A stretch of DNA of 64,000 nt from an uncultured Actinomycetes bacterium (lineage in GTDB: Bacteria > Actinomycetota > UBA4738 > HRBIN12). Position 1 is the first letter of the stretch. Each line of letters starts with the position of its first letter. Under the pieces are notes generated by a model. It saw only the letters and a program-made list of their open reading frames with translations, was not told the DNA's origin and did no database searches. Below, one piece after another: positions 1 through 64,000 of this stretch. Where the stretch lies: assembly GCA_963700855.1 (NCBI GenBank), contig CAVOYV010000008.1, positions 93,255 to 157,254 of the forward strand. Direction: 5' to 3'. The translations under genes were made by a program, and so were the position numbers.

Positions 1-607
1 CGAGCATCCGCACCACGTCTTCGTGTCGCACGTTGCCGGCGACCGCCACCACGAGGTGCCCTGGCACGTACCGGCGCCGGTAGAAGCCGCGTATCGACGA
101 CCGCGTGGCCGAGAGGATCCGCTCCTTCGTGCCGAGGATCGGACGGCCGAGCGGGTGCCCGGGCCAGAGCGTCTCGGTGAACAGGTCGTGGACGACGTCC
201 TCGGGGGCGTCCTCGTGCATGTCGATCTCCGACAAGATCACGTCGGCTTCCGCGTCGATGTCCTCCTGACGGATCGTGCTGTGCTGGAGCATGTCGGCGA
301 GGTGATCGACCGCCATCTCCAGGTCGCGGTCACGGACGCGGGCGTAGTAGCACGTGTACTCCTTCGCGGTGAAGGCGTTCACGTCGCCACCCACAGCGTC
401 GAACGCCTGGGCGATGTCGAGGGCGCTGCGGTTCGTCGTCCCCTTGAACAACAGATGCTCCAGGAAGTGACAGTGACCGCTGATCGCCGGGCGCTCGTCG
501 CGCGAGCCGGCGAGCACCCAGAAGCCGATCGAGACGGAGCGGACGCCGGGCATCCGCTCCGTCACGACGCGCAGGCCGGAGCTGAACTCCGAGCGCGTGA
601 TCGGCAT
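1..607 (-). CDS. M16 family zinc peptidase (PepR/pitrilysin-like), N-terminal part; gene runs off the left edge
   Basis: Not in the ORF track because there is no stop in the window. Manual reverse translation from ATG 607..605 gives MPITRSEFSSGLRVVTERMPGVRSVSIGFWV. The inverted zinc motif HFLEHLLFKGT lies near nt 440-470 and FYRRRYVPGHLVVAVAGNV near nt 30-90, all in one frame. It lies 8 nt downstream of the pnp stop, as in other actinobacteria. Confidence 0.8.
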   Translation of the reverse strand, partial: MPITRSEFSSGLRVVTERMPGVRSVSIGFWVLAGSRDERPAISGHCHFLEHLLFKGTTNRSALDIAQAFDAVGGDVNAFTAKEYTCYYARVRDRDLEMAVDHLADMLQHSTIRQEDIDAEADVILSEIDMHEDAPEDVVHDLFTETLWPGHPLGRPILGTKERILSATRSSIRGFYRRRYVPGHLVVAVAGNVRHEDVVRML

Positions 608-615
608 CGTCAGGC

Positions 616-2933
616 TCAGCCGTTCGAGTCGGCGTCGCCGCTCGGGCTGCCGCCACCGTCACGGTCGCGGAAGCGCTTGCCCTGACGGTCGCCGCGGTCG
701 CGGCGCGGCCGATCGCCACCGCCGCCTCCACCCCGCCGCTCGCCGCCGCCGGTCTCGACCTCCTGGCCCTCGGGGACCTCCCACTCGGACCCGACCGGCT
801 TGAGGCTGATCTTGCCCTGCGGGTCGATGTCCTCGACCAGCACGGTGACGGAGTCGCCCTCCTTGATGGCCTCCTCGACGCTGGACAGGCGCTTGCCGCG
901 CCCGAGCTTCGAGATGTGGACCAGGCCGTCGCGGCCGGGGACGAGGTTCACGAAGGCCCCGAAGGTCGTGGTCTTCACCACGCGCCCCTCGTAGGTCTCG
1001 CCGACCAGGACCGGACGCGGGTTCGCGATCTCGTCGATCATCCGCGCGGCCTCGTCGGTGCCCTCGGCGTCGTGCGAGCCGATGAACACCGTGCCGTCGT
1101 CCTCGATGTTGATGTCGGCGCCGGTCAGGGCGATGATCTCGTTGATCTTCTTCCCCTTCGGGCCGATCACCTCGCCGATCTTGTCGACGGGGATCTGGAT
1201 CGTGATGATCCGCGGCGCCTTCGCGCTCACCTCGTCGCGCGGGGCGGGGATCGCGGCGAGCATCACCTCGAGGATCTGCAGCCGTGCCTCCTTCGCCTGC
1301 TGGAGCGCGCCGGCCAGGACGTCGGCGGGCATCCCCGCGACCTTCATGTCGAGCTGGATCGCCGTCACGAAGTCCTCGGTGCCCGCGACCTTGAAGTCCA
1401 TGTCGCCGAGCGCATCCTCGGCGCCGAGGATGTCGGTCAGGGTGATGAACTTGCCCGTCGTCGGCGATCATCCCCATCGCGATCCCGGCCACCGGCGCCT
1501 TGATCGGCACACCTGCGTCCATCAGCGACAGGGTCGAGCCGCAGACGCTCGCCATCGACGTCGAGCCGTTCGACGACATCACGTCGGACACGAGCCGAAG
1601 GGCGTAGGGGAACTCCTCCTCGTTCGGGATCACCGGGATCGAGCGCCCGCTCGGCGAGCGCGCCGTGTCCGATCTCGCGTCGGCGGGGCGAACCCACGCG
1701 GCCCGTCTCACCCGTGGAGTAGGGCGGGAAGTTGTAGTGGTGCATGTACCGCTTCGAATCCTCGGGGTCGAGCGTGTCGATCATCTGGGTCATGCGGAGC
1801 ATGCCCAGCGTGGTGATGTTGAGGACCTGGGTGTCGCCGCGGTTGAACAGCGCGGACCCGTGGGCGCGGGGCACCAGGTTCACCTCGGCCGACAGCGGCC
1901 GGATGTCCTTCGGGCCGCGGCCGTCGAGCCGGACGCCCTGCGCCACCACACGGCGGCGCATGACCTTCTTCTGCAGCGACTTCCACGCGGCCGAGAACTC
2001 CTGGCCGCGCGCCGCGAACGCCTCTTCGCCGAGCGCTCCGCTCAAGGCGACCTTCGCCTCTTCCTTCACCGCGCCGAACGCCGCGTCGCGCGCTTCGCGG
2101 TCCGGCACGATCGCCGCCTCGAGCTTGCCGGCGAAGCCCTCGTAGAGGGGCTGCCAGATGTCGTCACCGTACAACGGCGTCGGCTCCCACTCCATCTCGC
2201 TCACGCCGTGAGCGGAGATGAACCCATCCTGGAAGGCGATCAGCTCGGCGATCTCGGCCTTCGCGACCTCGAGACCCTGCGCGACGACCTCCTCGGTGGG
2301 CGCGACGGCGTCGCCACCCTCGGCCAGCATCGGCCAGGTGTTCTCGGGTGCCTCGCCCTCGATCATCAGGACGTCGACGCCGCCGTCGGCGGCCTTCGAA
2401 CCGGCCACGACGATGTCGAACGTGGCGTCCTCGATCTCCTGGAAGGTCGGGTTCACGACCCACTCGCCGTGGATGAGCCCGAGGCGCACCGCGGCGACGG
2501 GGCCGTCGAACGGCAGCCCGGCGAGACCGACCGCGCACGCGGCGGCGTTCATCGCGGGGATGTCGTAGGGGTTGGCCATGTCCACCGACAGCACGGTGAC
2601 CACGACCTGGACCTCGTCGCGGAAGCCCTCCTTGAACGTGGGCCGCAGCGGTCGATCGATCAGACGGGCGGTGAGGATCGCCGTCTCGCCCGGCCGGCCT
2701 TCACGCCGGAAGAACGAGCCGGGGATCTTGCCCGCGGCGTAGGCCCGCTCTTCGACGTCGATCGTGAGCGGGAAGAAGTCGATCCCCTCGCGGGGCTTGG
2801 AACGGACACAGGTCGCGATGACCTGGGTCTGTCCGTAGGTGACGACGACGGCTCCATCGGCGAGCTTCGCGAGCTTGCCGGCCTGGAACGTCATGTCATG
2901 CGCGCCGAGCTGGCGCGTCATCTCGGTGACCAT
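616..2933 (-). CDS. pnp: polynucleotide phosphorylase (PNPase/GpsI), reading frame broken twice in this assembly
   Basis: Three minus-strand ORF pieces carry consecutive PNPase segments. 1437..3017 holds the RNase PH domains up to [10 protein letters not shown]. 659..1711 holds [62 protein letters not shown]. 616..1401 holds DMDFKVAGT, the KH and S1 domains and an RG-rich tail. AGGAGG lies 9 nt upstream of ATG 2933. Confidence 0.9.
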
Positions 2934-3124
2934 CCGGTCGGTCCTCCTTGGATCGGTGTGGGGCCACGTCGGCGCCCACGTGCAGGTGGAGGGGGGCGGC
3001 CGGTTCTCAGTGGTCAACGTCCCAGCGCGGGTGGGGCGCTCGCCACTGACAACCGACCGTTCGGGGCTGTCCCTCCGGTCAGCCGCGGGTCATCTCAGGG
3101 GCATCAGCTCCTCGGACACGGAGC

Positions 3125-3144
3125 GGGCGCCCCGCGGGGCGCCC
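3125..3144 (-). promoter_or_regulatory. GC-rich hairpin in the rpsO-pnp intergenic leader (possible processing/autoregulation or rpsO terminator stem)
   Basis: Perfect palindrome GGGCGCCCC-GC-GGGGCGCCC between the rpsO stop (3155) and the pnp start (2933). No U-tract follows on the minus strand. Confidence 0.3.
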
Positions 3145-3154
3145 TTCACGCGGA

Positions 3155-3424
3155 TCAGCGGCGGAGGCCCAGCTTCGCGACGATCGCGCGGTAGCGCTCG
3201 ATGTCCTCGCGCTTGAGGTACTCGAGCAGCCGGCGCCGGCGACCCACGAGCATCAGCAGGCCGCGGCGGCTGTGGTGGTCGTGCTTGTGAGTCTTGAGGT
3301 GCTCGGTCAGATCCGTGATCCGGCGCGTCAACACCGCGATCTGCACCTCGGCCGAGCCGGTGTCGCCCTCGGAGCGGGCGTGCTCGGTGATGATCTGGGT
3401 CTTGTCGTCTTTGGTCAGCGTCAT
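3155..3424 (-). CDS. rpsO: 30S ribosomal protein S15
   Basis: 89-aa [74 protein letters not shown], a typical bS15. It lies upstream of pnp. Confidence 0.97.
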
Positions 3425-3426
3425 GG

Positions 3427-4761
3427 TCAGTCGTCAAGGCTACCAGCGAGGTTCCCCTGCCGACCGCCGAGCGCCTCGTCGACCACCTCCACGAGCCACG
3501 ACCGCCGCTCGGCCAGGTCTTCGGCGGCGCGCCCGGGCACCGCCAGCCGCGAAGGCCGCAGCCGCGCCAGCCGGGCGCGCCGCAGCCGGTCCCCCACCAC
3601 GGCCGCGACCAACCCGCAGACCGGGCCGATCGCGACGGTGAGCAGCCACGGGTTCGTAGCGTCGTCGAGCACCAGGTATCTCCAGGCCAGCCACGTCGCC
3701 GGGAACACCACGGACCCGACCAGGAACTTCAGGGTCGCGAGCGTCACCGGTGCTGCCGGGCGACGCCCTGCGAGGTGGACGAGGAGGGCGGGGACGGCGT
3801 TCACCACGATGCCGACCAGCGCGAAGGGCAGCGCGACCACTGTGAGGAGCCCGCCCGCGACGCGCGCCGGTGCGGTCGCGTCCCGAGGACCCGCTGCGAC
3901 CTGCCGATCCGTCGCGTCGTTCACCTCGAGGGCCGCACGATAGCTGCCGACCGCGTCGCGGACCCGCCGCTGGGCGTCCCGTGGGGCATCCGCCAGCGCG
4001 CCCGCCACGCGGTCGATCGCCGACAGCGGCGGCGCCCAGGACGGGCTCCCGCCTGGCTTCCGGAGGTACACGGCCGCCGCGTATCCGAGCTCGTGGGCCT
4101 GGGCGGCATCCTCGAAGTCGAGCGCGGCCCGGCCGAGCCCTTCCTCGATCGCGCGCGTGAGCCGTTCGACCGTCGCGTGGTCGCCGGGGTCGGCCGGGTC
4201 CGAGCCGAGCCACCCGTCCAGATCGAGCGGCGTGCCGACCCGCACGTACGCGCGCGTCCGGGCGGTCTGCTTGCGTTCGTAGATCAGTCCGACGGGCACG
4301 ATGCGGAGCCGGCGAACCCCGCCCGCGCGAGCGCCCAGCGCGATCCGCGCCGCGCCAGTCTTCACCGGCAGCAGGTGCGACTCGTCGCTCGCCTGACCCT
4401 CGGGGAAGATGCCGACGAGCCCACCGTCGGCGAGGACCCGGTGCGCCGCCACGAAGGCGTCGACGTTGCGGCCCGTCACGCCGTCCTGCGCGCGTTGCAC
4501 CGGGATCGCGCCCGCGAACGCCAGCAACGGGCGGATCGGCCAGATCCGCCACAGCCGCGCCATCGCCAGGAACCGCGGCACCCTCGGCAGGACCGCCGTG
4601 AGCAGAGCAGGGTCGACGAACCCCCCCGCGTGGTTCGCGACCACGAGGGTGGGGTGATCGCGCTCGACCAGATGGACCCCCACGGCCTCGACCGCCCGGA
4701 ACCAGCCCAGGGTGGCGAGCCGGGCGATCACGTGCAGGGCGCGGTCGGCGGTTCGGCGCAT
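3427..4761 (-). CDS. PlsC-type (lysophospholipid) acyltransferase with C-terminal membrane domain
   Basis: ORF 3427..4875. Acyltransferase blocks [12 protein letters not shown] and GIFPEGQAS, and hydrophobic C-terminal helices. Start placed at internal Met ([11 protein letters not shown]) because the 5' extension is Arg-rich and overlaps the divergent gene. Start is uncertain. Confidence 0.7.
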
Positions 4762-4813
4762 GCGGGCCCGATGCTGCCACACGCCGCGGCTACCATGCCC
4801 GCGTGAGGCGCAC

Positions 4814-5452
4814 GTGAACGAACGCCGCAGCCGGCTGCGTGCGGCCAGCGGCCTGGTCGGCCCGGCCGCGTTCACCGTCGCGTGGCTCGTCGCGACCCGC
4901 CGCCAGCCGGCCTACTCCCTCGCGAACGAGCACATCAGCGGTCTGGCCGCTGCCGATGCCGAGGTCCCGCACGTCATGACGGCAGGGTTCGTGGCCTTCG
5001 GGACGTGCGCCGTGGTCTTCGCGTCCGAGCTGGAGCGCCGGTTGGACGCCCCCGGTCGGGGTCCCGGGATCGGTCCGACCATCATGGCCGCTTCGGGGCT
5101 CTCCATGCTCGCCGCCGGCGCGTTCCGGCGCGACCGGATCTCGAACTACCCGATGCCGGGGGCACCCGACGACCCTCAGTCGTGGCGCAACGACGTTCAC
5201 GACCTGGCCGCGGTGGCTGCGGGGACGCTCGGGCTCGCAGCCCTGTTCGCCCTGGCGGCTCGGTTCCGGGGGGACCCCGACTGGGACGGGATGTCCCGAC
5301 CCGCACTCCGCGCAGCGGCCGGCAGCAGCGGGCTCTCGGCCTGGTTCGTCCGCGACGTGACCCGGCCGGGCAACGGGATCGTGCAGCGGGCGAGTATCAC
5401 GCTGCCGCTGGCGTTCATGGCTCGCGTGGCGCTCCGGATGCTCCGCGCGTAG
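4814..5452 (+). CDS. DUF998-like integral membrane protein
   Basis: ORF 4712..5452. Hydrophobic repeats and NEHISGLAAADAEVPHVMTAGFVAFG resemble DUF998. GTG 4814 chosen as start to avoid overlap with the divergent acyltransferase. Confidence 0.5.
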   Translation: MNERRSRLRAASGLVGPAAFTVAWLVATRRQPAYSLANEHISGLAAADAEVPHVMTAGFVAFGTCAVVFASELERRLDAPGRGPGIGPTIMAASGLSMLAAGAFRRDRISNYPMPGAPDDPQSWRNDVHDLAAVAAGTLGLAALFALAARFRGDPDWDGMSRPALRAAAGSSGLSAWFVRDVTRPGNGIVQRASITLPLAFMARVALRMLRA

Positions 5453-5454
5453 CG

Positions 5455-6396
5455 CTACGAGATCTCGGCGCTCGGGATCAGGGCCTCGGTCCGCCCGACG
5501 TCGTCCGCGATCGCGGTCACCAGTTCCTCGATCGAGTCATAGCGCTCCTCGTCGCGCAGACGCCCCCAGAACTCGATCGAGAGCGGCTCGCCGGGGAGCT
5601 CCTCACCCTCGTAGTCGAGGAGGAACGCCTCCACGTGCAGAGGCTCGACGCCGAAGGTCGGGTTCGTCCCCACGTCGAGCGCCGTGCGGTATCGGCGGCC
5701 CCGATGTTCGGCGACACCCGCGTAGATCCCCTGGCCCGGCAGGAGCAGCCGCGGCCAGGTCTGGAGGTTCGCGGTTGGGTACCCGAGTCCTTTGCCACGA
5801 CCATGCCCCGTCACGACCTCGCCGTCCAGGACGAAGCGCCGGCCGAGCGCGAGCGTCGGCCAGTCGAGATCGCCCACCGCGAGGGCCCCCCGGATCGAGG
5901 TGGACGACACGGGCCGCCCGTCCAGCTCGAACAACCCGACGGTCTCCGACGTGAGACCGAACGGCTCGCCGAACTCCGGCAGGTTCTCCATCGTGCCGAA
6001 CGCCTTGAACCCGAACGTGAAGTTCGCGCCCATCGCCACGTGGCGCGCGTGCACGCCGTGCACGAGCACGTCACGCACGAAGTCCTCTGCCGGGATCAAC
6101 GAGAAGTCGCGGTCGAACTCGAGGACCACGAGCGCATCGATCCCGCAGCCCTCGATCAGGTCCGCCTTGCGTTCCACCGTGGTGAGCAGCCGCGGCTCGC
6201 TCCCCGGCGACAGGACCTCGCGCGGGTGCCGGTCGAACGTGATGGCCACCGCCCGAAGGCCGTCGGCCCTGGCCCGTTGCACCACACGGTCGAACACGGC
6301 CCGGTGCCCCCCGTGGACCCCATCGAAGAACCCGACGGTGGCGACGCTCGGGTCGTGGTCCAGCGGCAGTGAGGCCATGCCTCGCACGATCTCCAC
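5455..6396 (-). CDS. ribF: bifunctional riboflavin kinase / FMN adenylyltransferase
   Basis: 313-aa ORF with VGFFDGVHGGHRAV, TFDRHPREVL, GYPTANL and PTFG motifs. Confidence 0.95.
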   Translation of the reverse strand: MEIVRGMASLPLDHDPSVATVGFFDGVHGGHRAVFDRVVQRARADGLRAVAITFDRHPREVLSPGSEPRLLTTVERKADLIEGCGIDALVVLEFDRDFSLIPAEDFVRDVLVHGVHARHVAMGANFTFGFKAFGTMENLPEFGEPFGLTSETVGLFELDGRPVSSTSIRGALAVGDLDWPTLALGRRFVLDGEVVTGHGRGKGLGYPTANLQTWPRLLLPGQGIYAGVAEHRGRRYRTALDVGTNPTFGVEPLHVEAFLLDYEGEELPGEPLSIEFWGRLRDEERYDSIEELVTAIADDVGRTEALIPSAEIS

Positions 6397-6439
6397 GCGC
6401 GGGAGGCTACCGGACCCCGCACCGAGCGACGGGCCCTCT

Positions 6440-7024
6440 CTAGACGATGTCGGCGATCAGGGTGGTGAGCCCGGCCACCGCGACGCCGAGGCCGGCGCCG
6501 CCCACGATGTCGAGAGGCAGGTGCACACCCACGTAGATCCGCCCGATCCAGGTGAGGACCGCCAGCGCGACCAACACGGGTGCCCACCACCCTCCCAGGG
6601 CGACCCCCAGGACCACGGCGAGTGCAGTGGAGGTGGCCGCGTGCCCAGACGGGAAGCCCGAGCCGCCCTCCTTCGGGCCCCGGAGTGCCACCTGAGCCTC
6701 GAGCGCATGCTGGGGCCGCCCACGCTCCGCGACCTCCTTCACGGCCTTCGCGAGCAGCCACGACGCGGTCCCGGCCGCGAACAGGGTGACCGCCTCCGCG
6801 CGGCGCCCGGTGAGCCACGCGACCACCGCGAGCACGGGCGTCGTGATATAGGTCCCGAACTGCATCGGGACGAAGATCGGTACGAGCCACGCATCGGACA
6901 GTCCGTTCACCGCGCGGAACACGGCCTCCTCGCGTGGGCTCACCCCACGGACCGCGAGGGCGCCTGATCCGATCACGAGCGCGGCGCCGACCAGGACCAG
7001 CACGATCGAGGTGGCCGCTGACAT
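6440..7024 (-). CDS. PAP2 superfamily membrane phosphatase
   Basis: 194-aa polytopic ORF with PAP2 motifs KxxxxxxRP (KEVAERGRP), PSGHAATS and GVHLPLD. Confidence 0.8.
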   Translation of the reverse strand: MSAATSIVLVLVGAALVIGSGALAVRGVSPREEAVFRAVNGLSDAWLVPIFVPMQFGTYITTPVLAVVAWLTGRRAEAVTLFAAGTASWLLAKAVKEVAERGRPQHALEAQVALRGPKEGGSGFPSGHAATSTALAVVLGVALGGWWAPVLVALAVLTWIGRIYVGVHLPLDIVGGAGLGVAVAGLTTLIADIV

Positions 7025-7054
7025 GCGCCGGAGCCTATCGGGGGTCCGAGGGGC

Positions 7055-7915
7055 TCACGCCGGGGCCAGGACCATCTCAGGCCGAGCCTTCGCGCCGTCA
7101 TCACGCCAGATCCCGATCAGCCGACCGCCGGGGTCGAACACCGCGTGCGGTCCGGGGACGCCGGCGGGCGCGAGCACCGACCCGTGCGACGCCGCGCGGG
7201 CCTCGTCGGCCTGGAGATCGACCCTCGGCAGATGAACCACGGCGCGCTCCACCGGCAACGGCGAGCCCGGATCGTCGGGGTCCACGGCGTCGTCGACCGA
7301 GAAGGGTCCGATCGCCGTGCGCCGGAGGCGTGTGAGGTGCGCCCCCACCCCGAGCACCTCACCCACGTCGGCCGCGAGGACCCGGACGTAGGTGCCACCG
7401 CTGACCGTGGCGAGGAAGTCGACCTCCGGCGGGCGGAACGCCACCGGCTCGAAGGCATCCACCTGGATCACCCGCGCGGCGGACTCGAGGTGTTCTCCCC
7501 TGCGCGCCGCGTCGTAGAGCTTGCGACCTCCGACCTTGACAGCGCTGTACGCGGGGGGGCGCTGGGCCGACGCGCCCAGCTTCGCACCCATCGCCGCAGC
7601 CACCTGGCGTTCGGTCACGCGCGACGGGTCGGCCTCGTCGGTCACGTCGCCGTCGGCGTCGAGCGTGGTCGTGCGCACCCCGAGCAGGTACGTCCCCTCG
7701 TAGGTCTTCGGCAGATCGCCGAGGAACCGCAGCAGCCGCGTCGCACGGCCGACCCCGACCACCAGGAGCCCGGTCGCCATCGGGTCGAGCGTGCCCGCGT
7801 GTCCGACCTTCTTCGTCCCGAGCGCCCGTCGGACCTTCGCCACGGCGTCGTGCGACGTGATGCCGGTCGGCTTGTCGACCAGGAGCAGACCCTCGGGCCG
7901 CGCCGGTTCGCTCAC
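7055..7915 (-). CDS. truB: tRNA pseudouridine(55) synthase
   Basis: [16 protein letters not shown] and [19 protein letters not shown] motifs. Conserved position. Confidence 0.95.
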
Positions 7916-8895
7916 GAAGGGCCGGCCTGTGCCCGCAAGACCTCGACCAGGCGGGCGATCGTGGCCTCGGGGCCACGATCGCTCGTGTAGCCCGCGGCCA
8001 ACCGGTGGCCGCCGCCGCCGAAGGCGGCGGCGGCCGCGCTCAGGTCGTGGCCGCCGCGGGACCGAACGCTGACCTTGAACCGGCCGTCGCGCTGTTGCTT
8101 CACGAGGGCCGCGACGTCGGCCTCGCGAGCCGAGCGGATCACGTCGATCAGGTCGTCGGTGTCGGCGGGATGCACCCCGAACTCGTCGAGGTCAGCCCGG
8201 GTCAGGTAGGTCCACACGAGGTCCACGCCCTCGACCAGCGTGAGCCGCTCGAGGGCCCGCCCCAGGACCCGGAGGTACGCGAACCGGTTGTCCTCGTACA
8301 GCGCCTGCGACAGCCCCGCGTGATCGAAGCCATGCTCGCGAAGACGCGCAGCGACCCGGAGGGTCTCGGGTGTCGTCGCCTCGTACTGGAAGCGCCCCGT
8401 ATCGGTCACGACCCCTGCGTAGAGGCACACCGCGGAGGCGTCGGTCATGCCGCCCCCGATCTCATCGATCAGCCGCACGACCACCTCACAGGTGCTCGAC
8501 GCCGCAGGGTCGACGAGCCGGATCGTCCCCGTGCCGTCGTTCGAGCGGTGATGGTCGATCCAGATCAGCTCGCCGGCGTTCGACGCCGCGTGCCCGAGCG
8601 TGCCGAGCCGGTCGAACGAGGCACAGTCGCACGTGACCATGACGGCGGGCTCCGACGGGAACGCGCTCGGTGGCACCACCGACCCTGAGCCGGGCAGGTA
8701 GGACGTCCAGCGCGGCAGGTCGAGCGGCTCGTTCGGGTACGAGCACACCGTCTCGACCCCCAGCGACCCGAGGTGGTTCGCGAGCCCGAGCATCGAGCCG
8801 AGCGCGTCCGTGTCGGGGTTCACGTGGCACGCGATCGCGACCTGGGTCGCGCCGCGCAGGACCTCGCCGGCGCGGGCAAGGTCTTCAGGCGTCAC
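7912..8895 (-). CDS. nrnA: DHH/DHHA1 phosphoesterase (NrnA-like oligoribonuclease / pAp phosphatase)
   Basis: ORF 7912..8964. Motifs [21 protein letters not shown] and [12 protein letters not shown] 8895 taken as start ([13 protein letters not shown]), overlapping the rbfA stop by 11 nt. Confidence 0.85.
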
Positions 8896-9247
8896 GGTGG
8901 TCCTCCTCCTCGTGCAGGTGCTCGATGATCGAGTCGATCCGCTCGCCGACGGCGATCGTGGCATCCTCCTCGAAGCGGAGCTCGGGTGTGGCCTTCAGCC
9001 GGACCTGACGCCCCAACTCGTGCCGGAGGTGCGACGCCGCCGACCGCAGCGCGGCCCGGGACGACGCCTTCTCCCTGGCGTCGCCCAGGACGGTGTAGTA
9101 CACCCATGCGACCCGCAGGTCGGGCGAGACCTTGACCCCTGTCACGGTGACGAACCCCACGCGGGGGTCCTTCAGCTTCTGGATCTCCTCGGCGATGATC
9201 TCGCGGAACTCCTCACCGACGCGGTCCGTCCGTGCTCCTCTGGGCAT
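8885..9247 (-). CDS. rbfA: ribosome-binding factor A
   Basis: 120-aa ORF with RVGEEFREIIAEEI, DPRVGFVTVTGVKVSPDLRVAWVYY and LKATPELRFEED. Confidence 0.95.
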   Translation of the reverse strand: MPRGARTDRVGEEFREIIAEEIQKLKDPRVGFVTVTGVKVSPDLRVAWVYYTVLGDAREKASSRAALRSAASHLRHELGRQVRLKATPELRFEEDATIAVGERIDSIIEHLHEEEDHRDA

Positions 9248-9275
9248 GCGGCTCTCCCTCCGGGAAGCAGGGTAC

Positions 9276-9569
9276 TCAGTCGTCCGGATACAGGATCTGC
9301 AGCTCGGCGTCGATCACCTCGACCTCGCCCCATCGCTCCACGAGCTTCTCGACCTCGTGCATCACGCGGCGCAGGTGGTGCTGGTCCGCCCCGACCGCGG
9401 CCACGGCGATCGCCGCGCGCTGCCACAGGTCGTGGTGGTCGACCTCGGCCACGCTCACCGGGAACCGCTGCCGTATCCCGGCGGTGAGGGACTTCACGAC
9501 GTGCCGCTTCTCCTTGAGCGAGCGGCATCCGGGGATCCGTAGATCGAACCGTTCGAGGGCGACCAGCAT
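9276..9569 (-). CDS. DUF503 (YlxP-like) protein
   Basis: 97-aa ORF with LRIPGCRSLKEKRHVVKSL, typical of DUF503. It sits between infB and rbfA as in many Gram-positives. Confidence 0.85.
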   Translation of the reverse strand: MLVALERFDLRIPGCRSLKEKRHVVKSLTAGIRQRFPVSVAEVDHHDLWQRAAIAVAAVGADQHHLRRVMHEVEKLVERWGEVEVIDAELQILYPDD

Positions 9570-9576
9570 CGGCGGA

Positions 9577-11715
9577 TCAGATCGTGCGGGCGATCTCCTC
9601 GACCTCGTAGGCCTCGATCAGGTCGCCCTCCTTGAGGTCCTGGAAGTTCGCCAGCCCGATCCCACACTCGTAGCCGTCGCGGACCTCGGCGACGTCGTCC
9701 TTGAACCGACGGAGCGATCCGATCTTGCCGTCGTAGACCACGACCCCGTCGCGGACCAGGCGAGCGGTCGCGTTGCGCCGGATCGTGCCCGAGCGGATGT
9801 ACGACCCCGCGATCACGCCGAGCTTCGGCACCCGGAACATCTGGCGGACCTCGGCCTCCCCCAGGATCTTCTCGCGCTCCTCGGGCTTGAGCATGCCCGA
9901 CAGCGCCGCCTTGATGTCGTCGATCGCGTCGTAGATCACGCGGTACACGCGGATGTCGACGCCTTCCTTCTCTGCGAGCTCGCGCGCGCTCGCGTTCGGC
10001 CGGACGTTGAACCCGACGATGATCGCGTCGGAGGCCATCGCCAGCTGGACGTCGTTCTCGGTGATCCCACCGGCCCCGCCACGGACGATGTTCACCTTCA
10101 CCTCGTCCTGCGGGAGCTTGAGCAGGGAGTCCTCGAGGGCCTGGAGCGACCCCTGGACGTCAGCCTTCACGATCAGGTTGAGCTCGGCGACGTCGGCTCG
10201 AGCGACCTGGCGCATCAGGTCCTGCAGCGTCGCGCGACGGCTCGTCACCAGCTCGGCGGCGCGCGTCTTGGCCTCGCGCTCTTCGGCGATATGACGGGCT
10301 TCGCGCTCGTCGCCCACCTCGCGGAAGTCGTCGCTCGCGCTCGGCACGTGGCTCCAGCCGAGGATCTGCACGGGCTTCGACGGGCCTGCGTGCTCCACCG
10401 GCTGACCGTTCTCGTCCTGCATCGCACGGATCCGGCAGTACGCGGTCCCGGCGACGAGCGCGTCGCCCACCGACAGGGTCCCCTTCTGGACCAGCACCGT
10501 GGCGACCGGGCCGCGGCCCTTGTCGAGGTGCGCCTCGAGCACCGTGCCCCGAGAACGTCCGCTGGGGTCTCCCTTGAGGTCTTGCAGATCGGCCACGACG
10601 AGGATCGTGTCGAGCAACGAATCCAGGTTGAGCTGCGCCTTCGCCGACACGTCGACGAACTCGAAGTCGCCGCCCCACTCGGCGGGCACGACTCCGTGCT
10701 CGACCATCTGGGTGCGGACCCGGTTCGGGTCGGCGTCCTCCTTGTCCACCTTGTTCACCGCGACCACGATCGGCACGTTCGCTGCCTTCGCATGGTCGAG
10801 CGCCTCGACGGTCTGGGGCATGACGCCGTCGTCGGCAGCGACCACGAGGACCGCGATGTCGGTCACGCTCGCCCCACGGGCGCGCATCGCCGTGAACGCC
10901 TCGTGACCCGGGGTATCGATGAAGGTGATGTCGCGATCGCCCGCGTGCGCCTGGTACGCGCCGATGTGCTGGGTGATCCCGCCGAACTCCCCCGCGACCA
11001 CGTTCGTGGAGCGGATGGCATCCAGCAGCTTCGTCTTCCCGTGGTCCACGTGCCCCATGATCGTGACCACCGGGGCACGCGGCTTCAGGTTCGCCTCGTC
11101 GATCTCCTCGGCAGCCTCCTCGGCCTTGAGTTCGTCCTCGAGCCCCACGATGTCGACTCCGTACCCGAGTTGGTCGGCGACCAGCTCGATCGCGCCGTCG
11201 GACAGCGACGTGGTGGCGGTCACCATCTCACCCGCCAGGAACAGCACCTTCACGACGTCTGCCGGTGACCGGTCGAGCTTCTCGGCGAGGACCTGCGGGG
11301 TCGCGCCGTGGACGACCTGGAGCACTGGACGCGAGGGTGCCGCGGGAGCCGGCTTCGAGGGGGCGGGCTTGGGCGAGACTTCGACGGGAGCGGCGTCGGG
11401 TGGTGGAGGCTCCGCGGCCGGGGCGGGAGCGGGCTCGGAGGGGGTCGCCTCCGCAGGCGCCTCGGCCTTCGGCTTCGCGGCTGGCTTCGGCTTCGGCTTG
11501 GGCTTTGGCTTGCGGGGCTGGGTCGGCGGCTCGAGCACCTCCCGCGGCTTCGCCGGCGCGGTCGTCGCCTTGCCGCCCGACGCGCGCAGGCGCGGGACCA
11601 TGTCCTCGGGCACGCTGGACGAGGCGGACTTGCCCTCCGCCCCCATCTGGGCGAGCGCCTCCAGCAGCTCCCTGCTGGTGACGCCCAGCTCCTTGGCCAG
11701 CTCGTGAACCCTCAC
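9577..11715 (-). CDS. infB: translation initiation factor IF-2
   Basis: 712-aa ORF with a Pro/Ala-rich N-terminal region and GTPase motifs [13 protein letters not shown] and NKVD. Conserved C-terminal domains. Confidence 0.98.
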
Positions 11716-11984
11716 GTGTCCCTCAGCATCCTTTCGAGAAGCGTCCTTAGCCTACCGACTTCCCCCGGGCCCACACCCGTGCGCAGCGCCCTCGCGACGG
11801 CGCCGGTACGGAGCGCCCGATCGACGCACGCCGGGTCCCGGTGGACGTACGCGCCGCGACCGAGCGCCACCGCTCCTTCATCGACCTCGACCGTCCCGCC
11901 GGGGTCGCGCACCAGTCGCAGGAGCGCCACCTTCGGCGCCTTGCCCCGGCAACCGACACAGGTGCGCTCGGGGGCGGCGCCCAC
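11712..11984 (-). CDS. ylxR: YlxR/DUF448 family RNA-binding protein
   Basis: 90-aa ORF with [20 protein letters not shown] and GRGAYVH. It sits between nusA and infB. GTG start. Confidence 0.9.
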
Positions 11985-11985
11985 G

Positions 11986-13029
11986 TCAGCCCTCCGCGGG
12001 AGCCTCCGCGGCCTGCGTCTCGGACTTGATGTCGATCCGCCAGCCGGTGAGCCGCGCGGCGAGCCGCGCGTTCTGCCCCTCCTTGCCGATCGCGAGCGAC
12101 AGCTGGTAGTCGGGCACGATCACCTGCGCCGTCGACGTGTCCGGGTCGATCCGAACCTCCTTGACCTTCGCCGGCTGCAGCGCGTTCGCGACCAGTTCGG
12201 CAGGGTTGTCCGACCACGGTACGACGTCGATCTTCTCGCCGCGGAGCTCGGTCACGACGTTGCGCACGCGCGAGCCCTTCGGCCCGACGCAGGCGCCGAC
12301 CGGGTCGACCGCCGGCTCGTAGGAGAACACCGCGATCTTCGACCGGTGACCCGGCTCGCGCGCGACGCCCTTGATCTCGACGACGCCGTCCTCGATCTCG
12401 GGCACCTCGAGCTCGAACAGCTTCTTCAGCAGGCCGGGGTGGGTCCGTGACACGACGATCTGCGGTCCCTTCGCCCCCCGACGGACCTCGGTGATGAACG
12501 CCTTCAGACGCTCGCCGTTGCGGTAGGGCTCCGACGGCACCTGCTCGGCCTGCGGCAGGAGCGCCTCGACCTTGCCCAGATCGAGCAGCGTGTAACGGCG
12601 CTCGGACTGCTGGACGATGCCGGTGACGATGTCGCCCTCGCGGCCGGCGAACTCCTCGTACGTCATCTCGCGCTCGGCGTCGCGGAGCTTCTGGAAGATG
12701 ACCTGCTTCGCGGTCTGCGCGCCGATCCGCCCCTTGAAGTCCTCGGCGACCTCGACCTCCTCTTCGGAGCGGACCTCCATCACGAGGCTCTCGCCGTCCT
12801 CGGACTCGACCTCGTCGAGCACCTGCTGGAACATCCGCAGATCGCCGGTCTCGGGGTCGATCTCGGCGCGGAACCCCACGAAGTCGTCGTCGGCGGTGGG
12901 GTTCTCCTGCTTCCAGGCGGACTTGTAGGCGGCGGCCATCGCCTCCTCCAGGCCCTGGAGGATGGTCTCGAACGCGATGCCCTTCTCACGCTCCAGTTCA
13001 CGGAGCGCCGCGATCATCTCTGCGTTCAT
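11986..13029 (-). CDS. nusA: transcription termination/antitermination factor NusA
   Basis: 347-aa ORF with S1 and KH domains ([39 protein letters not shown]). Confidence 0.97.
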
Positions 13030-13490
13030 GCCCTGCTCCCCTTCAGCTCGGCGTCCCAGTCGACGACCGTCCTCGCCGAGGCGACGTCCGCGAGCGCGAT
13101 CATGCGCCGCGCGCCGTCCACCTCCACGGTGACGGTCGAGTCGTCGGCCGCGACGAGCGTGCCGGCGTGCACCCGCGCGCCCTCGACGGGCTCGGCCGTC
13201 TTCACCTTCACCCGCGTCCCCACGAACCGCCGGAAGTGCTCCGGCGTCCGCAGCGGACGCTCGATCCCGGGCGAACTGACCTCCAGCTCGTAGCGCCCAC
13301 GACCGAAATCCTCGAGATCCAGGCGCCGCGACACCTTCTCGGACAACGCCGAGATCGCGTCGAGGTCCATGTCCTCGCGGTCCACCGTCACGCGGAGGAT
13401 CTGCCGTCCCGCCTCACGCCGGAACCCGACCTCCACGAGCTCGAAACCGGCCCCTTCGACGACGGGACGGATCAGCGTCTCCGCGTCCAC
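13026..13490 (-). CDS. rimP: ribosome maturation factor RimP
   Basis: 154-aa ORF with LEVSSPGIERPL. GTG start preceded by GGGAGGTGG. 4-nt overlap with nusA. Confidence 0.92.
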   Translation of the reverse strand: MDAETLIRPVVEGAGFELVEVGFRREAGRQILRVTVDREDMDLDAISALSEKVSRRLDLEDFGRGRYELEVSSPGIERPLRTPEHFRRFVGTRVKVKTAEPVEGARVHAGTLVAADDSTVTVEVDGARRMIALADVASARTVVDWDAELKGSRA

Positions 13491-13504
13491 CCGACCCCAC
13501 CTCC

Positions 13505-13532
13505 CGAAGAAAAAGGTGGGCGCGCGCCCACC
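13505..13532 (-). terminator. intrinsic terminator/attenuator in the rimP-nusA-infB leader
   Basis: The minus strand reads GGTGGGCGCGCGCCCACC followed by TTTTTCTTC. It lies after the stop of the proS-like gene (13593) and ends just before the rimP RBS. Confidence 0.6.
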
Positions 13533-13592
13533 TCCGGCTCGTGCAACGGTACGTCTGAAGGGAGTATAGCGGAGGGCGTCCCGCGGAGCCGT

Positions 13593-14813
13593 TCAGGGGA
13601 GCCGATCGAGGCCCGCGAGGATCTCCTCGGAGAGCTCGGACAGGGCCACCTGGGCGGTGTCGCCGGTGTGGCGGAGCGTCAGATCGCCCACGCCGTCGGC
13701 GACACCGCGGGTTCCCACCGTCGCGCGCAGCGGCGACCCGAGCAGGTCGGCATCCGCGAACTTCCGCCCCGCCCGCTCGGCGCGGTCATCGAGGTAGACC
13801 GTGGCGCCGCCGGCCTCCAGCGCGTCGTGGAGATCGGCCGCGACGGCCGCTGCCTGCGCATCGTCGGGGGTCGCCAGGACGATCGTGACCTCGAAGGGAG
13901 CGAGCGCTCGCGGCCAGACCGGGCCCCTGCCGTCGGCGCACCGGACGGCGGTCGCGCGGACGAGCGCACGCGCGTCGATCTCGGCGCCGCGGGTCACGGC
14001 GATCGCCCGGCGGGTGGTCAGGCGTCCGCCACACGCCGGGCACGGATCGCCCTCGCGCGCCGGGACCAGGTCGGCCCAGGTGTCCACCTCGACATCTCGC
14101 CCGATCACCAGCCCTGTGACGTGGTGATCGTCCAGGTTCGCACCCGCCGCCCACCACGGGCGCGCACGGACCCCGAGGTCCGCGATCACCATCGCGTCCG
14201 GGTGGTCGTGCGGCCCCATGAACCCCTTCGACAGCTCGAACCGGGAGAACCCTTCCTCGTCGAGCCGCGCGAGAGCCGCCGGCGCCACGACCCGGGCCAG
14301 CTTCGCCTCGTCGACGGCCCGCTCCCCAGGAGCGATCGCGAGCACGAGCCGTCCGTCGGCCTCGTAGGCCATCGTCTTGAGGTTCGCCTCCACGGGCAGG
14401 CCGAGCGCCTCGGCTGCCGTCGCCATCGTGGTCGCTCCGGGGGTGGGCACGACGTCGAGCGGCACGACCGGATCGGCCGGCACCGCCTCCGGCGGACGTC
14501 GCGAGGCGGCGGCCAGCGTCGCCGCGTCCCCGCAGGCCTCACACACGAGCAACCGCAGGTCGCCCTCCTCGAGCGTCACGACCCGCACGATGCCCGCGTG
14601 GTCGCGGACGTCGACGACGTCGAGACCGACCGCACCGGGGTCCTGGAGCGTCTCCGCCCGCGCGAGGATCAACTCGCCGAGCGGCGTGGGCTCGAAGGAT
14701 CCCTCGGCACCCCGGGTCAGGTACCCGCCGCGAACGAGCAGCCGGTCGGCCTGCGCCCGCACGCCGGCCGGCGCGTCGCGCAGCGTCGAGATCGGGAACG
14801 CGGTCGCACGCAT
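13593..14813 (-). CDS. ProRS-derived protein lacking most of the class II catalytic core (INS editing domain + anticodon-binding domain retained)
   Basis: 406-aa ORF in the proS position upstream of rimP. The N-terminus MRATAFPISTLRDAPAG...LLVRGGY matches the bacterial ProRS start. INS-like LKTMAYEADGRLVLAIAPGERAVDEAKL, KGFMGP and AAGANLDDHHVTGLVIGRD are present. The anticodon-binding-like WPRALAPFEVTIV...LDDRAERAGRKFADADLLGSP is present. Nothing resembles the motif 1/2/3 regions. Confidence 0.7.
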   Translation of the reverse strand: MRATAFPISTLRDAPAGVRAQADRLLVRGGYLTRGAEGSFEPTPLGELILARAETLQDPGAVGLDVVDVRDHAGIVRVVTLEEGDLRLLVCEACGDAATLAAASRRPPEAVPADPVVPLDVVPTPGATTMATAAEALGLPVEANLKTMAYEADGRLVLAIAPGERAVDEAKLARVVAPAALARLDEEGFSRFELSKGFMGPHDHPDAMVIADLGVRARPWWAAGANLDDHHVTGLVIGRDVEVDTWADLVPAREGDPCPACGGRLTTRRAIAVTRGAEIDARALVRATAVRCADGRGPVWPRALAPFEVTIVLATPDDAQAAAVAADLHDALEAGGATVYLDDRAERAGRKFADADLLGSPLRATVGTRGVADGVGDLTLRHTGDTAQVALSELSEEILAGLDRLP

Positions 14814-14877
14814 CGGTTCGGCACGCTACCAGCCGTCGTTGACGTGCCCGGCGGGCCCGTGCCACCATCGCCGTCCG

Positions 14878-14922
14878 ATGTCGGCACGGCAGAACCGGTG
14901 GTGGTGGTCCCAGGGCTCGTGA
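14878..14922 (+). CDS. trpL: trp leader peptide (14 aa, three consecutive Trp codons)
   Basis: ATG TCG GCA CGG CAG AAC CGG TGG TGG TGG TCC CAG GGC TCG TGA encodes MSARQNRWWWSQGS. It lies 97 nt upstream of trpE and is followed by a terminator-like hairpin. There is no SD. A possible TTGACG(14839)-18-CACCAT promoter would make it leaderless. Confidence 0.75.
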   Translation: MSARQNRWWWSQGS

Positions 14923-14965
14923 GCCCGGGTGCCACCGCGCGACGCCGCCGACCCGCACCACCCAC

Positions 14966-15000
14966 GAGCCCCGGACCTCCGGTCCGGGGTTCTCGCGTTT
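14966..15000 (+). terminator. trp attenuator terminator hairpin
   Basis: GAGCCCCGGACC-TCC-GGTCCGGGGTTC (12-bp stem including one G-U) followed by TCGCGTTT. It lies between trpL and the trpE RBS (GAGGATGAGGAG). Confidence 0.6.
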
Positions 15001-15018
15001 CCGAGAGGATGAGGAGTC

Positions 15019-16503
15019 ATGGAGCTGCAGGTTCGACCCGACCGGGACGTCTTCGAGCGTCTCGCGGCCGACTGGCCGCTCGTCCCGGTGTGGGCGGAGC
15101 TCCTCGCCGACGTCGCGACCCCCGTCGCTCTGTTCGACGCCGTCGCAGGCGCCGGCCCCGGGATCCTCCTCGAGTCGGTCGAGCGCTCCGAGCGCTGGGG
15201 CCGGTACTCGTTCGTCGCGGGCGATCCCGCGGGGATCCTCGTCGTCGACCACGACGGTGCCCGGCTGGAGGACGTCGTGCGGGACCTCCCGCCGGTCCCC
15301 GACGCGGGACCCCGCGAGGCCCTCACCCTGTTCGCCCAGGCCCTCCGCGGCCCACGGCTCCCCGACCTCCCGCCGCTCGCCGGCGGGCTGATGGGGATGT
15401 TGGCCTATGAGGCCGCCGGGCTCCTCGACGGCCACCCGGCGCCGTCACCCGACGAGGCCCCGTGCCCGCCGATCTCGCTCCTCGTGATCGACCGCGCGGT
15501 GGTCTTCGACCACTGGCGCCAGCGGATCGTGCTAGTCGCGCACGCCTCGGCCGGCGGCTACGACACCGCGGTGGTGGCGCTCGACGAGCTGGCCAGCAAG
15601 GTCGCCGGTGCCGTCGCGCCACCGATCGCCCAGATGGGCACGCCGGTGCCTGCCGAAGGCGATCCGAACATGCCAGACCAGCGCTACCGCGACACGGTCG
15701 CGACGTTCAAGGAGCACATCCTCGCGGGGGACATCTTCCAAGGCGTGCCTTCGCGAGGGGTCTCGTTCCCGGCGCCCGAGGGCGGATTCCCCATCTACCG
15801 GCGCCTGCGGGTCACCAACCCGGCCCCGTACATGTTCTACCTCCGCCTCGGGGGCATGGAGCTCGCGGGCTCCTCCCCCGAGCCGCTCGTCCGCGTCGAG
15901 GGCCGTCGTGTCTCGACCCGTCCGATCGCCGGTACCCGCCCGCGCGGCCAGACCGAGGTCCGCGACCGCCTCCTCGAGCACGAACTGCTCGCCGACCCGA
16001 AGGAGCAAGCTGAGCACGCGATGCTCGTCGATCTCGCCCGCAACGACCTCGGGCGCGTCTGCGTCCCCGGCTCCGTCCATCCGACCGAGCTGATGCAGGT
16101 CGAGCGGTTCACGAAGGTGATGCACATCGTCTCGACCGTCGAGGGCGAGCTCCGCGAGGACCAGCACGCGCTCGACGCGCTCGCGGTCACCTTCCCCGCC
16201 GGCACCGTCACCGGCGCGCCGAAGCGGCGGGCGATGGAGCTGATCGCCGAGCACGAGCCGACCCCGCGCGGCCCCTACGCCGGCGCGGTCGGCTACCTCA
16301 CCTTCGCCGGCGACCTCGACTTCTGCATCACGATCCGCACCGCCGTCGTCACCGACGGCGTCGTCAGCGTCCAAGCCGGCGCCGGCGTCGTCGCCGACTC
16401 CGACCCCGAGACCGAGCTCCGCGAGACGAAGGCGAAGGCCGCCGGGCTGATCCCCGCCGTCGCCCCCGCGCATCCATCTGCTGGCAGGGAGACCAACCGA
16501 TGA
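15019..16503 (+). CDS. trpE: anthranilate synthase component I
   Basis: 494-aa ORF with LLESVE (Trp feedback site region), GSSPE, PIAGTRPRG, and GAPKRRAMELI...RGPYAGAVGY. Confidence 0.92.
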   Translation: MELQVRPDRDVFERLAADWPLVPVWAELLADVATPVALFDAVAGAGPGILLESVERSERWGRYSFVAGDPAGILVVDHDGARLEDVVRDLPPVPDAGPREALTLFAQALRGPRLPDLPPLAGGLMGMLAYEAAGLLDGHPAPSPDEAPCPPISLLVIDRAVVFDHWRQRIVLVAHASAGGYDTAVVALDELASKVAGAVAPPIAQMGTPVPAEGDPNMPDQRYRDTVATFKEHILAGDIFQGVPSRGVSFPAPEGGFPIYRRLRVTNPAPYMFYLRLGGMELAGSSPEPLVRVEGRRVSTRPIAGTRPRGQTEVRDRLLEHELLADPKEQAEHAMLVDLARNDLGRVCVPGSVHPTELMQVERFTKVMHIVSTVEGELREDQHALDALAVTFPAGTVTGAPKRRAMELIAEHEPTPRGPYAGAVGYLTFAGDLDFCITIRTAVVTDGVVSVQAGAGVVADSDPETELRETKAKAAGLIPAVAPAHPSAGRETNR

Positions 16504-17066
16504 TCCTCGTCGTCGACCACTACGACTCGTTCACCTACAACCTCGTCCAGCTCGTCGAGTCGCTCGGTCGCGAGACGGTCGTGGTGAAGTCCGACGAGAA
16601 GCCCGCCGACGAGCTCGTCGCGCTCGCGCCCGAGGCCGTGATCTTGTCGCCCGGCCCCGGCCACCCCCGGGACGCCGGGTGCTTCACCGAGCTGCTCGCC
16701 ACCCTGCCGCCCGCGACCCCGGTGCTCGGCGTGTGCCTCGGGCACCAGGCGCTCGGCCTGCAGTGCGGCGGCACGGTGGACCGCGCCGCGCCCGTCCACG
16801 GGAAGGCTTCGCTCGTCTACCACGACGGGCGTGGCATCCTCGCGGGCGTCACGGTCCCCTTCGAGGCCGGCCGCTACCACTCGCTCGTCGTCGAGCGCGA
16901 CGACCTTCCCGCCGAACTCGAGCTCACCGCCTGGACCGAAGACGGCCTCGTGATGGCCGCCCAGCACCGCGAACACCCCCGCTTCGGCGTCCAGTTCCAC
17001 CCCGAGAGCATCCTCACCCCCGAGGGTCCGAGGATCGTCGAGAACTTCCTGCGCCTCGCGAGCTGA
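16500..17066 (+). CDS. trpG: anthranilate synthase component II / glutamine amidotransferase
   Basis: 188-aa ORF with ILVVDHYDSFTYNLV, GVCLGHQ and FGVQFHPES. 4-nt overlap with trpE. Confidence 0.92.
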   Translation: MILVVDHYDSFTYNLVQLVESLGRETVVVKSDEKPADELVALAPEAVILSPGPGHPRDAGCFTELLATLPPATPVLGVCLGHQALGLQCGGTVDRAAPVHGKASLVYHDGRGILAGVTVPFEAGRYHSLVVERDDLPAELELTAWTEDGLVMAAQHREHPRFGVQFHPESILTPEGPRIVENFLRLAS

Positions 17067-17303
17067 CGGCCACCTTCACCGCCAGCCCTCGACGCGACCG
17101 ATCTGGTACCACCATGGCTCCGTGGGTACTCGTTCCGAGAGCAGCTAGTAGTTCTGGTCGAACGTGTGAACGTCGTGCTCTTCAAGAGAGCTCCAGCGAG
17201 ACTTTCCGTCCGTCAGAGCCTCGCACATCGTCTGGTCGGGGTCATTCCTGGGCACATCGTGCTGTTCACGAAGTGTTGATCCGTGATCGGATTACGAGCG
17301 TCG

Positions 17304-17843
17304 CTATCCAGCGGCAGCAGCGCCCATCGCGCCCACCCTCTGAAGGTGCGCGAAGTTGATAGCCCACACGAGGCCCAGCGCTAGGGGGAGGTCCACACTC
17401 TCGGCGATGTCGACGGGGTAGTTCCGCTTGAGCGGGAGAGTCGTCAGGTCCATCTTGACTACAGCCATGTCGTCCTCAAGCACTGCGTAGCCCTGCTTGA
17501 CGCCAGCGTCCCTGACGACAGTCCACGCACCGCCGCTGGCGAGAGCAAGCTCCATGTACTTCTTGCCCAGTACAGAGTTGATCTTCAGGTTCCCGGCCGG
17601 CGTGCCGTCGGCATTCGTGTACTCGATCTTGGACTTGGTGACCCCCTTCATCAGAGCCTTCATCACCACCGATCCGCTGGCGTTCAGGATTTCGGCAGCA
17701 CGCTTCTTCCCGACGACGGCGAATACCGGTTCCTCGGCGAAGGATTCATCCTCGAAGATCGACAGATCGCGCTGCAGCAGGGCCGAGCTCTTGACGTAGT
17801 ACCGGCTCCAGCCAACTTCTGTGTTGTCCAATGCGTCACTCAC
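17304..17843 (-). CDS. LURP-one-related / tubby C-terminal-like (DUF567-like) protein, in a lower-GC islet
   Basis: ORF 17304..18119. The start is set at GTG 17843, which is preceded by AAGGGGAG. The 179-aa product has repeating beta-strand motifs and a C-terminal KRNYPVDIAESVDLPLALGLVWAINF resembling the LOR family signature. GC is visibly lower than in the flanks. Confidence 0.5.
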   Translation of the reverse strand: MSDALDNTEVGWSRYYVKSSALLQRDLSIFEDESFAEEPVFAVVGKKRAAEILNASGSVVMKALMKGVTKSKIEYTNADGTPAGNLKINSVLGKKYMELALASGGAWTVVRDAGVKQGYAVLEDDMAVVKMDLTTLPLKRNYPVDIAESVDLPLALGLVWAINFAHLQRVGAMGAAAAG

Positions 17844-17872
17844 GGGTTCTCCCCTTCTGACGTCGCTGGAGA

Positions 17873-18214
17873 CTACTCCGTCACCCCGAAGGGGCACGGA
17901 CCCGGGTCGCTCTCGTCGTCGCAGGTGAAGCGGATCGACACGTCCGGATGACCGGCCTCGACGATGTCGAAGGGCATGCCGTACGAGGGCGGGCCGAAGT
18001 CGGGATGGAGCAGCGTCCCGCGCGCGTGCATCGAGCGCTTCCAGACGTCGCTCCGCGGATGCAGCGGCAGGTTCGAGACGTCGAGATGCCAGACGTTCGA
18101 CGCGGGGAGGACGCGGCACTCGGTGCCGGGGACCGGGCGGGCTGCGGCGGGCGTCAGCCCGGCGGCGATCAACGCGACGATCGCGACCACGAGGGCAACC
18201 CTGGGAACACGCAC
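17873..18214 (-). CDS. secreted hypothetical protein (signal peptide), probably a 5' fragment truncated at the islet boundary
   Basis: 113-aa ORF MRVPRVALVVAIVALIAAGLTPAAARP..., with NVWHLDVSNLPLHPRSD, LHPDFGPPSYGMPF and DDESDPGPCPF. It ends abruptly where the GC content drops. Confidence 0.45.
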   Translation of the reverse strand: MRVPRVALVVAIVALIAAGLTPAAARPVPGTECRVLPASNVWHLDVSNLPLHPRSDVWKRSMHARGTLLHPDFGPPSYGMPFDIVEAGHPDVSIRFTCDDESDPGPCPFGVTE

Positions 18215-18257
18215 CTGTTCGTCATCGGCATCCGGGGCCGCTACGGTTGACCCTCAC

Positions 18258-19427
18258 ATGGCCCATCGAGGCGCGACCCGCGGGATCATCGAGACGACCC
18301 CGACCGCCCTGCTGGTGGCCCTGATCGCGGTCCGCGTCCTGGTCGTCGGCGTGGTGATCGTCGACGCGGGCCGTCACGGCGTCGACGACGCCGTCGTGCT
18401 GCACGCCCACGCGGTCGCGTCGTCGCCCGCCTCGCCGTGGAAGGGGTTCCCGGTCGCCTCGATGCCGGTCGAGACCGCGCTCATGCACGTGGTCGGGGGC
18501 GACTCCCCGACCTCGACCGCGGTCCGCATGGCACTGCTCGCGTTCGTCGCGGACCTGGCGGTGTTCGTCGGGGTCGGGTTCGCGTGGGGGCGCCGGGCGG
18601 CGGGCACCTACCTGCTGCTGGCGCTCCCCCTGCTGCCGATGCTCTACCGGCGGTTCGACCTGGTCTCGGTGGCGCTCGTGACGTGGGGCGCGGCGCTGTT
18701 CACCCGGCGCGGCGACGGCGAGGTCGGCAGCCCGGGCATCGCGTTCGGGCTCGCGATCTGGACGAAGCTCTGGCCGGTCGTCCTCCTGCCCGTGCTGTTC
18801 CTGCGGCGGGCGCAGCGGTCGCTGATCGCGACGGGGGGGCTCGTGCTCTTGGGCGGCCTCGCGTGGTTCTTCATCGGGGGCAAGAAGGCGCCCTTCCAGG
18901 TGCTCACGCTCCGTGACGCGGTCGGGTGGTCGGTGGAGGGGACGGTGGGCAGCGCGCTGCGCGCGTTCGGCCTCGCCGGGCCGACGAACACCGACGGGAA
19001 CACCGTGCGGTTCGGGACGGTGCCGGGGCTCGCGGAGCCGCTGCTGTTCCTCGTGCTGGTCGCGCTGCTCGGGCTCGTGTGGTGGGGGGCGTCGCGGGAA
19101 CCCCGGCGCGATCCGTTCGGGGCGACCTCGCTCGCCGCGGTCGCCGCGCTCCTCGTGTGCGCGCCGCTCGTGGCCGCGCAGTACGTGGCCTGGCTCGTGC
19201 CGTGGACCGCGGTCGCGTTCGAGGCGGACGAGGCCGAACGCGAGGTGGCCGTCGCCGCGACCCTCGCGATCGTCCTCACCGGGCTGACGCAGCTGGTGAC
19301 GGTGGGCGAGGGATGGGTCGACGCGTGGCTCCTGTTCGCGCGGAACCTCACGCTCGTAGCGGTGGTCGGGCTGTGGCTCGTGCCGGCGCTGCTCCCGAGG
19401 CGCCCCGAGGCCGCGCACGCCGCCTGA
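18258..19427 (+). CDS. polytopic membrane protein, GT-C/DUF2029-like glycosyltransferase candidate
   Basis: ORF 17964..19427. The start is set at ATG 18258 because the upstream part is antisense to the previous gene. About 10 hydrophobic helices. Function assigned only by overall resemblance. Confidence 0.4.
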   Translation: MAHRGATRGIIETTPTALLVALIAVRVLVVGVVIVDAGRHGVDDAVVLHAHAVASSPASPWKGFPVASMPVETALMHVVGGDSPTSTAVRMALLAFVADLAVFVGVGFAWGRRAAGTYLLLALPLLPMLYRRFDLVSVALVTWGAALFTRRGDGEVGSPGIAFGLAIWTKLWPVVLLPVLFLRRAQRSLIATGGLVLLGGLAWFFIGGKKAPFQVLTLRDAVGWSVEGTVGSALRAFGLAGPTNTDGNTVRFGTVPGLAEPLLFLVLVALLGLVWWGASREPRRDPFGATSLAAVAALLVCAPLVAAQYVAWLVPWTAVAFEADEAEREVAVAATLAIVLTGLTQLVTVGEGWVDAWLLFARNLTLVAVVGLWLVPALLPRRPEAAHAA

Positions 19428-19433
19428 GCCGGG

Positions 19434-20558
19434 TCAATCCTCGACGCCGGAGGCGACCTTCTCCTCGGCGATCCGGCGGGCTTCCTCGATCAGCCGCTCG
19501 ACGAACTTCCCCTCGGGGATCTTGTCGATCACCTCGCCCTTGACGACCAGGAAGCCCTGGCCCTTGCCGGCGGCGATCCCGATGTCGGCCTCGCGCGCCT
19601 CGCCGGGGCCGTTCACGACGCAGCCCATCACGGCGACACGGATCGGTGCCTGGAGCTTCTCGCGCTCGAGCGCCTCGTTCACCTCGCGGGTCAGGCCGAT
19701 CACGTCGACCTCGGCGCGCCCGCACGACGGGCACGCGACCAGGTCCAGGCCGCGCTTGCGGAGCCCCAATGACTGGAGGATCCACGTGCCGACCTTGACC
19801 TCCTCGACGGGGTCGTCGGTGAGCGAGACCCGGATCGTGTCACCGATCCCCTCGGCGAGCAGCGCCCCGATCCCGACGGCACTCTTCACGCCGCCCATCG
19901 GCATCGGCCCGGCCTCGGTCACGCCGAGGTGCAGCGGGTAGTCGCACTTCTCGGCGAGCTGCCGGTACGACTCGATCATCACCGCCGGGTTCGAGTGCTT
20001 CACGCTGATCTTGATGTCGGTGAAGTCCTCGTCCTCGAGGATCCGCGCCTCGTTCAGCGCCGACTCGACGAGCGCCTCCGGTGTCGGGTTCCCGTACTTC
20101 TCGAGCAGATCCTTCTCGAGCGAGCCGGCGTTCACGCCGATCCGGATCGGGACGCCGCGGGCCTTCGCCTCGCGAGCGATCAGCCGGACCTTGTCCTGGT
20201 ACTTGATGTTGCCGGGGTTGATCCGCAGTCCCTGGATCCCCGCCTCGAGCGCGGCGATCGCGTACTTCCACTGGAAGTGGATGTCGGCGACGACCGGCAC
20301 GGTCGACTTCGCGGCGATCGCGACGAGCGCCTCGGCGTCCTCCCAGTGCGGGACCGCGACCCGCACGATGTCCACGCCGGCCGCGACGAGCGGCGCGATC
20401 TGCTGCAGCGTCGCGTTGATGTCGGCCGTCTTCGTCGTGGTCATCGACTGGATGCTGATCGGCGCGTCGCCGCCCACGGCGACGCGGCCGACGTGCAGCT
20501 GACGGGTCCGGCGGCGTTCGGGGCTCACGTCAGCCAGTCTCCCAGAGCCCTCAGCCAC
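19434..20558 (-). CDS. ispG: 4-hydroxy-3-methylbut-2-en-1-yl diphosphate synthase
   Basis: 374-aa ORF with [22 protein letters not shown], and ACPSCGR...[11 protein letters not shown]. Confidence 0.97.
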
Positions 20559-21001
20559 CGAAGACGTGGAACGTGATCGTGCGTGGCTTCGGCTCGTCCA
20601 TCTCGAACAGGATCAGTCGCTGCCAGACCCCGAACCCGGGCTCACCGGCCACGACCGGGATCGCGTGCGAGGTTGCGGACAGCAGCATCGCCTTCACGTG
20701 CGCGTGGCCGTTCGCACGCTCGTCCTCGTGCATGTTCTGCGTCCGGATGTCGAAGTCGTCGTGCTGGTAGTAGATCCCGTCGTGCGGCACGAGGTCGGTG
20801 AGGTGCCGGCGGAAGTCGGCGAGCGCGCCGTCTTCCCATTCGTTGATGAGCAGCGCGCACGTGGTGTGGCCGCAGAACGCGATCACGGCGCCCTCGGTCA
20901 CGCCCGCGTCCTTCACCGCGCGTCGGAGGTCGTCGGTGAGGATCCAGGTAGGCGTAGCGGGCGGCGACCTCGACGGTCACGGTCGTGGTAGCGGACTTCA
21001 C
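20551..21001 (-). CDS. yjbQ: YjbQ/UPF0047 family protein, N-terminal 20 codons in a different frame
   Basis: ORF 20551..20916 has [19 protein letters not shown] and [10 protein letters not shown]. The true N-terminus [20 protein letters not shown] is the start of ORF 20642..21001. Removing 1 nt near 20940 joins them (..[21 protein letters not shown]). Confidence 0.8.
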
Positions 21002-22452
21002 GTGGGCTGTCCCTCCATCTTCTCGGCCATCTCCAGGGGATCGTCCTCGGCCATGTCCTCGCTCATCCTGTCCGACTCGCGCTTCCTGTCCTTTGGTCTG
21101 TCCTTCGCGGGCACCGCTGCCGGCAGGTCGAACGTGAACACGCTGCCTCGGCCGACCTGACTGTCCGCGCGGATGTGACCTCCGTGTGCCTCCACGATCG
21201 AGCGGGCGATCGCGAGACCGATCCCGGTGCCGCCGTCCTCGCGGCTGCGCGAGGTGTCGACGCGATAGAAGCGCTCGAAGAGCCGCGGCAGGGCGTCGTC
21301 GGGGATCCCGGTGCCCGTGTCGGCGACGCTGATCTCGACGCGGCCGTTCACTCGGTGCGCCGCGATCGTGACCTCACCACCCGGCGGGGTGAAGCGGACC
21401 GCGTTGTCCACCAGGTTGAACAGGACCTGATGCACCCGCGCGGCGTCGGCCTCGAGCGGGGGGAGGTCGTCTTCGATCTCTCGTCCGATCGCGACGTCGG
21501 CCGACGGCCGCGCGACGTCGATCTCGGAGACGACCCGCGCGACCAGCGGTTCCACCGGCACCTCCTCCCGGTACAGAGGAACCTCACCGGACTCCAGCTT
21601 CGACAGGTCCAGCAACTGCTCCACGAGACGCGCCAGCCGCTCGGTCTGGCCCAGCATCACCTGGAGGGTCTTCGGGTCGGGCTGCTCCACGCCGTCGAGC
21701 AGGTTCTCGAGGTGGGCACGGATCGCCGTGATCGGCGTCTTCAGCTCGTGCGACACGTTCGCGACCAGGTCACGCCGGCTCTGCTCGAGGTTCTCGAGCT
21801 CTCCGCTCATCCGGTTGAACGCCGCCGCGAGTTGTCCGACCTCGTCGCGGCTGCGCGTGCGAACACGGACCGTGTAGTCCCCGATCTCCATGCGGTGCGC
21901 GGCCGCCGCCATGTCACGCAGAGGCTGGGTCATACCGCGCGCCAGGAACCGCGCCATCAGCAGGGCCATGGCCGAAGCCAGCACGCCGGCGATCAGGAAC
22001 TGCCACCAGAAGGAGCCGAGGAACGAGAACGTCGCGCCGGCGCGTGCGAGGAACCCAGGGTCCGGGATCGGTCGCATGGCATACACCATCTCGACGACCG
22101 AGCCCTCGCGCGCCACGGGCACCGCCGCGAAGTCGACCGTCGTCGTCTTGCCGACGTGGACGCCGCCGTCCGGGAAGACGGGGAGACCCTCGGGCGGCTC
22201 GCCGCTCACCAGCACCCCTGACGTCGTCATGTGGACGATCGAGATGCTCCGCGGTGGCGCCTCCAGCTCGCCCGCAGCCTCGACGCGGGCGACGCGGAGC
22301 AACTGCAGCCGCTCGGTGTCGCGGTCGATGTCGCGGAAGGCGTACCCGAGCAGCAGGACCACGAGGACCACGGTCACTCCGACCGCGATCACGATGACCG
22401 ATCCGAGCTTCCCCCGGATGGTCGGCAGCTTCTCGAGCGGCCGCATCGCCAC
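20998..22452 (-). CDS. sensor histidine kinase (2 TM, HAMP, HisKA, HATPase_c)
   Basis: 484-aa ORF with the H-box VSHELKTPITAI, N-box FNLVDNAVRF, and G-boxes DTGTGI and GGTGIGLAI. Confidence 0.9.
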   Translation of the reverse strand: MAMRPLEKLPTIRGKLGSVIVIAVGVTVVLVVLLLGYAFRDIDRDTERLQLLRVARVEAAGELEAPPRSISIVHMTTSGVLVSGEPPEGLPVFPDGGVHVGKTTTVDFAAVPVAREGSVVEMVYAMRPIPDPGFLARAGATFSFLGSFWWQFLIAGVLASAMALLMARFLARGMTQPLRDMAAAAHRMEIGDYTVRVRTRSRDEVGQLAAAFNRMSGELENLEQSRRDLVANVSHELKTPITAIRAHLENLLDGVEQPDPKTLQVMLGQTERLARLVEQLLDLSKLESGEVPLYREEVPVEPLVARVVSEIDVARPSADVAIGREIEDDLPPLEADAARVHQVLFNLVDNAVRFTPPGGEVTIAAHRVNGRVEISVADTGTGIPDDALPRLFERFYRVDTSRSREDGGTGIGLAIARSIVEAHGGHIRADSQVGRGSVFTFDLPAAVPAKDRPKDRKRESDRMSEDMAEDDPLEMAEKMEGQPT

Positions 22453-22456
22453 GCGA

Positions 22457-23155
22457 CTACTCCTTGAAGGCGTACCCGACGCCGTGGACGGTGCGGATGA
22501 ACCGCGGATCGTTCCCGTCCTCGCCGAGCTTGCGCCGGATCCGGGCGACGTGCGAGTCGACGACCCGACCGCCCGCGTAGTCCCGGTAGCCCCACACGCG
22601 ATCCATCAGCTGGTCACGCGCCATGACCACACCCGGCTCCCGCGCCAGCGCGAAGAGGATCTCGAACTCCAGCGGCGTGAGCGCGATCTCCTGGTCGTCG
22701 ACGCTCACGCGCCTGCGCTGCGGGTCGATCGCAAGACCATGCCGCTCGATCGGGCCCTCCTGCTCCTGGCCGCGCATCCGCTCCATCCGACGCAAGATCG
22801 CCGAGACCCGGGCCGCGAGCTCGCGGAGGCTGAACGGCTTCGTCAGGTAGTCGTCTGCGCCGACGGCGAACCCGGCGACCTTGTCGGCCTCCTCGGTCCG
22901 CGCGGTGAGCATCAGGACCGGCGTCCAGCGATCCTTCTGGATCCTCGTGCAGACCTCGAGGCCGTCCATCCCGGGGAGCATCAGGTCCAAGACGACGAGG
23001 TCGGGGCGGTGCTCGGCGTGGATGCGGATCGCCTCGGGCCCGTCGCCGGCGACCAGGACCGTGTAGCCCTCGGACTCGAGCCGGGCGCGCACGGCCTCGG
23101 CGATGGCTTCCTCGTCGTCGACCACCAGGATCGTCTCGTCGCTCACAGGGCTCAT
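22457..23155 (-). CDS. OmpR/PhoB-type response regulator
   Basis: 232-aa ORF with ILVVDDEEAI, the VVLDLMLPGMDG receiver and a winged-helix C-terminus (RVVDSHVARIRRKL, IRTVHGVGY). Confidence 0.93.
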   Translation of the reverse strand: MSPVSDETILVVDDEEAIAEAVRARLESEGYTVLVAGDGPEAIRIHAEHRPDLVVLDLMLPGMDGLEVCTRIQKDRWTPVLMLTARTEEADKVAGFAVGADDYLTKPFSLRELAARVSAILRRMERMRGQEQEGPIERHGLAIDPQRRRVSVDDQEIALTPLEFEILFALAREPGVVMARDQLMDRVWGYRDYAGGRVVDSHVARIRRKLGEDGNDPRFIRTVHGVGYAFKE

Positions 23156-23231
23156 CGTAGCCGGGTCGGCGACCGCCTCCGCCCGTTCCGAGGATGGAGA
23201 AACTGTGACGCGACCCGAGCGTCGGCCCAGG

Positions 23232-24626
23232 TCAGGGGGTCGGGAGCGGCTTCGTGATGTCCACGATCACCGTCGCCATCACGAACGTGACGAGGAACGC
23301 CATCACGGCGACCGAGACCGGGATCACCCTTCGCATGTCGACCGCGCGGCCCCGGATCTTCTCGATCAGGAGCATCAGCAGATGTCCCCCGTCGAACGGT
23401 GGCAGCGGGATCAGGTTGACCAACCCGATGAACACCGTGACGTACCCGAGGAACGCGATCACGACGGCCCACCGGCCGTCCCCGCCGACCGCGCCTACCT
23501 GCTGACCGATCCCGACCACGGAGGCGGGGTCGGTGATCTCCCGCTCGGCGTCGGTGAACAGCAAGGTCGCGACCCGCCCGATCCCTTCCGGACCGAAGAC
23601 CCGACCGATCGACAACACGGAGTCCCAGGCCGAGGTCCAGACCATCTTGGTCCCCTCGATGACGGCCACCGGTAGCGGGAGCGGATCGGGCGTGAGGATG
23701 ATGCCGACCCTGGGGATCTCGAGCCCGCCCACGCAGCCCCGCACCGGCGTCAAGGTCGTGGCGACCCGGTCCCCGTCGCGATCCACGACCACCGGCAGAG
23801 GTCGATCGATGGCCTTCGCGATCTCGTCGCGGACCTGGACGGAGGTCGGCTCGCGCAGGGCGCCGATCTCCTGGACCACGTCACCCGCCCGCAGGCCCGC
23901 GTCCGTGGCCGGCGAGGCCGACCCGTCGGGGAGCTCGTCGCGGACCTCCTCGATCCGAGCCGGCCCGTCGCCCTGCGACAGGACGAGCCCGGCCACGCCG
24001 CCCCACGTGCCGTCGACACAGTCCATCACCGGCGTGACCGTCACCTGGACGACCTCGTCCCCGCGCTGGACCGCCAGCGGCATCGGCATCCCGACGAACG
24101 CCCCGATCTGCTCACCCAGTTCGGTGCCGTTCGGATCCTCCACGTCGCCCGCGAGCACGACCACGTCGCCGGCCTGGAGACCCACCCCTGCAGCAGGCGA
24201 GACCGACCCATCGGCGAGGGTCTCATCGACGCCGCCGATCTCGTAGGCGATCGTCTGGTCCCCGTAGAAGAACAGCACGGCGGAGAACATGATCGCGGCC
24301 ATCAGGAAGTGCGAGAACGGGCCGGCCGCGATCACCACGGCTCGTTTCCAGATCGGCTTCGAGTAGTAGGCGCTCGGAACGTCCTCGGGGGCGACCTCCT
24401 CGTAGGGGTTCATCCCGGCGATCTTCACGTACCCGCCCAGCGGCAGCGCTTTGACCCCGTACTCGATCCGGTTCCGGACGGTCGACCACACCCGGGGCCC
24501 GAAGCCGACGAAGTACTCGAGCACCCGGAACCGGTAGAGCCGTGCGAACGCGTAGTGGCCGAGCTCGTGGATCAAGATCACGACCAGCAAGCCGACGAAG
24601 AACACCACGATCGCCACGCCGCCCAC
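23232..24626 (-). CDS. rseP: M50 site-2 protease (RseP/Rip1) with PDZ domains
   Basis: 464-aa ORF with HELGHY, two PDZ-like segments and NLIPLPPFDGGH. It sits between dxr and ispG as in mycobacteria. Confidence 0.93.
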   Translation of the reverse strand: MGGVAIVVFFVGLLVVILIHELGHYAFARLYRFRVLEYFVGFGPRVWSTVRNRIEYGVKALPLGGYVKIAGMNPYEEVAPEDVPSAYYSKPIWKRAVVIAAGPFSHFLMAAIMFSAVLFFYGDQTIAYEIGGVDETLADGSVSPAAGVGLQAGDVVVLAGDVEDPNGTELGEQIGAFVGMPMPLAVQRGDEVVQVTVTPVMDCVDGTWGGVAGLVLSQGDGPARIEEVRDELPDGSASPATDAGLRAGDVVQEIGALREPTSVQVRDEIAKAIDRPLPVVVDRDGDRVATTLTPVRGCVGGLEIPRVGIILTPDPLPLPVAVIEGTKMVWTSAWDSVLSIGRVFGPEGIGRVATLLFTDAEREITDPASVVGIGQQVGAVGGDGRWAVVIAFLGYVTVFIGLVNLIPLPPFDGGHLLMLLIEKIRGRAVDMRRVIPVSVAVMAFLVTFVMATVIVDITKPLPTP

Positions 24627-24635
24627 CTGTGCCGC

Positions 24636-25799
24636 CTAGCGTCCCTCGACGATCGAGGCCGCGCGCTGGCGCGCCCACGCATCGGCGCGCTCGATCGCGA
24701 CCACGGAGACCACCGTCGGCGGCTCGTGCTCGTCGACCACGGTCTGGACGATCTCGACGATGCGCGTGAGGGCGATCTTGCCCTCCAGGAAGGCCATCAC
24801 CGCGACCTCGTTGGCGGCGTTCATCACGGCGGGGAACGTCAGACCGAGCCCGCCGACACGGTAGGCGAGGTCCACGGCGGGGAACGCCTCGCGGTCCACC
24901 GGCTCGAAGGTCAGGGGGCGGTCGGTGAGCGGCACGGGCTCCACCCCGGTCGGGAGCCGCTCCGGCCATCCGAGCGCGAGCTGGATCGGCAGGCGCATGT
25001 CCGCCTTCGCCATCTCTGCACGCAGGCTCCCGTCGCGGAACTCGGCCATCGCATGGACGAGGCCCTCAGGGTGGATCAGGACGTGGATCTGCGAGTAGTC
25101 GAGGTCGAACAGGTGATGGGCCTCGATCACCTCGAGTCCCTTGTTCATCAACGTAGCGGAGTCGATCGTGATCTTCGGACCCATCGACCAGACGGGATGC
25201 TGCAGCGCCTCCTTCACCGATGCCCGGGCAAGCTCGCCGCGGGTCCAGCCACGGAAAGGCCCACCGGATCCGGTGAGGACGACGCGTTTGAGGTCCTCAC
25301 GCCGCTCGTGGCGCAGCGCCATCGCGAGCGCCGCGTGCTCGGAGTCGACGGGGAGCAGCCGTTCGGGCTCTCCCTTGACCAGGTCCATCACCAGCTCGCC
25401 CCCGACCACGAGTGACTCCTTGTTCGCGAGGGCCACGGTCTTGCCAGCCTGGAGCGCGGCGAGCGTCGGGCCGAGCCCGGCCGAGCCCACCAACGCGTTC
25501 AGCACGAAGTCGGCCTCCGTGTCGCCCGCGAGCCGCTCCGCGGCGTCGTGTCCGGTCAGGAACTCGACGCCCTTGACCGTGCCGACCTTCTCGCGGATGT
25601 CGGTCGCGGCGTCCTCGTCAGCGATCGCGACGACCGGCGGGATGAACTCCCGGATCTGCCCCGCGAGCAGCTCCTGGTTCATCCCGGCGGCCGACAGCCC
25701 AGCAACCCGGAAGCGATCGGGGTTGCGACGCACGACGTCGAGCGCCTGGGTCCCGATGGACCCGGTCGAACCCAGAACGGTCACGGACCTCATGCGCAC
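24636..25799 (-). CDS. dxr: 1-deoxy-D-xylulose-5-phosphate reductoisomerase
   Basis: 387-aa ORF with LGSTGSIGTQALDV, LANKESLV, PVDSEH and NAANEVAV. Confidence 0.97.
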   Translation of the reverse strand: MRMRSVTVLGSTGSIGTQALDVVRRNPDRFRVAGLSAAGMNQELLAGQIREFIPPVVAIADEDAATDIREKVGTVKGVEFLTGHDAAERLAGDTEADFVLNALVGSAGLGPTLAALQAGKTVALANKESLVVGGELVMDLVKGEPERLLPVDSEHAALAMALRHERREDLKRVVLTGSGGPFRGWTRGELARASVKEALQHPVWSMGPKITIDSATLMNKGLEVIEAHHLFDLDYSQIHVLIHPEGLVHAMAEFRDGSLRAEMAKADMRLPIQLALGWPERLPTGVEPVPLTDRPLTFEPVDREAFPAVDLAYRVGGLGLTFPAVMNAANEVAVMAFLEGKIALTRIVEIVQTVVDEHEPPTVVSVVAIERADAWARQRAASIVEGR

Positions 25800-25837
25800 C
25801 AGCCTACCCCGGCCCTGCGCGTTCGCAGGTGCGGGCT

Positions 25838-27451
25838 CTACGCGAAGCCGATCACACGGAACAGCAGGAACGCGGCCGGAGCCACGAAGAGCAGCGAGTC
25901 GATCCGGTCGAGGATGCCCCCGTGACCCGGCAGGACGCTGCCCATGTCCTTGATCCCGAGATCCCGCTTCACGAGCGACTCCGCGAGGTCACCGAGGGTC
26001 GCGGCCACGGCGACCACGATCGCGAGCAGCAAGGCCTCCAGCCTCTGGTCCGCGAACACGTCGATGAACGATGGCACGAGCGCGACCGACACCACGATGG
26101 TCACGAGCGAGGCGCCCAGCACACCTTCGAGCGACTTCTTCGGACTGATCGTCGGCGCGAGCGGGCGGTGGAAGAACGACCCACCCCACACCGACCCGAC
26201 CAGGAACGCGGCCGTGTCGAACACGAAGGTCAGCCCGACCACGGCCACGACGAGCGCCCGGCCCTCCTCGAGCTTGAGGGTCGCGATCAGGTAACCGCCG
26301 AGCAGAGGGATCCATGCCATGTTGAGCACCGTCAACCCGACGTTGCGCACGACATCCTTCCGGTGGATCGCCGGAACCGTCATGAACCACAGGAACGCCG
26401 CGGCCACCCCGAGGGCGAACATCGCGGGTGTGGCGGCCTCACCACGGAAGTAGGCGCCGGCCATCATCAGAGCGCCCGCCACGAGCCCGACGGCCGTGGC
26501 CGGCTGCGCGTGGTGCTTCACCATCACCCCGAAGAACTCGCCTTGCGCGATCAGCACCGCGAGGACCGCGACGATCGCGAACGCGCCCTCGCCCACGAGC
26601 AGGGCAGCGAGCGCGACGCCAGCGAGGACCAGACCCGTCATGAAGGCAGCCGGCACGTCGCGCTCCCCGGTGTCCGGCCCACGGCGGTCGACGTCTGCCC
26701 CGACCTCGACCGCGGCTACGTCCTGCCAGCTCGGGCCGGACACGCCCTCGGCCCCGACCACGACCGTTCGCGGAGCCGCCGCGGGCTCCCGCAGGTCACT
26801 CAGGATGTCCTCCTCGACCTGCTCGGCCCCGAGATCCGACAACAGGTCTCCCCCACCTTCATCGGCGAACACGTCGACCGGCTCGGTCTCGTAGGACTCG
26901 GGGGTTCGGAACGGCCCCGCGAAGTGATCCGCCGCGGCCTCGAGGTCGTCGTCGGACGGCCCGTCATGAGCGACGACGTCCTGTTCCGTTTCCGCGTCCC
27001 CGGGCTCCTCCGGCTCGTCGAACGACACGGGCGGCACCGCGGCCTCGATCTCCACGTCGTCCTCGTCGGGCCAGTTCTCCTCCTCCACGAACAGATCCCT
27101 CTGGGACTCATCGGTGGCGGTGGGGGGCTCGGGTTCCGAGAACGCAACGTCCTCGTCTCCGTCGTGGTGGACGACGACGATCTCCTGGGTCGGCTCCGGG
27201 TGCTCGAGCGCCGCAGGGACGTCCTCGACGGCCTCGATCACGCCCGTGTCGTACCAGTCGTCCTCGCCCTCCTCGGCGACATCGACCTGCGCCGGTTCGT
27301 CGGGCACCGGACCGCCCTGCACCTCGACGTGCTCCTCGTGGGGAGCCTTGGAGGCCTGCGCCTCCGGCTCGTCCCAGTCGACGTCCTTGATGGGCGCGAA
27401 GAACTTGTCCAGGTCTTCGAAGAGCTCGTCGCCGTCGCGTTCGCCTGCCAC
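25838..27451 (-). CDS. cdsA: phosphatidate cytidylyltransferase with ~260-aa acidic N-terminal extension
   Basis: 537-aa ORF. The C-terminal ~270 aa are polytopic and carry the CdsA signature SLVKRDLGIKDMGSVLPGHGGILDRIDS. The N-terminal half is D/E-rich and low complexity. Confidence 0.9.
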   Translation of the reverse strand: MAGERDGDELFEDLDKFFAPIKDVDWDEPEAQASKAPHEEHVEVQGGPVPDEPAQVDVAEEGEDDWYDTGVIEAVEDVPAALEHPEPTQEIVVVHHDGDEDVAFSEPEPPTATDESQRDLFVEEENWPDEDDVEIEAAVPPVSFDEPEEPGDAETEQDVVAHDGPSDDDLEAAADHFAGPFRTPESYETEPVDVFADEGGGDLLSDLGAEQVEEDILSDLREPAAAPRTVVVGAEGVSGPSWQDVAAVEVGADVDRRGPDTGERDVPAAFMTGLVLAGVALAALLVGEGAFAIVAVLAVLIAQGEFFGVMVKHHAQPATAVGLVAGALMMAGAYFRGEAATPAMFALGVAAAFLWFMTVPAIHRKDVVRNVGLTVLNMAWIPLLGGYLIATLKLEEGRALVVAVVGLTFVFDTAAFLVGSVWGGSFFHRPLAPTISPKKSLEGVLGASLVTIVVSVALVPSFIDVFADQRLEALLLAIVVAVAATLGDLAESLVKRDLGIKDMGSVLPGHGGILDRIDSLLFVAPAAFLLFRVIGFA

Positions 27452-27456
27452 AGGCC

Positions 27457-28017
27457 CTAGACCTCCATCAGCTCCTGCTCTTTGTGGCCTTGGATCTGGT
27501 CGACCTCGGCCACGAACCGATCCGTGAGTTTCTGCAGCTCCTTCTCGGCTCGGATCAGGTCATCTTCGGAGATACCGCCCTCCCGCTCAAGCTTCTCCAT
27601 CTCTTCCTTCGTGTGGCGCCGGATGTTGCGAACGGCCACCCGGCCCTCTTCGGCGCGGTGATGGACCTGCTTCACGAGCTCCTTGCGCCGCTCCTCGGTC
27701 AGCTGCGGGAAGGCGAGCCGGATCAGGTTGCCGTCGTTGCTCGGCGTGATCCCGAGGTCGCTCGACATGATCGCCTTCTCGATCGCGCCGATCGAGTTCT
27801 TGTCGAACGGCTGGACCTGCAGCAGACGCGGCTCGGGAACGCTCATGCTCGCGAGCTGGTTCAGCGGCACCGGAGTCCCGTAGTACTCGACCGTGATCCG
27901 GTTCAGCACGGCGGGCGTCGCCCGACCCGTGCGGATCCCCGCGAGATCCTCCTTCAGGTGCGAGATCGCCTGCTCCATCTTGTGGTTCGCGTCCTTCATG
28001 GCGGACTCGATCGTCAT
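27457..28017 (-). CDS. frr: ribosome recycling factor
   Basis: Within ORF 27457..28308. The true start is [33 protein letters not shown] (ATG 28017), giving an ATGA overlap with the pyrH stop. Confidence 0.96.
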
Positions 28018-28748
28018 CCCACTCCTCCGTGGACGAGGGTGCCGATCGGCTCGCCCGTCGCGACGCGGCGGATGTTCCCCTCCTCGCGGAGGTCGAACAC
28101 GATGATCGGCAACGTGTTCTCCATGCTCAGCGACACGGCCGTCGCATCCATCACCTGGTAGCCCTCCTTCAGGAAGTCCACGTAGGCGAGGGAGTCGAGC
28201 CGCACCGCGGTCGGGTCGACATGCGGGTCCGCCGTGTAGACGCCGTCCACCTTGGTGCCCTTCAGCAGGGCGTCCGCGTGGATCTCGAGGGCGCGCTGGG
28301 CGGCGCACGTGTCGGTCGAGAAGTAGGGCACCCCGAGACCCGCCGCGAAGATCACGACGCGGCCCTTCTCGAGGTGTCGGATCGCGCGCAACGGGACGAA
28401 GGGCTCTGCCACCTGGCTCATCGCGATCGCGGTCTGCACCCGGGTGGGCACGTGGATCTTCTCTAGGGCGTCCTGCAGGGCGAGCGCGTTCATCACGGTC
28501 GCCAGCATCCCCATGTAGTCCGCGCGGTTGCGATCGATGCCGGGCGCCTGACGCCCCCTCCAGATGTTGCCGCCTCCGACCACGATCGCCGGCTGGATCC
28601 CCAGATCGACGACCTCGGCGAGCTGCCGCGCCACGAGGGACGTGGCGTCGGCGCTGATCCCCGAGCCGGACTCGGGTGCGAAGGCCTCCCCGGAGAGCTT
28701 CAGCAGGACGCGGTGGTACGTCGCGCGCCCTGCGTCGCCATCGGTCAT
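28014..28748 (-). CDS. pyrH: UMP kinase
   Basis: 244-aa ORF with [20 protein letters not shown] and [11 protein letters not shown]. Confidence 0.97.
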
Positions 28749-28800
28749 CAGGTGCCTCGTCCCCTCCGTGGTCGTGAGCCGTCGTGCCGTTGCGGCCAGC

Positions 28801-29409
28801 TTACTCCGCGTCTTCGCCCAGCTTGAAGCGGGCGAAGCGGCGCACGACGACCTTCTCGCCCGTCTTCGCGCCGACCTCCTCGAGGTACTGCTGGATCGTC
28901 TTCGAGTCGTCCTTCACGAACGGTTGCTCGAGCAGGACGTGGTCCTTGTAGAAGGCCTCGAGCTTGCCCTCGACGATCTTCGTGATCACGTTCTCGGGCT
29001 TGCCGGTCTCCTTGGCCTGGGCCTCGAACAGCGCCGCGACCCGCTCGATCTCGGCGCCGGGAACGTCTTCGCGTGAGAGGTAGCGGGGCGCCGCGGGGCT
29101 CGCGATGTGCAAAGCGAGGTCCTTCACGAACGCGCGGAACTCGTCGGTGTTCGCGACGAAGTCCGTCTCGCAGTTGACCTCGACCAAGACCCCCACCGTG
29201 TTGTTGAAGTGGATGTACGAGTCGATGAGTCCCTGGTTCGCGGTACGACCGGCGCGCTTCTCGACGCTCGCGAGACCCTTCTGCTGCAGGACCTCCTTGG
29301 CCTTCGCGACGTCGCCGTCGGCGTCTTGGAGCGCCTTCTTGCAGTCCATCATCCCCGCGCCGGTCTCGTCCCGCAGGGCCTTGACCATCGCCGCCGTGAT
29401 CTCGGTCAC
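28801..29409 (-). CDS. tsf: elongation factor Ts (short, 202-aa form)
   Basis: Motifs [20 protein letters not shown] and [14 protein letters not shown] start preceded by AGGAGG. Confidence 0.95.
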
Positions 29410-30485
29410 GGCTCAGCCCTCCTGTGGATCGGTCGTGGGCGCTTCGGCGGGCACGGGCCCGGTCGCCTCGGTCGCCTCGGGCTCGGGGGTACCTCGGTCG
29501 CCTCGGGCTCGGGGGTCACCTCGGTCGCCTCGGGCTCGGGGGTCACCTCGGTCGCCTCGGGCTCGGCGGTCACCTCGGTCGCCTCGGGCTCGGCGGTGGT
29601 GGCCTCGGGCGCGATCTCAAGCTCGATCTCCGGCGCCGTCTCCGCCTCCGGGACGTCGGGCTCGAACACCGTGCTCGCGGCGATCGCCGCAGCCTCCTCA
29701 GCCGAGGGCGTCTCATCGACCGCGGCCGGCGCGGCCTGGGGCTTCGGGCCCGAAGGCGCGGTGGGGCTCGGCGCGGTCACGCGCTCGACGACCTCCTCCT
29801 TCGCCATCCCGTAGCCCTCCGCGAGGGCGTCCGCTATCACCCGTGTGACCAGGTTCACGGCGCGGATCGCGTCGTCGTTGCCGGGGATCACGTAGTCGAC
29901 CTCATCCGGGTCGCAGTTGGTGTCCACGATCGCGATCACCGGGATGTTCAGCTTGCGCGCCTCCGTGACGGCGATGTGCTCCTTCTTCGTGTCGATCACG
30001 AACACCGCGTCGGGCAGCCGCTCCATCGTCTGGATCCCGCCGAGGTTGCGCTCGAGCTTCTCGCGCTCGTGACGCAGGCGGATCGCCTCCTTCTTCAGCA
30101 GGCGGTCCATCGCGCCCGTCTCGTCCATCTCGCGCAGCTCACGCAAACGCATCAGACGGCCCTTGATCGTCGTGAAGTTGGTGAGCATGCCACCGAGCCA
30201 GCGGTTGTTCACGTAGGGCATGCCCATGCGCCCCGCCTGCTCCTCGACGACTTCCTGGGCCTGCTTCTTCGTCCCGATGAACAGCACGACGCCGCGGCGG
30301 CGACCCAGCTGCTGGACGAAGGCGTAGGCCTCCTCGAGTCCCGACAGGGATTTCTCGAGGTCGATGATGTAGATGCCGGACCGCTCCCCGAACAGGTACC
30401 GGTGCATCTTCGGGTTCCACCGACGGGTCTGGTGGCCGAAGTGCACGCCCGCCTCGAGGAGCTCCCGCCTGGTGACGACAGGCAC
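29406..30485 (-). CDS. rpsB: 30S ribosomal protein S2 with long acidic repeat-containing C-terminal extension
   Basis: 359-aa ORF with [19 protein letters not shown] and a conserved S2 core of ~240 aa. After the core comes an E/P/A/T-rich tail with (EPEATEVTP)n. The last 27 codons look frameshifted. Confidence 0.95.
29461..29597. repeat. 27-bp in-frame tandem repeat (~4.5 copies) inside the rpsB tail
   Basis: Units GGTCGCCTCGGGCTCGGGGGTCACCTC lie at 29496, 29523 and 29550 (the last has one substitution). The unit at 29470 is 26 bp (missing one C), and partial units lie at both ends. Confidence 0.9.
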
Positions 30486-30628
30486 GAGCGACTCCTTCCG
30501 GTTGTTCTCCTCCGCCCGGTTCGCCCCGTGCCGGCCCGCTCGATCATGAGCGGGACCCCGGCGACGGTCCCCGGGCGTGTGTGCTCGGCGCGGGTTGCGC
30601 CGGCGGGCCGCAGTCTACCAGCGGGGGT

Positions 30629-31570
30629 TCAGCGGCGGCCCCGCGCGGCAGGCGCCGGGCGAGGAGGGGGCTCGGGGGTGAGCGCAGCCACCGACAGGTA
30701 CCGGAAGACGAAGGTCACGGCGACCGCGACGTGCAGCAGGTTCACCACCACCGACACCACCCAGGCGAACGCGGACGGGTTCACGCCGACCGCTCCGCCG
30801 GGGATCGCCGCCAGCAGGAGGGCCAGCGATCCGAGTGCGTAGAGGACCGCGAGCCACAGGTTCGACGAGCCCGGCATCCGCGCCATGCGGATCGCCCGGC
30901 GCATCGTGTCGGGCAGACCCCGATCCTCGTCGGCCGCGACCGCGGGGGCGAACGCGAACAGGTAAACGCCGGCGGTGATCGACGCGACGAACGCCAGCAG
31001 ACCGAGCCCGGGGCCCAGGAAGACCGACACGATGTTGCCGATGATGAGGATCGCGAGCCCCGAGAAGCTGACCGTGAAGGTCGTGGGCAGGACCCGCAAC
31101 GCACGTCGCAGGCTCCAGGAAGTCACCGTCCCCGTCCGGAGCCGCTCCACCGACACCGTTGCGACGAGGGCCAGGACCACCGCCCGCACGAACACGAACC
31201 CGAACACCCCGAACGCCGAGAGCAGTCCCTCACGGAACACCTGTCCGCTCAGCTGCGTGTCGACGAACGTCCCGACCGGGGGCACCGCGAACAGCGCCCC
31301 GAGGAGCGTGAAGGGGCCCTGGAAGCCGGCGGCGAGCAACGCGAGCCATAGTCCGAGCAGCGCGGCCGGGACCCCGAACACGAGGGCGGGCGTGGAGATC
31401 GTGAGGACGACCCCGCGTGCGAACGTGGTGCGAAGCCGTGGCATCGGCGTCGACCCCGGGGGCCTCGGCGTCAACAGCGAGTCGAGGAAGCCGCGCCGCT
31501 CCTGGGACGGCGCCTCCGGCGTGGGATCCCGATACCCGGTCGGGCGAGGCTTGCGGTTACGGTTGGTCAC
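30629..31570 (-). CDS. polytopic membrane protein, unknown function
   Basis: ORF 30629..31687. GTG 31570 overlaps the upstream stop as GTGA. The 313-aa product has ~7 hydrophobic helices. No family recognised. Confidence 0.6.
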   Translation of the reverse strand: MTNRNRKPRPTGYRDPTPEAPSQERRGFLDSLLTPRPPGSTPMPRLRTTFARGVVLTISTPALVFGVPAALLGLWLALLAAGFQGPFTLLGALFAVPPVGTFVDTQLSGQVFREGLLSAFGVFGFVFVRAVVLALVATVSVERLRTGTVTSWSLRRALRVLPTTFTVSFSGLAILIIGNIVSVFLGPGLGLLAFVASITAGVYLFAFAPAVAADEDRGLPDTMRRAIRMARMPGSSNLWLAVLYALGSLALLLAAIPGGAVGVNPSAFAWVVSVVVNLLHVAVAVTFVFRYLSVAALTPEPPPRPAPAARGRR

Positions 31571-33069
31571 GCATCCTCCTGCGGTTCCGCGTCGTCCTCG
31601 ACGGGGATCTCCGTGGGGCCGAGGCGCACCCACAGGGGTCGGCCGACCACGAACAGGGCCGCGGCGACCGCCAGCGCGGCCGCCCACGCGAGGAGCAGCG
31701 CGGGAGGGTCGAGGATCGTGGGGCTGGCCTCCCGGGTGAGGGCGGCTTCCGGGTCATTCACGAGTGCGGCGAGTCCGGCGTCTGCGCCGCCGCGGATCAC
31801 GACGATCACGTCGTCGGCCACGGCGAGTCCCCGGAGCGGCGAGACCGAAGGGCCGCCGTCGGGAGCGGCCACCGACCCTTCCCACACCAGGTCGCCCGTT
31901 GCGAGCTCGAACGCCGCGACCCCGCCGTCGGAGGTCACCAGGACCACGTGCTCCTCCACGACGACGGGCGACGAACGCAGCACGGGGCGGTTGTACGCGT
32001 GATCCCAGACGCGGTCCCCGGTGACGGCGTCGAGCCGGTAGAGCTGGCCGCGGACGTCGGCCACGAGCACAGCGTCATCGGCGACGACAGGGGGTGACGC
32101 CGGGGAGAAGGGGTTGACGTAGGCGTTCAAGTTGGCCCGCCACAGCTCGGAGCCGTCGTCGAGGGAGACGGCACGGACGCTTCCGTCGGCGAGCGCCACG
32201 TAGGCCGCAGCGTCGCCGACGGACGGAGGGCCGGTGGACAGTGCCCCGGTCTGCGGCTCGTAGCGCCACGCCGGCTCCCCATCGGCCAGGGACAACGCGA
32301 CCACCCCCGTCCGGGTGTCGTCGTCCCCGCGGACGGACACGAGGACGAGGTCCCCCGCCTCGGCGGCGGGCGTCTCGAGGAATCCACCGGGATCGGCGGT
32401 CCACAGGACCTGACCGGTCGAGAGCTCGGCGGCCGTGACGGTGCCGTCGATCGTCGGGACGATCACGAGGTCGCCGACGATGGTTACCCCGCTGCGACTC
32501 ACGGCGGGGAGGTCCACGCTCCACGCAGGATCCCCGCCACCCACCGGCACCGCAAGGAGCCGAGGCTGCGTCGGTTCGGTGGCGGATGCTCCGTCGGGCG
32601 TGGCCGACGCGCTCACCGACGCGGAGGGGCTCGGGGACTCCGAGGTGTCGGGCGGGCCGTCGCCCCACCCCTCCGTGAACACCACGATCGGCCCGTCTGG
32701 ACCCCGCGCGATCGCCGGGGAAGCGGAGGGGCCGAGGACACGTTCGATCTCCCAGGCTGCCTCGCCCGACGCAAGGTCGAAGGCCACGACCCTGGTCGGT
32801 CCCGTGGCGACCACGACACCATCACCGATCACGGGCGCCGACAGCCCGTAGGCGCTCCGTGGCCCTTCGGTCTCCTGCCCGATCGCCCATCCGGTGCGGT
32901 AGCCGGGCGCAGGTCCGGTGGCCACCGACCCGAGGTGCGCCGAGTCGCCCTGGAACTGGGTCCAGCCGCTCGAGGTCTGGGCGCCAGCGGTCCCCGTGAG
33001 CCCGAGCGTCGCCGCCAGCACGGCGACGCCCACGAGGGCGATGACGAGGTAGGGACGAACGGGTCGCAA
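31567..33069 (-). CDS. PQQ-like beta-propeller repeat protein with signal peptide and C-terminal TM anchor
   Basis: 500-aa ORF with a signal peptide (LGLTGTAGAQ). Repeated motifs of type DG.V.A.D..TG..LW occur. It has a Ser/Pro linker and a C-terminal hydrophobic helix plus acidic tail. Confidence 0.75.
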   Translation of the reverse strand: MRPVRPYLVIALVGVAVLAATLGLTGTAGAQTSSGWTQFQGDSAHLGSVATGPAPGYRTGWAIGQETEGPRSAYGLSAPVIGDGVVVATGPTRVVAFDLASGEAAWEIERVLGPSASPAIARGPDGPIVVFTEGWGDGPPDTSESPSPSASVSASATPDGASATEPTQPRLLAVPVGGGDPAWSVDLPAVSRSGVTIVGDLVIVPTIDGTVTAAELSTGQVLWTADPGGFLETPAAEAGDLVLVSVRGDDDTRTGVVALSLADGEPAWRYEPQTGALSTGPPSVGDAAAYVALADGSVRAVSLDDGSELWRANLNAYVNPFSPASPPVVADDAVLVADVRGQLYRLDAVTGDRVWDHAYNRPVLRSSPVVVEEHVVLVTSDGGVAAFELATGDLVWEGSVAAPDGGPSVSPLRGLAVADDVIVVIRGGADAGLAALVNDPEAALTREASPTILDPPALLLAWAAALAVAAALFVVGRPLWVRLGPTEIPVEDDAEPQEDA

Positions 33070-33099
33070 GGCTCGCCATCCTACCGGCGCCGCCCGGAC

Positions 33100-33594
33100 T
33101 CAGATCGGCAGCGGCGCCAGCCTCAGGAAACCGCTGACCGACAGAGGCCCGAGATACGTGAGCGGATCGACGTAGGCATCATCCAGCCTCACCCCCAGGT
33201 GGAGGTGCGGAAGAGGGCTCCCCGAATGACCCCATCCGGTCCGGGCGACGGGCATCCCACGGACGACCGGATCTCCCCGCCGTACGTCGAGCGAGTCCAG
33301 CCAGGAATAGGTGGACTCGAGGCCGCCCCCGTGGTCGATCGTCAGGAACAAGCGACCGCCGACCTGCCCGGCGAACGCGACGACGCCGTCAGCGGGCGTG
33401 ACCACGATCGTGCCGGGGGTGACGGCGACGTCGATCCCCCTATGCCCCGACCCGTAGGGCGAGTCCGGAGGGTCGAACCCACGGAGGATGGGCCCCACGA
33501 CGGGCCAGGTCCACTCCCCCGCGGCCCACGCAGGAGGTCCGGTCAGGAGGCACGACGAGAGGAGCACCGAGATGACGAGAAGGATCCGTCGCAT
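33100..33594 (-). CDS. M23 family metallopeptidase (secreted)
   Basis: 164-aa ORF with a signal peptide and the motifs GHRGIDV, TIDHGGG and PHLHLGVR. Confidence 0.88.
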   Translation of the reverse strand: MRRILLVISVLLSSCLLTGPPAWAAGEWTWPVVGPILRGFDPPDSPYGSGHRGIDVAVTPGTIVVTPADGVVAFAGQVGGRLFLTIDHGGGLESTYSWLDSLDVRRGDPVVRGMPVARTGWGHSGSPLPHLHLGVRLDDAYVDPLTYLGPLSVSGFLRLAPLPI

Positions 33595-33667
33595 ACCCGC
33601 GACGCTACCGGCGGAGGCGGGGTCGTTCCGTGACCTGCATCACGTCCTGAGGCAGGTTCCCGGTTGA

Positions 33668-34507
33668 TCAGTCGACCTCGGAGAGCTGACCCCGGAGCGA
33701 CCCGACTGCCTTCGTGTGGATCTGGCAGACCCGTGATTCGGTGACCCCGAGGATCGTGCCGATCTCTGCGAGCGTGAGCCCCTCGAAGTAGTAGAGGGTG
33801 ACGACGATCTTCTCGCGCTCCGACAGCGAGTTGATCGCCGCCGCGAGCAACCCTCGCGTCTCCTGCGACTCGACGCCCCAGCTCGGGTCCAGCCCCTTGT
33901 CCGCGAGGGTGTCCACGAGGGAGACCTGCTCACCCCGGTCGGCGCCGACCGAGACCGTCTCGTCGAGCGCGAGGACCGACACGAACGAGATCTGGGTGAT
34001 GACCTCGTGCAGCTCGCCCAGGGACATCCCGAGCCGTTCCGAGAGTTCCTTCTCGGTCGGCTGACGCTTGAGCATCGACTCGAGGTCGGCGAGCGCCTTC
34101 TCGATCTCGCGCTGCTTGAACCTGACCGACCTCGGGACCCAGTCCATCGAGCGGAGCTCGTCGATGATCGCGCCCCGGATACGAGGGATCGCGTACGTCT
34201 CGAACTTGTTCCCCCGCCCGGGTTCGAACTTCGTCAAGGCGTCGATCAACCCGAACATCCCGTACGAGACGAGGTCGGCCTGCTCCACGGACGATGGAAG
34301 GCCGGTCGCGACCCGGCTCGCCACGTACTTGACCAGGGGCGCGTAGTGCAGGATCAGGCGCTCCCTCGCGTCGGCGTCAGCGGAGCCCTTCCATGCGTGC
34401 CAGATCGCGCCCAATACGTCGTCGACCTGCGGTGGCACGGTCACCACGGGCTCCACCTTGGGGGGGGCGACCTTCGCGACCGTCGCGGTCTTCTTCGCGG
34501 GTGTCAC
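33668..34507 (-). CDS. whiG: FliA/WhiG family RNA polymerase sigma factor
   Basis: 279-aa ORF with region 2 LVSYGMFGLIDALTKFEPGRGNKFETYAIPRIRGAIIDELR and region 4 LTLAEIGTILGVTESRVCQIHTKA. Context next to xerC as in Streptomyces. Confidence 0.85.
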   Translation of the reverse strand: MTPAKKTATVAKVAPPKVEPVVTVPPQVDDVLGAIWHAWKGSADADARERLILHYAPLVKYVASRVATGLPSSVEQADLVSYGMFGLIDALTKFEPGRGNKFETYAIPRIRGAIIDELRSMDWVPRSVRFKQREIEKALADLESMLKRQPTEKELSERLGMSLGELHEVITQISFVSVLALDETVSVGADRGEQVSLVDTLADKGLDPSWGVESQETRGLLAAAINSLSEREKIVVTLYYFEGLTLAEIGTILGVTESRVCQIHTKAVGSLRGQLSEVD

Positions 34508-34510
34508 GAC

Positions 34511-35386
34511 TCAGGCCCTCGGATGGGAACGTTCGTAGGCCTCGAAGAGGCGCGACCGCGAGACGTGCGTGTACCGCTGGGTGGTGGCCACGCTCGCGTG
34601 GCCGAGCAACTCCTGCACCACTCGGATGTCCGCCCCTCCTTCCAGCAGATGCGTCGCGAAAGAGTGCCGCAGGGTGTGCGGAGTTACCCGCCGTCCCTGC
34701 AACGAACCGCGTGCATATCGTTCCACAACTCGGCGGACATCGCGGGTACCCAGCCGAAGATGTCGGCGATTGACGAACATCGCTCGGCCCTGCTCGCCCG
34801 CGAGCCGGGGTCGGCCGATCCGGAGCCACACGTCGACCGCGTCGATCGCGTGATCCGACATCGGGACCTCACGTTCCTTGGAGCCCTTGCCTCGCACGAG
34901 CACCCGTCCCCGAGTCAGGTCAACGGATCCGATCTGCAAGCCGGCGACCTCCGCGACCCTGAGCCCCGACCCGTACAGCAGCTCGAGGATCGCTCGGTCA
35001 CGCAGGACCACCGCTCGTTCGATCGGATCGGCGACCTCGGGAACGGCTGCCTCGGCGAGCGCGATCGCCTCGGGTACCCGAAGGACCGTGGGGAGCCGGT
35101 TGACGACCTTGGGTCGTCCCAGCAACAGCGTCGGGTCACGGTCGACCCGCCCGTCGGCGAGCGCCCACCGATAGAAGGTGCGGATCGCTCCGAGGCGTCG
35201 CGCGAGGGTGGCGCGTGCATAGCCAAGCGTGTGCTGTTGTGCCAGGAAGCGCCGGAGGAGGGCCGCGTCCGCCTGGGTCAAGCTCGAGGCGTCGCGCGTC
35301 AGGAACCGGGCGCAGATGCCGACGTCGTGGCCGTACGCGTCGAGCGTATGCCGAGAGAGACGGCGCTCGAGCCGTAGGTGATCCAC
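34511..35386 (-). CDS. xerC: tyrosine recombinase XerC (5' end probably extends to GTG 35441 across a 1-nt slip)
   Basis: 291-aa ORF with catalytic residues in ELLYGSGLRVAE, HTLRHSFATHLL and LGHASVATTQRYTH. Confidence 0.9.
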   Translation of the reverse strand: MDHLRLERRLSRHTLDAYGHDVGICARFLTRDASSLTQADAALLRRFLAQQHTLGYARATLARRLGAIRTFYRWALADGRVDRDPTLLLGRPKVVNRLPTVLRVPEAIALAEAAVPEVADPIERAVVLRDRAILELLYGSGLRVAEVAGLQIGSVDLTRGRVLVRGKGSKEREVPMSDHAIDAVDVWLRIGRPRLAGEQGRAMFVNRRHLRLGTRDVRRVVERYARGSLQGRRVTPHTLRHSFATHLLEGGADIRVVQELLGHASVATTQRYTHVSRSRLFEAYERSHPRA

Positions 35387-35541
35387 GAAGTCGTCGATCA
35401 GCGCGCGCTCGGACGGGGGGAAGGTCGTCGGGGATCGTCACGGTCCTCTCCAGGCTGGGCCGGTATCGTCCCAGCGCCGCCAGGCTCAAGCAATCACCCT
35501 CCGGACCGACGCCTGCCCCCCGGTCGGAGGGGACTCCTCGC

Positions 35542-36708
35542 TCAGATGGCGGAGGCCGTTCGCTGCGGCCCCGACGTGCGGTGGTCTGCGTCGACGGCCC
35601 GCAGCGTGCGCTCGTACCGACCCGCAGAGGCTCGAACGATGCCGCGGAGCTCGAGTCGGACCAGGGCGGCTACGGCCGCCGGGGTCTTCATGCCCGCCGC
35701 CCTCGCGATCGTCTCGGGGAGCATCGGAGCCACCAGGGCGGCGAGCACGGAGCGCTCGTCGTCGGGGAGCCCGACCGGCGTGACGACCGGCAGGGCGGAC
35801 GGGTCGAATCCGAGGTCCTCGAGGAGATCCCACCCGTCGCGGATCAAGATGGCGCCGTCTCGGATCAGCGCGTGCGGCGTGGCCGACAAGGGACTGGTCA
35901 CCGAACCGGGGACCGCGAACACGTCGAGACCGAGGTCAACCGCGTGCTCGGCGGTGATCTGCGTCCCGCTCCGCTCGCGTCCCTCCACGACCACCACGCC
36001 GCGCGAGAGCGCCGCGATCAGCCGATTGCGGGCGGGGAAGCGCCAGGGCTCCGGGGGAAACCCTGGGGGGTACTCGCTCACCAGCGTCCCCGCGCCCGCG
36101 AGGAGGTCGCGGAAGAGTCCTGCGTTCGTGCGAGGATGCAGCACGTCGATACCCGATCCCAGGACCGCAACCGTTCGTCCGGCCGCGTCGAGGGCGCCCC
36201 GATGCGCCGCGGCGTCGATCCCGAGCGCGCCACCGCTGACCACCCCCACACCTGTCATGGCGAGCGTGAGGCCCATCGCCGTCGCGACCTCCCGACCGGT
36301 GACCGTGGGCCGGCGTGCACCGACGACGGCGATCCGCTGCTCCAGCGGCTCGAGCGCCGCGCCACGGACGAACACCCCCACGGGAGGATCGGCGAGCCGG
36401 GTGAAGGCCGGCCAGTAGTCGACGTCGCCCGGGACCGCGAAGCGAGCCTTCGCCATCCGGAGGTCGTCCCAGATCCGGATCGGACCCGTGGCCTCCAGGT
36501 ACGCGCGGTCGTTGTCGCTGCCCGCCGCACCGACGACGATCGCCCGCAGGCATGCCGAGGCCGACCCCTCCCGCCACGCGAGCGCCCGGACCGCTCGCGG
36601 GCTGATCCCCTGAAGGCACGCGAGCATCAACGCGGCCTCTCGGTCGGCCGACGCCTGCCCGAACCCATCGGGGAACCCCGGGGGAAGTTCCGCCAGGTCA
36701 GCCGGCAC
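35542..36708 (-). CDS. dprA: DNA processing protein DprA
   Basis: Within ORF 35542..37008. GTG 36708 (VPADLAEL) chosen as start. Rossmann-like core VVSGGALGIDAAAHRGAL...FPARNRLIAALS and a C-terminal winged helix. Confidence 0.88.
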   Translation of the reverse strand: MPADLAELPPGFPDGFGQASADREAALMLACLQGISPRAVRALAWREGSASACLRAIVVGAAGSDNDRAYLEATGPIRIWDDLRMAKARFAVPGDVDYWPAFTRLADPPVGVFVRGAALEPLEQRIAVVGARRPTVTGREVATAMGLTLAMTGVGVVSGGALGIDAAAHRGALDAAGRTVAVLGSGIDVLHPRTNAGLFRDLLAGAGTLVSEYPPGFPPEPWRFPARNRLIAALSRGVVVVEGRERSGTQITAEHAVDLGLDVFAVPGSVTSPLSATPHALIRDGAILIRDGWDLLEDLGFDPSALPVVTPVGLPDDERSVLAALVAPMLPETIARAAGMKTPAAVAALVRLELRGIVRASAGRYERTLRAVDADHRTSGPQRTASAI

Positions 36709-38233
36709 GGGCGAGCCCTTCCCGGTCGTCGAACGCCGCACGGAAGGAGAGCGCCTCCACGACGTGCGCGGCGCGCACGTATCCGTCGCCGCCGAGGTCC
36801 GCGATCGTGCGCGCCACCTTGAGCACCCGATCGAACCCCCGGCCGGTGAGCGCCATCGTCTCGACCGCCCGAGCCAAGACGTCGTCGGCGTCATCCGACA
36901 ACTGCACGACCCGGCGTGCCACCGGACCCGGCAGGAACGCGTTGCAGGCGAAACCGATACCGCCGGTGCGGGCTCGCTGGCGTTCTCGAGCGGCCAGGAC
37001 GCGGGCACGCACGACCGCAGAGGGCTCGCCGTCGGCCGCCCCCAACAGCTCGTCCTTCGTGAGACGGGGTACGGCGAGGCGGAGATCGATCCGGTCGAGC
37101 AACGGGCCGGACAGCTTCTGACGGTAGCGCTGGATCTGGTCGGAGCGGCATACGCACGACCTGACCGGATCGCCGTCGAAGCCGCACGGACAGGGGTTGG
37201 CCGCCGCGACCAACATGAACCTGGCCGGGAAGGTCACCGCTCCCGTGGCCCTGGCCACGACGATACGGCCGTCTTCGAGGGGCTGACGGAGCGATTCGAT
37301 CGCGTCGCGTCGGAACTCCGTCAGCTCGTCCAAGAAGAGCACCCCGTGATGCGCAAGGCTCGCCTCCCCGGGACGCAGCGAGGTGGAGCCTCCTCCCAGG
37401 AGGCCGGCGGTCGAGATCGAATGATGAGGTGCGCGGAAGGGACGGGTCCGAAGCAGGCCGCGGCCGGCGAGCAGTCCGGCGACCGAGTGCAGCTGGGTGG
37501 CCTCCAGCGCCTCGTCGTGCGACAGTCCCGGCAGGATCGTCGGGAGGCGCCGGGCCAGCATCGTCTTGCCGGCACCCGGGGAGCCGGCCATCAGGAGGTT
37601 GTGCCCGCCGGCGGCAGCGATCTCGAGCGCCCGACGGGCACCTTCTTGACCTCGCACCTCCGCGAGATCGACGTCGGGTGCGTGATGCGGGTCGTCGACC
37701 GGCTCGATGCGCTGCGGCGTCCACCGTCCGCGCAGGAAGTCCATCACCTCCGCGAGGGTGGCGACCGGCACGACCTGGAGGCCCTCGACCTCGACCGCCT
37801 CGGCGGCGTTGGGGGCGGGCACGACCACCGAGGCCGCGCCCCGTCGGGCCGCCGCGATCGCCGCCGAGATCACGCCGGGCGTGGTGAGGACCTCACCCTT
37901 GAGCGACACCTCGCCGAAGAAGACCACCCCCGCCAGGGCCCGCGCAGGCACCTGTCCTGTGGCGGCGAGCACGGACACGGCGATCGGGAGATCGAGCCCG
38001 GGACCTTCCTTCCGCAGGTTGGCAGGCGCGAGGTTGACGACGATCCGACGGAGCGGCCACTCGCCGCCCGCGTGCTCGACGGCGGGACGGATCCGGTCGC
38101 GGCCGTCGGCCACCGTGGCTCCCGGCAGACCGGTCACCGTCAACGAGGGGAGTCCACGGCCGACGAACGCCTCGACCGTGACCGGATACCCGCCGACCCC
38201 GACCACCGTCACCCCGGTCACCCGTCCGTACAT
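36698..38233 (-). CDS. comM: YifB/ComM family Mg-chelatase-like AAA+ ATPase
   Basis: 511-aa ORF with a Lon-protease-like N-domain, Walker A GSPGAGKT, FLDELTEF, and the C-terminal Mg-chelatase subunit ChlI-like domain. Confidence 0.93.
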   Translation of the reverse strand: MYGRVTGVTVVGVGGYPVTVEAFVGRGLPSLTVTGLPGATVADGRDRIRPAVEHAGGEWPLRRIVVNLAPANLRKEGPGLDLPIAVSVLAATGQVPARALAGVVFFGEVSLKGEVLTTPGVISAAIAAARRGAASVVVPAPNAAEAVEVEGLQVVPVATLAEVMDFLRGRWTPQRIEPVDDPHHAPDVDLAEVRGQEGARRALEIAAAGGHNLLMAGSPGAGKTMLARRLPTILPGLSHDEALEATQLHSVAGLLAGRGLLRTRPFRAPHHSISTAGLLGGGSTSLRPGEASLAHHGVLFLDELTEFRRDAIESLRQPLEDGRIVVARATGAVTFPARFMLVAAANPCPCGFDGDPVRSCVCRSDQIQRYRQKLSGPLLDRIDLRLAVPRLTKDELLGAADGEPSAVVRARVLAARERQRARTGGIGFACNAFLPGPVARRVVQLSDDADDVLARAVETMALTGRGFDRVLKVARTIADLGGDGYVRAAHVVEALSFRAAFDDREGLARAG

Positions 38234-38331
38234 GCGCGTGACGCTACGGGGAACGCCTCGCTCGTTCCGTGACGCCCGTCACATCGAGCGAGCGACACCC
38301 GATGTCTCGACGCTCGGGCTGCGCCGGAACG

Positions 38332-38688
38332 TCAGAACGCGTCCTCGAACAGCTCGACGGTGGCCGAGCCATCGTGGCGGAGCCATACGCTCGCGACATC
38401 GAACCGGACCCTGGGCGCATGGAGACCCCGCTGGAGCAGGAAGACCTCGGCGACCGAGCGCACCTTCCGCTGCTTCCGCGCGTCCACGGCCTCGAACCCG
38501 CCACCGAACGTCCCGCCTCGGCGGGTCTTCACCTCGCATACGACCACGGTGTCCTCACGCCCGAGGACGAGATCGAGCTCACCGACCGAGCACCGCCAGT
38601 TCCGCGCGAGCAACCGGAATCCGCGTTGGAGGTACAGCTGTTCCGCGGCGTGCTCCCCGAGCGTGCCGGTCCGGGACCGTGCGTCCAT
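38332..38688 (-). CDS. yraN: YraN family (UPF0102) endonuclease-like protein
   Basis: 118-aa ORF with GEHAAEQLYLQRGFRLLARNWRCSVGELDLV and VVCEVKTRR. Confidence 0.9.
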   Translation of the reverse strand: MDARSRTGTLGEHAAEQLYLQRGFRLLARNWRCSVGELDLVLGREDTVVVCEVKTRRGGTFGGGFEAVDARKQRKVRSVAEVFLLQRGLHAPRVRFDVASVWLRHDGSATVELFEDAF

Positions 38689-38749
38689 CGGGCGACCCTA
38701 CGCCGTGGGTCCGACACCACAGGCCGATCAGAAGGTCGTTCAGATCGGG

Positions 38750-39058
38750 TCAGGCCGACGGCGCGTCCGGGATCGTCGTCTCGTCACGCCGGAGCTCCTC
38801 GACGTTGACGTCGCGGCGGGTCATGACCCGAACGTTCGACACGAACCGGGCTGGACGGAACATGTCCCAGACCCATGCGTCCTGCAGCTCGACCTGGACC
38901 CAGCCGTCGTCCGCCTTGGTGATGTCGACGCGGTTCGCCAGGTAGAAGCGACGCTCGGTCTCGATCACGAAGGTGAACATCGGCAGGACGTCCCGGTACT
39001 CCCGGTAGAGCTCGAGCTCACGCTCTTCCTCGAAGCGCTCGATGTCGTCGTCCATCAT
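38750..39058 (-). CDS. DUF2469 protein
   Basis: 102-aa ORF with FEEERELELYREYRDVLPMFTFVIETERRFYLAN. This is an actinobacteria-specific family, conserved next to rnhB. Confidence 0.88.
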   Translation of the reverse strand: MMDDDIERFEEERELELYREYRDVLPMFTFVIETERRFYLANRVDITKADDGWVQVELQDAWVWDMFRPARFVSNVRVMTRRDVNVEELRRDETTIPDAPSA

Positions 39059-39741
39059 GAACGCACCATCGTCTCAGACGGGCTCGTCGATCGGCCGAGT
39101 CCCGGCAACGCGACCTGGCCGACCCCGGAGAACGACAACCTGTGCACCGGCGTGGGGCCGTGTCGGTCCAGCGCGTCCCAGTGGTCGGGGGTGCCGTACC
39201 CCTTGTTCTCGGCGAACCCGAAGCCCGGATAGCGTTTGTCGAGCGTTCGCATGATCCGATCTCGCGTCACCTTCGCGACGATCGACGCTGCGGCGATCGC
39301 CGCGGTGACCGCGTCGCCCTTCTTCACCCCGAGCGAGGGGCAGGGCATCCTCGCCACGGGGAACCCGTCGGTGAGCGCGTAGTCGGGGCACGGGTCGATC
39401 GCCTTCACGCACCGACGCAGGAGCGCGAGGTTGCTCCGGTGGAGCCCACGCGCGTCCAGGACCGAAGGCTCGATCTTGCGGACGGCCACCTCGCAGTCCT
39501 CCACGATCCGTGCGTACTGCTCCTCTCGCTGGGCGGGCGTGAGGAGCTTGGAGTCCCGGATCCCCAGGCGGTCGAAGCCATCGGGCAGCACCACGGCGGC
39601 CGCGACGAGTGGGCCGGCGAGCGCCCCGCGGCCGGCCTCGTCGACGCCCGCGATCCGGCGGAACCCGCGTGCCCGAAGGAGAGCCTCGTAGCGATCGAGG
39701 TCGTCCGTGGCTACAACCCTCCCCAGTGCCCCGGCGGCCAT
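39055..39741 (-). CDS. rnhB: ribonuclease HII
   Basis: 228-aa ORF with GVDEAGRGALAGPLV, DSKLL and ASIVAKVTRD. Confidence 0.95.
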   Translation of the reverse strand: MAAGALGRVVATDDLDRYEALLRARGFRRIAGVDEAGRGALAGPLVAAAVVLPDGFDRLGIRDSKLLTPAQREEQYARIVEDCEVAVRKIEPSVLDARGLHRSNLALLRRCVKAIDPCPDYALTDGFPVARMPCPSLGVKKGDAVTAAIAAASIVAKVTRDRIMRTLDKRYPGFGFAENKGYGTPDHWDALDRHGPTPVHRLSFSGVGQVALPGLGRSTSPSETMVRS

Positions 39742-40415
39742 ACGATCACGAACGCCCTCCCGATCACCCGGTCGACCGGCACGAACCCGACGCCGCCCTC
39801 CTCCGGCTCGAGCCGGGAGTCCCCCGAGACGAGCCGGTTGTCACCCAACACGAACAGCATGCCATCGGGCACCGTCACGGGACCGTAGGAGCGGGTGTCT
39901 TCCTCGGCCGCCAGGTACGGCTCGTCGATCGCCTCGCCGTTCACGTACAGCTGGCCCCGGCGGATCTCCACCACATCGCCGGGGAGTCCCGCGACCCGCT
40001 TGATGAAGTCCTCGTCCTCCGGCTGGGCGACCCCGATCCCCTCGGCGAGCCACCGCAAGGCGCCCGATACGGGACCACGTTCGTGCGGCGCCGGATCGGG
40101 ATCGGCGAACACGACGACGTCGCCGCGTTCGATGTCGCCGAACCGGTAGCAGAAGCGGCAGACGAGGACGCGGTCGCCGCGTACCAGGGTCGGCTCCATC
40201 GACTCCGATGGGATGTAGAAGGCCTGGACCAGGAAGGTCTTGACGACGATCGCGATGACGAGCGCGATCACGATCAAGATCGGGAGCTCGCGCCAGAACT
40301 TCCCTCGATGCCCGTCGTCCGCGTGGCGGGTGGCTCGGGACGCGACGACGGGGTCCTCGGATCCGGGGTCGGGGATAGGGGCCGGGTCGACGGCGTCTGG
40401 CTGCCGGTCGGCCAC
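39711..40415 (-). CDS. lepB: signal peptidase I
   Basis: 234-aa ORF with a TM helix, then IPSESMEPTL, RGDVVVF and VLGDNRLVSGDSR. Confidence 0.95.
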   Translation of the reverse strand: MADRQPDAVDPAPIPDPGSEDPVVASRATRHADDGHRGKFWRELPILIVIALVIAIVVKTFLVQAFYIPSESMEPTLVRGDRVLVCRFCYRFGDIERGDVVVFADPDPAPHERGPVSGALRWLAEGIGVAQPEDEDFIKRVAGLPGDVVEIRRGQLYVNGEAIDEPYLAAEEDTRSYGPVTVPDGMLFVLGDNRLVSGDSRLEPEEGGVGFVPVDRVIGRAFVIVWPPGHWGGL

Positions 40416-40420
40416 GCGGG

Positions 40421-41026
40421 TCAGGCCTCGGCCTTCTCCTCGCCGGCGCTCGCCGCCGGCTCGTCGGTGGCCGACTCCTCGGTGGCCGGCTCGTCGGTGG
40501 CTGGCTCGTCGCTGGAGGGCTCGTCCGTCACCTCGGCCGCGTCCACGACGTCGGCCTCGACCCCGGCTGCCTCGGCGTCCACCGCAACCTCCTCGGTCTC
40601 TGCCTCGTCGTGCGCCGCCTCAGCCTCGGCCTCGGCGGCTGCATCGGCGGCGGCGGCTTCCATCGCGGCGAGCTTCGCGTCGTCGATGCGGCGCTCCTTG
40701 ATCCGCGCCTTCTTCCCGCGGAGGTCGCGGAGGTAGTAGAGCTTCGCCCGGCGAACGCGGCCGCGCTGGACGAGCTCGAGTTTCGCGATCGATGGCGAGT
40801 GGACGGGGAACGTCCGCTCCACGCCGACGCCGAACGAGATCTTGCGGACGGTGAACGTCTCGCGGATGCCACCACCCGAGCGCCGGATCACGACACCTTG
40901 GAACACCTGCACGCGCTCACGGTTCCCCTCCACCACGCGGACATGCACCTTCACGGTGTCGCCGGGGCGGAAATCCGGGAGATCCGTGCGCAGGAACGGC
41001 TGCTCGATCAGATCGGTCGTGTTCAT
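40421..41026 (-). CDS. rplS: 50S ribosomal protein L19 with ~85-aa acidic C-terminal extension
   Basis: 201-aa ORF. An L19 core ([29 protein letters not shown]) is followed by an Ala/Glu/Asp-rich tail with [20 protein letters not shown] repeats. Confidence 0.95.
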
Positions 41027-41053
41027 GGCAACGGCCGGGCAGTGTACCAGCGG

Positions 41054-41743
41054 TCAGTCGCCGCCCGACCGCTCCTCGAGCAGGTCCGGACGGTTCCGCA
41101 GGGTCTTCTCGCGGGCCGCCTGGGCCCGCCAGCGCTCGATCTCTCCGTGGTGACCCGACAGCAGCACGTCGGGGACCCGCATCCCGCGGAACTCTGCCGG
41201 GCGTGTGTAGTGCGGGTGATCGAGGAGCGCTGGGTCGGAGAACGAATCCTGACGGTGCGACTCCTCCTTGCCGATCACGCCGGGGATCAGCCGTGTCACC
41301 GCCTCGATCAGGACGAGCGCGGGGAGCTCTCCCCCCGAGAGCACGTAGTCGCCGATCGAGACCTCCTCGGCAGGGAGACCCTCGATCACGCGCTCGTCGA
41401 AGCCCTCGTAGCGGCCGCAGAGCACCGTGAGGTGCGGCTCCGCGGCAAGCTCCACGACCCGTGCCTGGTCCAGACGGCGACCGGCCGGCGACATCGCGAG
41501 GACCCGTCCCCGATCGGGATCGAGCGACTCCACCGCCGCGAAGACCGGCTCGGGCTTCACCACCATCCCCGGACCGCCGCCGAACGCCTCATCGTCGACC
41601 GTCCGGTGGCGGTCCGTGCTCCAGTCCCGCAGGTCGTGCACCCGCACCTCGACGAGACCCGCATCGATCGCGCGGCCGAGCAGGCTCTCCGACAGCGGCC
41701 CCGCGACGATCGTGGGGAACAGCGAGAACACGTCGATCAGCAC
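41054..41743 (-). CDS. trmD: tRNA (guanine37-N1)-methyltransferase
   Basis: Within ORF 41054..42382. GTG 41743 (VLIDVFSLFP) is the start. Motifs VLCGRYEGFDERV and GDYVLSGGELPA. The 213-codon upstream extension is Arg/Pro-rich junk. Confidence 0.95.
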   Translation of the reverse strand: MLIDVFSLFPTIVAGPLSESLLGRAIDAGLVEVRVHDLRDWSTDRHRTVDDEAFGGGPGMVVKPEPVFAAVESLDPDRGRVLAMSPAGRRLDQARVVELAAEPHLTVLCGRYEGFDERVIEGLPAEEVSIGDYVLSGGELPALVLIEAVTRLIPGVIGKEESHRQDSFSDPALLDHPHYTRPAEFRGMRVPDVLLSGHHGEIERWRAQAAREKTLRNRPDLLEERSGGD

Positions 41744-41850
41744 GCCGCCGAGGCTACCGGAGCCACCACGCTCACGCTGCCCGATGATCGTGCGCTTGCC
41801 ACGCGCCCGCTTCGAGGTCAGTATCCGCCGGTCCGAACGGAACGAGAGAG

Positions 41851-44138
41851 GTGGGCGTGGAGTACCTGATCCTTGCGGGCGTCGTGGCCGCCGCGATCGT
41901 GATCGGCCGCGACATGCTCCTGCAGCGGCGTCTCGAGCGCGACCGGATGGACGCGTACGGCATCCTCGCTGATCGCTTGCGCTCCCCGGCGACGGGGCTC
42001 GACGTCGGCGCTCTCCTCCCGTCCGGGATCCATGCCCCCACCCGTGAGTCCACGGACCCGTGGGATGCCGCCGAGGATGCGCTCGATATCGAGACCTTCC
42101 GACCCACGCTTCGACCTGACGCCGAGATCGCCGTCTTCCGGCTCCGATGGGGGGACGACTACGCGATGGCCTGCGGTCCCGACCGCATCCGGCACTTCCA
42201 GCTCGAGATCTGGGAGGCCGAGCTGCTGCAGCGGATGGACGGGTCGCGGACGGTCGGTGAGCTGATCGTCGACCACCTCGGGCGTAGCGGCGACCTCGAC
42301 GCCGCCGGCGTGCTGGGGCTGATCGAGACGCTCCGACTGGACGGCTTCTTCGAGCCGGGGGCCCCCGTCGACGTGGACGCACTCGTGCAGGCGCGGATGG
42401 ACCCGAGCACCACGGGCCGCCGGAAGATCCGGGAGTTCCTCAAGAGCCTTCAGCTGTCCTGGCACGGTGCGGATCGCCTGATGGAGCGCCTCTACGACGG
42501 AGGGTTCAAGCTCTTCTTCCGCCCCCCGTCATCGTGGCGGCCGTGCTCCTGGCGGTCGTGGGCGTTGCGGCGTACGTGTCGGTGCTCACGTCGGGAAGGT
42601 TCACCCTCGTGCTCAGCAACCCGCCCGCCCAGGCGGCGATCCTCATGGTGCTCGGGCTCGTGCTCACCGCCGCCCACGAGCTGGGCCACGCGCTCGTCCT
42701 CACCCACAACCGTCGCCGCGTGGGTTCGGCGGGGTTCATGCTCTACTACGGCTCGCCGGCGTTCTACGTGGACGCCTCGGACGGGCTGATGTTGCCGGCA
42801 GGCCCGCGGATCGCCCAGGCTGCGGCCGGTCCCTTCGCCGAGCTGGTGCTGGCGGGGATCACCTCGATCGCGCTGTTCGTGTTCCCCGAGTCCGCCGTAG
42901 CGCCGCTGCTGTTCAAGTTCGCGTTCCTGAACTACTACGTGATCATCCTCAACCTGATCCCGCTCCTCGAGCTCGACGGCTACTGGATCTTGTCGGACGC
43001 GATCCAGGTCCAGGACCTGCGGCCCCGCTCGCTCGCCTTCGTGCAGCGGGAGATGTGGCGCAAGCTCCGTCGTCGTGAGGGATTCACGATCCAGGAGATC
43101 GGCTTCGGGCTGTACGGGACCGTCGGGCTTGCGTTCACCGTGGTCTCGCTCCTGTGGAGCGCGTACTACTGGCGCGAGGTTACCGGCACGCTGCTCATCG
43201 ATCTCTGGGAGATGGGGACGTGGGCCCGGCTCCTGCTGGTCGCGCTGATCCTGTTCATCGCCGGGCCGATCGTCCGCGCTGCGATCACGACCGGGCGGGC
43301 GATCGGACGGAGGGCGCGCGCGCTCTGGCGGCGGATCGTGTTCCGTTTCGAGATGCGCTGGCGGGTCGAGGCCGCGGAGCTGATCGACGCCCTTCCCGCG
43401 TTCGACGACCTGCCCGTCGATATCCTCAACGACCTCGCGGGCCGCGCCGGGCTGCGGACGATCCCACGCGGCCACGTGGTGTTCCATCGCGGTGACGACG
43501 CCGACAGCTTCTACGTGATCCGCCGCGGCCGGGCCGTGATCGAGGACGACGACCCCGATACGGGCGACACGCGGGTGATCTCGACCCTGACCCGGGGCGA
43601 CTCGTTCGGCGAGCTCGGCTTGCTCAATAGGAGTCCTCGATCGACCACGATCCGCGCGGCCGACGACCTGGAGCTCTTCGAGGTCGATCGGCCGACCTTC
43701 GACCGCCTGTTGGCGCAGCTGATCGACGTCCCCGACTTCGCGCCCACGATGCAGGCCTTCGCGGAGCTGAAGCAGCTACCGCCGTTCCGAACCTCGACGT
43801 TCGAGGAGCTCGCCGACGTGCTCGAGCATGGCGGATGGCTCTCCGCCGCCCCCGGCCACGCGTTCGTGGAGCAGGGCGAGCCCGGGGATGCCTTCTACGT
43901 CGTGGGCTCGGGGCAGGTCACGGTCCTCGCGGATGGGCAGGAGGTGGCCGTCCTGGGGCCGGGGCAGCACTTCGGCGAGGTAGCCTTGCTCGAGGACGTG
44001 CCGCGGACCGCGAGCGTCGTCGCCCGGACACCGGTGCGGGTCTTCCGGCTGGACCGTGAGGGGTTCACCTCCATCGTGGCGGACGCGTTCCAACGGGGAG
44101 CGCTCCGGCGTTCGGCGGACCGCACGTGGCAGCACTGA
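41851..44138 (+). CDS. PqqD/RRE-like + M50 (site-2 protease) + 2x cyclic-nucleotide-binding domain membrane protein; one frameshift in a C6 run
   Basis: ORFs 41851..42789 and 42534..44138 join at 42522-42527 (..KLFFRPP/VIVAAVLLAVVG). Zinc motifs HELGH and NLIPLLELDG are present. Both cNMP phosphate-binding cassettes are present (FGELGLL..PRSTTIRA and FGEVALLEDVPRTASVVA). The N-terminal segment IWEAELLQRMDGSRTVGELIVDHL...LIETLRLDGFF is PqqD-like. Confidence 0.75.
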
Positions 44139-44168
44139 TCACCTGAGGAACGGAGCGAGAGGAGCAGG

Positions 44169-44381
44169 ATGGACTGCTGGCACTGCAAGCGGAGCGCGGT
44201 GGGGACCTGCAGGTTCTGCGGCCGAGGGGTGTGCGAGGACCACGTCAAGACGAAGCCGTTCATCCTCGACCTGTTCCGTGGCACGGACCACACGCGAGCG
44301 CTCGTGGTGGAAGACGCCCTGTTCTGCGGCGCGTGCTCCCCACGGCCGGACCCGTTGGATCTGCCCGAACTCGACGTGTGA
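44169..44381 (+). CDS. DUF2180-like cysteine-rich (zinc-ribbon) small protein
   Basis: 70-aa ORF MDCWHCKRSAVGTCRFCGRGVCEDH...LFCGACSP, with three CxxC pairs plus C/H. GAGGAG RBS. It starts 30 nt after the M50 gene. Confidence 0.6.
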   Translation: MDCWHCKRSAVGTCRFCGRGVCEDHVKTKPFILDLFRGTDHTRALVVEDALFCGACSPRPDPLDLPELDV

Positions 44382-44392
44382 CGTGCATCACA
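44377..44392. promoter_or_regulatory. perfect CRP/FNR-type palindrome TGTGA-N6-TCACA
   Basis: TGTGACGTGCATCACA read directly. It overlaps the stop codon of the DUF2180-like gene. Confidence 0.65.
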
Positions 44393-44398
44393 TCTCCG

Positions 44399-44414
44399 TG
44401 TGTCATACGTCACC
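44399..44414. promoter_or_regulatory. second, imperfect CRP-type box TGTGT-N6-TCACC
   Basis: TGTGTCATACGTCACC. Its centre is 22 bp (two helical turns) from the first box. Confidence 0.45.
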
Positions 44415-44536
44415 GTCATCCACGTGATGAACGACACCGGAAGATGGTGACCGCCGATACCGCGACATCACCACGCGTCGTGCATCATGACATCGAGAGC
44501 GGGCCGAGGGGGCCCGCAGACCCAGGAGGCAGCGAG

Positions 44537-44680
44537 ATGGCGGACAAGAAGATCCAGCCGAAGGCTCCGGAGAAGACCGAGGCTGCGGCCGGCGCCCGCG
44601 AGAGCGCCGAGCGCGAGACACTGCGCAAGCAGAAGCGGAAGACCGTCAAGCGCGCGCAGCTCCGCAAGAGCGTCAGGTAA
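44537..44680 (+). CDS. 47-aa lysine/arginine-rich small protein, unknown function
   Basis: CCAGGAGG lies 7 nt upstream of the ATG. The product is MADKKIQPKAPEKTEAAAGARESAERETLRKQKRKTVKRAQLRKSVR. A strong terminator follows. An in-frame upstream ATG at 44444 would give 78 aa. Confidence 0.5.
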   Translation: MADKKIQPKAPEKTEAAAGARESAERETLRKQKRKTVKRAQLRKSVR

Positions 44681-44702
44681 CGGTAGATCTGCCAGCAGTC
44701 GA

Positions 44703-44740
44703 GAAGGGCCCCGGGCGGTTGCCCGGGGCCCTTCTGTGTG
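44703..44740 (+). terminator. intrinsic terminator
   Basis: Perfect 14-bp stem GAAGGGCCCCGGGC-GGTT-GCCCGGGGCCCTTC followed by TGTGTGT. Confidence 0.8.
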
Positions 44741-44824
44741 TCCGGGGTCGCGTCGCCCGCGCCCTTTGATAGGGTCCGCGGCGTGACGCGATCCTCCCCC
44801 CGACCCCCCGACCTTGCCCTCGTG

Positions 44825-45490
44825 ATGACCGGCACAGCCTTCCTGGCCCGCGCGCCGAAGAGCCGCGTCGCGGCGCTCGTCGACCAGGGGCGCGTCCACC
44901 GGTTCCGCCGCGGCACCTACGTCTCCCATCAGGGCGACCCCGCCGATGAAGTGTTCTTCCTGATCGAGGGCAAGGTGGAGATCAGCTCGGTGTCCCCGAC
45001 CGGGTCCCGCGTGCTCCATGCCGCGGTCGACATGCCGCAGTTCCTCGGAGAGCTGGGTGTCCTCGGCGGGCTCCCGAGGGCGGCCGATCTGCTTACGCTC
45101 GAGGACTCCGACATCTGGACGGCCGACGCGGAGGCCTTCCTCGGGTTCGTCACCTCGGAACCGTCGTCCGCCCGCGAGGTGCTACGGGCACTCGCGCGAC
45201 AGGTTCACGAGCACCAAGCGTTCGCGGACGATCTCCTCTACCTCGATCTGAAGGGGCGCGTCGCGAAGCGGCTGCTCCAGATGGGGACGCCGTCGCTCTC
45301 GGACCTGCCCGCCGCGGGCACGACCGTGGGACCGATCACCCACGCGGACCTCGCGAGCCTGTGCGGCGGGAGCCGGGAGAACGTCACCCGGACCCTCAAG
45401 GACTTCGAGCGACGAGGGCTGATCGCTCGCGACGCGAACCGCTACGTCCTCAAGAAGGTCCCGGCGCTCGCGAAGATCGCCGATCTGTAG
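44825..45490 (+). CDS. Crp/Fnr family transcriptional regulator (cNMP-binding + HTH)
   Basis: ORF 44738..45490. The start is set at ATG 44825 (MTGTAFLARAP). cNMP domain FLGELGVLGGLPRAADL. The HTH is ITHADLASLCGGSRENVTRTLKDFERRGLI, with the R-E-x-x-x-R recognition pattern. Confidence 0.85.
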   Translation: MTGTAFLARAPKSRVAALVDQGRVHRFRRGTYVSHQGDPADEVFFLIEGKVEISSVSPTGSRVLHAAVDMPQFLGELGVLGGLPRAADLLTLEDSDIWTADAEAFLGFVTSEPSSAREVLRALARQVHEHQAFADDLLYLDLKGRVAKRLLQMGTPSLSDLPAAGTTVGPITHADLASLCGGSRENVTRTLKDFERRGLIARDANRYVLKKVPALAKIADL

Positions 45491-45493
45491 GCC

Positions 45494-46012
45494 TCACGTC
45501 TCCTCGTCGGGGACGGTGAGACCCGGGACGTCGCGGACGACGATCCTCTTCGCCGTGACGTCCACGTCGATCAGCACGTCCTTGAGTGCGGGGACGAGGG
45601 TCTCAACGCCGACCGCGTCGACGGCGACCCACAGGTCGTTCGCGGGGTTCGCGATCACCTCGCGTACCTCCCCCAGGTCCCGCCCCGATTCGGTCATGAC
45701 CCGGCATCCCTCGAGGTCGTGCGGCCACCACTCGTCCTCGCCGAGGTCCGGGAGCCACGAGACGGGGACCACGAGCACCGCGCCGCGCAGGGCTTCGGCG
45801 GCCGTCCGGTCGGCCACCTCGTCGAACGTGACGGTGAGCTTCACACCCTGCATGCGGGCGGCCCGCACGGTGAGCGACCGGCCCTGCTCCGTGAACACGA
45901 CGGCACCGGGTACCCAGCGGTCTGGGTTGTCGGAGCGGTTCTGCACGGCGACCTCGCCGCGCAACCCGTGGGCCCTGGTCACGAGGCCGACGACGATCGT
46001 CGGCTCGTCCAC
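45494..46012 (-). CDS. rimM: 16S rRNA processing protein RimM
   Basis: Within ORF 45494..46105. GTG 46012 lies 1 nt after the KH-protein stop. The N-terminus reads VVGLVTRAHGLRGEVAV, and a PRC barrel C-terminus is present. Confidence 0.9.
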   Translation of the reverse strand: MDEPTIVVGLVTRAHGLRGEVAVQNRSDNPDRWVPGAVVFTEQGRSLTVRAARMQGVKLTVTFDEVADRTAAEALRGAVLVVPVSWLPDLGEDEWWPHDLEGCRVMTESGRDLGEVREVIANPANDLWVAVDAVGVETLVPALKDVLIDVDVTAKRIVVRDVPGLTVPDEET

Positions 46013-46013
46013 C

Positions 46014-46244
46014 TCAGTCCTCGAAATCGACGCGCGCGGCGACGTGCTGACGCCCGGCGGCGGCCCGAACCACCTGGCGGATCGCCTTGGCCGTGCGGCC
46101 GCCACGGCCGATCAGCTTGCCCAGCTCGCCGTCGGAGACCCGGACGACGTACACGGGGCCGCGATCGTCGAAGGACTCCTGGACGTCGACGGCGTCGGGC
46201 TCGTCGACCAGCTCGCGACAGAGGAACTCGACGAGCTCCTTCAC
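46014..46244 (-). CDS. KH domain RNA-binding protein (YlqC/KhpA-like)
   Basis: 76-aa ORF with GKLIGRGGRTAKAIRQV. It sits between rpsP and rimM. Confidence 0.9.
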   Translation of the reverse strand: MKELVEFLCRELVDEPDAVDVQESFDDRGPVYVVRVSDGELGKLIGRGGRTAKAIRQVVRAAAGRQHVAARVDFED

Positions 46245-46245
46245 G

Positions 46246-46704
46246 TCAGGCCTCGGCGCTCTCCTCCGCCGGCGTCTCCGCCTCGGCGGCCTCGGGCTCA
46301 GCAGGGGCCGGCTCGTCGGCGGGGGCAGGTGGCTCGGCCGCTGCCTTCGCAGCCTCGGCCGCCTTCGCCTGCGCCTTCTTCGAGACCTTCTCCTTCAGGA
46401 CCCGCTCGGGCTTGGGTCCCCCCGCCACCTTGCCGGCGGACGGGCGCTCGGCCACGAACGTGTCCCAGATGCCCACCTTCGACATCAGGTTGCGCACCTG
46501 GCTCGACGGCTGGGCACCCACCCGGAGCCAGTGGAGAGCGCGCTCCTCGTCGATCTCGATCAAGGAGGGGTCGCTCAGCGGGTGGTACTTGCCGATCGCC
46601 TCGATGAAACGACCGTCGCGGGGGGCCCGCTGGTCGGCCACCACGACACGGTAGAAGGGTCGCTTGTTCGACCCCATCCGACGCAGCCGGATCCTCGTCG
46701 CCAT
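46246..46704 (-). CDS. rpsP: 30S ribosomal protein S16 with Ala/Pro/Glu-rich C-terminal extension
   Basis: 152-aa [38 protein letters not shown] is followed by ~60 aa of a K/A, then E/P/A tail. Confidence 0.95.
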
Positions 46705-46731
46705 CCTTCGTTCCTCTTCCTGTTCGTTCGT

Positions 46732-48075
46732 CTAGCGCTTCGGGAGCTTCGTGGGCATCTTCATGCCCGGAACCTTCTTGCCGCCCATCATCGTCCGCAT
46801 CATCTTCCTCGCACCCTCGAAGTCCTTCAGGAGCGAGTTGACGTCGGCGGTCGTGACCCCGGATCCGTTCGCGATCCGCAGGCGGCGCGACCCGGAGATG
46901 ATAGCGGGATTCCGACGCTCGGCGAGGGTCATCGACAGGATGATCGCCTCGGCGCGGGCCATCTCCCCCTCGTCGACGGCCTCGGACAGCTCCTTCATCG
47001 CGCTGCGACCCCCCGGCATCCCGGGCATCATCTTCAGCAGATCCTGGATCGGACCGAGCTTGCGCATCTCGCGAAGCTGCGTCAGGAAGTCCTCCAGGTT
47101 GAACTGCCCTTTGAGCATCTGTTCGGCCGCGGCGACGGCGGCGTCCTGATCGACCTTGTCCTGGGCCTTCTCGATCAGGGTCAGCACGTCGCCCATCCCG
47201 AGGATCCGGCTCGCCATCCGGTCGGGATGGAACGGCTCGAGGTCGTCGACCTTCTCCCCCGTGCCCACGAAGAACACCGGGCGGCCGGTGACGTGGGTCA
47301 TCGACAGGGCGGCGCCGCCGCGGGCGTCGCCGTCGAGCTTCGTGAGGATGAACCCGGTCGTGTCGACCTCACGCATGAACTCGCGCGCCTGAACGACGGC
47401 ATCTTGACCGGTCATCGCGTCGCAGGCCATCAGGACGTGCACGGGTCTGGTGACGTCTTTGATCTTGCGCGCCTGCTTCATCATCTCGGGGTCGACGTGC
47501 AGCCGGCCCGCGGTGTCGACGATCACCACGTCGGCGCCGGTGCGCTGAGCTTCCTTCACCCCGTTCTTCGCGACGCGGATCGGATCGCGGCCCTCCGACC
47601 AGACCGGCACGCCGATCTCGCGGCCGAGGGTCCGCAGCTGCTCGACGGCCGCGGGACGCTCGAGGTCGGCGGCGATCAGCAGCGGCCGCTTGCCCTTCGC
47701 CTTCAGATGCTTCGCGAGCTTCGCGCAGGCGGTCGTCTTCCCCGAGCCCTGGACGCCCGCCATCATCACGACGGCCGGGGCCGCACCCGTCAGGGTGAAC
47801 GGTCGGTGCTCGCCTCCGAGCGTGACCGTGAGCTCCTCGTCCATGACCTTCACGACCTGCTGGGCCGGCGAGAGGCTCTTCATGACCTCCTCGGACAGGG
47901 TCCTCACACGCACGCGGGAGAGCAGGTCGTCGACGACCTCGACGGCGACGTCGGCCTCGAGCAGCGCGGTGCGGATCTCGCCGAGGGCATTGTCGACCTG
48001 CTTGGGATGCAGCTTGCCCCGCTGGCGGAGCTTCTTGAAGACGCCATCCAGGCGATCGGTGAGCGTGTCGAACAT
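46732..48075 (-). CDS. ffh: signal recognition particle protein Ffh
   Basis: Within ORF 46732..48873. The true start is MFDTLTDRLDGVFKKLRQRGKL (ATG 48075). It has GVQGSGKTT, DTAGRL and a Met-rich M domain. Confidence 0.96.
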   Translation of the reverse strand: MFDTLTDRLDGVFKKLRQRGKLHPKQVDNALGEIRTALLEADVAVEVVDDLLSRVRVRTLSEEVMKSLSPAQQVVKVMDEELTVTLGGEHRPFTLTGAAPAVVMMAGVQGSGKTTACAKLAKHLKAKGKRPLLIAADLERPAAVEQLRTLGREIGVPVWSEGRDPIRVAKNGVKEAQRTGADVVIVDTAGRLHVDPEMMKQARKIKDVTRPVHVLMACDAMTGQDAVVQAREFMREVDTTGFILTKLDGDARGGAALSMTHVTGRPVFFVGTGEKVDDLEPFHPDRMASRILGMGDVLTLIEKAQDKVDQDAAVAAAEQMLKGQFNLEDFLTQLREMRKLGPIQDLLKMMPGMPGGRSAMKELSEAVDEGEMARAEAIILSMTLAERRNPAIISGSRRLRIANGSGVTTADVNSLLKDFEGARKMMRTMMGGKKVPGMKMPTKLPKR

Positions 48076-48151
48076 AGATGGGATGGGGGTGTGGTCGGCT
48101 TCGGCGTGAGGGTCACGTCGGGGCCCTAGTGTATCGGCCGGGCCGACAGAG

Positions 48152-50014
48152 ATGAGGTGGGATACGACGGAGATGGTCACGGAGCGTCCGATCGACGACG
48201 CGCGCCGCCTCGAGGCGCTGCTGATCACCGTGCGCTGGCTCGTCGCGGCGTTCGGCGTGATCCAGGTCGGGTTCGCGGTGCGTGACTCCGGCGCCGATCG
48301 CCCCTTCGCGTTGATCCTCGGGGTCGCCCTCGTCGTCGGCCTCCTCGTGGGGAACCTGCTCCTGTCGCGCGCGCTCCCGAAGGCGACCGATGCCGGACGC
48401 CTGCGGGTGCTCGGGCTCGTCGCGTTCGGTCTGGACGCGGCGGCGATCCTCGGATTGATCTGGCTCGCCTCTGACGGCCCCGCGGACCCGGTCTGGGTCG
48501 TCGGGTACCTGCTGCCCCTCGAGGGCGCCGCGCGATGGGGTCTGCCTGGGGCGCTGGTCGGAGCCGCCCTGTTCCTGGGTGGCGAGGTCGCGCGCGAGCT
48601 CGAACTGCAGGAGACCGCCCCGCGCAAGACGGTCGGCCCGCCCGTGATCGCGTTCCGGGCAGGCATGGCGCTCGTCGTGGGCATGGTCACGGGCGCGTTC
48701 GCCTCGTCCGTGCGACGCGAGGCCGCCCGGGCGCAGGAGCGTGCGACACAGGTCGAGATCGCCCTCGCCGACGCCGAAGCGGCCGCATCCCGCGAACGCC
48801 AGGCCCGCGGTGAGGTCGCCGCGTTCCATGCCGCGATCCTCACGGAGCCCGAGCGCGACCAGCTGGAGAGCACGCTGCAGGAGACCGCCGACGCGATCGC
48901 ACGGGAGCTGGGCGCGCAGGCCCTGGGCCTGCTCGTGCGCCGGCAGGGTTCCGCCGGTGAGGTGGCGTACGCGGCGCTGGGGGTTCACGGCGACCCGGGC
49001 TACCTCCGCCGCGATCTGCTGTCGACCGTGTCGGATCCCGTCGGTGCGGCGGCCGAGGAGGGTCAGCCGATCCTGGCCGGCCGCGACGTCGTCGCGCCGA
49101 TGCTCGTGCGCGGCGAGATCGTGGGGGCCCTGCACGAACGCGTGACAGAGGGGCCTCCGCCCGACGACGACCGCCTCCTGCTGGTCGACCGGCTCGCCGA
49201 CCAGCTCGGGCTCCTGCTCGAGGCGGCGCGCCTCCGCGCCGACCAGGAGGACACGGTCCGTCGCCTCCGTGAGCTCGACGAGATGAAGACCGACTTCGTC
49301 GCGATCACGAGCCATGAACTGCGCACCCCTTTGTCCGGCATCCGCGGCTTCGTCGACATGCTCCGTCGCCGCGGCGACGAGCTTCCGACCGCCGAACGCG
49401 AGGAGTACCTGGATATCGTCATGGTCCAGACGGACCGGCTGATCGGGCTCGTCGACGATCTCCTGGTGGTCTCGCGGATCGAATCCGGGGCGCTCACCCT
49501 CGAGCCAGAGGAGACGGAGATCTCGCCGTTCCTCGAGGACCTCGTTCGGACGCTCGGCGACGACGCCGACCGGGTGGTGATCTCGGGCGGAGACGGGGCA
49601 CCGGCGCGGATCGTGGTGGACGCCGGCCGGCTCGCGCAGATCCTCACGAACCTCGTCCACAACGCGTTGAAGTTCTCGACGGCACCGTCGCCGGTCGGGC
49701 TCACGTGGTCGACCCCCGTGGAAGGGGTAGTCGCCTTCGAGGTCGCCGACGAGGGAGCCGGGATCGACGCCGAGGAACTGGAGCGGATCTTCGAGCGCTT
49801 CCACCAGGGCGAGCGCTCGATGGCTCACACGGAGGGGTTCGGACTCGGCCTCTACATCACGAAGCTGTTGACCGAGGCGATGGGAGGTTGGATCGACGTG
49901 ACCTCGAGCGTGGGAGAGGGCACCACGTTCACGGTCACGCTCCCGTCGAGCCGGACCCTCCCAGCACCCGCGCGACCGCCCGCAGCAGCACGGCAGGACC
50001 GAACGGCTTCGTGA
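48152..50014 (+). CDS. membrane GAF-domain sensor histidine kinase
   Basis: 620-aa ORF with N-terminal hydrophobic helices and a GAF-like middle region. H-box ITSHELRTPLSGI, N-box LTNLVHNALKF, and G-boxes DEGAGI and GFGLGLYI are present. Confidence 0.88.
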   Translation: MRWDTTEMVTERPIDDARRLEALLITVRWLVAAFGVIQVGFAVRDSGADRPFALILGVALVVGLLVGNLLLSRALPKATDAGRLRVLGLVAFGLDAAAILGLIWLASDGPADPVWVVGYLLPLEGAARWGLPGALVGAALFLGGEVARELELQETAPRKTVGPPVIAFRAGMALVVGMVTGAFASSVRREAARAQERATQVEIALADAEAAASRERQARGEVAAFHAAILTEPERDQLESTLQETADAIARELGAQALGLLVRRQGSAGEVAYAALGVHGDPGYLRRDLLSTVSDPVGAAAEEGQPILAGRDVVAPMLVRGEIVGALHERVTEGPPPDDDRLLLVDRLADQLGLLLEAARLRADQEDTVRRLRELDEMKTDFVAITSHELRTPLSGIRGFVDMLRRRGDELPTAEREEYLDIVMVQTDRLIGLVDDLLVVSRIESGALTLEPEETEISPFLEDLVRTLGDDADRVVISGGDGAPARIVVDAGRLAQILTNLVHNALKFSTAPSPVGLTWSTPVEGVVAFEVADEGAGIDAEELERIFERFHQGERSMAHTEGFGLGLYITKLLTEAMGGWIDVTSSVGEGTTFTVTLPSSRTLPAPARPPAAARQDRTAS

Positions 50015-50330
50015 GGTACTCGTCGGCGCCCAGGCGCATCGCCGACGCCCGACCCTCCTCGCCCTCGGCGGTCGCGACGACCACGCGGACGGCCGCGGTG
50101 GCCGGGTCGGCGCGGAGCTCCCGCAGGACCTCGGCACCGGTCACCCCGGGGATGTTGAGGTCGAGGACGACCAGGTCGGGCGGAGCGCTGCGGATCGCCT
50201 CGAGGGCGCTCGCCCCGTCGCCGACCTCAGCAACCTCGTAGCCCTCGGCCTCGAGGATCACGCGGACGGCACCTCGCATCGTCGGGTGGTCTTCGACGAG
50301 GAGCAGCCGCGCCCTGCTCACCTCGCCCAC
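49935..50330 (-). CDS. stand-alone CheY-like receiver protein
   Basis: 131-aa ORF with LLLVEDHPTMR, LVVLDLNIPGVTG and YLTKPF. Its 3' end overlaps the convergent kinase by 80 nt. Confidence 0.85.
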   Translation of the reverse strand: MGEVSRARLLLVEDHPTMRGAVRVILEAEGYEVAEVGDGASALEAIRSAPPDLVVLDLNIPGVTGAEVLRELRADPATAAVRVVVATAEGEEGRASAMRLGADEYLTKPFGPAVLLRAVARVLGGSGSTGA

Positions 50331-50358
50331 CTCATCCGGCCCAACTCATCCGGTCAAC

Positions 50359-51360
50359 TCATCCAGACAGCAGGCGATCTGCGAACGCGCCCGCCTCGAA
50401 CGGTCGCAGGTCCCCGGGCTTCTCCCCCACGCCCACGAACCGGATCGGGACCCCGAGCTCCTCGCGGACCGCCAGCACGGTGCCCCCCTTCGCCGAGCCG
50501 TCGGTCTTCGTGAGCACGACGCCCGTGAGCTCGACGGCCTCGGTGAAGGCTCGGGCCTGCGCGATGCCGTTCTGACCGGTCTGCGCGTCGAGCACCAGCA
50601 GCGTCTCGTCGACGTCAGCGCCGGCCTTCTCGATCACGCGCTTCACCTTCTTCAGCTCCTCCATCAACGGCAGCTTCGTGTGGAGGCGTCCTGCGGTATC
50701 GACGATCAGCACGTCGCTGGCCCGCGCGGTCGCGGACCTCACCGCGTCGAACGCCACCGCGCCGGGGTCTGCGCCCCGCTCCTGACTCACCAGATGTGCT
50801 CCCGCGCGCTCCGCCCAGACCTCGAGCTGCTCTCCGGCGGCGGCGCGGAAGGTGTCCGAGGCGGCAAGGGAGACCCGCTTGCCGTCGTCGGCGAGCGCGC
50901 GAGCGAGCTTGCCGATCGTGGTCGTCTTGCCGCTCCCGTTCACGCCGACCACCAAGATCACGCTGAGCCCCCCGGGTTCGAGATGGAGCGGCTCGTCGGG
51001 ACCGAGGATCCGCACGATCTCCTCGCGCACGAGATCCGCGGGATCGTCGCCGTCACGGTAGTCGGCCCTGACCCGGGCGACCAGGTCGGCGGAGCCCTTG
51101 GGACCGATGTCGGCCTTGAGCAGCACCGCCTCCAGCTCCCCCCAGACATCGGCGTCGGGACGCGAGAACACCGCGCGCACCTTCGCCCCGAGTCCCTCGC
51201 CACGGAACCCGCCGCCCGAGGACGTGTCGGTCCTGGTCCCCGGCACGGGTCCGGCCAGCGCGGAGCCACGCTCCCGACGGTTGCGAGCGATCCGGACGCT
51301 GAGGAACACGACCACGGTCGCGAGCACGAACAGCAGGACCAGGACGGAGAGGAGCTCCAC
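50359..51360 (-). CDS. ftsY: signal recognition particle receptor FtsY
   Basis: 333-aa ORF with an N-terminal TM helix and an NG domain carrying GVNGSGKTTT, DTAGRLH and TKTDGSAKGG. Confidence 0.96.
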   Translation of the reverse strand: MELLSVLVLLFVLATVVVFLSVRIARNRRERGSALAGPVPGTRTDTSSGGGFRGEGLGAKVRAVFSRPDADVWGELEAVLLKADIGPKGSADLVARVRADYRDGDDPADLVREEIVRILGPDEPLHLEPGGLSVILVVGVNGSGKTTTIGKLARALADDGKRVSLAASDTFRAAAGEQLEVWAERAGAHLVSQERGADPGAVAFDAVRSATARASDVLIVDTAGRLHTKLPLMEELKKVKRVIEKAGADVDETLLVLDAQTGQNGIAQARAFTEAVELTGVVLTKTDGSAKGGTVLAVREELGVPIRFVGVGEKPGDLRPFEAGAFADRLLSG

Positions 51361-51369
51361 GGCGCGAGG

Positions 51370-54300
51370 CTAGCCGACCGGCTCGTTCAGCGGCACCTCG
51401 ACGACCGGCTCGTCGTCGGCCGAGGACTGCACCGCGAAGGCCTCGGTCGCCGCCTCCCGCTGGGCCTCGATCCGCGCCTCTTCCTCGGCGGTGCTCAGCC
51501 GGTCGTGTCGCTGTGCGACGACCTTCGTCGTGCCATCGCGGTTGAGCGAGATGCCGTACATCATGTCGGCGATCTCCATCGTGCGCTTCTGGTGGGTGAC
51601 GATCAGGACCTGCGAGGCCGACGCGAACCCCTCGATCAGGCGCAGGAACCGGTGGAGGTTCACGTCGTCGAGCGCCGGCTCGACCTCGTCCATCAGGTAG
51701 AAGGGCGAGGGACGGGCGGTGAAGATCGCGAACAGGAACGCCATCGCGGTGAGCGAGCGCTCGCCTCCCGACAGCAGCGAGATCCGCCTGACCCGTTTCC
51801 GGCCGGGGCTCGCTTCGATCTCGATCCCCGACGCGAGCGGATCCGCGGGATCGGTGAGGATGAGCCGGCCCTCGCCGCCCGGGAACAGCTCCCCGACCAG
51901 CCGTTCGAACTGGATCGCCACGTCACGGAAGGCGGTCGTGAAGATCTCGGTGATCTCGCGATCCACCTGCGCGATCACCTCGAGCAGATCGCGGCGCGCC
52001 TTGCGCACGTCGTCCAGCTCTCGCTGCATGAAGTCGTGACGCTCCTGGAGCGCCTCGAACTCGCCCGTGGCGAGCAGGTTCACCCGGCCGATCAGCGCGA
52101 GGCGACGCTGCACCAGCTCCTGCGACTTCCCGAGCGACTCGACCGAGTCGTCCTCGGCGAGCTGTGCGAGGACAGCCTCCGGCTCGGTCTGGAAGCCCTC
52201 GCGGAGCAGGCGCTCGGCCTCGCGGATCCGCCGTTCGATGTCGCCGCGCAACCGGTCCTCGTCCTCGTACCTCTCGCGCAGGTTGTCGAGCCTGGTCGAC
52301 GCCTCTCGCCACGCCTTGTTCACCTCGGCCTCGCGGGCCCCAGCGGCGCGCTCGGCCTCCGCGGCCGCGCGACGGCGCTCGTCGGCAGCGGTGAACCGCT
52401 CGTCGGCAGCGCGAGCGGCCTGTTCCGCGTGCGCGCGCGCCGCCTCCGCCGTCTCCAGGTCCGCACGGAGTCGGACCGGATCGTGGGCGGCGAGCTCGTC
52501 GCGCTCGGCCCGCAGCTGCGCGGCGCGGGCGTCGAGCTGGGCGCGGTCCCGCCGTAGGGTCTCCACGGTGACGCGGACACCGATCGGTGCCTGCGGCATC
52601 GGTGGCATGTCCGGGACGTCCTCGACCATGACCGGCCCGATCGCGGCCAAGCGGTCGCGCCAGGTGGTCATGCTCTCATCGAGCCCGGCGACCCGGCGCG
52701 TCAGCATCTCGCGCTCCTTGTCGAGCCCCGCGAGGTCGCGCTCGAGCACCGAGAGCCGGACGGCGGCCGCCGTGATGTCCGCGTCGGCCGCGTCGATCTG
52801 TTCGGAGAGGAACGACGTCTCCTGACGATCTCGTCGATCCGCTCCCGTCGCGGCCGCAACTGCTGATCGGTGGCCGTCAGGTCGTGCGCGAGCAGCTGCA
52901 GCTCCGCCCGGATCTCCCGCAGCCGCACGTCGGCCTCCCTCGCCGTGTGGATCACCGCAGGGCCGATCAGGACGCCTTCGGCCGTGACGAAGGACGCCCG
53001 CGGGTGGCGGGTCTGTTTCTCGGCCGCCTCCGCGACGTCGGCGGCCAGGTAGACGTCACGCAGCACCGTGCTGACGATCCCGCGGGCGGCCGGATCAGCA
53101 TCGACGGCCGACAGCAACGACCGCTCACCCCTGAGCCCGAGGGGGACGGGCCCACCGGCCGAGATCGCGAGGATCGCTCCGTCGCCCTCGGGTGCGTCCT
53201 CGAGCGCACGGGCGCCGTCGTCGTAGACGACCGCGTCGGCGAGCGGACCGAGCGCCGCCACGAGCGCGCGCTCCAGACCCTTCTCCACGCGGACAAGATC
53301 CTTGAGCAACCCAGCCGAGCGGCCGCGGTGGGTCGTGAGGAACCGCGATCCCGGCGTCTCCTCGATGTCAGAGCGGCGCGCCTCGAGCAGGTCCTTCCGC
53401 GCGTGCATCCGACGGCGGGCCTCATCGAGCTCCTCGACCCTGTCGACCAGTCGGCGACGCTCGTCCTCGAGCGACCCGCGTCGGTCAGACAACGGCGCGC
53501 TCTGCCCGTCCATGTGTTCGATGTCGACCTCGAGCTGCGCGCGTTCCGTCGCGATCGCCTCGATCCGTTCGCCGACGCCGGCGAGCTCACCCTGGAGCCG
53601 TTCACGCTCCCGTTCCGACGACGCGAGCGAACGTTCGAGCGTCGCGACCTCGGCGCGCCGTGATGCGGCATCTTCGCCCGCGAGACGCCGGAGCTCCTCG
53701 ATCTCGTGGCGGCGCTGCTCCGCCGCGCGATACTCCTGCTCCGCCTCGTCCAGCTCCCGCTCGCGGGCCTCGAGCTCCGCGAGCACCGCGGAGAGCTGCT
53801 CCTCGGTACGGGTGACGTCCTCGACGACCGCGTCCATCCGGACCGCGCGGCCCGCCTGCGCGGCGAGTTCCTCGCGGGCGCCGGCCTCGCGATCGACCGC
53901 CTCCCGGTAGGCCTGGTCCGCCCGCTCCCGTTCGAGACCGGCGACACGGAAGGTCTGTTCGGTCTCGGCCAGCATCGTCGCCGCGGTTGCCCTCACGTCG
54001 GCCGCGGCCAGCACGTCGCCGTCGAGCGCATCGAGGCGCGCCCGCGCCTCGGTGCGCTCGTGCAGCCCTTGGTCCCAGCCGTCCTTGCGGCGCTCCTGCT
54101 CGCGCAGGAGCGCCCGCAACCGCGCCGCCGCGAGCTTGCGCGCGAGCTCCTCCGCCTGGGCCGTGAGGGCCTCATGCTTCTTCGCCATCTCCGCCTGCTG
54201 CTGGAGCGGCTTCAGCTGGCGCCGGAGCTCGGCGAGCACGTCGGACAACCGCAACAGGTCCTGGTCGAGCCCGGCGAGCTTGCGCTCGGCGCGCTCCTTA

Positions 54301-54818
54301 CGCCGGCGATGCTTCGCGATGCCGGCGGCCTCCTCGATGTACTTGCGTCGCTCCTCCGGCTTGGCCAGCAGCACTTCTTCGAGCTGACCCTGGCCGACCA
54401 CCGTGTGGAGGGCACGGCCGATCCCCGATTCGGACAGCAGTTCCTGAACGTCCATCAGGCGGACCACCTGTCCGCCGATCCTGTACTCGGACTCGCCGCT
54501 GCGGAAGATCGTGCGGCTGATCTCGATCTCGGTCAACGGCACCGGGATCTTGCCCTCGCCGTTGTCGATCACGAGCTTGACCTCGGCCATGCCGAGCGCG
54601 GGTCGCGACGGGGTGCCCGCGAAGATCACGTCGGCCATCTGTCCGCCCCGGAGCGCTCGGGGACCCTGCTCGCCCAGCGCCCAGCTGATCGCGTCGACCA
54701 GGTTCGACTTGCCCGAGCCGTTGGGACCGACGATCACGGACACGCCCGGGACGAACTCGAGCACCGTCTTGTCCGCGAACGACTTGAAACCGCGGATCGT
54801 GATCGACCGGAGGAACAT
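51370..54818 (-). CDS. smc: chromosome segregation protein SMC, reading frame broken once in the coiled coil
   Basis: ORF 52701..54818 is the N-terminal head (FKSFADKTVLEFVPGVSVIVGPNGSGKSN) plus coiled coil and hinge. ORF 51370..52749 is the coiled coil plus C-terminal head (LSGGERSLTAMAFLFAIF, FYLMDEVEPALD). The frames join near 52826-52832. Confidence 0.92.
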
Positions 54819-54885
54819 CGCGCGGATGCTAACAGGCGTGTGATTCGCTAGGCGGGAGGCGGGGCGAGGTCGTGGGACCCGCTCC

Positions 54886-55155
54886 TCAGCCCGTCACGCG
54901 GAACCCGGCTTCCCCCGTCGGCTCCTCACCTGCGATCTCGACCTCGTCGACCCAGGCGGCCGGAGGGCCCTCGCGGCACCAGGCGATCATCGCCTCGACC
55001 TGCGGTTCCGGGCCCTCGAGCACGACCTCGACCCGACCGTCCGGGAGGTTGCGCACCCATCCGGCCAGCCCGCGCGCCCGCGCTTCGCGGGCGCAGCTGG
55101 CCCGGTAGAAGACACCCTGGACCCGGCCCGAGACGACCAGGTGCACCCGTCGCAT
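54886..55155 (-). CDS. acyP: acylphosphatase
   Basis: 89-aa ORF with VSGRVQGVFYR and GWVRNLPDGRVE. Confidence 0.93.
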   Translation of the reverse strand: MRRVHLVVSGRVQGVFYRASCAREARARGLAGWVRNLPDGRVEVVLEGPEPQVEAMIAWCREGPPAAWVDEVEIAGEEPTGEAGFRVTG

Positions 55156-55186
55156 GCCGGTAGTCTGCCAGCGAGGAGACGGACCG

Positions 55187-55777
55187 ATGACCTCCCCTAC
55201 CTACGAAGCGCACACCGCCCTGCTCGTGATCGACGTCCAGAACGACTTCGCCGACCCGCGCGGGAGCCTCTACGTGGCCGGCGGGGAGCAGGTGGTCGAC
55301 GTCGTCAACGAGGAGGTCGGTCGTGCCGTCGATGCGGGCTCTCCGGTCCTCTACACGCAGGACTGGCACCCGCCGGACACGCCGCACTTCGCGAAGGACG
55401 GAGGGGTCTGGCCGGTCCACTGCGTCCACGACACCTGGGGCGCGGCGCTCCACCCGGGCCTCACCGTGGCGGGCGAGGTGGTGCGCAAGGGGACGGGAGG
55501 CGAGGACGGGTACTCGGGCTTCAGCGTCCGCCACCCGGTGAGCGGCGAGACCTCGCCGACGCCCATGTACGAACGGCTCCGAGGACGCGGCGTGGAGCGC
55601 CTGATCGTGGTCGGGCTCGCGACCGACTACTGCGTGGTCGAGACGGTCACCGACGGCCGGATGCTCGGCTTCCCGGTGCGCGTGCTCGCCGCGGGCATCC
55701 GGGCCGTCGACCTCCAGCCGGGCGACGGCGAGCGCGCGATCATCCGGATGCGGGACGCCGGCGCCGACGTGGAGTGA
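55187..55777 (+). CDS. pncA: isochorismatase-family hydrolase, nicotinamidase/pyrazinamidase-like
   Basis: Within ORF 55154..55777. ATG 55187 has a GGAGA RBS. Motifs LLVIDVQNDF, TQDWHP, HCV and VVGLATDYCV. Confidence 0.8.
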   Translation: MTSPTYEAHTALLVIDVQNDFADPRGSLYVAGGEQVVDVVNEEVGRAVDAGSPVLYTQDWHPPDTPHFAKDGGVWPVHCVHDTWGAALHPGLTVAGEVVRKGTGGEDGYSGFSVRHPVSGETSPTPMYERLRGRGVERLIVVGLATDYCVVETVTDGRMLGFPVRVLAAGIRAVDLQPGDGERAIIRMRDAGADVE

Positions 55778-55804
55778 CGAGCGCGACGCCGGGCGAGCCG
55801 TGTC

Positions 55805-56023
55805 TCAGTCGTCGACGTGGACCTTCCGCACGCGCAGGTGGGCGGGTGTCGCACCCGCGCCCACCGCGCGAGCGATCGCCGCCTTCGCGTCGTCACGGGT
55901 CGGCAGGACCGCGAGCTCGACCCAGTGGTCGCCCTCGTGGAAGTCGACCGCGAACCCCGACAGCCCCCGTGTATCGCGCGCCGCGTTCACCCCGAGACCG
56001 ACGAAGACGTCCTTCTGATCCAT
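55805..56023 (-). CDS. hypothetical 72-aa protein
   Basis: ORF starting 9 nt downstream of the fpg stop. Composition is not Arg/Pro-skewed. No family recognised. Confidence 0.4.
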   Translation of the reverse strand: MDQKDVFVGLGVNAARDTRGLSGFAVDFHEGDHWVELAVLPTRDDAKAAIARAVGAGATPAHLRVRKVHVDD

Positions 56024-56032
56024 GCCGTCTCC

Positions 56033-56875
56033 TCAGCTCTGGCACTGCGGACAGTAGAAGCTGCTCCGTTGCGCGATCTTGATCGTCTCGATCGGCGTGC
56101 GGCACCGGCGGCATGGCAGCCCCTCGCGGCCGTACACCTTCAGCTCGGATCCGTACTCCCCCGGCTTGCCGAACAGGTCGACGTAGGCCTCGTCGTCGAG
56201 CGTGGTCCCGCGGGCCTTGATCGCCTCCTGGAGGATCTCCTGGATCGCTCGGTACAGGCGTCGAACCTCCTGTGACGAGAGCGTGTCGCTCATCCGGTCG
56301 TAGCGCAGCCCGGCGTGGAACAGGACCTCGTCGGAGTAGATGTTGCCGAGACCGCTGATGAACTTCTGATCCATCAGCAGGGGCTTCATCTTCGAGGCAC
56401 GCTGGGCGAGCAGGTACTGGAACGTCGGCCAGGTGAAGACCTGGTCGAGAGGGTCGATCGCGATGTGCTGGAGCTCCTTGATCTTGCCCACTTCGTCGGC
56501 GGTCGCGACGAACATCTCGCCGAACGTCCGCGGGTCGACGAAGCGCAGGTCGCCTCCCTGCTGGAACGTCAGCACCACGTGGGTGTGCGGCGGGAGCGCC
56601 ACGCGGCCGTTCGCGCGATGGAACTGCCCACTCATGCCGAAGTGCACCACCAGGACGTCCCCACCGTCGAGGTGCATGAAGATGTACTTGCCCCGACGCT
56701 CGATCTTCGCGATCTTGCGTCCGGTCAGACGCGAGGTGAACTCCTTGCGGGTCTTGTGACGCCGGATGATGCGCATCGCGTTCTTGGACGACTTGACCTC
56801 GGCGTCCTTGATCTTCTTGCCGACGACGTCGCGCTCCAGATCGCGGCGCATCACCTCGACTTCGGGGAGCTCCAC
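56033..56875 (-). CDS. mutM: Fpg/Nei family DNA glycosylase homologue with non-canonical N-terminus (M-E-L-P-E-V-E)
   Basis: 280-aa ORF with an H2TH region and a C-terminal zinc finger CRRCRTPIETIKIAQRSSFYCPQC. GTG start 4 nt after GGAGG. Conserved position downstream of rnc. Confidence 0.88.
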   Translation of the reverse strand: MELPEVEVMRRDLERDVVGKKIKDAEVKSSKNAMRIIRRHKTRKEFTSRLTGRKIAKIERRGKYIFMHLDGGDVLVVHFGMSGQFHRANGRVALPPHTHVVLTFQQGGDLRFVDPRTFGEMFVATADEVGKIKELQHIAIDPLDQVFTWPTFQYLLAQRASKMKPLLMDQKFISGLGNIYSDEVLFHAGLRYDRMSDTLSSQEVRRLYRAIQEILQEAIKARGTTLDDEAYVDLFGKPGEYGSELKVYGREGLPCRRCRTPIETIKIAQRSSFYCPQCQS

Positions 56876-56883
56876 CAGACCTC

Positions 56884-57606
56884 CTACGGGCTCTCGCGGG
56901 AGGCCAGGCGCTCGGTGATGCGGGCGTGGGCCTCGCGCGCGGCCTGCTGCTCGGCTTCCTTCTTCGACCGCCCCGTGCCGGTCCCGAGCGGCTCCCCGCC
57001 GACGTGCACGGTGGCGGTGAACTCCTTCTCGTGGTCTGGCCCTCGCTCGACCACCCGGTAGTCGGGGATCGAGCGGAGTTCCTGCGATGCGATCTCCTGC
57101 AGGATCGTCTTGTAGTCGCGGTCGCCCTCGCCACGCACGTACGCCTCCATCCGCGGCCGGAAGAGCCGCTCGATCAGGTCGCGAGCACGATCGAGCCCGA
57201 GGTCGAGGTACGCGGCCCCGAACACGGCCTCCAACGCGTCGGCGAGGATGCTCGCCTTGTCGCGGCCCCCCGATTGCTCCTCGCCCTTGCCCAGGAGCAC
57301 GACGTCCCCGATCCCGAGCGAGCGCGCCACGTCGGCCAGGGCCTGCATGTTCACGATCGCGGCCCGTAGCTTGGCGAGCTGCCCCTCCGGCATGTCGGGG
57401 TAGGACCGGTACGCCATGTCGGTGACGACGAGCCCGAGGACCGAATCCCCCAGGAACTCGAGACGCTCGTTCGTGACCGTGAGCCCCTGCTCGAACGCGT
57501 ACGAGCGGTGCGTGAGCGCTGCCTGCCGCAGCTCGGCGTCGCGGAAGGACACACCGAGAGCCCGGTCCAGGGTCTCGAGGGTCACCTCCACGCGGGCAGA
57601 GCTCAC
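56884..57606 (-). CDS. rnc: ribonuclease III
   Basis: 240-aa ORF with the signature [13 protein letters not shown] and a C-terminal dsRBD ([35 protein letters not shown]). Confidence 0.96.
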
Positions 57607-57610
57607 GTCG

Positions 57611-57787
57611 TCACTCGACCTCGACGGCCTGGCGCCCGGCGTAGGAGCCGCACGTCGGACACACCCGGTGGGCGAGCTTCGGCTGCTTGCACTGCGGGCA
57701 GGCGCTGTACCCGGTCGGCGTCGCCTTCCAGTTCGCCTTGCGCTTCGCCGTGCGGGTCTTGCTCTGCTTCTTCTTGGGGACCGCCAT
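57611..57787 (-). CDS. rpmF: 50S ribosomal protein L32
   Basis: Below the ORF-track size cutoff. Manual translation gives [58 protein letters not shown] (58 aa). It sits between yceD and rnc. Confidence 0.93.
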
Positions 57788-57835
57788 CGTCGTGGTTCCT
57801 TCCTGTCCGTTCGAGGAGATGTGGGTCGTCAGTCC

Positions 57836-58360
57836 TCAGTCGTCGGTCTCGGTGGTGTCGTCCGGGAACAACCCGGAGAGTACGGCGAAGCGCGGGTCGA
57901 CGTCCCGGTGGCCGGGGCACTCGTCCAGGTTGCGGTTCCCCCCGCACACCTCGCACAGCCCAAGGCAGTCCGCACGGCACAGGGGCGAGAACGGCATCTG
58001 GACCCCGATCGCATCGCGGGCCATCTGCTCGGTCGCGACCCCGGTCTCGGGGTCGAGCCGGTAGTCGTCGGCATCGGGATCGGGCTCGGGGACGAACAGC
58101 TCGCTGACCGCCACGTCGAAGGGCGCCTCGAACCCGGTCAGACACCGTGAGCAGGTGAGGCGGAACGTCCCGCGGAGCGATCCGGAGACCAGGATGCCCT
58201 CGAGCACGGATTCCAAGAGCAGGTCAGCCTCGATCGGAGCGTCGTCGGGGACGCTCGCGACCTCGGTGGCCAGCCCGTCCAGCGTTCCCGTGAGGCGCTG
58301 CTCGCGGGATGCACCCGGGTGGCCCACTAGGTCGCTGACGTCGATCGTGGCGAGGCTCAT
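57836..58360 (-). CDS. yceD: YceD/DUF177 family protein
   Basis: 174-aa ORF with the CSRCL...CRADCLGLCEVCG cysteine motifs typical of DUF177. It lies upstream of rpmF. Confidence 0.9.
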   Translation of the reverse strand: MSLATIDVSDLVGHPGASREQRLTGTLDGLATEVASVPDDAPIEADLLLESVLEGILVSGSLRGTFRLTCSRCLTGFEAPFDVAVSELFVPEPDPDADDYRLDPETGVATEQMARDAIGVQMPFSPLCRADCLGLCEVCGGNRNLDECPGHRDVDPRFAVLSGLFPDDTTETDD

Positions 58361-58923
58361 TCCTGCGCGTCGTCCCCTTCGTCGTACAGCTCGGGAGCCG
58401 GACGGACGGACTCACCGAAGTGCTGCTCGGCAGCGGTCGTCGGCGCCCGGAGGCGCTCGCGACCGACCTCGACCTGGTCGAGCGTCTTCGCGGCGGCGCG
58501 CGTCGCCGCCTGGGAATCCTCCAAGATCCGACGCAGCGCGATCTCGAACTGCGCGAGCTTCGCGTCGACGTAGTCCTCGGCTTCCCGGCGCATCTGATCG
58601 GCCTTCTCCTCGGCCCCGATCCGGATCGCCTCCGATTCCTGCTCAGCGCGGATCGCGATCTCCTCCTTCATCGCCATCCGTCGCTGATCCTCGCGCGCCT
58701 GCTCGATGATCCGCTCACCTTCGACCCGCGCCTTCGCCAGCAGCTCCTCGCGGTCCTTCACGATCCAGCGGGCCTGCTTGATCTCCTCGGGAAGGCTCTC
58801 CTGCATCTCCCGGATCATCTCTAGGACCTCGTCGCGGCTGACGAGCACCGACGACGACAGCGGCATCGACTTCGCCTCGCGGACGAGCTCCTCGAGCTGT
58901 TGGAGCCGGGTGGCGAGGTCCAT
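58357..58923 (-). CDS. coiled-coil protein (ATP synthase subunit b-like / DivIVA-like), conserved actinobacterial neighbour of yceD
   Basis: Within ORF 58357..59415. ATG 58923 (MDLATRLQQLEELVREAKSMPLSSSVLVSRDEVLEMI) is the start. The product is a highly charged heptad-like sequence. Confidence 0.7.
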   Translation of the reverse strand: MDLATRLQQLEELVREAKSMPLSSSVLVSRDEVLEMIREMQESLPEEIKQARWIVKDREELLAKARVEGERIIEQAREDQRRMAMKEEIAIRAEQESEAIRIGAEEKADQMRREAEDYVDAKLAQFEIALRRILEDSQAATRAAAKTLDQVEVGRERLRAPTTAAEQHFGESVRPAPELYDEGDDAQE

Positions 58924-59411
58924 CAGGACACCCCCTCCGCGAGTCGCTCGGCGAGCGCCGAACGGACGTGTGTCGGCACGAGGCCCTCGACCTCGCCCCC
59001 GAGCCTGGCGACCTCCTTGACCAGCGAGGACGACAGGAACGACCATCGGGGGTTCGTGGGCATGAGCAGGGTCTCGACCCCCCCGATCCTCTGATTCATC
59101 TGTGCCATCTGGATCTCGTATTCGTAGTCGCTCACGGCCCGAAGGCCCTTCACGATCGCGGCCGCGCCCTGCTCGTGGGCGAAGTCCACCAGCAGGCCAC
59201 GGAACGACCGCACCGTCACGTCCGGGAGGTCGCGGATCGCCTCCTCCAGGAGGGCCACCCGCTCCTCGAGCGTGAACATCGGCGTCTTGGAGGGGTTCTC
59301 CACGACACCGACGATCACCGACCGGAAGGTCTGGGCAGCGCGGCCGATGATGTCCAGGTGCCCGTTCGTCACGGGGTCGAACGTGCCCGGGCACAGGGCT
59401 GTCAAGCCCAT
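58923..59411 (-). CDS. coaD: phosphopantetheine adenylyltransferase
   Basis: Within ORF 58923..59663. ATG 59411 is the start, giving MGLTALCPGTFDPVTNGHLDII. Motifs SDYEYE and FLSSSLVKEV. Confidence 0.95.
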   Translation of the reverse strand: MGLTALCPGTFDPVTNGHLDIIGRAAQTFRSVIVGVVENPSKTPMFTLEERVALLEEAIRDLPDVTVRSFRGLLVDFAHEQGAAAIVKGLRAVSDYEYEIQMAQMNQRIGGVETLLMPTNPRWSFLSSSLVKEVARLGGEVEGLVPTHVRSALAERLAEGVS

Positions 59412-59965
59412 CCAACCTCCTGGTAACGGATCAGGAGGCTGTCCCCGTACCGCAGGTGCCTCCGGACGGCCCAGTGTACCGGAACCGCAGGCAGGGAACC
59501 CTTCTGACCTCGGGTCACCACCACGGACCAGCCCTCCGGATCCAACCACCCTCCGTCGAGGGCGGTCAGGCACTCGTCGAGGTACGGCGCGCCCACCTCG
59601 TACGGAGGGTCGCAGATGACCAGGTCGAAGACCGGCGCGCCGCCACCTCTGCGCCGCAACCACTTCCGGACATCAGAGGTCACGACCTGCGCCGCGTCCT
59701 CGAACCGCGTGGTCCGGAGGTTCGCCCGGATCGCCGCGGTTGCCTCGCGCGATGAGTCGACGAAGGTGCAGCGGGCCGCGCCCCGGGAAAGCGCTTCGAT
59801 CCCGATCGCCCCGGTCCCTGCGAACAGGTCGAGGCACCGCGCCTCGGCGACCTCAGCGCCGAGGCTCGCGAAGAGCCCCTCGCGAGCCCGATCAGACAGG
59901 GGCCGGGTCCCTGCGGGGACCTTCCCCAGCCGCATCCCCTTGGCGGTGCCGGCGATCACTCGCAT
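59402..59965 (-). CDS. rsmD: 16S rRNA (guanine966-N2)-methyltransferase
   Basis: 187-aa ORF with MRVIAGTAKG, LDLFAGTGAIGIEALSRGA and DPPY. Confidence 0.93.
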   Translation of the reverse strand: MRVIAGTAKGMRLGKVPAGTRPLSDRAREGLFASLGAEVAEARCLDLFAGTGAIGIEALSRGAARCTFVDSSREATAAIRANLRTTRFEDAAQVVTSDVRKWLRRRGGGAPVFDLVICDPPYEVGAPYLDECLTALDGGWLDPEGWSVVVTRGQKGSLPAVPVHWAVRRHLRYGDSLLIRYQEVGWA

Positions 59966-60011
59966 CGTCGGGGAGCCTACCGGCCACGCTCACGCCACCG
60001 GGGAGGCCGCG

Positions 60012-62255
60012 TCAGGAGCGGAAGAGCCAGTCGATCGAGCGCTCGAACCGCCGGCGGAGCTCGTCGAGGAGCTCGGGGTGGCTTGCGAGCCCGGGGTCGT
60101 CGTCCAACAGCGCGAAGGCTCGTGATCGGGCACGCGTGACCAGGTCGAGGTCCTCCGCCAGACGGGCGAGCTTGAGGTCGGGCATGCCCGACTGGCGCGT
60201 GTCGAACAGCGTGCCCTCCCCCCGCAACCGGAGGTCCTCGTCGGCCAGGACGAACCCGTCGGTGGTCCGGACCATCGCGTCGATCCGCGCGCGCGCATCG
60301 AGGTTGTCCTCGTCGGATTCGTCGAACAAGACGCACCACGAGCGGTGCGCCCCGCGGCCGATCCGGCCCCGGAGCTGATGGAGCTGGGCGAGCCCGAAGC
60401 GTTCCGCGTTCTCGACGAGCATCACGGTGGCGTTCGGGATGTCCACCCCGACCTCGATCACGGTGGTCGAGATCAGAAGGTCGACGTCGCCGGAGCGGAA
60501 CGTCTCCATGACCCGCTCCTTGTCCTTCGGCTTCATCCGGCCGTGCAGCAGCTCGACACGCAGCTCCGGGAAGACCTCGGTCCGCAGCCGCTCCGCTTCG
60601 ACCTCAGCCGCCTTCACCTGGGTCCGGTTCGCCTCGTCGATCGCGGCGCACACGACGAACGCCTGACGGCCCGCGGCCGCCTCGATGCGCACCAAGTCCT
60701 CGGCGCGGCGGCGATCGGCCTCGGTGCGGACCGCCCGGGTCTCGATCGGCTGGCGACCCGTGGGCATCTCGTCGAGGATCGCGACGTCGAGGTCGCCGTA
60801 GTACGTGAGCGCGAGGGTCCGCGGGATCGGGGTGGCCGTCATGATCAACACGTCGATGTCGCCCCCGCCCTTGCCCTTGAGCGCCATCCGTTGGTGAAGC
60901 CCGAACCGGTGTTGCTCGTCGACGACCGCGAGCGAAAGGTCCGAGAAGGTCACGCCTTCCTGGACGAGCGCGTGCGTCCCGACGACGAGATCGACCTCAC
61001 CGCCTGCGATGCCGGCGAGGACCCGCTCGCGCTCCTTGCCCGTGACGCTCCCGGTGAGGAGCGCCCAGGTGAGACCAGGCGCGGGTTCGGGGTCCCCGCC
61101 GGGCTCGCCGTCCGAAGGTCCGCCGAACAGCAGCGACTGATCCGGGTCGCGCGGTCGTGCGAGGCCGAGCCATGCGACCCCCCCGATCGCCGCCAGGAGT
61201 CCCGCCACCGACCGCGCGTGTTGGCCGGCGAGCACCTCCGTCGGCGCCATGATCGCCGCCTGGTGCCCCGACTGGATCGCGACGAGACACGCATGCAGGG
61301 CCACGAGGGTCTTTCCCGAACCGACGTCGCCCTGGAGCAGCAGGTTCATCGGGTGCGCGGCCGCCATCGCGCGGCCGACCTCGTCCATCGCACGCACCTG
61401 GGCGTCCGTGGGTTCGAACGGAACGGTCTCACGGAGACTCGCCGTCAGCGCACCGTCGGCCCGGTGGGCGACCCCCTTGCGCTCCACGGTCATGCGCTGG
61501 CGCCGGAACGCCACCCCGAGCTCGAGCGTGAACAGCTCGTCGAACTTCAGTCGCTCCCTGGCGGACGCGAGCGTCCGGTCGTCGACGGGGAAATGGATCG
61601 CGTGCACGGCGTCGTGCCAGGGCATCAGGGTCTCAGCCTCGATCAGATCCCGCGGCATCGGATCGGGCTGGCGGGGGAGCTGCTCGAACGCCTTCCACAG
61701 CAGCTCCCGGATCGTCTTCGCCGAGATCCCTTCGGCGGCCGGATGGATCGGCGTGATCCGGCCCGTGTGGACGAGGTCGCCGTCGCCACGGAGGATCTCC
61801 ACCTCGGGACTCGCGAGCTGGAACCGCCCGCGGTACATCTGGGCGATCCCCGAGAGCGCCACCTCCATCCCGGGCTGGTAGACGCGGGCGACCCACGGCT
61901 GGTTGAAGAACGGCAGCTGGATCACGCCGGTCGGATCCTTGAAGGTCACCGTCACCATCGTCTTGGGCCGCTGCCCCGGGCGGGGGCGGGTCGTGCGCGT
62001 GTCGACGTCCTTCACGATCGCGATCACGGTGGCCTGCTGCCCGATCTTCAGGTCGCGGATCGACTGGACCATCGACCGGTCGATGTAGCGGCGCGGGTAG
62101 TGGTGGAGCAACTGCCCCACGGTGTGAAGCTCCATCGACTCCGCGAGCACCACCCACGCCTCCGGACCCTTCGTCTTCGCACCCATCCGGCGTGTGGCCA
62201 GGCGGCCATCGATCGCACGGATCGGGTCGTCGAGGCTGAGGGAGGACGATGGCAT
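60012..62255 (-). CDS. recG: ATP-dependent DNA helicase RecG
   Basis: 747-aa ORF with a wedge/OB domain and helicase motifs [15 protein letters not shown] and LHGRMK. The TRG-like region is [12 protein letters not shown]. Confidence 0.96.
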
Positions 62256-62341
62256 CGGCGGTCCCCCGGTTCTACCACGGGCCCCCGACGTGGCCGGGGT
62301 GCCGGGTCACCGTGGCGTCGTCTTGGTACCCTCGACCCTCG

Positions 62342-62539
62342 ATGGCAGCGGTCTGCGATATCTGTGGCAAGAAGCCGTGGTTCGGCAAGTCGGTGACGTT
62401 CTCGCACAAGCGGAACAACCGGCGCTGGGACCCGAACATCCAACGCGTCCGCGCGATGGTCGACGGCACCCCGAAGCGCGTCAACGCGTGCACCAGCTGC
62501 ATCAAGGCCGGCAAGGTCGTCCGGCCGTCGCACGCCTGA
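62342..62539 (+). CDS. rpmB: 50S ribosomal protein L28
   Basis: Within ORF 62249..62539. ATG 62342 is the start, giving [40 protein letters not shown]. Divergent from recG. Confidence 0.93.
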
Positions 62540-62546
62540 CCCTGGT

Positions 62547-64000
62547 TCAGGGCGCCGATCCGGCGAGCCGGTAGCCGGCTTTCCCCTCCCGCTTCATCCG
62601 GTACATCGCCGAGTCGGCGCGCTCCAGGAGCGACGCCGCTCCTTCGCCCGGGAGCCCCACCGCGACGCCGACGCTCACGGTGACCGAGGCGACCCCGCTC
62701 GCGACGGGGATCGCGAGGCGTACCGACTCCACCACCCGACCGGCGATCTTCTCCGCGTCGAGGACCGACCCCAGGTTCTCGCAGATCACGGCGAACTCGT
62801 CGCCGCCGAGCCGGGCCACCAGGTCTCCTGGCCGCACGGCGGTCTCGAGCCGTCGACCTGTCTCGGCCAGCACGCGATCCCCAGCCTGGTGCCCGAAGGC
62901 GTCGTTCACGTCCTTGAAGCCATCCAGGTCCACGAACAGCACGGCGACCGGCGTTCGGGAGCGTTCGCCTCGGAACACCGCGCGGACCAAGAGCTCTTCG
63001 AACAGCTTCCGGTTCGCGAGACCCGTCAGCGCGTCGTGGGTGGCCTGGTGCGTGAGCTGTTCCTCGTGGAGCCTGCGCACGGTAGCGTCACGCGCGATCA
63101 CGATGTGCATCGGCCGGTCTCCTACCGCCGTCGGCGCGACGGTGACGTCCACCGGCAACGAGGAACCGTCCTTGCGGTGGGCATGCACCATCCTCTCCCT
63201 CGTGCTGTCGCCGGTCGCGTCACCGAGCTCGACGCCGGGGAGGACGTCGACGAGGCTGCGCCCCCGCAACTCGTCCACGGACCACCCGAACAACGCCTCG
63301 GTTGCGGGGTTCGCCGTCTCGATCGCGCCCTGCCCGTCGGCCGTCACGATCGCCTCCACCGCGCTATCCATCACGGCGCGACCTCTCGCTTCGGACGCAT
63401 CCAGGTCACGGGCCAGGCGCTCCACCAGGACCAGCGCCCGCACCCGGGACCGACCGAGGAAGAACAGCAGCATCGCGGTGAACAGCGCGGGTGCGAGGGC
63501 GAGCATGAACACGCCCCAGGGGAAGCCGTGAGCCGCCGTCGCGAACCCGCTCGTCGCCACGAGCTCGATCGCCCACATGGCGCCGGAGGCCGACACCAAG
63601 GTGCGGTCGGTCATCGCCGACAGGGCGGCGCCCTCCGGGCCGACCACCGCGAGGCTGAACGGATCCAGGTCCCACGCGAGCGATCCCCGGACCCCGTCGG
63701 GGAGCCCCTCGAGCGACTCCCGAGCGAGTTCGGCAGGGTCGAGCGAGGCGCCCACCCACCCGGCGAACGACCCCGCCTGGCGGACCGGCGCGACGATCAG
63801 TATCCGCTGTCGTGCCCAGGGGTCGGGGGCCGGCGGGGTGATGGCCACGCCACCTCGCGTGCCCACCTCCTCGAGGGCGTACCGAGCGCTCGTGTCTCCC
63901 GCGAGATCGTTGCCCAGGAGGCCCGGCGCCGCGGTGCGCGGCGCCACGAACACCACCGGGTACGAGACCGCGTCCACCGCCCCTGGAGGAACCTCTCCTC
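62547..64000 (-). CDS. sensor diguanylate cyclase (extracytoplasmic sensor region, TM, PAS, GGDEF); 5' end probably beyond the window
   Basis: ORF 62547..63977 begins at an internal GTG and the frame stays open to nt 64000. It has a PAS region (VEAIVTADGQGAIETANPA) and a GGDEF domain (DALTGLANR, RLGGDEFAV). Confidence 0.85.
   Translation of the reverse strand, partial: GEVPPGAVDAVSYPVVFVAPRTAAPGLLGNDLAGDTSARYALEEVGTRGGVAITPPAPDPWARQRILIVAPVRQAGSFAGWVGASLDPAELARESLEGLPDGVRGSLAWDLDPFSLAVVGPEGAALSAMTDRTLVSASGAMWAIELVATSGFATAAHGFPWGVFMLALAPALFTAMLLFFLGRSRVRALVLVERLARDLDASEARGRAVMDSAVEAIVTADGQGAIETANPATEALFGWSVDELRGRSLVDVLPGVELGDATGDSTRERMVHAHRKDGSSLPVDVTVAPTAVGDRPMHIVIARDATVRRLHEEQLTHQATHDALTGLANRKLFEELLVRAVFRGERSRTPVAVLFVDLDGFKDVNDAFGHQAGDRVLAETGRRLETAVRPGDLVARLGGDEFAVICENLGSVLDAEKIAGRVVESVRLAIPVASGVASVTVSVGVAVGLPGEGAASLLERADSAMYRMKREGKAGYRLAGSAP

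Follow-up and report, generated by a model that had tools for sequence, protein, structure and literature searches.

[quoted passage not shown] We consider it reasonably likely that X is a "retired" bacterial-type ProRS that acts as a putative anticodon-guided trans-editing factor for Ala-tRNAPro, analogous to the crenarchaeal ThrRS-ed. The gene order around it is ispG…trpG-trpE, X, rimP-nusA-ylxR-infB, with the following coordinates:

9577-11715, minus strand, infB
11712-11984, minus strand, ylxR
11986-13029, minus strand, nusA
13026-13490, minus strand, rimP, 102 nt downstream of X
13593-14813, minus strand, X, the ProRS-derived open reading frame (ORF) of 406 aa, lacking an aminoacylation core and ending in a stop codon at 13593-13595
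15019-16503, plus strand, trpE-like gene, upstream of and divergent from X, in a synteny common to lineages with full-length proS
16500-17066, plus strand, trpG-like gene, likewise upstream and divergent, in the same common synteny

In two related lineages that share the synteny of the window (L041 and L002, whose NusA proteins are 92% and 85% identical to that of the window), a canonical proS of ~569 aa sits between trpE and rimP. X is the positional orthologue of canonical proS, and the placement of X in the proS slot by the original prediction, made from the sequence of the window, is borne out by these lineages. No tRNA genes were found in the 64-kb window, and Rfam, promoter, and terminator scans around X gave no matches. 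As a separate observation, the NusA of the window is only 53% identical to a Streptomyces NusA.

The X ORF begins with ATG and encodes 406 aa with no internal stops, just as it had originally been read, and every peptide quoted in that reading was found in X. Its GC content by codon position (GC1, 0.81; GC2, 0.54; GC3, 0.90) follows the pattern of a genuine high-GC gene. A Pfam scan matched tRNA_edit (PF04073, corresponding to INS) at residues 124 to 233 (E value, 1.3e-12) and HGTP_anticodon (PF03129, corresponding to the ABD) at residues 309 to 399 (E value, 2.2e-13), whereas tRNA-synt_2b (PF00587) was not matched, even at E values of ≤1. Three blocks of X align to solved ProRS structures (residues 1 to 57 with ProRS 9 to 65, 85 to 274 with 226 to 418, and 284 to 399 with 457 to 574), and identity to bacterial-type ProRS is 40 to 44% across the shared regions. 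Together with the shared slot, this alignment upholds the proposed origin of X from a bacterial-type ProRS. In alignments A1, A2, and A5, which are to full-length relatives, one deletion spans ~140 aa and includes motifs 1 and 2, and a second spans ~30 aa and includes motif 3; both are in frame, and short remnant strands are retained. The loss of the core and the retention of INS and ABD, both of which had been predicted, are supported by the Pfam scan, by the motif 1 to 3 regions missing in the alignments, and by the presence of the key residues. The features of X are as follows:

14643-14813, minus strand, N-terminal ProRS segment (MRAT..TLRDAPAG..LLVRGGY), residues 1 to 57, aligning to ProRS 9 to 65 (pLDDT, 87 to 95) and ending at deletion 1
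14454-14642, minus strand, junction 1 (motifs 1 and 2 absent) with remnant core β-strands and the linker to INS, residues 58 to 120 (alignments A1, A2, and A5; AF2)
14532-14543, minus strand, CxxC (C91 and C94) inside residues 58 to 120
14064-14453, minus strand, INS editing domain, residues 121 to 250 (Pfam tRNA_edit at 14115-14444; dN/dS, 0.17 to 0.19)
14442-14444, minus strand, T124 in INS
14415-14417, minus strand, A133 in INS (Escherichia coli L266)
14376-14378, minus strand, K146 in INS (E. coli K279)
14211-14225, minus strand, GFMGP in INS, residues 197 to 201
14178-14180, minus strand, D212 in INS (E. coli D350)
14121-14123, minus strand, H231 in INS (E. coli H369)
13944-14063, minus strand, post-INS remnant and junction 2 (motif 3 absent, "AIAVTRGAEIDARAL" left), residues 251 to 290 (alignments A1 and A5; dN/dS, 0.16 to 0.53)
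14031-14042, minus strand, CPAC (C258 and C261) in the post-INS remnant
13596-13943, minus strand, anticodon-binding domain, residues 291 to 406 (Pfam HGTP_anticodon at 13617-13889; dN/dS, 0.08 to 0.24)

X scored below the cutoffs of the NCBIfam proS equivalogs, NF006625 and TIGR00409 (206.9 bits against 558 and 134.7 bits against 306.7). Because of these scores, the deletion of motifs 1, 2, and 3, and the lack of a tRNA-synt_2b match, we predict that X is not a proline-tRNA ligase. Since motifs 2 and 3 are missing, X is predicted not to form prolyl-adenylate or to charge tRNAPro; the class II core would have been excised in place, and proline activation and tRNA charging lost with it.

The AF2 model of X (pLDDT, 94.9; pTM, 0.85) contains remnant core strands at residues 66 to 71, 74 to 80, and 86 to 91, and its top PDB match by Foldseek was Enterococcus faecalis ProRS (PDB code 2j3l; TM score, 0.83). 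Confidence in this model is owed partly to the full-length ProRS rows within the alignment. As modeled, X roughly keeps the INS-ABD geometry of ProRS, and the small β-sheet remnant may be what holds the two domains in this arrangement. Motif 1, which forms the dimer interface, is lost, so the quaternary structure and the geometry of tRNA binding may differ from those of ProRS.

The residues on which editing depends are preserved. No variation was seen between X and related truncated or degenerate-core proteins at the equivalents of E. coli T257, K279, D350, and H369 or in the GxxxP loop; in the signature alignment, K146 corresponds to K279, H231 to H369, and G197-P201 to the GxxxP loop. The signature Lys, His, and GxxxP residues were defined in E. 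coli work in which K279A abolished editing, H369 acted as a gatekeeper against deacylation of Pro-tRNAPro, and L266A weakened Ala editing and strengthened Ser editing (bioRxiv 10.1101/2020.09.11.293571). The L266 equivalent is Ala133 across the whole X clade. On its own, INS does not discriminate among tRNAs, and it relies on the ProRS ABD, which reads G35/G36 (PMC3973320). X is probably a proofreader only, for tRNAPro. In the mechanism that we favor, the ABD of X would bind the G35/G36 anticodon of tRNAPro and the CCA end would reach the INS pocket, where Ala-tRNAPro would be hydrolyzed and Pro-tRNAPro spared by H231. Because the L266-equivalent position is Ala, Ser-tRNAPro may also be a substrate. 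X would then proofread the products of another, INS-less ProRS, which would necessarily be encoded elsewhere in the genome.

Bacterial-type and archaeal/eukaryote-type ProRS are known to coexist in Streptomycetaceae (PMC10404621). With three full-length bacterial-type ProRS as tblastn queries, the 64-kb window yielded nothing besides X, and a search of the same window with Thermus thermophilus ProRS (a query identical to 1h4q at 477/477 residues) gave no match. For an actinobacterial E-type ProRS query, sourced from Embleya and Streptomyces records, the best 120 matches were all from Streptomycetaceae at identities of at least 82%, and the X lineage was not among these. When the core region missing from X was taken from the sister-lineage enzyme as a query, none of the 120 matches listed (down to 59% identity) lay on X contigs. 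One core match on a long contig, P0434, was rejected as another MAG's normal proS, in its slot and split by a frameshift.

X is maintained by purifying selection. About 10 clusters of X sequences at 73 to 98% identity are all intact ORFs of 405 to 407 aa, and these orthologues were found in data from JGI, Logan, ENA, and NCBI. Among five X genes, there were no frameshifts or stops despite amino acid identity as low as 73% and a dS of ~0.65 to 0.7, and whole-gene dN/dS was 0.18 to 0.36 in all 10 pairwise comparisons. By region, dN/dS was lowest in INS (0.17 to 0.19) and the ABD (0.08 to 0.24), the latter being the best-conserved portion of X inside its clade, and reached 0.53 in the remnants. 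These values and the intact ORFs bear out the earlier view that X is not simply decaying. X has nonetheless evolved faster than its neighbors (dN/dS, 0.25 versus 0.03 to 0.11). Between the window and L001, X is 77% identical and TrpE 93%; X is 38% identical to the ProRS of L041, and TrpE for the same pair is 85% identical; the canonical ProRS of L041 and L002 are 70% identical, and their TrpE proteins 74%. From these identities, X appears to evolve at about three times the rate expected of canonical ProRS, suggesting that constraint has been relaxed and that function may have shifted.

The combination of INS and ABD at this locus proved to be real but not unique to it, as databases hold other proteins with the same deletions and many with degenerate cores. 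Proteins with the two deletions of X, including one from an Anaerolineales MAG, are not monophyletic and fall on separate branches of the ProRS tree. Among the nearest relatives of ~520 to 560 aa, motifs 2 and 3 are degenerate in 89/114; all 89 of these match tRNA_edit and HGTP_anticodon, and only 22 match tRNA-synt_2b. WP_165988958.1, a 556-aa protein from the cultured Streptomyces sp. YIM 98790 (GCA_011421595.1), is encoded in the proS slot and has a recognizable but degenerate core with INS and ABD intact. HEY5984226.1, the 404-aa Anaerolineales protein (MAG GCA_036524055.1), has the two deletions of X in an unrelated gene context and a different ProRS lineage. X resembles both in its ProRS origin, in its intact INS and ABD, and in a core that is lost or degenerate; we found no published characterization of such proteins, these two included. 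There is perhaps an even chance that bacterial-type ProRS genes repeatedly retire to become anticodon-guided tRNAPro proofreaders, with X as the fully excised end state, reached in place within the proS slot. By this route, another ProRS would take over charging, the core would decay and then be excised, and INS, the ABD, and the connecting remnant would persist under selection. Several candidate relatives were rejected. P0028, a 412- to 413-aa match considered as an intermediate, turned out to belong to an otherwise normal proS that a 1-nt homopolymer error has split, and P0018, a match of the same length, shares its start Met and may be a similar case. Two matches considered as full-coverage ones, L012 and L021 (Omnitrophota and Bdellovibrionales), have only the ABD in common with X, and the megaplasmid proS genes of Streptomyces cattleya and Streptomyces sp. 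BHT-5-2 are canonical.

The residue at the L266 position also bears on a different reading, which we regard as unlikely, in which X still deacylates tRNA but acts on a changed substrate, such as Ser, Cys, or nonprotein amino acids (e.g., azetidine-2-carboxylate) on tRNAPro, or Pro-tRNAPro as a regulatory sink. The clade-wide Ala133, at a position where L266A shifts E. coli INS from Ala toward Ser editing, and the strong acceleration of X after core loss are consistent with such a change. However, no change is seen in the gatekeeper H231, the catalytic Lys, or the GxxxP loop, and sequence alone cannot tell this reading apart from editing of Ala-tRNAPro. It is less probable still that X is a noncatalytic tRNAPro binder (a sensor, a chaperone, a sequestering factor, or a scaffold for editing factors) in which INS is structural only. 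Conservation within X is highest in the ABD, and other synthetase paralogues have become regulators after losing catalysis, with HisZ mentioned among them (PMC5388404); against this, the INS catalytic residues are invariant even in very divergent truncated or degenerate-core relatives, and dN/dS is as low in INS as in the ABD.

The faster evolution of X than its neighbors and the weak constraint on its remnant segments would also fit a functionless, slowly decaying remnant, tolerated since another ProRS took over. We consider this quite improbable, as the five X genes have no frameshift or stop, every dN/dS value is below 0.4, functional residues have been preserved, and unrelated lineages have arrived at the same end state. 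That the N-terminal 57 aa and the remnant core strands are retained and confidently modeled could instead mean that X is a subunit of a split ProRS, with a separate catalytic core docking on the remnant strands to restore aminoacylation. This is very improbable: there is no core-only ORF within the 64-kb window, none of the 120 matches listed was a core-only protein on the X contigs of 1.65 Mb or 237 kb, and the short matches on long contigs that were checked are normal proS genes split by frameshifts. Long-read assemblies of related lineages do have homopolymer frameshifts in proS, but there is next to no chance that the deletions in X are an assembly or gene-calling artifact, since they are in frame and the 405- to 407-aa ORF recurs in independent assemblies from JGI, Logan, ENA, and NCBI.

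As a putative Ala-tRNAPro trans-editing factor, X can be set against known systems. It resembles the bacterial-type (P-type) ProS in its slot upstream of rimP-nusA-infB, its INS and ABD, its editing residues, and its INS-ABD geometry, but ProS has class II motifs 1, 2, and 3, all of which X lacks. In ProS, INS sits between motifs 2 and 3, and the ABD is C-terminal. Free-standing ProXp-ala and YbaK are single-domain proteins of about 150 to 170 aa, whereas X is 406 aa long, with a full ProRS ABD and with remnants of the core. X shares with both the tRNA_edit fold and the signature Lys, His, and GxxxP; it scored below the cutoff of the YbaK equivalog TIGR00011 (16 bits against 153). The job presumed for X, clearing mischarged tRNAPro in trans, is also theirs; ProXp-ala recognizes the acceptor stem, and YbaK is not itself specific for any tRNA (PMC3973320). 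Unlike these proteins, X should read the anticodon, given its complete ABD. The crenarchaeal ThrRS-ed, a Ser-tRNA(Thr) hydrolase, is a synthetase paralogue without aminoacylation activity that edits in trans for ThrRS-cat (PMC3592468). X would follow the same logic of editing kept without aminoacylation, but ThrRS-ed belongs to another synthetase family and another domain of life, and its editing fold is unrelated to that of X. X gave only a weak ABD match to the Ser-tRNA(Thr) hydrolase model NF011500 (E value, 0.015; 14 bits against a cutoff of 362); judged by sequence, it is an analogue of ThrRS-ed and not a family member. Streptomyces ProRSx, a truncated bacterial-type ProRS of ~200 aa that consists of the ABD only, adjoins the gene for the mistranslating tRNAProX (PMC10404621). 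Like ProRSx, X is a naturally truncated actinomycete bacterial-type ProRS that keeps the ABD, but X has INS, is 406 aa long, and has no tRNA gene in the window.

Should X prove to be an active deacylase, it would offer a natural experiment in which ProRS editing is parted from aminoacylation with the ABD kept. How anticodon recognition ~70 Å away directs the INS site is an open question (PMC3973320) that an active X would make directly testable. If our favored reading is true, the tRNAPro trans-editing factors, whose characterized members recognize the acceptor stem or no tRNA feature at all, gain one that reads the anticodon, and a path by which synthetases can repeatedly become proofreaders in different phyla is documented. 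If ProRS does retire in this way, X would be a bacterial equivalent of the split between ThrRS-cat and ThrRS-ed in archaea. The degenerate-core and core-deleted proteins are annotated as "YbaK/EbsC family protein" or "prolyl-tRNA synthetase," labels under which, if the retirement reading is true, a large undescribed class is hidden. Because X-like genes carry the label "prolyl-tRNA synthetase" in several sources, inferences about the aminoacyl-tRNA synthetase complement and MAG completeness can err for these lineages. An exact-sequence look-up of X and of P0126 found no record. One partial X-clade contig was among the matches listed in a metagenome contig search. Among the matches listed in a genome contig search with X, which did not include the genome that carries the window, were the MAG P0005 (CAVVOG01, "uncultured Actinomycetes bacterium MFD09779.bin.1.329") and INS-less ProRS from other phyla that matched X in the ABD only.

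The gene for X, the ProRS derivative in the proS slot of the window, is an uninterrupted ORF as originally predicted, and every peptide quoted in that prediction was found in X:

13593-14813, minus strand: gene for X (406 aa, ATG start, zero internal stops)

Its GC content by codon position (0.81/0.54/0.90) fits a genuine gene in a genome of ~72% GC. Long spurious antisense ORFs are frequent in this high-GC sequence, and one of 747 aa (13167-15410, plus strand) lies over X. The expectation that X lacks the aminoacylation core but keeps the editing (INS) and anticodon-binding (ABD) domains was borne out by a Pfam scan, which matched tRNA_edit (PF04073) at residues 124 to 233 (E = 1.3e-12) and HGTP_anticodon (PF03129) at residues 309 to 399 (E = 2.2e-13), with no match to the class II core (tRNA-synt_2b, PF00587) even at E ≤ 1. 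The NCBIfam proS equivalogs matched piecewise, with 207 bits (cutoff, 558) and 135 bits (cutoff, 307), and X aligned with bacterial ProRS of solved structures in three blocks (residues 1 to 57 with 9 to 65, 85 to 274 with 226 to 418, and 284 to 399 with 457 to 574). Relative to full-length proteins, X has two clean in-frame deletions (alignments A1, A2, and A5): one removes ~140 aa spanning motifs 1 and 2 and the other ~30 aa spanning motif 3, in agreement with the predicted replacement of motifs 1 and 2 and reduction of the motif 3 region. Without motifs 2 and 3, X cannot, judged from its sequence, act as a ligase, and the loss of motif 1 probably means that it does not form a class II dimer any more.

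With E. coli ProRS (from NC_000913.3) as the reference for residue numbering, INS residues T257, K279, D350, and H369 and the Gly and Pro of the GxxxP loop were invariant in X, the other truncated proteins, and one degenerate-core relative (A5). K279A is the standard editing-dead ProRS mutant, H369 is a conserved gatekeeper that prevents Pro-tRNAPro hydrolysis, and L266 tunes the preference for Ala versus Ser (PMC3973320; bioRxiv 10.1101/2020.09.11.293571). The position of L266 is Ala133 in the X clade, which hints that the INS pocket may be slightly roomier. Essentially all ABD positions that are invariant in canonical relatives are kept (DDR…G.KF.DADL.G.P). X also has a cysteine quartet that E. 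coli ProRS lacks but that almost all relatives, whether canonical, degenerate-core, or truncated, retain; it is probably a structural metal (zinc) site:

14532-14543 and 14031-14042: CxxC…CPxC quartet (X residues C91, C94, C258, and C261), at the base of INS

An AlphaFold2 model of X (64-row alignment) had a mean pLDDT of 94.9, a pTM of 0.85, and no low-confidence segment, although the alignment contains full-length ProRS rows, from which the prediction benefits. In the model, remnants of the core form a small sheet between INS and ABD (strands 66 to 71, 74 to 80, 86 to 91, and 264 to 275). The top PDB matches by Foldseek were bacterial ProRS (E. faecalis 2j3l, E = 1e-34, query TM = 0.83); the modeled placement of INS relative to ABD therefore resembles that of the intact enzyme.

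The gene lies in a conserved actinobacterial block, in the order cdsA, dxr, rseP, a two-component pair, ispG … trpG, trpE, X, rimP, nusA, ylxR, infB, DUF503, rbfA, nrnA, truB, and ribF. Two loci from related uncultured lineages, L041 (NusA 92% and TrpE 85% identical to those of the window) and L002 (85% and 70%), share this synteny, trpE/trpG insertion included, yet have a canonical ~569-aa proS in the place of X; X is thus orthologous by position to a normal proS, as its assignment to the proS slot had implied. A Gaiellales-type ProRS, P0092, likewise comes after ispG. Of the proposed in situ conversion of a synthetase, "in situ" is the most economical reading of this synteny; that the product became an editing factor is what we infer. 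Each sister proS is interrupted only where one base is gained or lost within a C/G homopolymer (L002, 5960-6004; L041, about 8960-9015), and these are long-read assembly errors. Such errors account for many spurious "short ProRS" entries in databases; of the matches listed for the missing core region of the sister-lineage enzyme, most look like homopolymer-split proS. Gene content between ispG and trpG varies among the window, L002, L041, and L001 (a locus with an X-type gene), and the window has lower GC at 17000-18120 (0.61 to 0.62, versus about 0.72 to 0.75 around it), possibly acquired DNA. Other features of the block were as follows:

9577-11715: infB; the N-terminal region of its product, IF2, is of low complexity over a long distance and rich in Pro, Ala, and Lys
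17304-18119, minus strand: 271-aa ORF in the lower-GC stretch, no Pfam match
17964-19427, plus strand: GT87-like membrane protein (weak), adjoining the 271-aa ORF

Simple decay, with full-length orthologues and relaxed selection, was the alternative to be weighed. X-type proteins from JGI, Logan, ENA, and NCBI formed ten 90%-identity clusters (73 to 98% identical), all with PF04073 and PF03129 only in the precomputed Pfam column. Seven of the ten are 405 to 407 aa long, and the other three (276 to 381 aa) look like fragments; rimP follows wherever flanks exist. The five genes with DNA (window, L001, L004, L036, and L037) were all intact, and their pairwise dN/dS (Nei-Gojobori, ten pairs) was 0.18 to 0.36, with 0.17 to 0.19 for INS, 0.08 to 0.24 for ABD, and 0.16 to 0.53 for the remnant segments, compared with 0.03 to 0.11 for the neighbours nusA, infB, trpE, and trpG and 0.25 for rimP. 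X is 77% identical between the window and L001 (TrpE, 93%) and only 38% identical to the L041 ProRS (TrpE, 85%), whereas the canonical enzymes of L041 and L002 are 70% identical (TrpE, 74%). Because the identities of X fall far below those of TrpE, unlike in the canonical pair, the core loss coincided with extensive, rapid change in the sequence, after which purifying selection acted at lower constraint; X is fast-evolving yet maintained, not decaying. The dS of X (0.64 to 0.73) consistently exceeded that of the adjacent rimP (0.13 to 0.45) in the same genome pairs (window, L001, L036, and L037), for which possible causes are looser constraint on codon usage, an effect of the locus on mutation, and recombination.

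The editing site and the ABD of X are complete by sequence, and selection acts on both. By itself, the INS of ProRS does not discriminate among tRNAs; it relies on the ABD reading G35/G36, ~70 Å away (PMC3973320). X would bind tRNAPro through the anticodon and hydrolyze Ala-tRNAPro, perhaps also Ser-tRNAPro, mischarged by another ProRS that lacks INS. Less likely readings are a deacylase with altered specificity, a tRNA-binding factor, and one part of a split enzyme. No working ProRS was found within the 64-kb window. Bacterial-type and archaeal/eukaryote-type (E-type) ProRS coexist in Streptomycetaceae and Bacillus thuringiensis (PMC10404621, PMC11229370), and E-type proS genes were verified in records of Streptomyces and of Embleya. 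With such redundancy, one copy could be retired. The crenarchaeal ThrRS-cat/ThrRS-ed pair is a precedent for editing in trans (PMC3592468). The nearest published items to X are ThrRS-ed; the single-domain proteins ProXp-ala and YbaK; and truncated ProRSx, which is ABD-only and ~200 aa long (PMC10404621). A full-text literature search turned up no account of a coreless ProRS derivative that retains INS and ABD. We rate X as a predicted trans-editing factor of the INS superfamily whose anticodon-reading architecture is new and whose evolutionary origin is clear.

X-like sequences are already public under uninformative or wrong names. A HMMER scan with X covered 1.84 billion representatives, of which the best 150 were considered. 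Eight of these (P0144, P0162, P0169, P0184, P0188, P0189, P0200, and P0205; 377 to 419 aa) matched X end to end and share both of its deletions (alignment A4, coverage table); one such cluster includes HEY5984226.1, "YbaK/EbsC family protein [Anaerolineales bacterium]," whose gene context is unrelated, and the cluster of P0144 does not adjoin rimP. Since the truncated proteins were not monophyletic in a neighbour-joining tree of INS and ABD, the core deletion may have arisen repeatedly, as far as a distance tree, which is weak evidence, can suggest. There, P0144 is nearest to full-length P0025 and fragment P0150 (with indels common to all three), P0189 to P0195, and X to P0011.

Representatives of at least 480 aa in the best 150 numbered 114, with motifs 2 and 3 canonical or near-canonical in 25 and both degenerate in 89, a share that is partly a sampling effect because fast-evolving sequences form more 50%-identity clusters and the query has no core to score. 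The degenerate proteins keep K279 (88/89), H369 (89/89), and the ABD motif; Pfam matched tRNA_edit and HGTP_anticodon in all 89 but tRNA-synt_2b in 22, compared with all three domains in 25/25 canonical controls. X is the extreme of this wider set, which is apparently undescribed. Among the degenerate proteins, one from Anaerolineae is named "proline--tRNA ligase" and one from Clostridiales "hypothetical protein," and one from the cultured Streptomyces sp. YIM 98790, named "YbaK/EbsC family protein," occupies the proS slot:

WTLH01000163.1, 6230-7900: WP_165988958.1 (556 aa), with dxr, rseP, … rimP, nusA, ylxR, and infB

With part of its motif 1 region deleted and with degenerate motifs 2 and 3, this protein resembles an intermediate stage, and the strain would be tractable for the retired-synthetase idea. 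Another protein, P0035 (655 aa, on a 214-kb contig), combines ProRS domains with RimP_N and RimP_C in one chain, as the product of either a genuine proS-rimP fusion or a stop codon lost in long-read assembly.

Follow-up and report, generated by a model that had tools for sequence, protein, structure and literature searches.

The window analysed here, a 64-kb stretch of Actinomycetota DNA, raises the question of why rimM and trmD, which lie adjacent on one strand in the conserved rpsP-rimM-trmD-rplS operon, are separated in this genome, and what the intervening genes might do together. As listed below, four plus-strand genes occupying 3.75 kb lie between the rimM stop codon (45494, minus strand) and the minus-strand trmD. 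The original prediction had described this split, and the Pfam gene map agrees with it; the same order was found on many contigs.

39055–39741, minus strand: rnhB (Pfam)
39711–40415, minus strand: lepB (Pfam)
40421–41026, minus strand: rplS (Pfam)
41054–41743, minus strand: trmD, left flank (Pfam tRNA_m1G_MT, E=4e-64)
41744–41850, no strand: 107-nt intergenic region from which trmD and the protease operon diverge
41851–44138, plus strand: protease gene with M50 and two cNMP_binding domains (Pfam)
44169–44381, plus strand: Cys-rich 70-aa gene, here Cys70 (DUF2180, E=5e-4)
44537–44680, plus strand: 47-aa basic ORF, with a Shine-Dalgarno sequence at 44524–44529
44825–45490, plus strand: Crp/Fnr gene (Pfam; alternative GTG start at 44738)
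45494–~46012, minus strand: rimM, right flank (Pfam RimM and PRC_RimM)
46014–46244, minus strand: KH/KhpA gene (Pfam)
46246–46704, minus strand: rpsP (Pfam)
46732–48150, minus strand: ffh (Pfam)

The junctions are as tight as had been predicted: crp and rimM are convergent with their stop codons 3 nt apart, and the divergent gap between trmD and the protease gene measures 107 nt, or 113 nt if translation starts as in P0001, a homologue with 99% identity. The trmD product has 229 aa, the same length as in relatives. As the cassette lies on the opposite strand, trmD-rplS-lepB must have a promoter of its own in this gap; no match to the sigma-70 consensus was found there. The L19 of this clade carries an acidic tail of 70–90 aa.

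Distribution of the cassette

Comparison of the rimM-trmD interval in relatives, as proposed with the original prediction, placed the cassette between the two genes in all of about 25 independent contigs with both flanks visible, down to about 50% protease identity. The order trmD (minus), protease, 70-aa gene, small ORF(s) and Crp (plus), rimM (minus) was seen in L001, L003–L007, L013, L024, L025, L027, L029, L037, L041 and L087–L095. In two MAGs (L008 and L036) the cassette is found between rplS and trmD, with rimM and trmD adjacent, and about 22 further Actinomycetota MAGs carry it at another place, adjoining moaA. The rimM-trmD position is held in one clade only, a limit that had been missed earlier.

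In about 45 Actinomycetota loci the four genes occur together with order and orientation unchanged, and the cassette occurs as a unit at at least three genomic positions; both the co-occurrence of M50-cNMP, DUF2180-like and Crp genes and the suggested functional module are thereby borne out. An identical gene order on many independent contigs goes far beyond what chance would produce. We found no published description of this module in the literature.

The pair of protease and Cys70 genes is present also in Chloroflexota. There, the gene after Cys70 (in L056, the one directly after the protease gene) encodes a Pfam Frankia_peptide domain in three of five evaluable loci, and in L050 a perfect CRP box precedes the Frankia_peptide-type gene. 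The Frankia_peptide domain, which is related to Nif11, is a leader domain of RiPPs (PMC12353581).

Components of the cassette

The product of the gene facing trmD is a membrane protease that begins with a TM helix and continues with an RRE-like domain, an M50 (site-2 protease) core and two cNMP-binding domains; its full-length homologues, each about 760 aa long, number more than 1287. Its features are as follows.

42097–42360, plus strand: RRE (PqqD-like) domain (AlphaFold2 and Foldseek)
42522–42527, plus strand: C6 homopolymer, frameshift site (C7 in intact relatives)
42675–42689, plus strand: HELGH zinc-binding motif of the M50 core, invariant in the alignment
42951–42980, plus strand: second M50 motif, NLIPLLELDG, invariant in the alignment
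43392–44138, plus strand: tandem cNMP-binding domains (Pfam cNMP_binding twice, E=1e-42, 144 bits)
43605–43658, plus strand: phosphate-binding cassette 1, FGELGLL..PRSTT (FGE and PR invariant)
43971–44024, plus strand: phosphate-binding cassette 2, FGEVALL..PRTAS (FGE and PR invariant)

In the AlphaFold2 model the RRE consists of strands 92–96, 104–108 and 115–118 and helices 120–127, 135–146 and 151–163 (pLDDT >90), which is the beta3-alpha3 (winged-helix) topology of known RREs. The best Foldseek match was TbiB1 (5v1u; probability 1.0, TM 0.60), and lasso B1 (6jx3), TruD (4bs9), CteB (5why) and TigE (8vpo) were further top matches with modest E-values (7e-3 to 0.15). A Chloroflexia homologue (L056) matched Pfam PqqD (E=3e-4), and NCBIfam daptide_HExxH (NF041824) matched residues 112–466 (E=3e-47, 161.4 bits). 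These results uphold the RRE assigned in the original prediction.

Residues H276, E277, H280, N368...D376 and G377, which make up the M50/site-2 protease motifs, were invariant in 20 homologues, and hydrophobic segments span residues 218–483. Since Pfam Peptidase_M50 scored 24.8 bits against a cutoff of 27.2, the protease belongs to a divergent M50 family. Both cNMP domains satisfy PF00027 by score and by an intact FGE...PR[ST]A cassette; their best sequence matches in the PDB were the tandem CNB domains of PKG and PKA-R, and TIGR03896 'cyc_nuc_ocin' (cNMP-binding, 'bacteriocin-type transport-associated') matched them weakly. PKA regulatory subunits and PKG likewise have two consecutive cNMP domains with canonical cassettes, but those of the cassette protease are fused to a bacterial membrane protease and have no kinase partner.

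All of these domains had been recognised earlier. The protease gene, however, had been drawn as a single gene, and in the window it is not one ORF: it takes a seventh C in the C6 run (42522–42527) to connect frame A (41851–~42525) with frame B (to 44138), a frameshift that had escaped notice.

The closest known design is that of the daptide leader peptidase MpaP/DapP (NF041824), in which an N-terminal RRE likewise precedes the M50 HExxH core and which is homologous over residues 112–466. In the daptide paper, an RRE is fused N-terminally to a site-2 protease and RRE-dependent leader removal is proposed. Unlike MpaP/DapP, the cassette protease has an additional TM helix at its N-terminus and a pair of cNMP-binding domains at its C-terminus, and its partners are a zinc protein and a Crp regulator; its 161 bits are far under the 300-bit equivalog cutoff, making it a homologue and not an equivalog. 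Neither daptide precursors (hydrophobic, Thr-terminated) nor MpaB, C, D and M genes were found within 6–10 kb in any locus. We rejected assignment as a daptide metalloprotease equivalog on account of this score and gene context.

Pro-sigma-K is cleaved in Bacillus subtilis by SpoIVFB, an M50 protease whose C-terminal CBS domain senses nucleotides; SpoIVFB removes an N-terminal pro-sequence from a non-integral-membrane protein and is restrained by the small partners BofA and SpoIVFA. The two proteases appear alike in combining an intramembrane M50 core with a cytoplasmic C-terminal nucleotide-binding regulatory domain. They differ in that the cassette protease has cNMP domains in place of CBS and an RRE in addition, its partner is a soluble zinc protein rather than the membrane proteins BofA and SpoIVFA, and the module encodes no sigma factor.

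In Cys70, the 70-aa partner, metal could be bound by seven Cys and one His; the invariant residues are C3, C6, C14, C17, C22, H25, C53 and C56, together with a PRPDPxxLPELD tail. Its gene adjoins the protease gene in all Actinomycetota loci and in most evaluable Chloroflexota loci, and across the two phyla it retains about 50% identity compared with only about 30% for the protease. Against DUF2180 (PF09947) it scored 20.5 bits (gathering cutoff 22.2), with only the first 28 residues aligning, in the N-terminal zinc-knuckle region, while some homologues exceed the Pfam threshold and some are named DUF2180 by NCBI. The archaeal DUF2180 proteins (Cys-rich, ~68 aa) have the N-terminal CxxC-x7-CxxC-x4-C-x2-H pattern in common with Cys70; only the bacterial family has the beta-hairpin, the second CxxC and the PRPDPxxLPELD tail. 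We know of no function for DUF2180. The AlphaFold2 model of Cys70 (pLDDT 88.8) gave no significant match in a fold search. In locus L060, a soluble protein with two cNMP domains and without the protease domain is followed by Cys70, which hints that Cys70 may pair with the cNMP module, not with the RRE.

The distal part of the cassette contains regulatory elements, of which the CRP-box array and the terminator at the 47-aa ORF had been overlooked.

44377–44414, no strand: two CRP boxes, 22 bp apart (TGTGACGTGCATCACA, perfect; TGTGTCATACGTCACC, 2 mismatches)
44524–44529, plus strand: AGGAGG Shine-Dalgarno sequence of the 47-aa ORF
44702–44735, plus strand: perfect 15-bp GC hairpin, terminator-like, 3′ of the small ORF
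45374–45391, plus strand: Crp recognition helix RENVTR (R-E-x-x-x-R kept)

The boxes overlap the Cys70 stop codon and extend past it, and TGTGACGTGCATCACA is the sole perfect CRP consensus in the window. Phased arrays of 2–5 boxes with a spacing of 22–24 bp were present in 33 of 34 loci (~500-fold enriched): the 7.4 kb preceding small ORFs contain 45 sites, 22 of them perfect, whereas 414 kb elsewhere contain 5, none of them perfect. Such arrays were seen only at small-ORF promoters in the sequence examined, and where small ORFs are duplicated each is preceded by its own box. The divergent region contains no CRP boxes, and in 46 of 47 loci none was found in the 450 nt preceding the protease gene.

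The small basic proteins, a family in 35 loci, share the N-terminal MA[ED]KK[IV]xPKxP and have variable K/R tandem-repeat tails; the nearest homologues of the 47-aa protein are P0390–P0398. The Actinomycetota members showed no detectable similarity to Nif11, NHLP or Frankia_peptide leader domains. Every small ORF is followed by a hairpin of 11–17 bp, despite differing sequences, and in a relative's genome an orphan copy away from the protease gene has kept both boxes and terminator. Judged by its CRP-box array and terminator, the 47-aa ORF is a separate, predicted monocistronic regulated unit. Its adjacency to the protease gene is not obligatory, as the small ORF is found also away from that gene.

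The last gene encodes a Crp/Fnr protein (Pfam cNMP_binding, 63.6 bits, with HTH_Crp_2 and Crp) with palindromic boxes nearby, the predicted cognate TGTGA-N6-TCACA arrays. In the PDB it matched M. tuberculosis CRP and GlxR best, with a low score of 92 bits across 200 residues. Domain architecture, R-E-x-x-x-R helix and TGTGA-N6-TCACA boxes are shared with Rv3676 and C. glutamicum GlxR; the low score (~92 bits), an Ala in the phosphate-binding cassette and the phased arrays of 2–5 boxes set it apart. As this cassette reads PRAA where S/T is usual, the Crp ligand is uncertain. Sequence comparison and the module-specific context identify the protein as a predicted paralogue, not an orthologue, of the global actinobacterial CRP (Rv3676/GlxR), and the boxes may be bound by this paralogue rather than by a separate global CRP.

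A possible function and its alternatives

The cassette comprises three units: a two-gene operon for a polytopic membrane metalloprotease (cytoplasmic RRE, M50/S2P core with intact HExxH and NxxPxxxLDG, C-terminal cNMP domains) and Cys70; an array of 2–5 phased CRP boxes with a strong Shine-Dalgarno sequence, the small basic protein and a hairpin terminator; and the Crp-family paralogue with its CRP-type recognition helix. A cyclic nucleotide, probably cAMP, would be sensed twice, by the Crp paralogue and by the cNMP domains of the protease. The paralogue would bind the phased boxes cooperatively and switch the small-protein gene, and the tandem cNMP domains would gate the protease, like the nucleotide-binding CBS domain in SpoIVFB. 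The RRE would capture a small cytoplasmic protein for cleavage at the membrane. Since a RiPP-type precursor occupies its slot in Chloroflexota, the small basic protein would be the likeliest substrate; the 70-aa zinc protein might be an obligate adaptor or inhibitor, or itself the substrate. A point against this model is the hydrophilic nature of the small basic protein, which sets it apart from known S2P or daptide substrates. The Chloroflexota module resembles Nif11, NHLP and Frankia_peptide systems in its Frankia_peptide-type precursor; the Actinomycetota one differs from them in having no exporter gene nearby. A canonical RiPP cluster was considered and rejected: the Actinomycetota module consists of protease, zinc protein, small ORF and Crp only, without modification enzymes or exporter.

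An opposite-strand cassette that breaks a usually contiguous operon could be a recently acquired mobile islet or an assembly misjoin, and a perfect 16-nt direct repeat (41729–41744 and 45563–45578) might be taken as its trace. In TrmD as in RimM this repeat is simply the coding sequence for VLIDV, and relatives lack it; neither terminal repeats nor an integrase were found at the cassette ends, nor tRNA genes in the window. The GC content of the cassette (0.66–0.71) equals that of the backbone (0.66–0.75 outside it), its divergence parallels that of the flanking housekeeping genes, and the same junctions recur in over 20 independent assemblies, which come from different samples and were made with different assemblers. 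This reading is effectively refuted: the cassette is no recent islet, as the original prediction had suggested, and the independent assemblies exclude the misjoin that it had asked to be checked. In this lineage of uncultured soil Actinomycetota the ribosomal cluster has thus long been genuinely split. Decay of the cassette in this genome, with the protease a true pseudogene and the module non-functional here, would explain the two frames and the C6 run, but we regard it as improbable: contig L096 (98.6% DNA identity, 46 SNPs) has C7 and an intact gene encoding P0001, the homopolymer difference is the sole indel in 3.3 kb, both halves keep high third-position GC with no further lesions, and smc in the same window is also frameshifted by 1 nt, pointing to assembly indels. 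Given smc and the intact L096 gene, the deletion is probably an assembly error. That the four genes only happen to lie side by side and share no function is very hard to credit; none has been characterised experimentally, but they translocate together to three genomic contexts, all the larger products have cNMP-binding domains, and the phased arrays are confined to the module's small-ORF promoters in the sequence examined.

A weightier alternative, tentative and on balance somewhat unlikely, is that protease and Cys70 form one signalling device, for instance for cNMP-controlled Cys70 release or degradation, with the small basic protein not a substrate and only an effector of the Crp regulon (a nucleic-acid-, ribosome- or polyanion-binding stress protein). 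It draws on the independent, terminator-bounded small-ORF unit with its orphan copy far from the protease gene, on Cys70 being the partner conserved across phyla, on the gene pair in L060, on K/R repeat tails that look like histone-like tails and on the acidic tail of L19. Peptide recognition implied by the RRE, the RiPP-type precursor in the same slot in Chloroflexota and the small ORF's combination of conserved leader and variable core, typical of processed precursors, argue against it.

We consider peptide processing the best reading of the whole, with a probability of about one half: the cassette would be an autonomous cyclic-nucleotide-gated peptide-processing and transcription module, fixed between trmD and rimM in one uncultured Actinomycetota lineage and vertically inherited thereafter.

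Gene map of the trmD-rimM interval and sequence quality

Genes in the window (~70% GC) were picked by third-position GC, with Pfam matches used as confirmation. The minus-strand ribosomal genes and the four plus-strand genes between the rimM stop and the trmD start are listed below.

Features of the trmD-rimM region (window coordinates, strand, feature; genes by third-position GC and Pfam)
39055-39741, minus, rnhB
39711-40415, minus, lepB
40421-41026, minus, rplS
41054-41743, minus, trmD
41851-44138, plus, M50 protease with two cNMP-binding domains
44169-44381, plus, 70-aa Cys-rich protein (Cys70)
44537-44680, plus, 47-aa basic ORF
44702-44735, GC hairpin after the small ORF, window copy
44825-45490, plus, Crp/Fnr regulator
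45494 to about 46012, minus, rimM
46014-46244, minus, KH gene, KhpA-type
46246-46704, minus, rpsP
46732-48150, minus, ffh

The original prediction of four opposite-strand genes with tight junctions agrees with this map in gene order and in distances (3 nt from the crp stop to the rimM stop, 107 nt of divergent spacer), and the cassette GC of 0.66-0.71 is the same as outside, as had been claimed. What did not hold is the protease as a single ORF: a frame change at a run of six C (42522-42527) had been missed, and the window carries two ORFs, from which one added C restores a 762-aa protease. A homologue from another sample (P0001, 99% identical) continues in frame across this site; its contig matches the window with 98.6% identity over 3.3 kb, with 46 substitutions and a single indel, C7 vs. 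C6. The smc gene of the window (51370-54893, minus) also lies in two frames, with a 1-nt deletion near 52824-52827 relative to related SMC and outside any long homopolymer, suggesting that the window's assembly contains indel errors. On these grounds the protease frameshift is most likely an assembly error. A programmed frameshift was ruled out, as all relatives are in frame.

Conservation and genomic positions of the cassette

Homologues of the repaired protease, ~760 aa long, make up at least 1287 sequence clusters, almost all metagenomic and labelled Actinomycetota. Genomic context was obtained from look-ups of contigs encoding protease homologues and from a scan of one genome per GTDB species, after which nine window proteins were mapped by tblastn onto each locus. 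In all loci of the window's clade with both flanks visible (L001, L003-L007, L013, L024, L025, L027, L029, L037, L041, L087-L095), trmD (minus) is followed by the plus-strand protease, Cys70, small ORF(s) and Crp genes and then by rimM (minus), with protease identity ranging from 86% down to ~50% (position A). In two MAGs (L008, L036) trmD and rimM are neighbors, and the cassette lies between rplS and trmD (position B). About 22 further Actinomycetota MAGs hold the four genes in the same order elsewhere in the genome, with moaA convergent downstream and a gene for an unknown membrane/secreted protein co-operonic upstream (position C). As the same cassette is found at all three positions, the four genes move as a unit among at least three genomic contexts, which bears out the proposal that they form a module.

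The same arrangement in many independent assemblies excludes a misjoin. The view that the cassette is not an obviously recent islet is likewise upheld by its equal composition, by a divergence that parallels that of the flanking genes, by the lack of tRNA genes in the window, and by cassette ends at which neither terminal repeats nor an integrase were found. The position between trmD and rimM is old and stable. A perfect 16-nt direct repeat does bracket the cassette (41729-41744, TrmD N-terminus; 45563-45578, near the RimM C-terminus). It was rejected as a recombination scar, since it codes for VLIDV in both TrmD and RimM and is missing in relatives, and we judge it a chance match.

Here, one of the most conserved bacterial operons has stayed split over long evolutionary time, and trmD-rplS-lepB would thus need a new promoter of its own, predicted to lie in the 107-nt gap. 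On the other side, transcripts of rimM would meet crp head-on, as no terminator separates the two, and antisense interference is possible. Sigma-70 and U-tract terminator scans gave nothing, as expected at 70% GC, and Rfam at gathering thresholds returned no non-coding RNA in the 64 kb.

Several other features of these neighborhoods were observed. Between trmD and the protease gene, several relatives have a called ORF of 55-68 aa, always on the minus strand (L003 9652-9819; L004 7659-7865; L093 2137-2307; L094 1798-1968; L095 203-373), for which the window's gap is too short. Locus L051 (224-9189) encodes a 1083-aa M50 and 2x cNMP homologue on the same strand, ~4.4 kb downstream of trmD-rplS-lepB and without a Cys70 gene, possibly a second, independent association with the trmD-rplS region. 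In the non-ribosomal clade, the start of the protease gene is overlapped by a gene that seems to be co-operonic with it (L009 4973-5995, with equivalents in L010, L011, L015, L017-L019, L021 and L026). Its product of 270-340 aa begins with a stretch resembling a signal peptide and has a TM segment at the C-terminus; this protein has no Pfam match and is absent from the window's clade. Between ffh and ftsY, the window has a HisKA and HATPase_c histidine kinase gene (48152-50014, plus) and a response-regulator receiver gene (49935-50330, minus), convergent and overlapping. L003-L005 and L093 have the pair at the same place, which makes it the second conserved insertion of the SRP/ribosome cluster. 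L19, typically roughly 115 aa long, has 183-201 aa in this clade (window 40421-41026, minus; L001, L003-L006, L087), with a conserved, very acidic C-terminal tail of 70-90 aa containing 24-30 D/E. Its place beside a module for poly-cationic small proteins is intriguing.

Components of the cassette

Alignment of 20 homologues showed that the HExxH and NLIPLLxLDG motifs of the protease are invariant, and the M50 core should therefore be catalytically competent. The FGE...PR[ST]A phosphate-binding cassettes are invariant in both cNMP domains, and the tandem region finds its best matches in the tandem domains of PKG and PKA-R. The region N-terminal to the M50 core has no Pfam match at the sequence level. 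An AlphaFold2 model of the window's ORF-A (64 homologues) predicts a TM helix and, after it, a domain of three strands and three helices at pLDDT >90, and the best structural matches of this domain are RREs: TbiB1 with leader peptide (5v1u; probability 1.0, TM 0.60 on target), then lasso-peptide B1 (6jx3), TruD, CteB and TigE, all with modest Foldseek E-values. An RRE-domain profile against PDB sequences returned only MecI (E=0.71). The RRE assignment is backed independently by the NCBIfam daptide intramembrane metalloprotease model, which covers residues 112-466 (E=3e-47, but at 161 bits far below its 300-bit cutoff), and by a Chloroflexia homologue that matches Pfam PqqD (E=3e-4). According to the daptide paper, that class has a site-2 protease with an RRE at its N-terminal end, and leader removal is the role proposed for it. 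The RRE-M50-2x cNMP label initially given to the protease is thus correct. Its closest known relative is the daptide leader peptidase, to which the window's family adds two cyclic-nucleotide sensors. An Arg-rich stretch after TM1 and roughly six hydrophobic segments in the core suggest that the RRE and cNMP domains are both cytoplasmic.

The Cys70 gene lies 10-60 nt downstream of the protease gene in every Actinomycetota locus and also follows the 1044-1141-aa Chloroflexota protease homologues in most evaluable loci; in L056 it is ~5.5 kb away on the other strand. Between the two phyla Cys70 is ~50% identical, whereas the protease is only ~30% identical. Residues C3, C6, C14, C17, C22, H25, C53 and C56 and the C-terminal PRPDPxxLPELD motif are invariant. 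The predicted model (pLDDT 88.8) consists of zinc knuckles and a long beta-hairpin, for which a fold search found no significant structural neighbor; Pfam DUF2180 matches the first 28 residues only, just under threshold. Only 165 relatives emerged when 1.84 billion representative proteins were searched exhaustively with a profile, nearly all of them stand-alone proteins of 40-110 aa. Domain fusions as Rosetta-stone evidence were rejected, the few long matches being frameshift chimeras. At a single locus, L060, the gene before Cys70 encodes a soluble 2x cNMP protein that lacks any protease domain; this is one isolated hint that Cys70 may act together with the cNMP module.

The closest matches to the cassette Crp, M. 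tuberculosis CRP and C. glutamicum GlxR, reach only 92 bits, which makes it a paralogue. In the recognition helix, RENVTR, the Arg-Glu...Arg triad with which E. coli CRP reads TGTGA is retained; in the phosphate-binding cassette, Ala replaces the Ser/Thr that is usual there. A perfect CRP consensus occurs just once in the 64-kb window: TGTGACGTGCATCACA (44377-44392), overlapping the Cys70 stop codon, with a second box 22 bp beyond it. Over the loci as a whole, 2-5 CRP boxes phased by 22-24 bp lie within 200 nt upstream of the small ORF, and 33 of 34 loci have at least one box. These upstream regions hold 45 sites with at most one mismatch (22 perfect) in 7.4 kb, vs. 5 sites, none perfect, in the remaining 414 kb of locus sequence. 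This co-localisation suggests that the cassette Crp binds the boxes. Control of trmD or of the protease operon by CRP was rejected, as the divergent region before them is box-free in 46 of 47 loci. Elsewhere in the window, a near-consensus extended box with one mismatch (CGTGACGCCCGTCACA, 38268-38283) between a comM-like Mg-chelatase gene (36698-38233) and a UPF0102/yraN gene (38332-38688) may be another target.

A strong Shine-Dalgarno sequence (AGGAGG) precedes the small ORF, and folding of the ORF's 5′ region gave nothing significant (z=-1.25). A homologue search with the 47-aa ORF gave only nine close matches, and the family was recovered from the DNA of the loci. Its products share the N-terminus MA[ED]KK[IV]xPKxP, a mid motif AAGAR or AATRV[ST]K, and a tail of K/R-rich tandem repeats (e.g., KKLSH, AKKTL, KRV, ETKR, ARN, TGRAGLKK) whose unit and copy number vary among relatives. 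Where two small ORFs are present, each has a CRP box ahead of it, and a perfect 11-17-bp GC hairpin of differing sequence lies within ~30 nt 3′ of every copy. A close relative has an orphan unit away from the cassette (L097 1467-1890; L098 771-1194), in which CRP boxes lie at -155 and -133 ahead of a 47-aa ORF with its GC hairpin; it sits between two unrelated genes, one amidohydrolase-like and one large and regulator-like. This orphan makes the small basic ORF family multi-copy. With boxes for each ORF, a hairpin for each copy and an orphan that keeps both, CRP-box array, small basic protein and terminator form a discrete regulon element. Such phased arrays before a rapidly evolving small basic protein offer a clean, testable regulon for the Crp paralogue.

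Around the protease-Cys70 pair, Chloroflexota loci have further cNMP genes: Crp upstream in L044 and L050, a cNMP-SpoIIE phosphatase in L044 and, immediately upstream in L056, an adenylate/guanylate cyclase. In L046 and L050, Cys70 is followed by perfect CRP boxes. In three of five evaluable loci the next gene encodes a Pfam Frankia_peptide protein, after Cys70 in L050 (50.8 bits, above cutoff) and L049 and directly after the protease gene in L056 (both 35-36 bits). Frankia_peptide is classed with Nif11-type leader domains of RiPP precursors (PMC12353581). Judged by position, this precursor slot is occupied in actinobacteria by the small basic protein, which shares with RiPP precursors the logic of a conserved N-terminus and a variable C-terminus.

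Proposed mechanism and its significance

The analysis shows a conserved module of three units with apparently competent catalytic and nucleotide-binding motifs, a modelled RRE fold, box arrays and predicted terminators. In the mechanism we consider most likely, a cNMP acts at two levels. The Crp paralogue would control the small-protein gene by cooperative binding to the phased sites, and the cNMP domains would gate an RRE-directed cut in a small cytoplasmic protein, with the small basic protein as the favored substrate and Cys70 as a putative obligate adaptor or inhibitor. A bolder reading, with a probability of about one in five, makes the module an unrecognized system of second-messenger-gated proteolytic maturation. 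Here cAMP or cGMP would at once induce a family of small precursors, through the dedicated Crp paralogue and its phased boxes, and open the RRE-guided intramembrane protease. Together with Cys70 as obligate two-zinc adaptor, the protease would remove the conserved N-terminal leader, releasing hypervariable poly-cationic repeat peptides that could act on ribosomes, on nucleic acids or outside the cell. On this reading, the fixation of the module inside the rpsP-rplS cluster, in a clade with acidic-tailed L19, may point to a functional tie with translation.

The mechanism is weakened by the hydrophilic nature of the small basic protein, by its gene, which can be unlinked from that of the protease, by the modest RRE E-values and by a cassette with no modifying enzymes or exporter. 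Alternatively, Cys70 may be the regulated target and the small protein merely an effector of the regulon. The leader-like N-terminus and the Frankia_peptide genes in the corresponding slot are in keeping with the small basic protein as substrate.

Taken singly, the parts are of known kinds, namely RRE-S2P leader peptidases, Crp regulators and cNMP-binding domains. To our knowledge, the only role so far known for RRE-fused site-2 proteases is that of leader peptidase in a single RiPP class, the daptides. What appears new about the combination is its obligate zinc partner, phased box arrays, repeat-tailed small proteins and embedding in a ribosomal cluster. Full-text literature searches found no description of an M50 and cNMP protease, of DUF2180 function, of the cassette or of direct second-messenger control of intramembrane proteolysis, and those on Franean1_4349 and on rimM/trmD with Crp gave nothing relevant. 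There is a modest chance that the module represents a new signalling logic, second-messenger-gated peptide maturation. Because every carrier found is an uncultured bacterium of soil or sediment, the system escapes model-organism genetics; it is small enough for heterologous reconstitution. A protease family with two cyclic-nucleotide sensors and an invariant zinc partner would place intramembrane proteolysis under direct second-messenger control.
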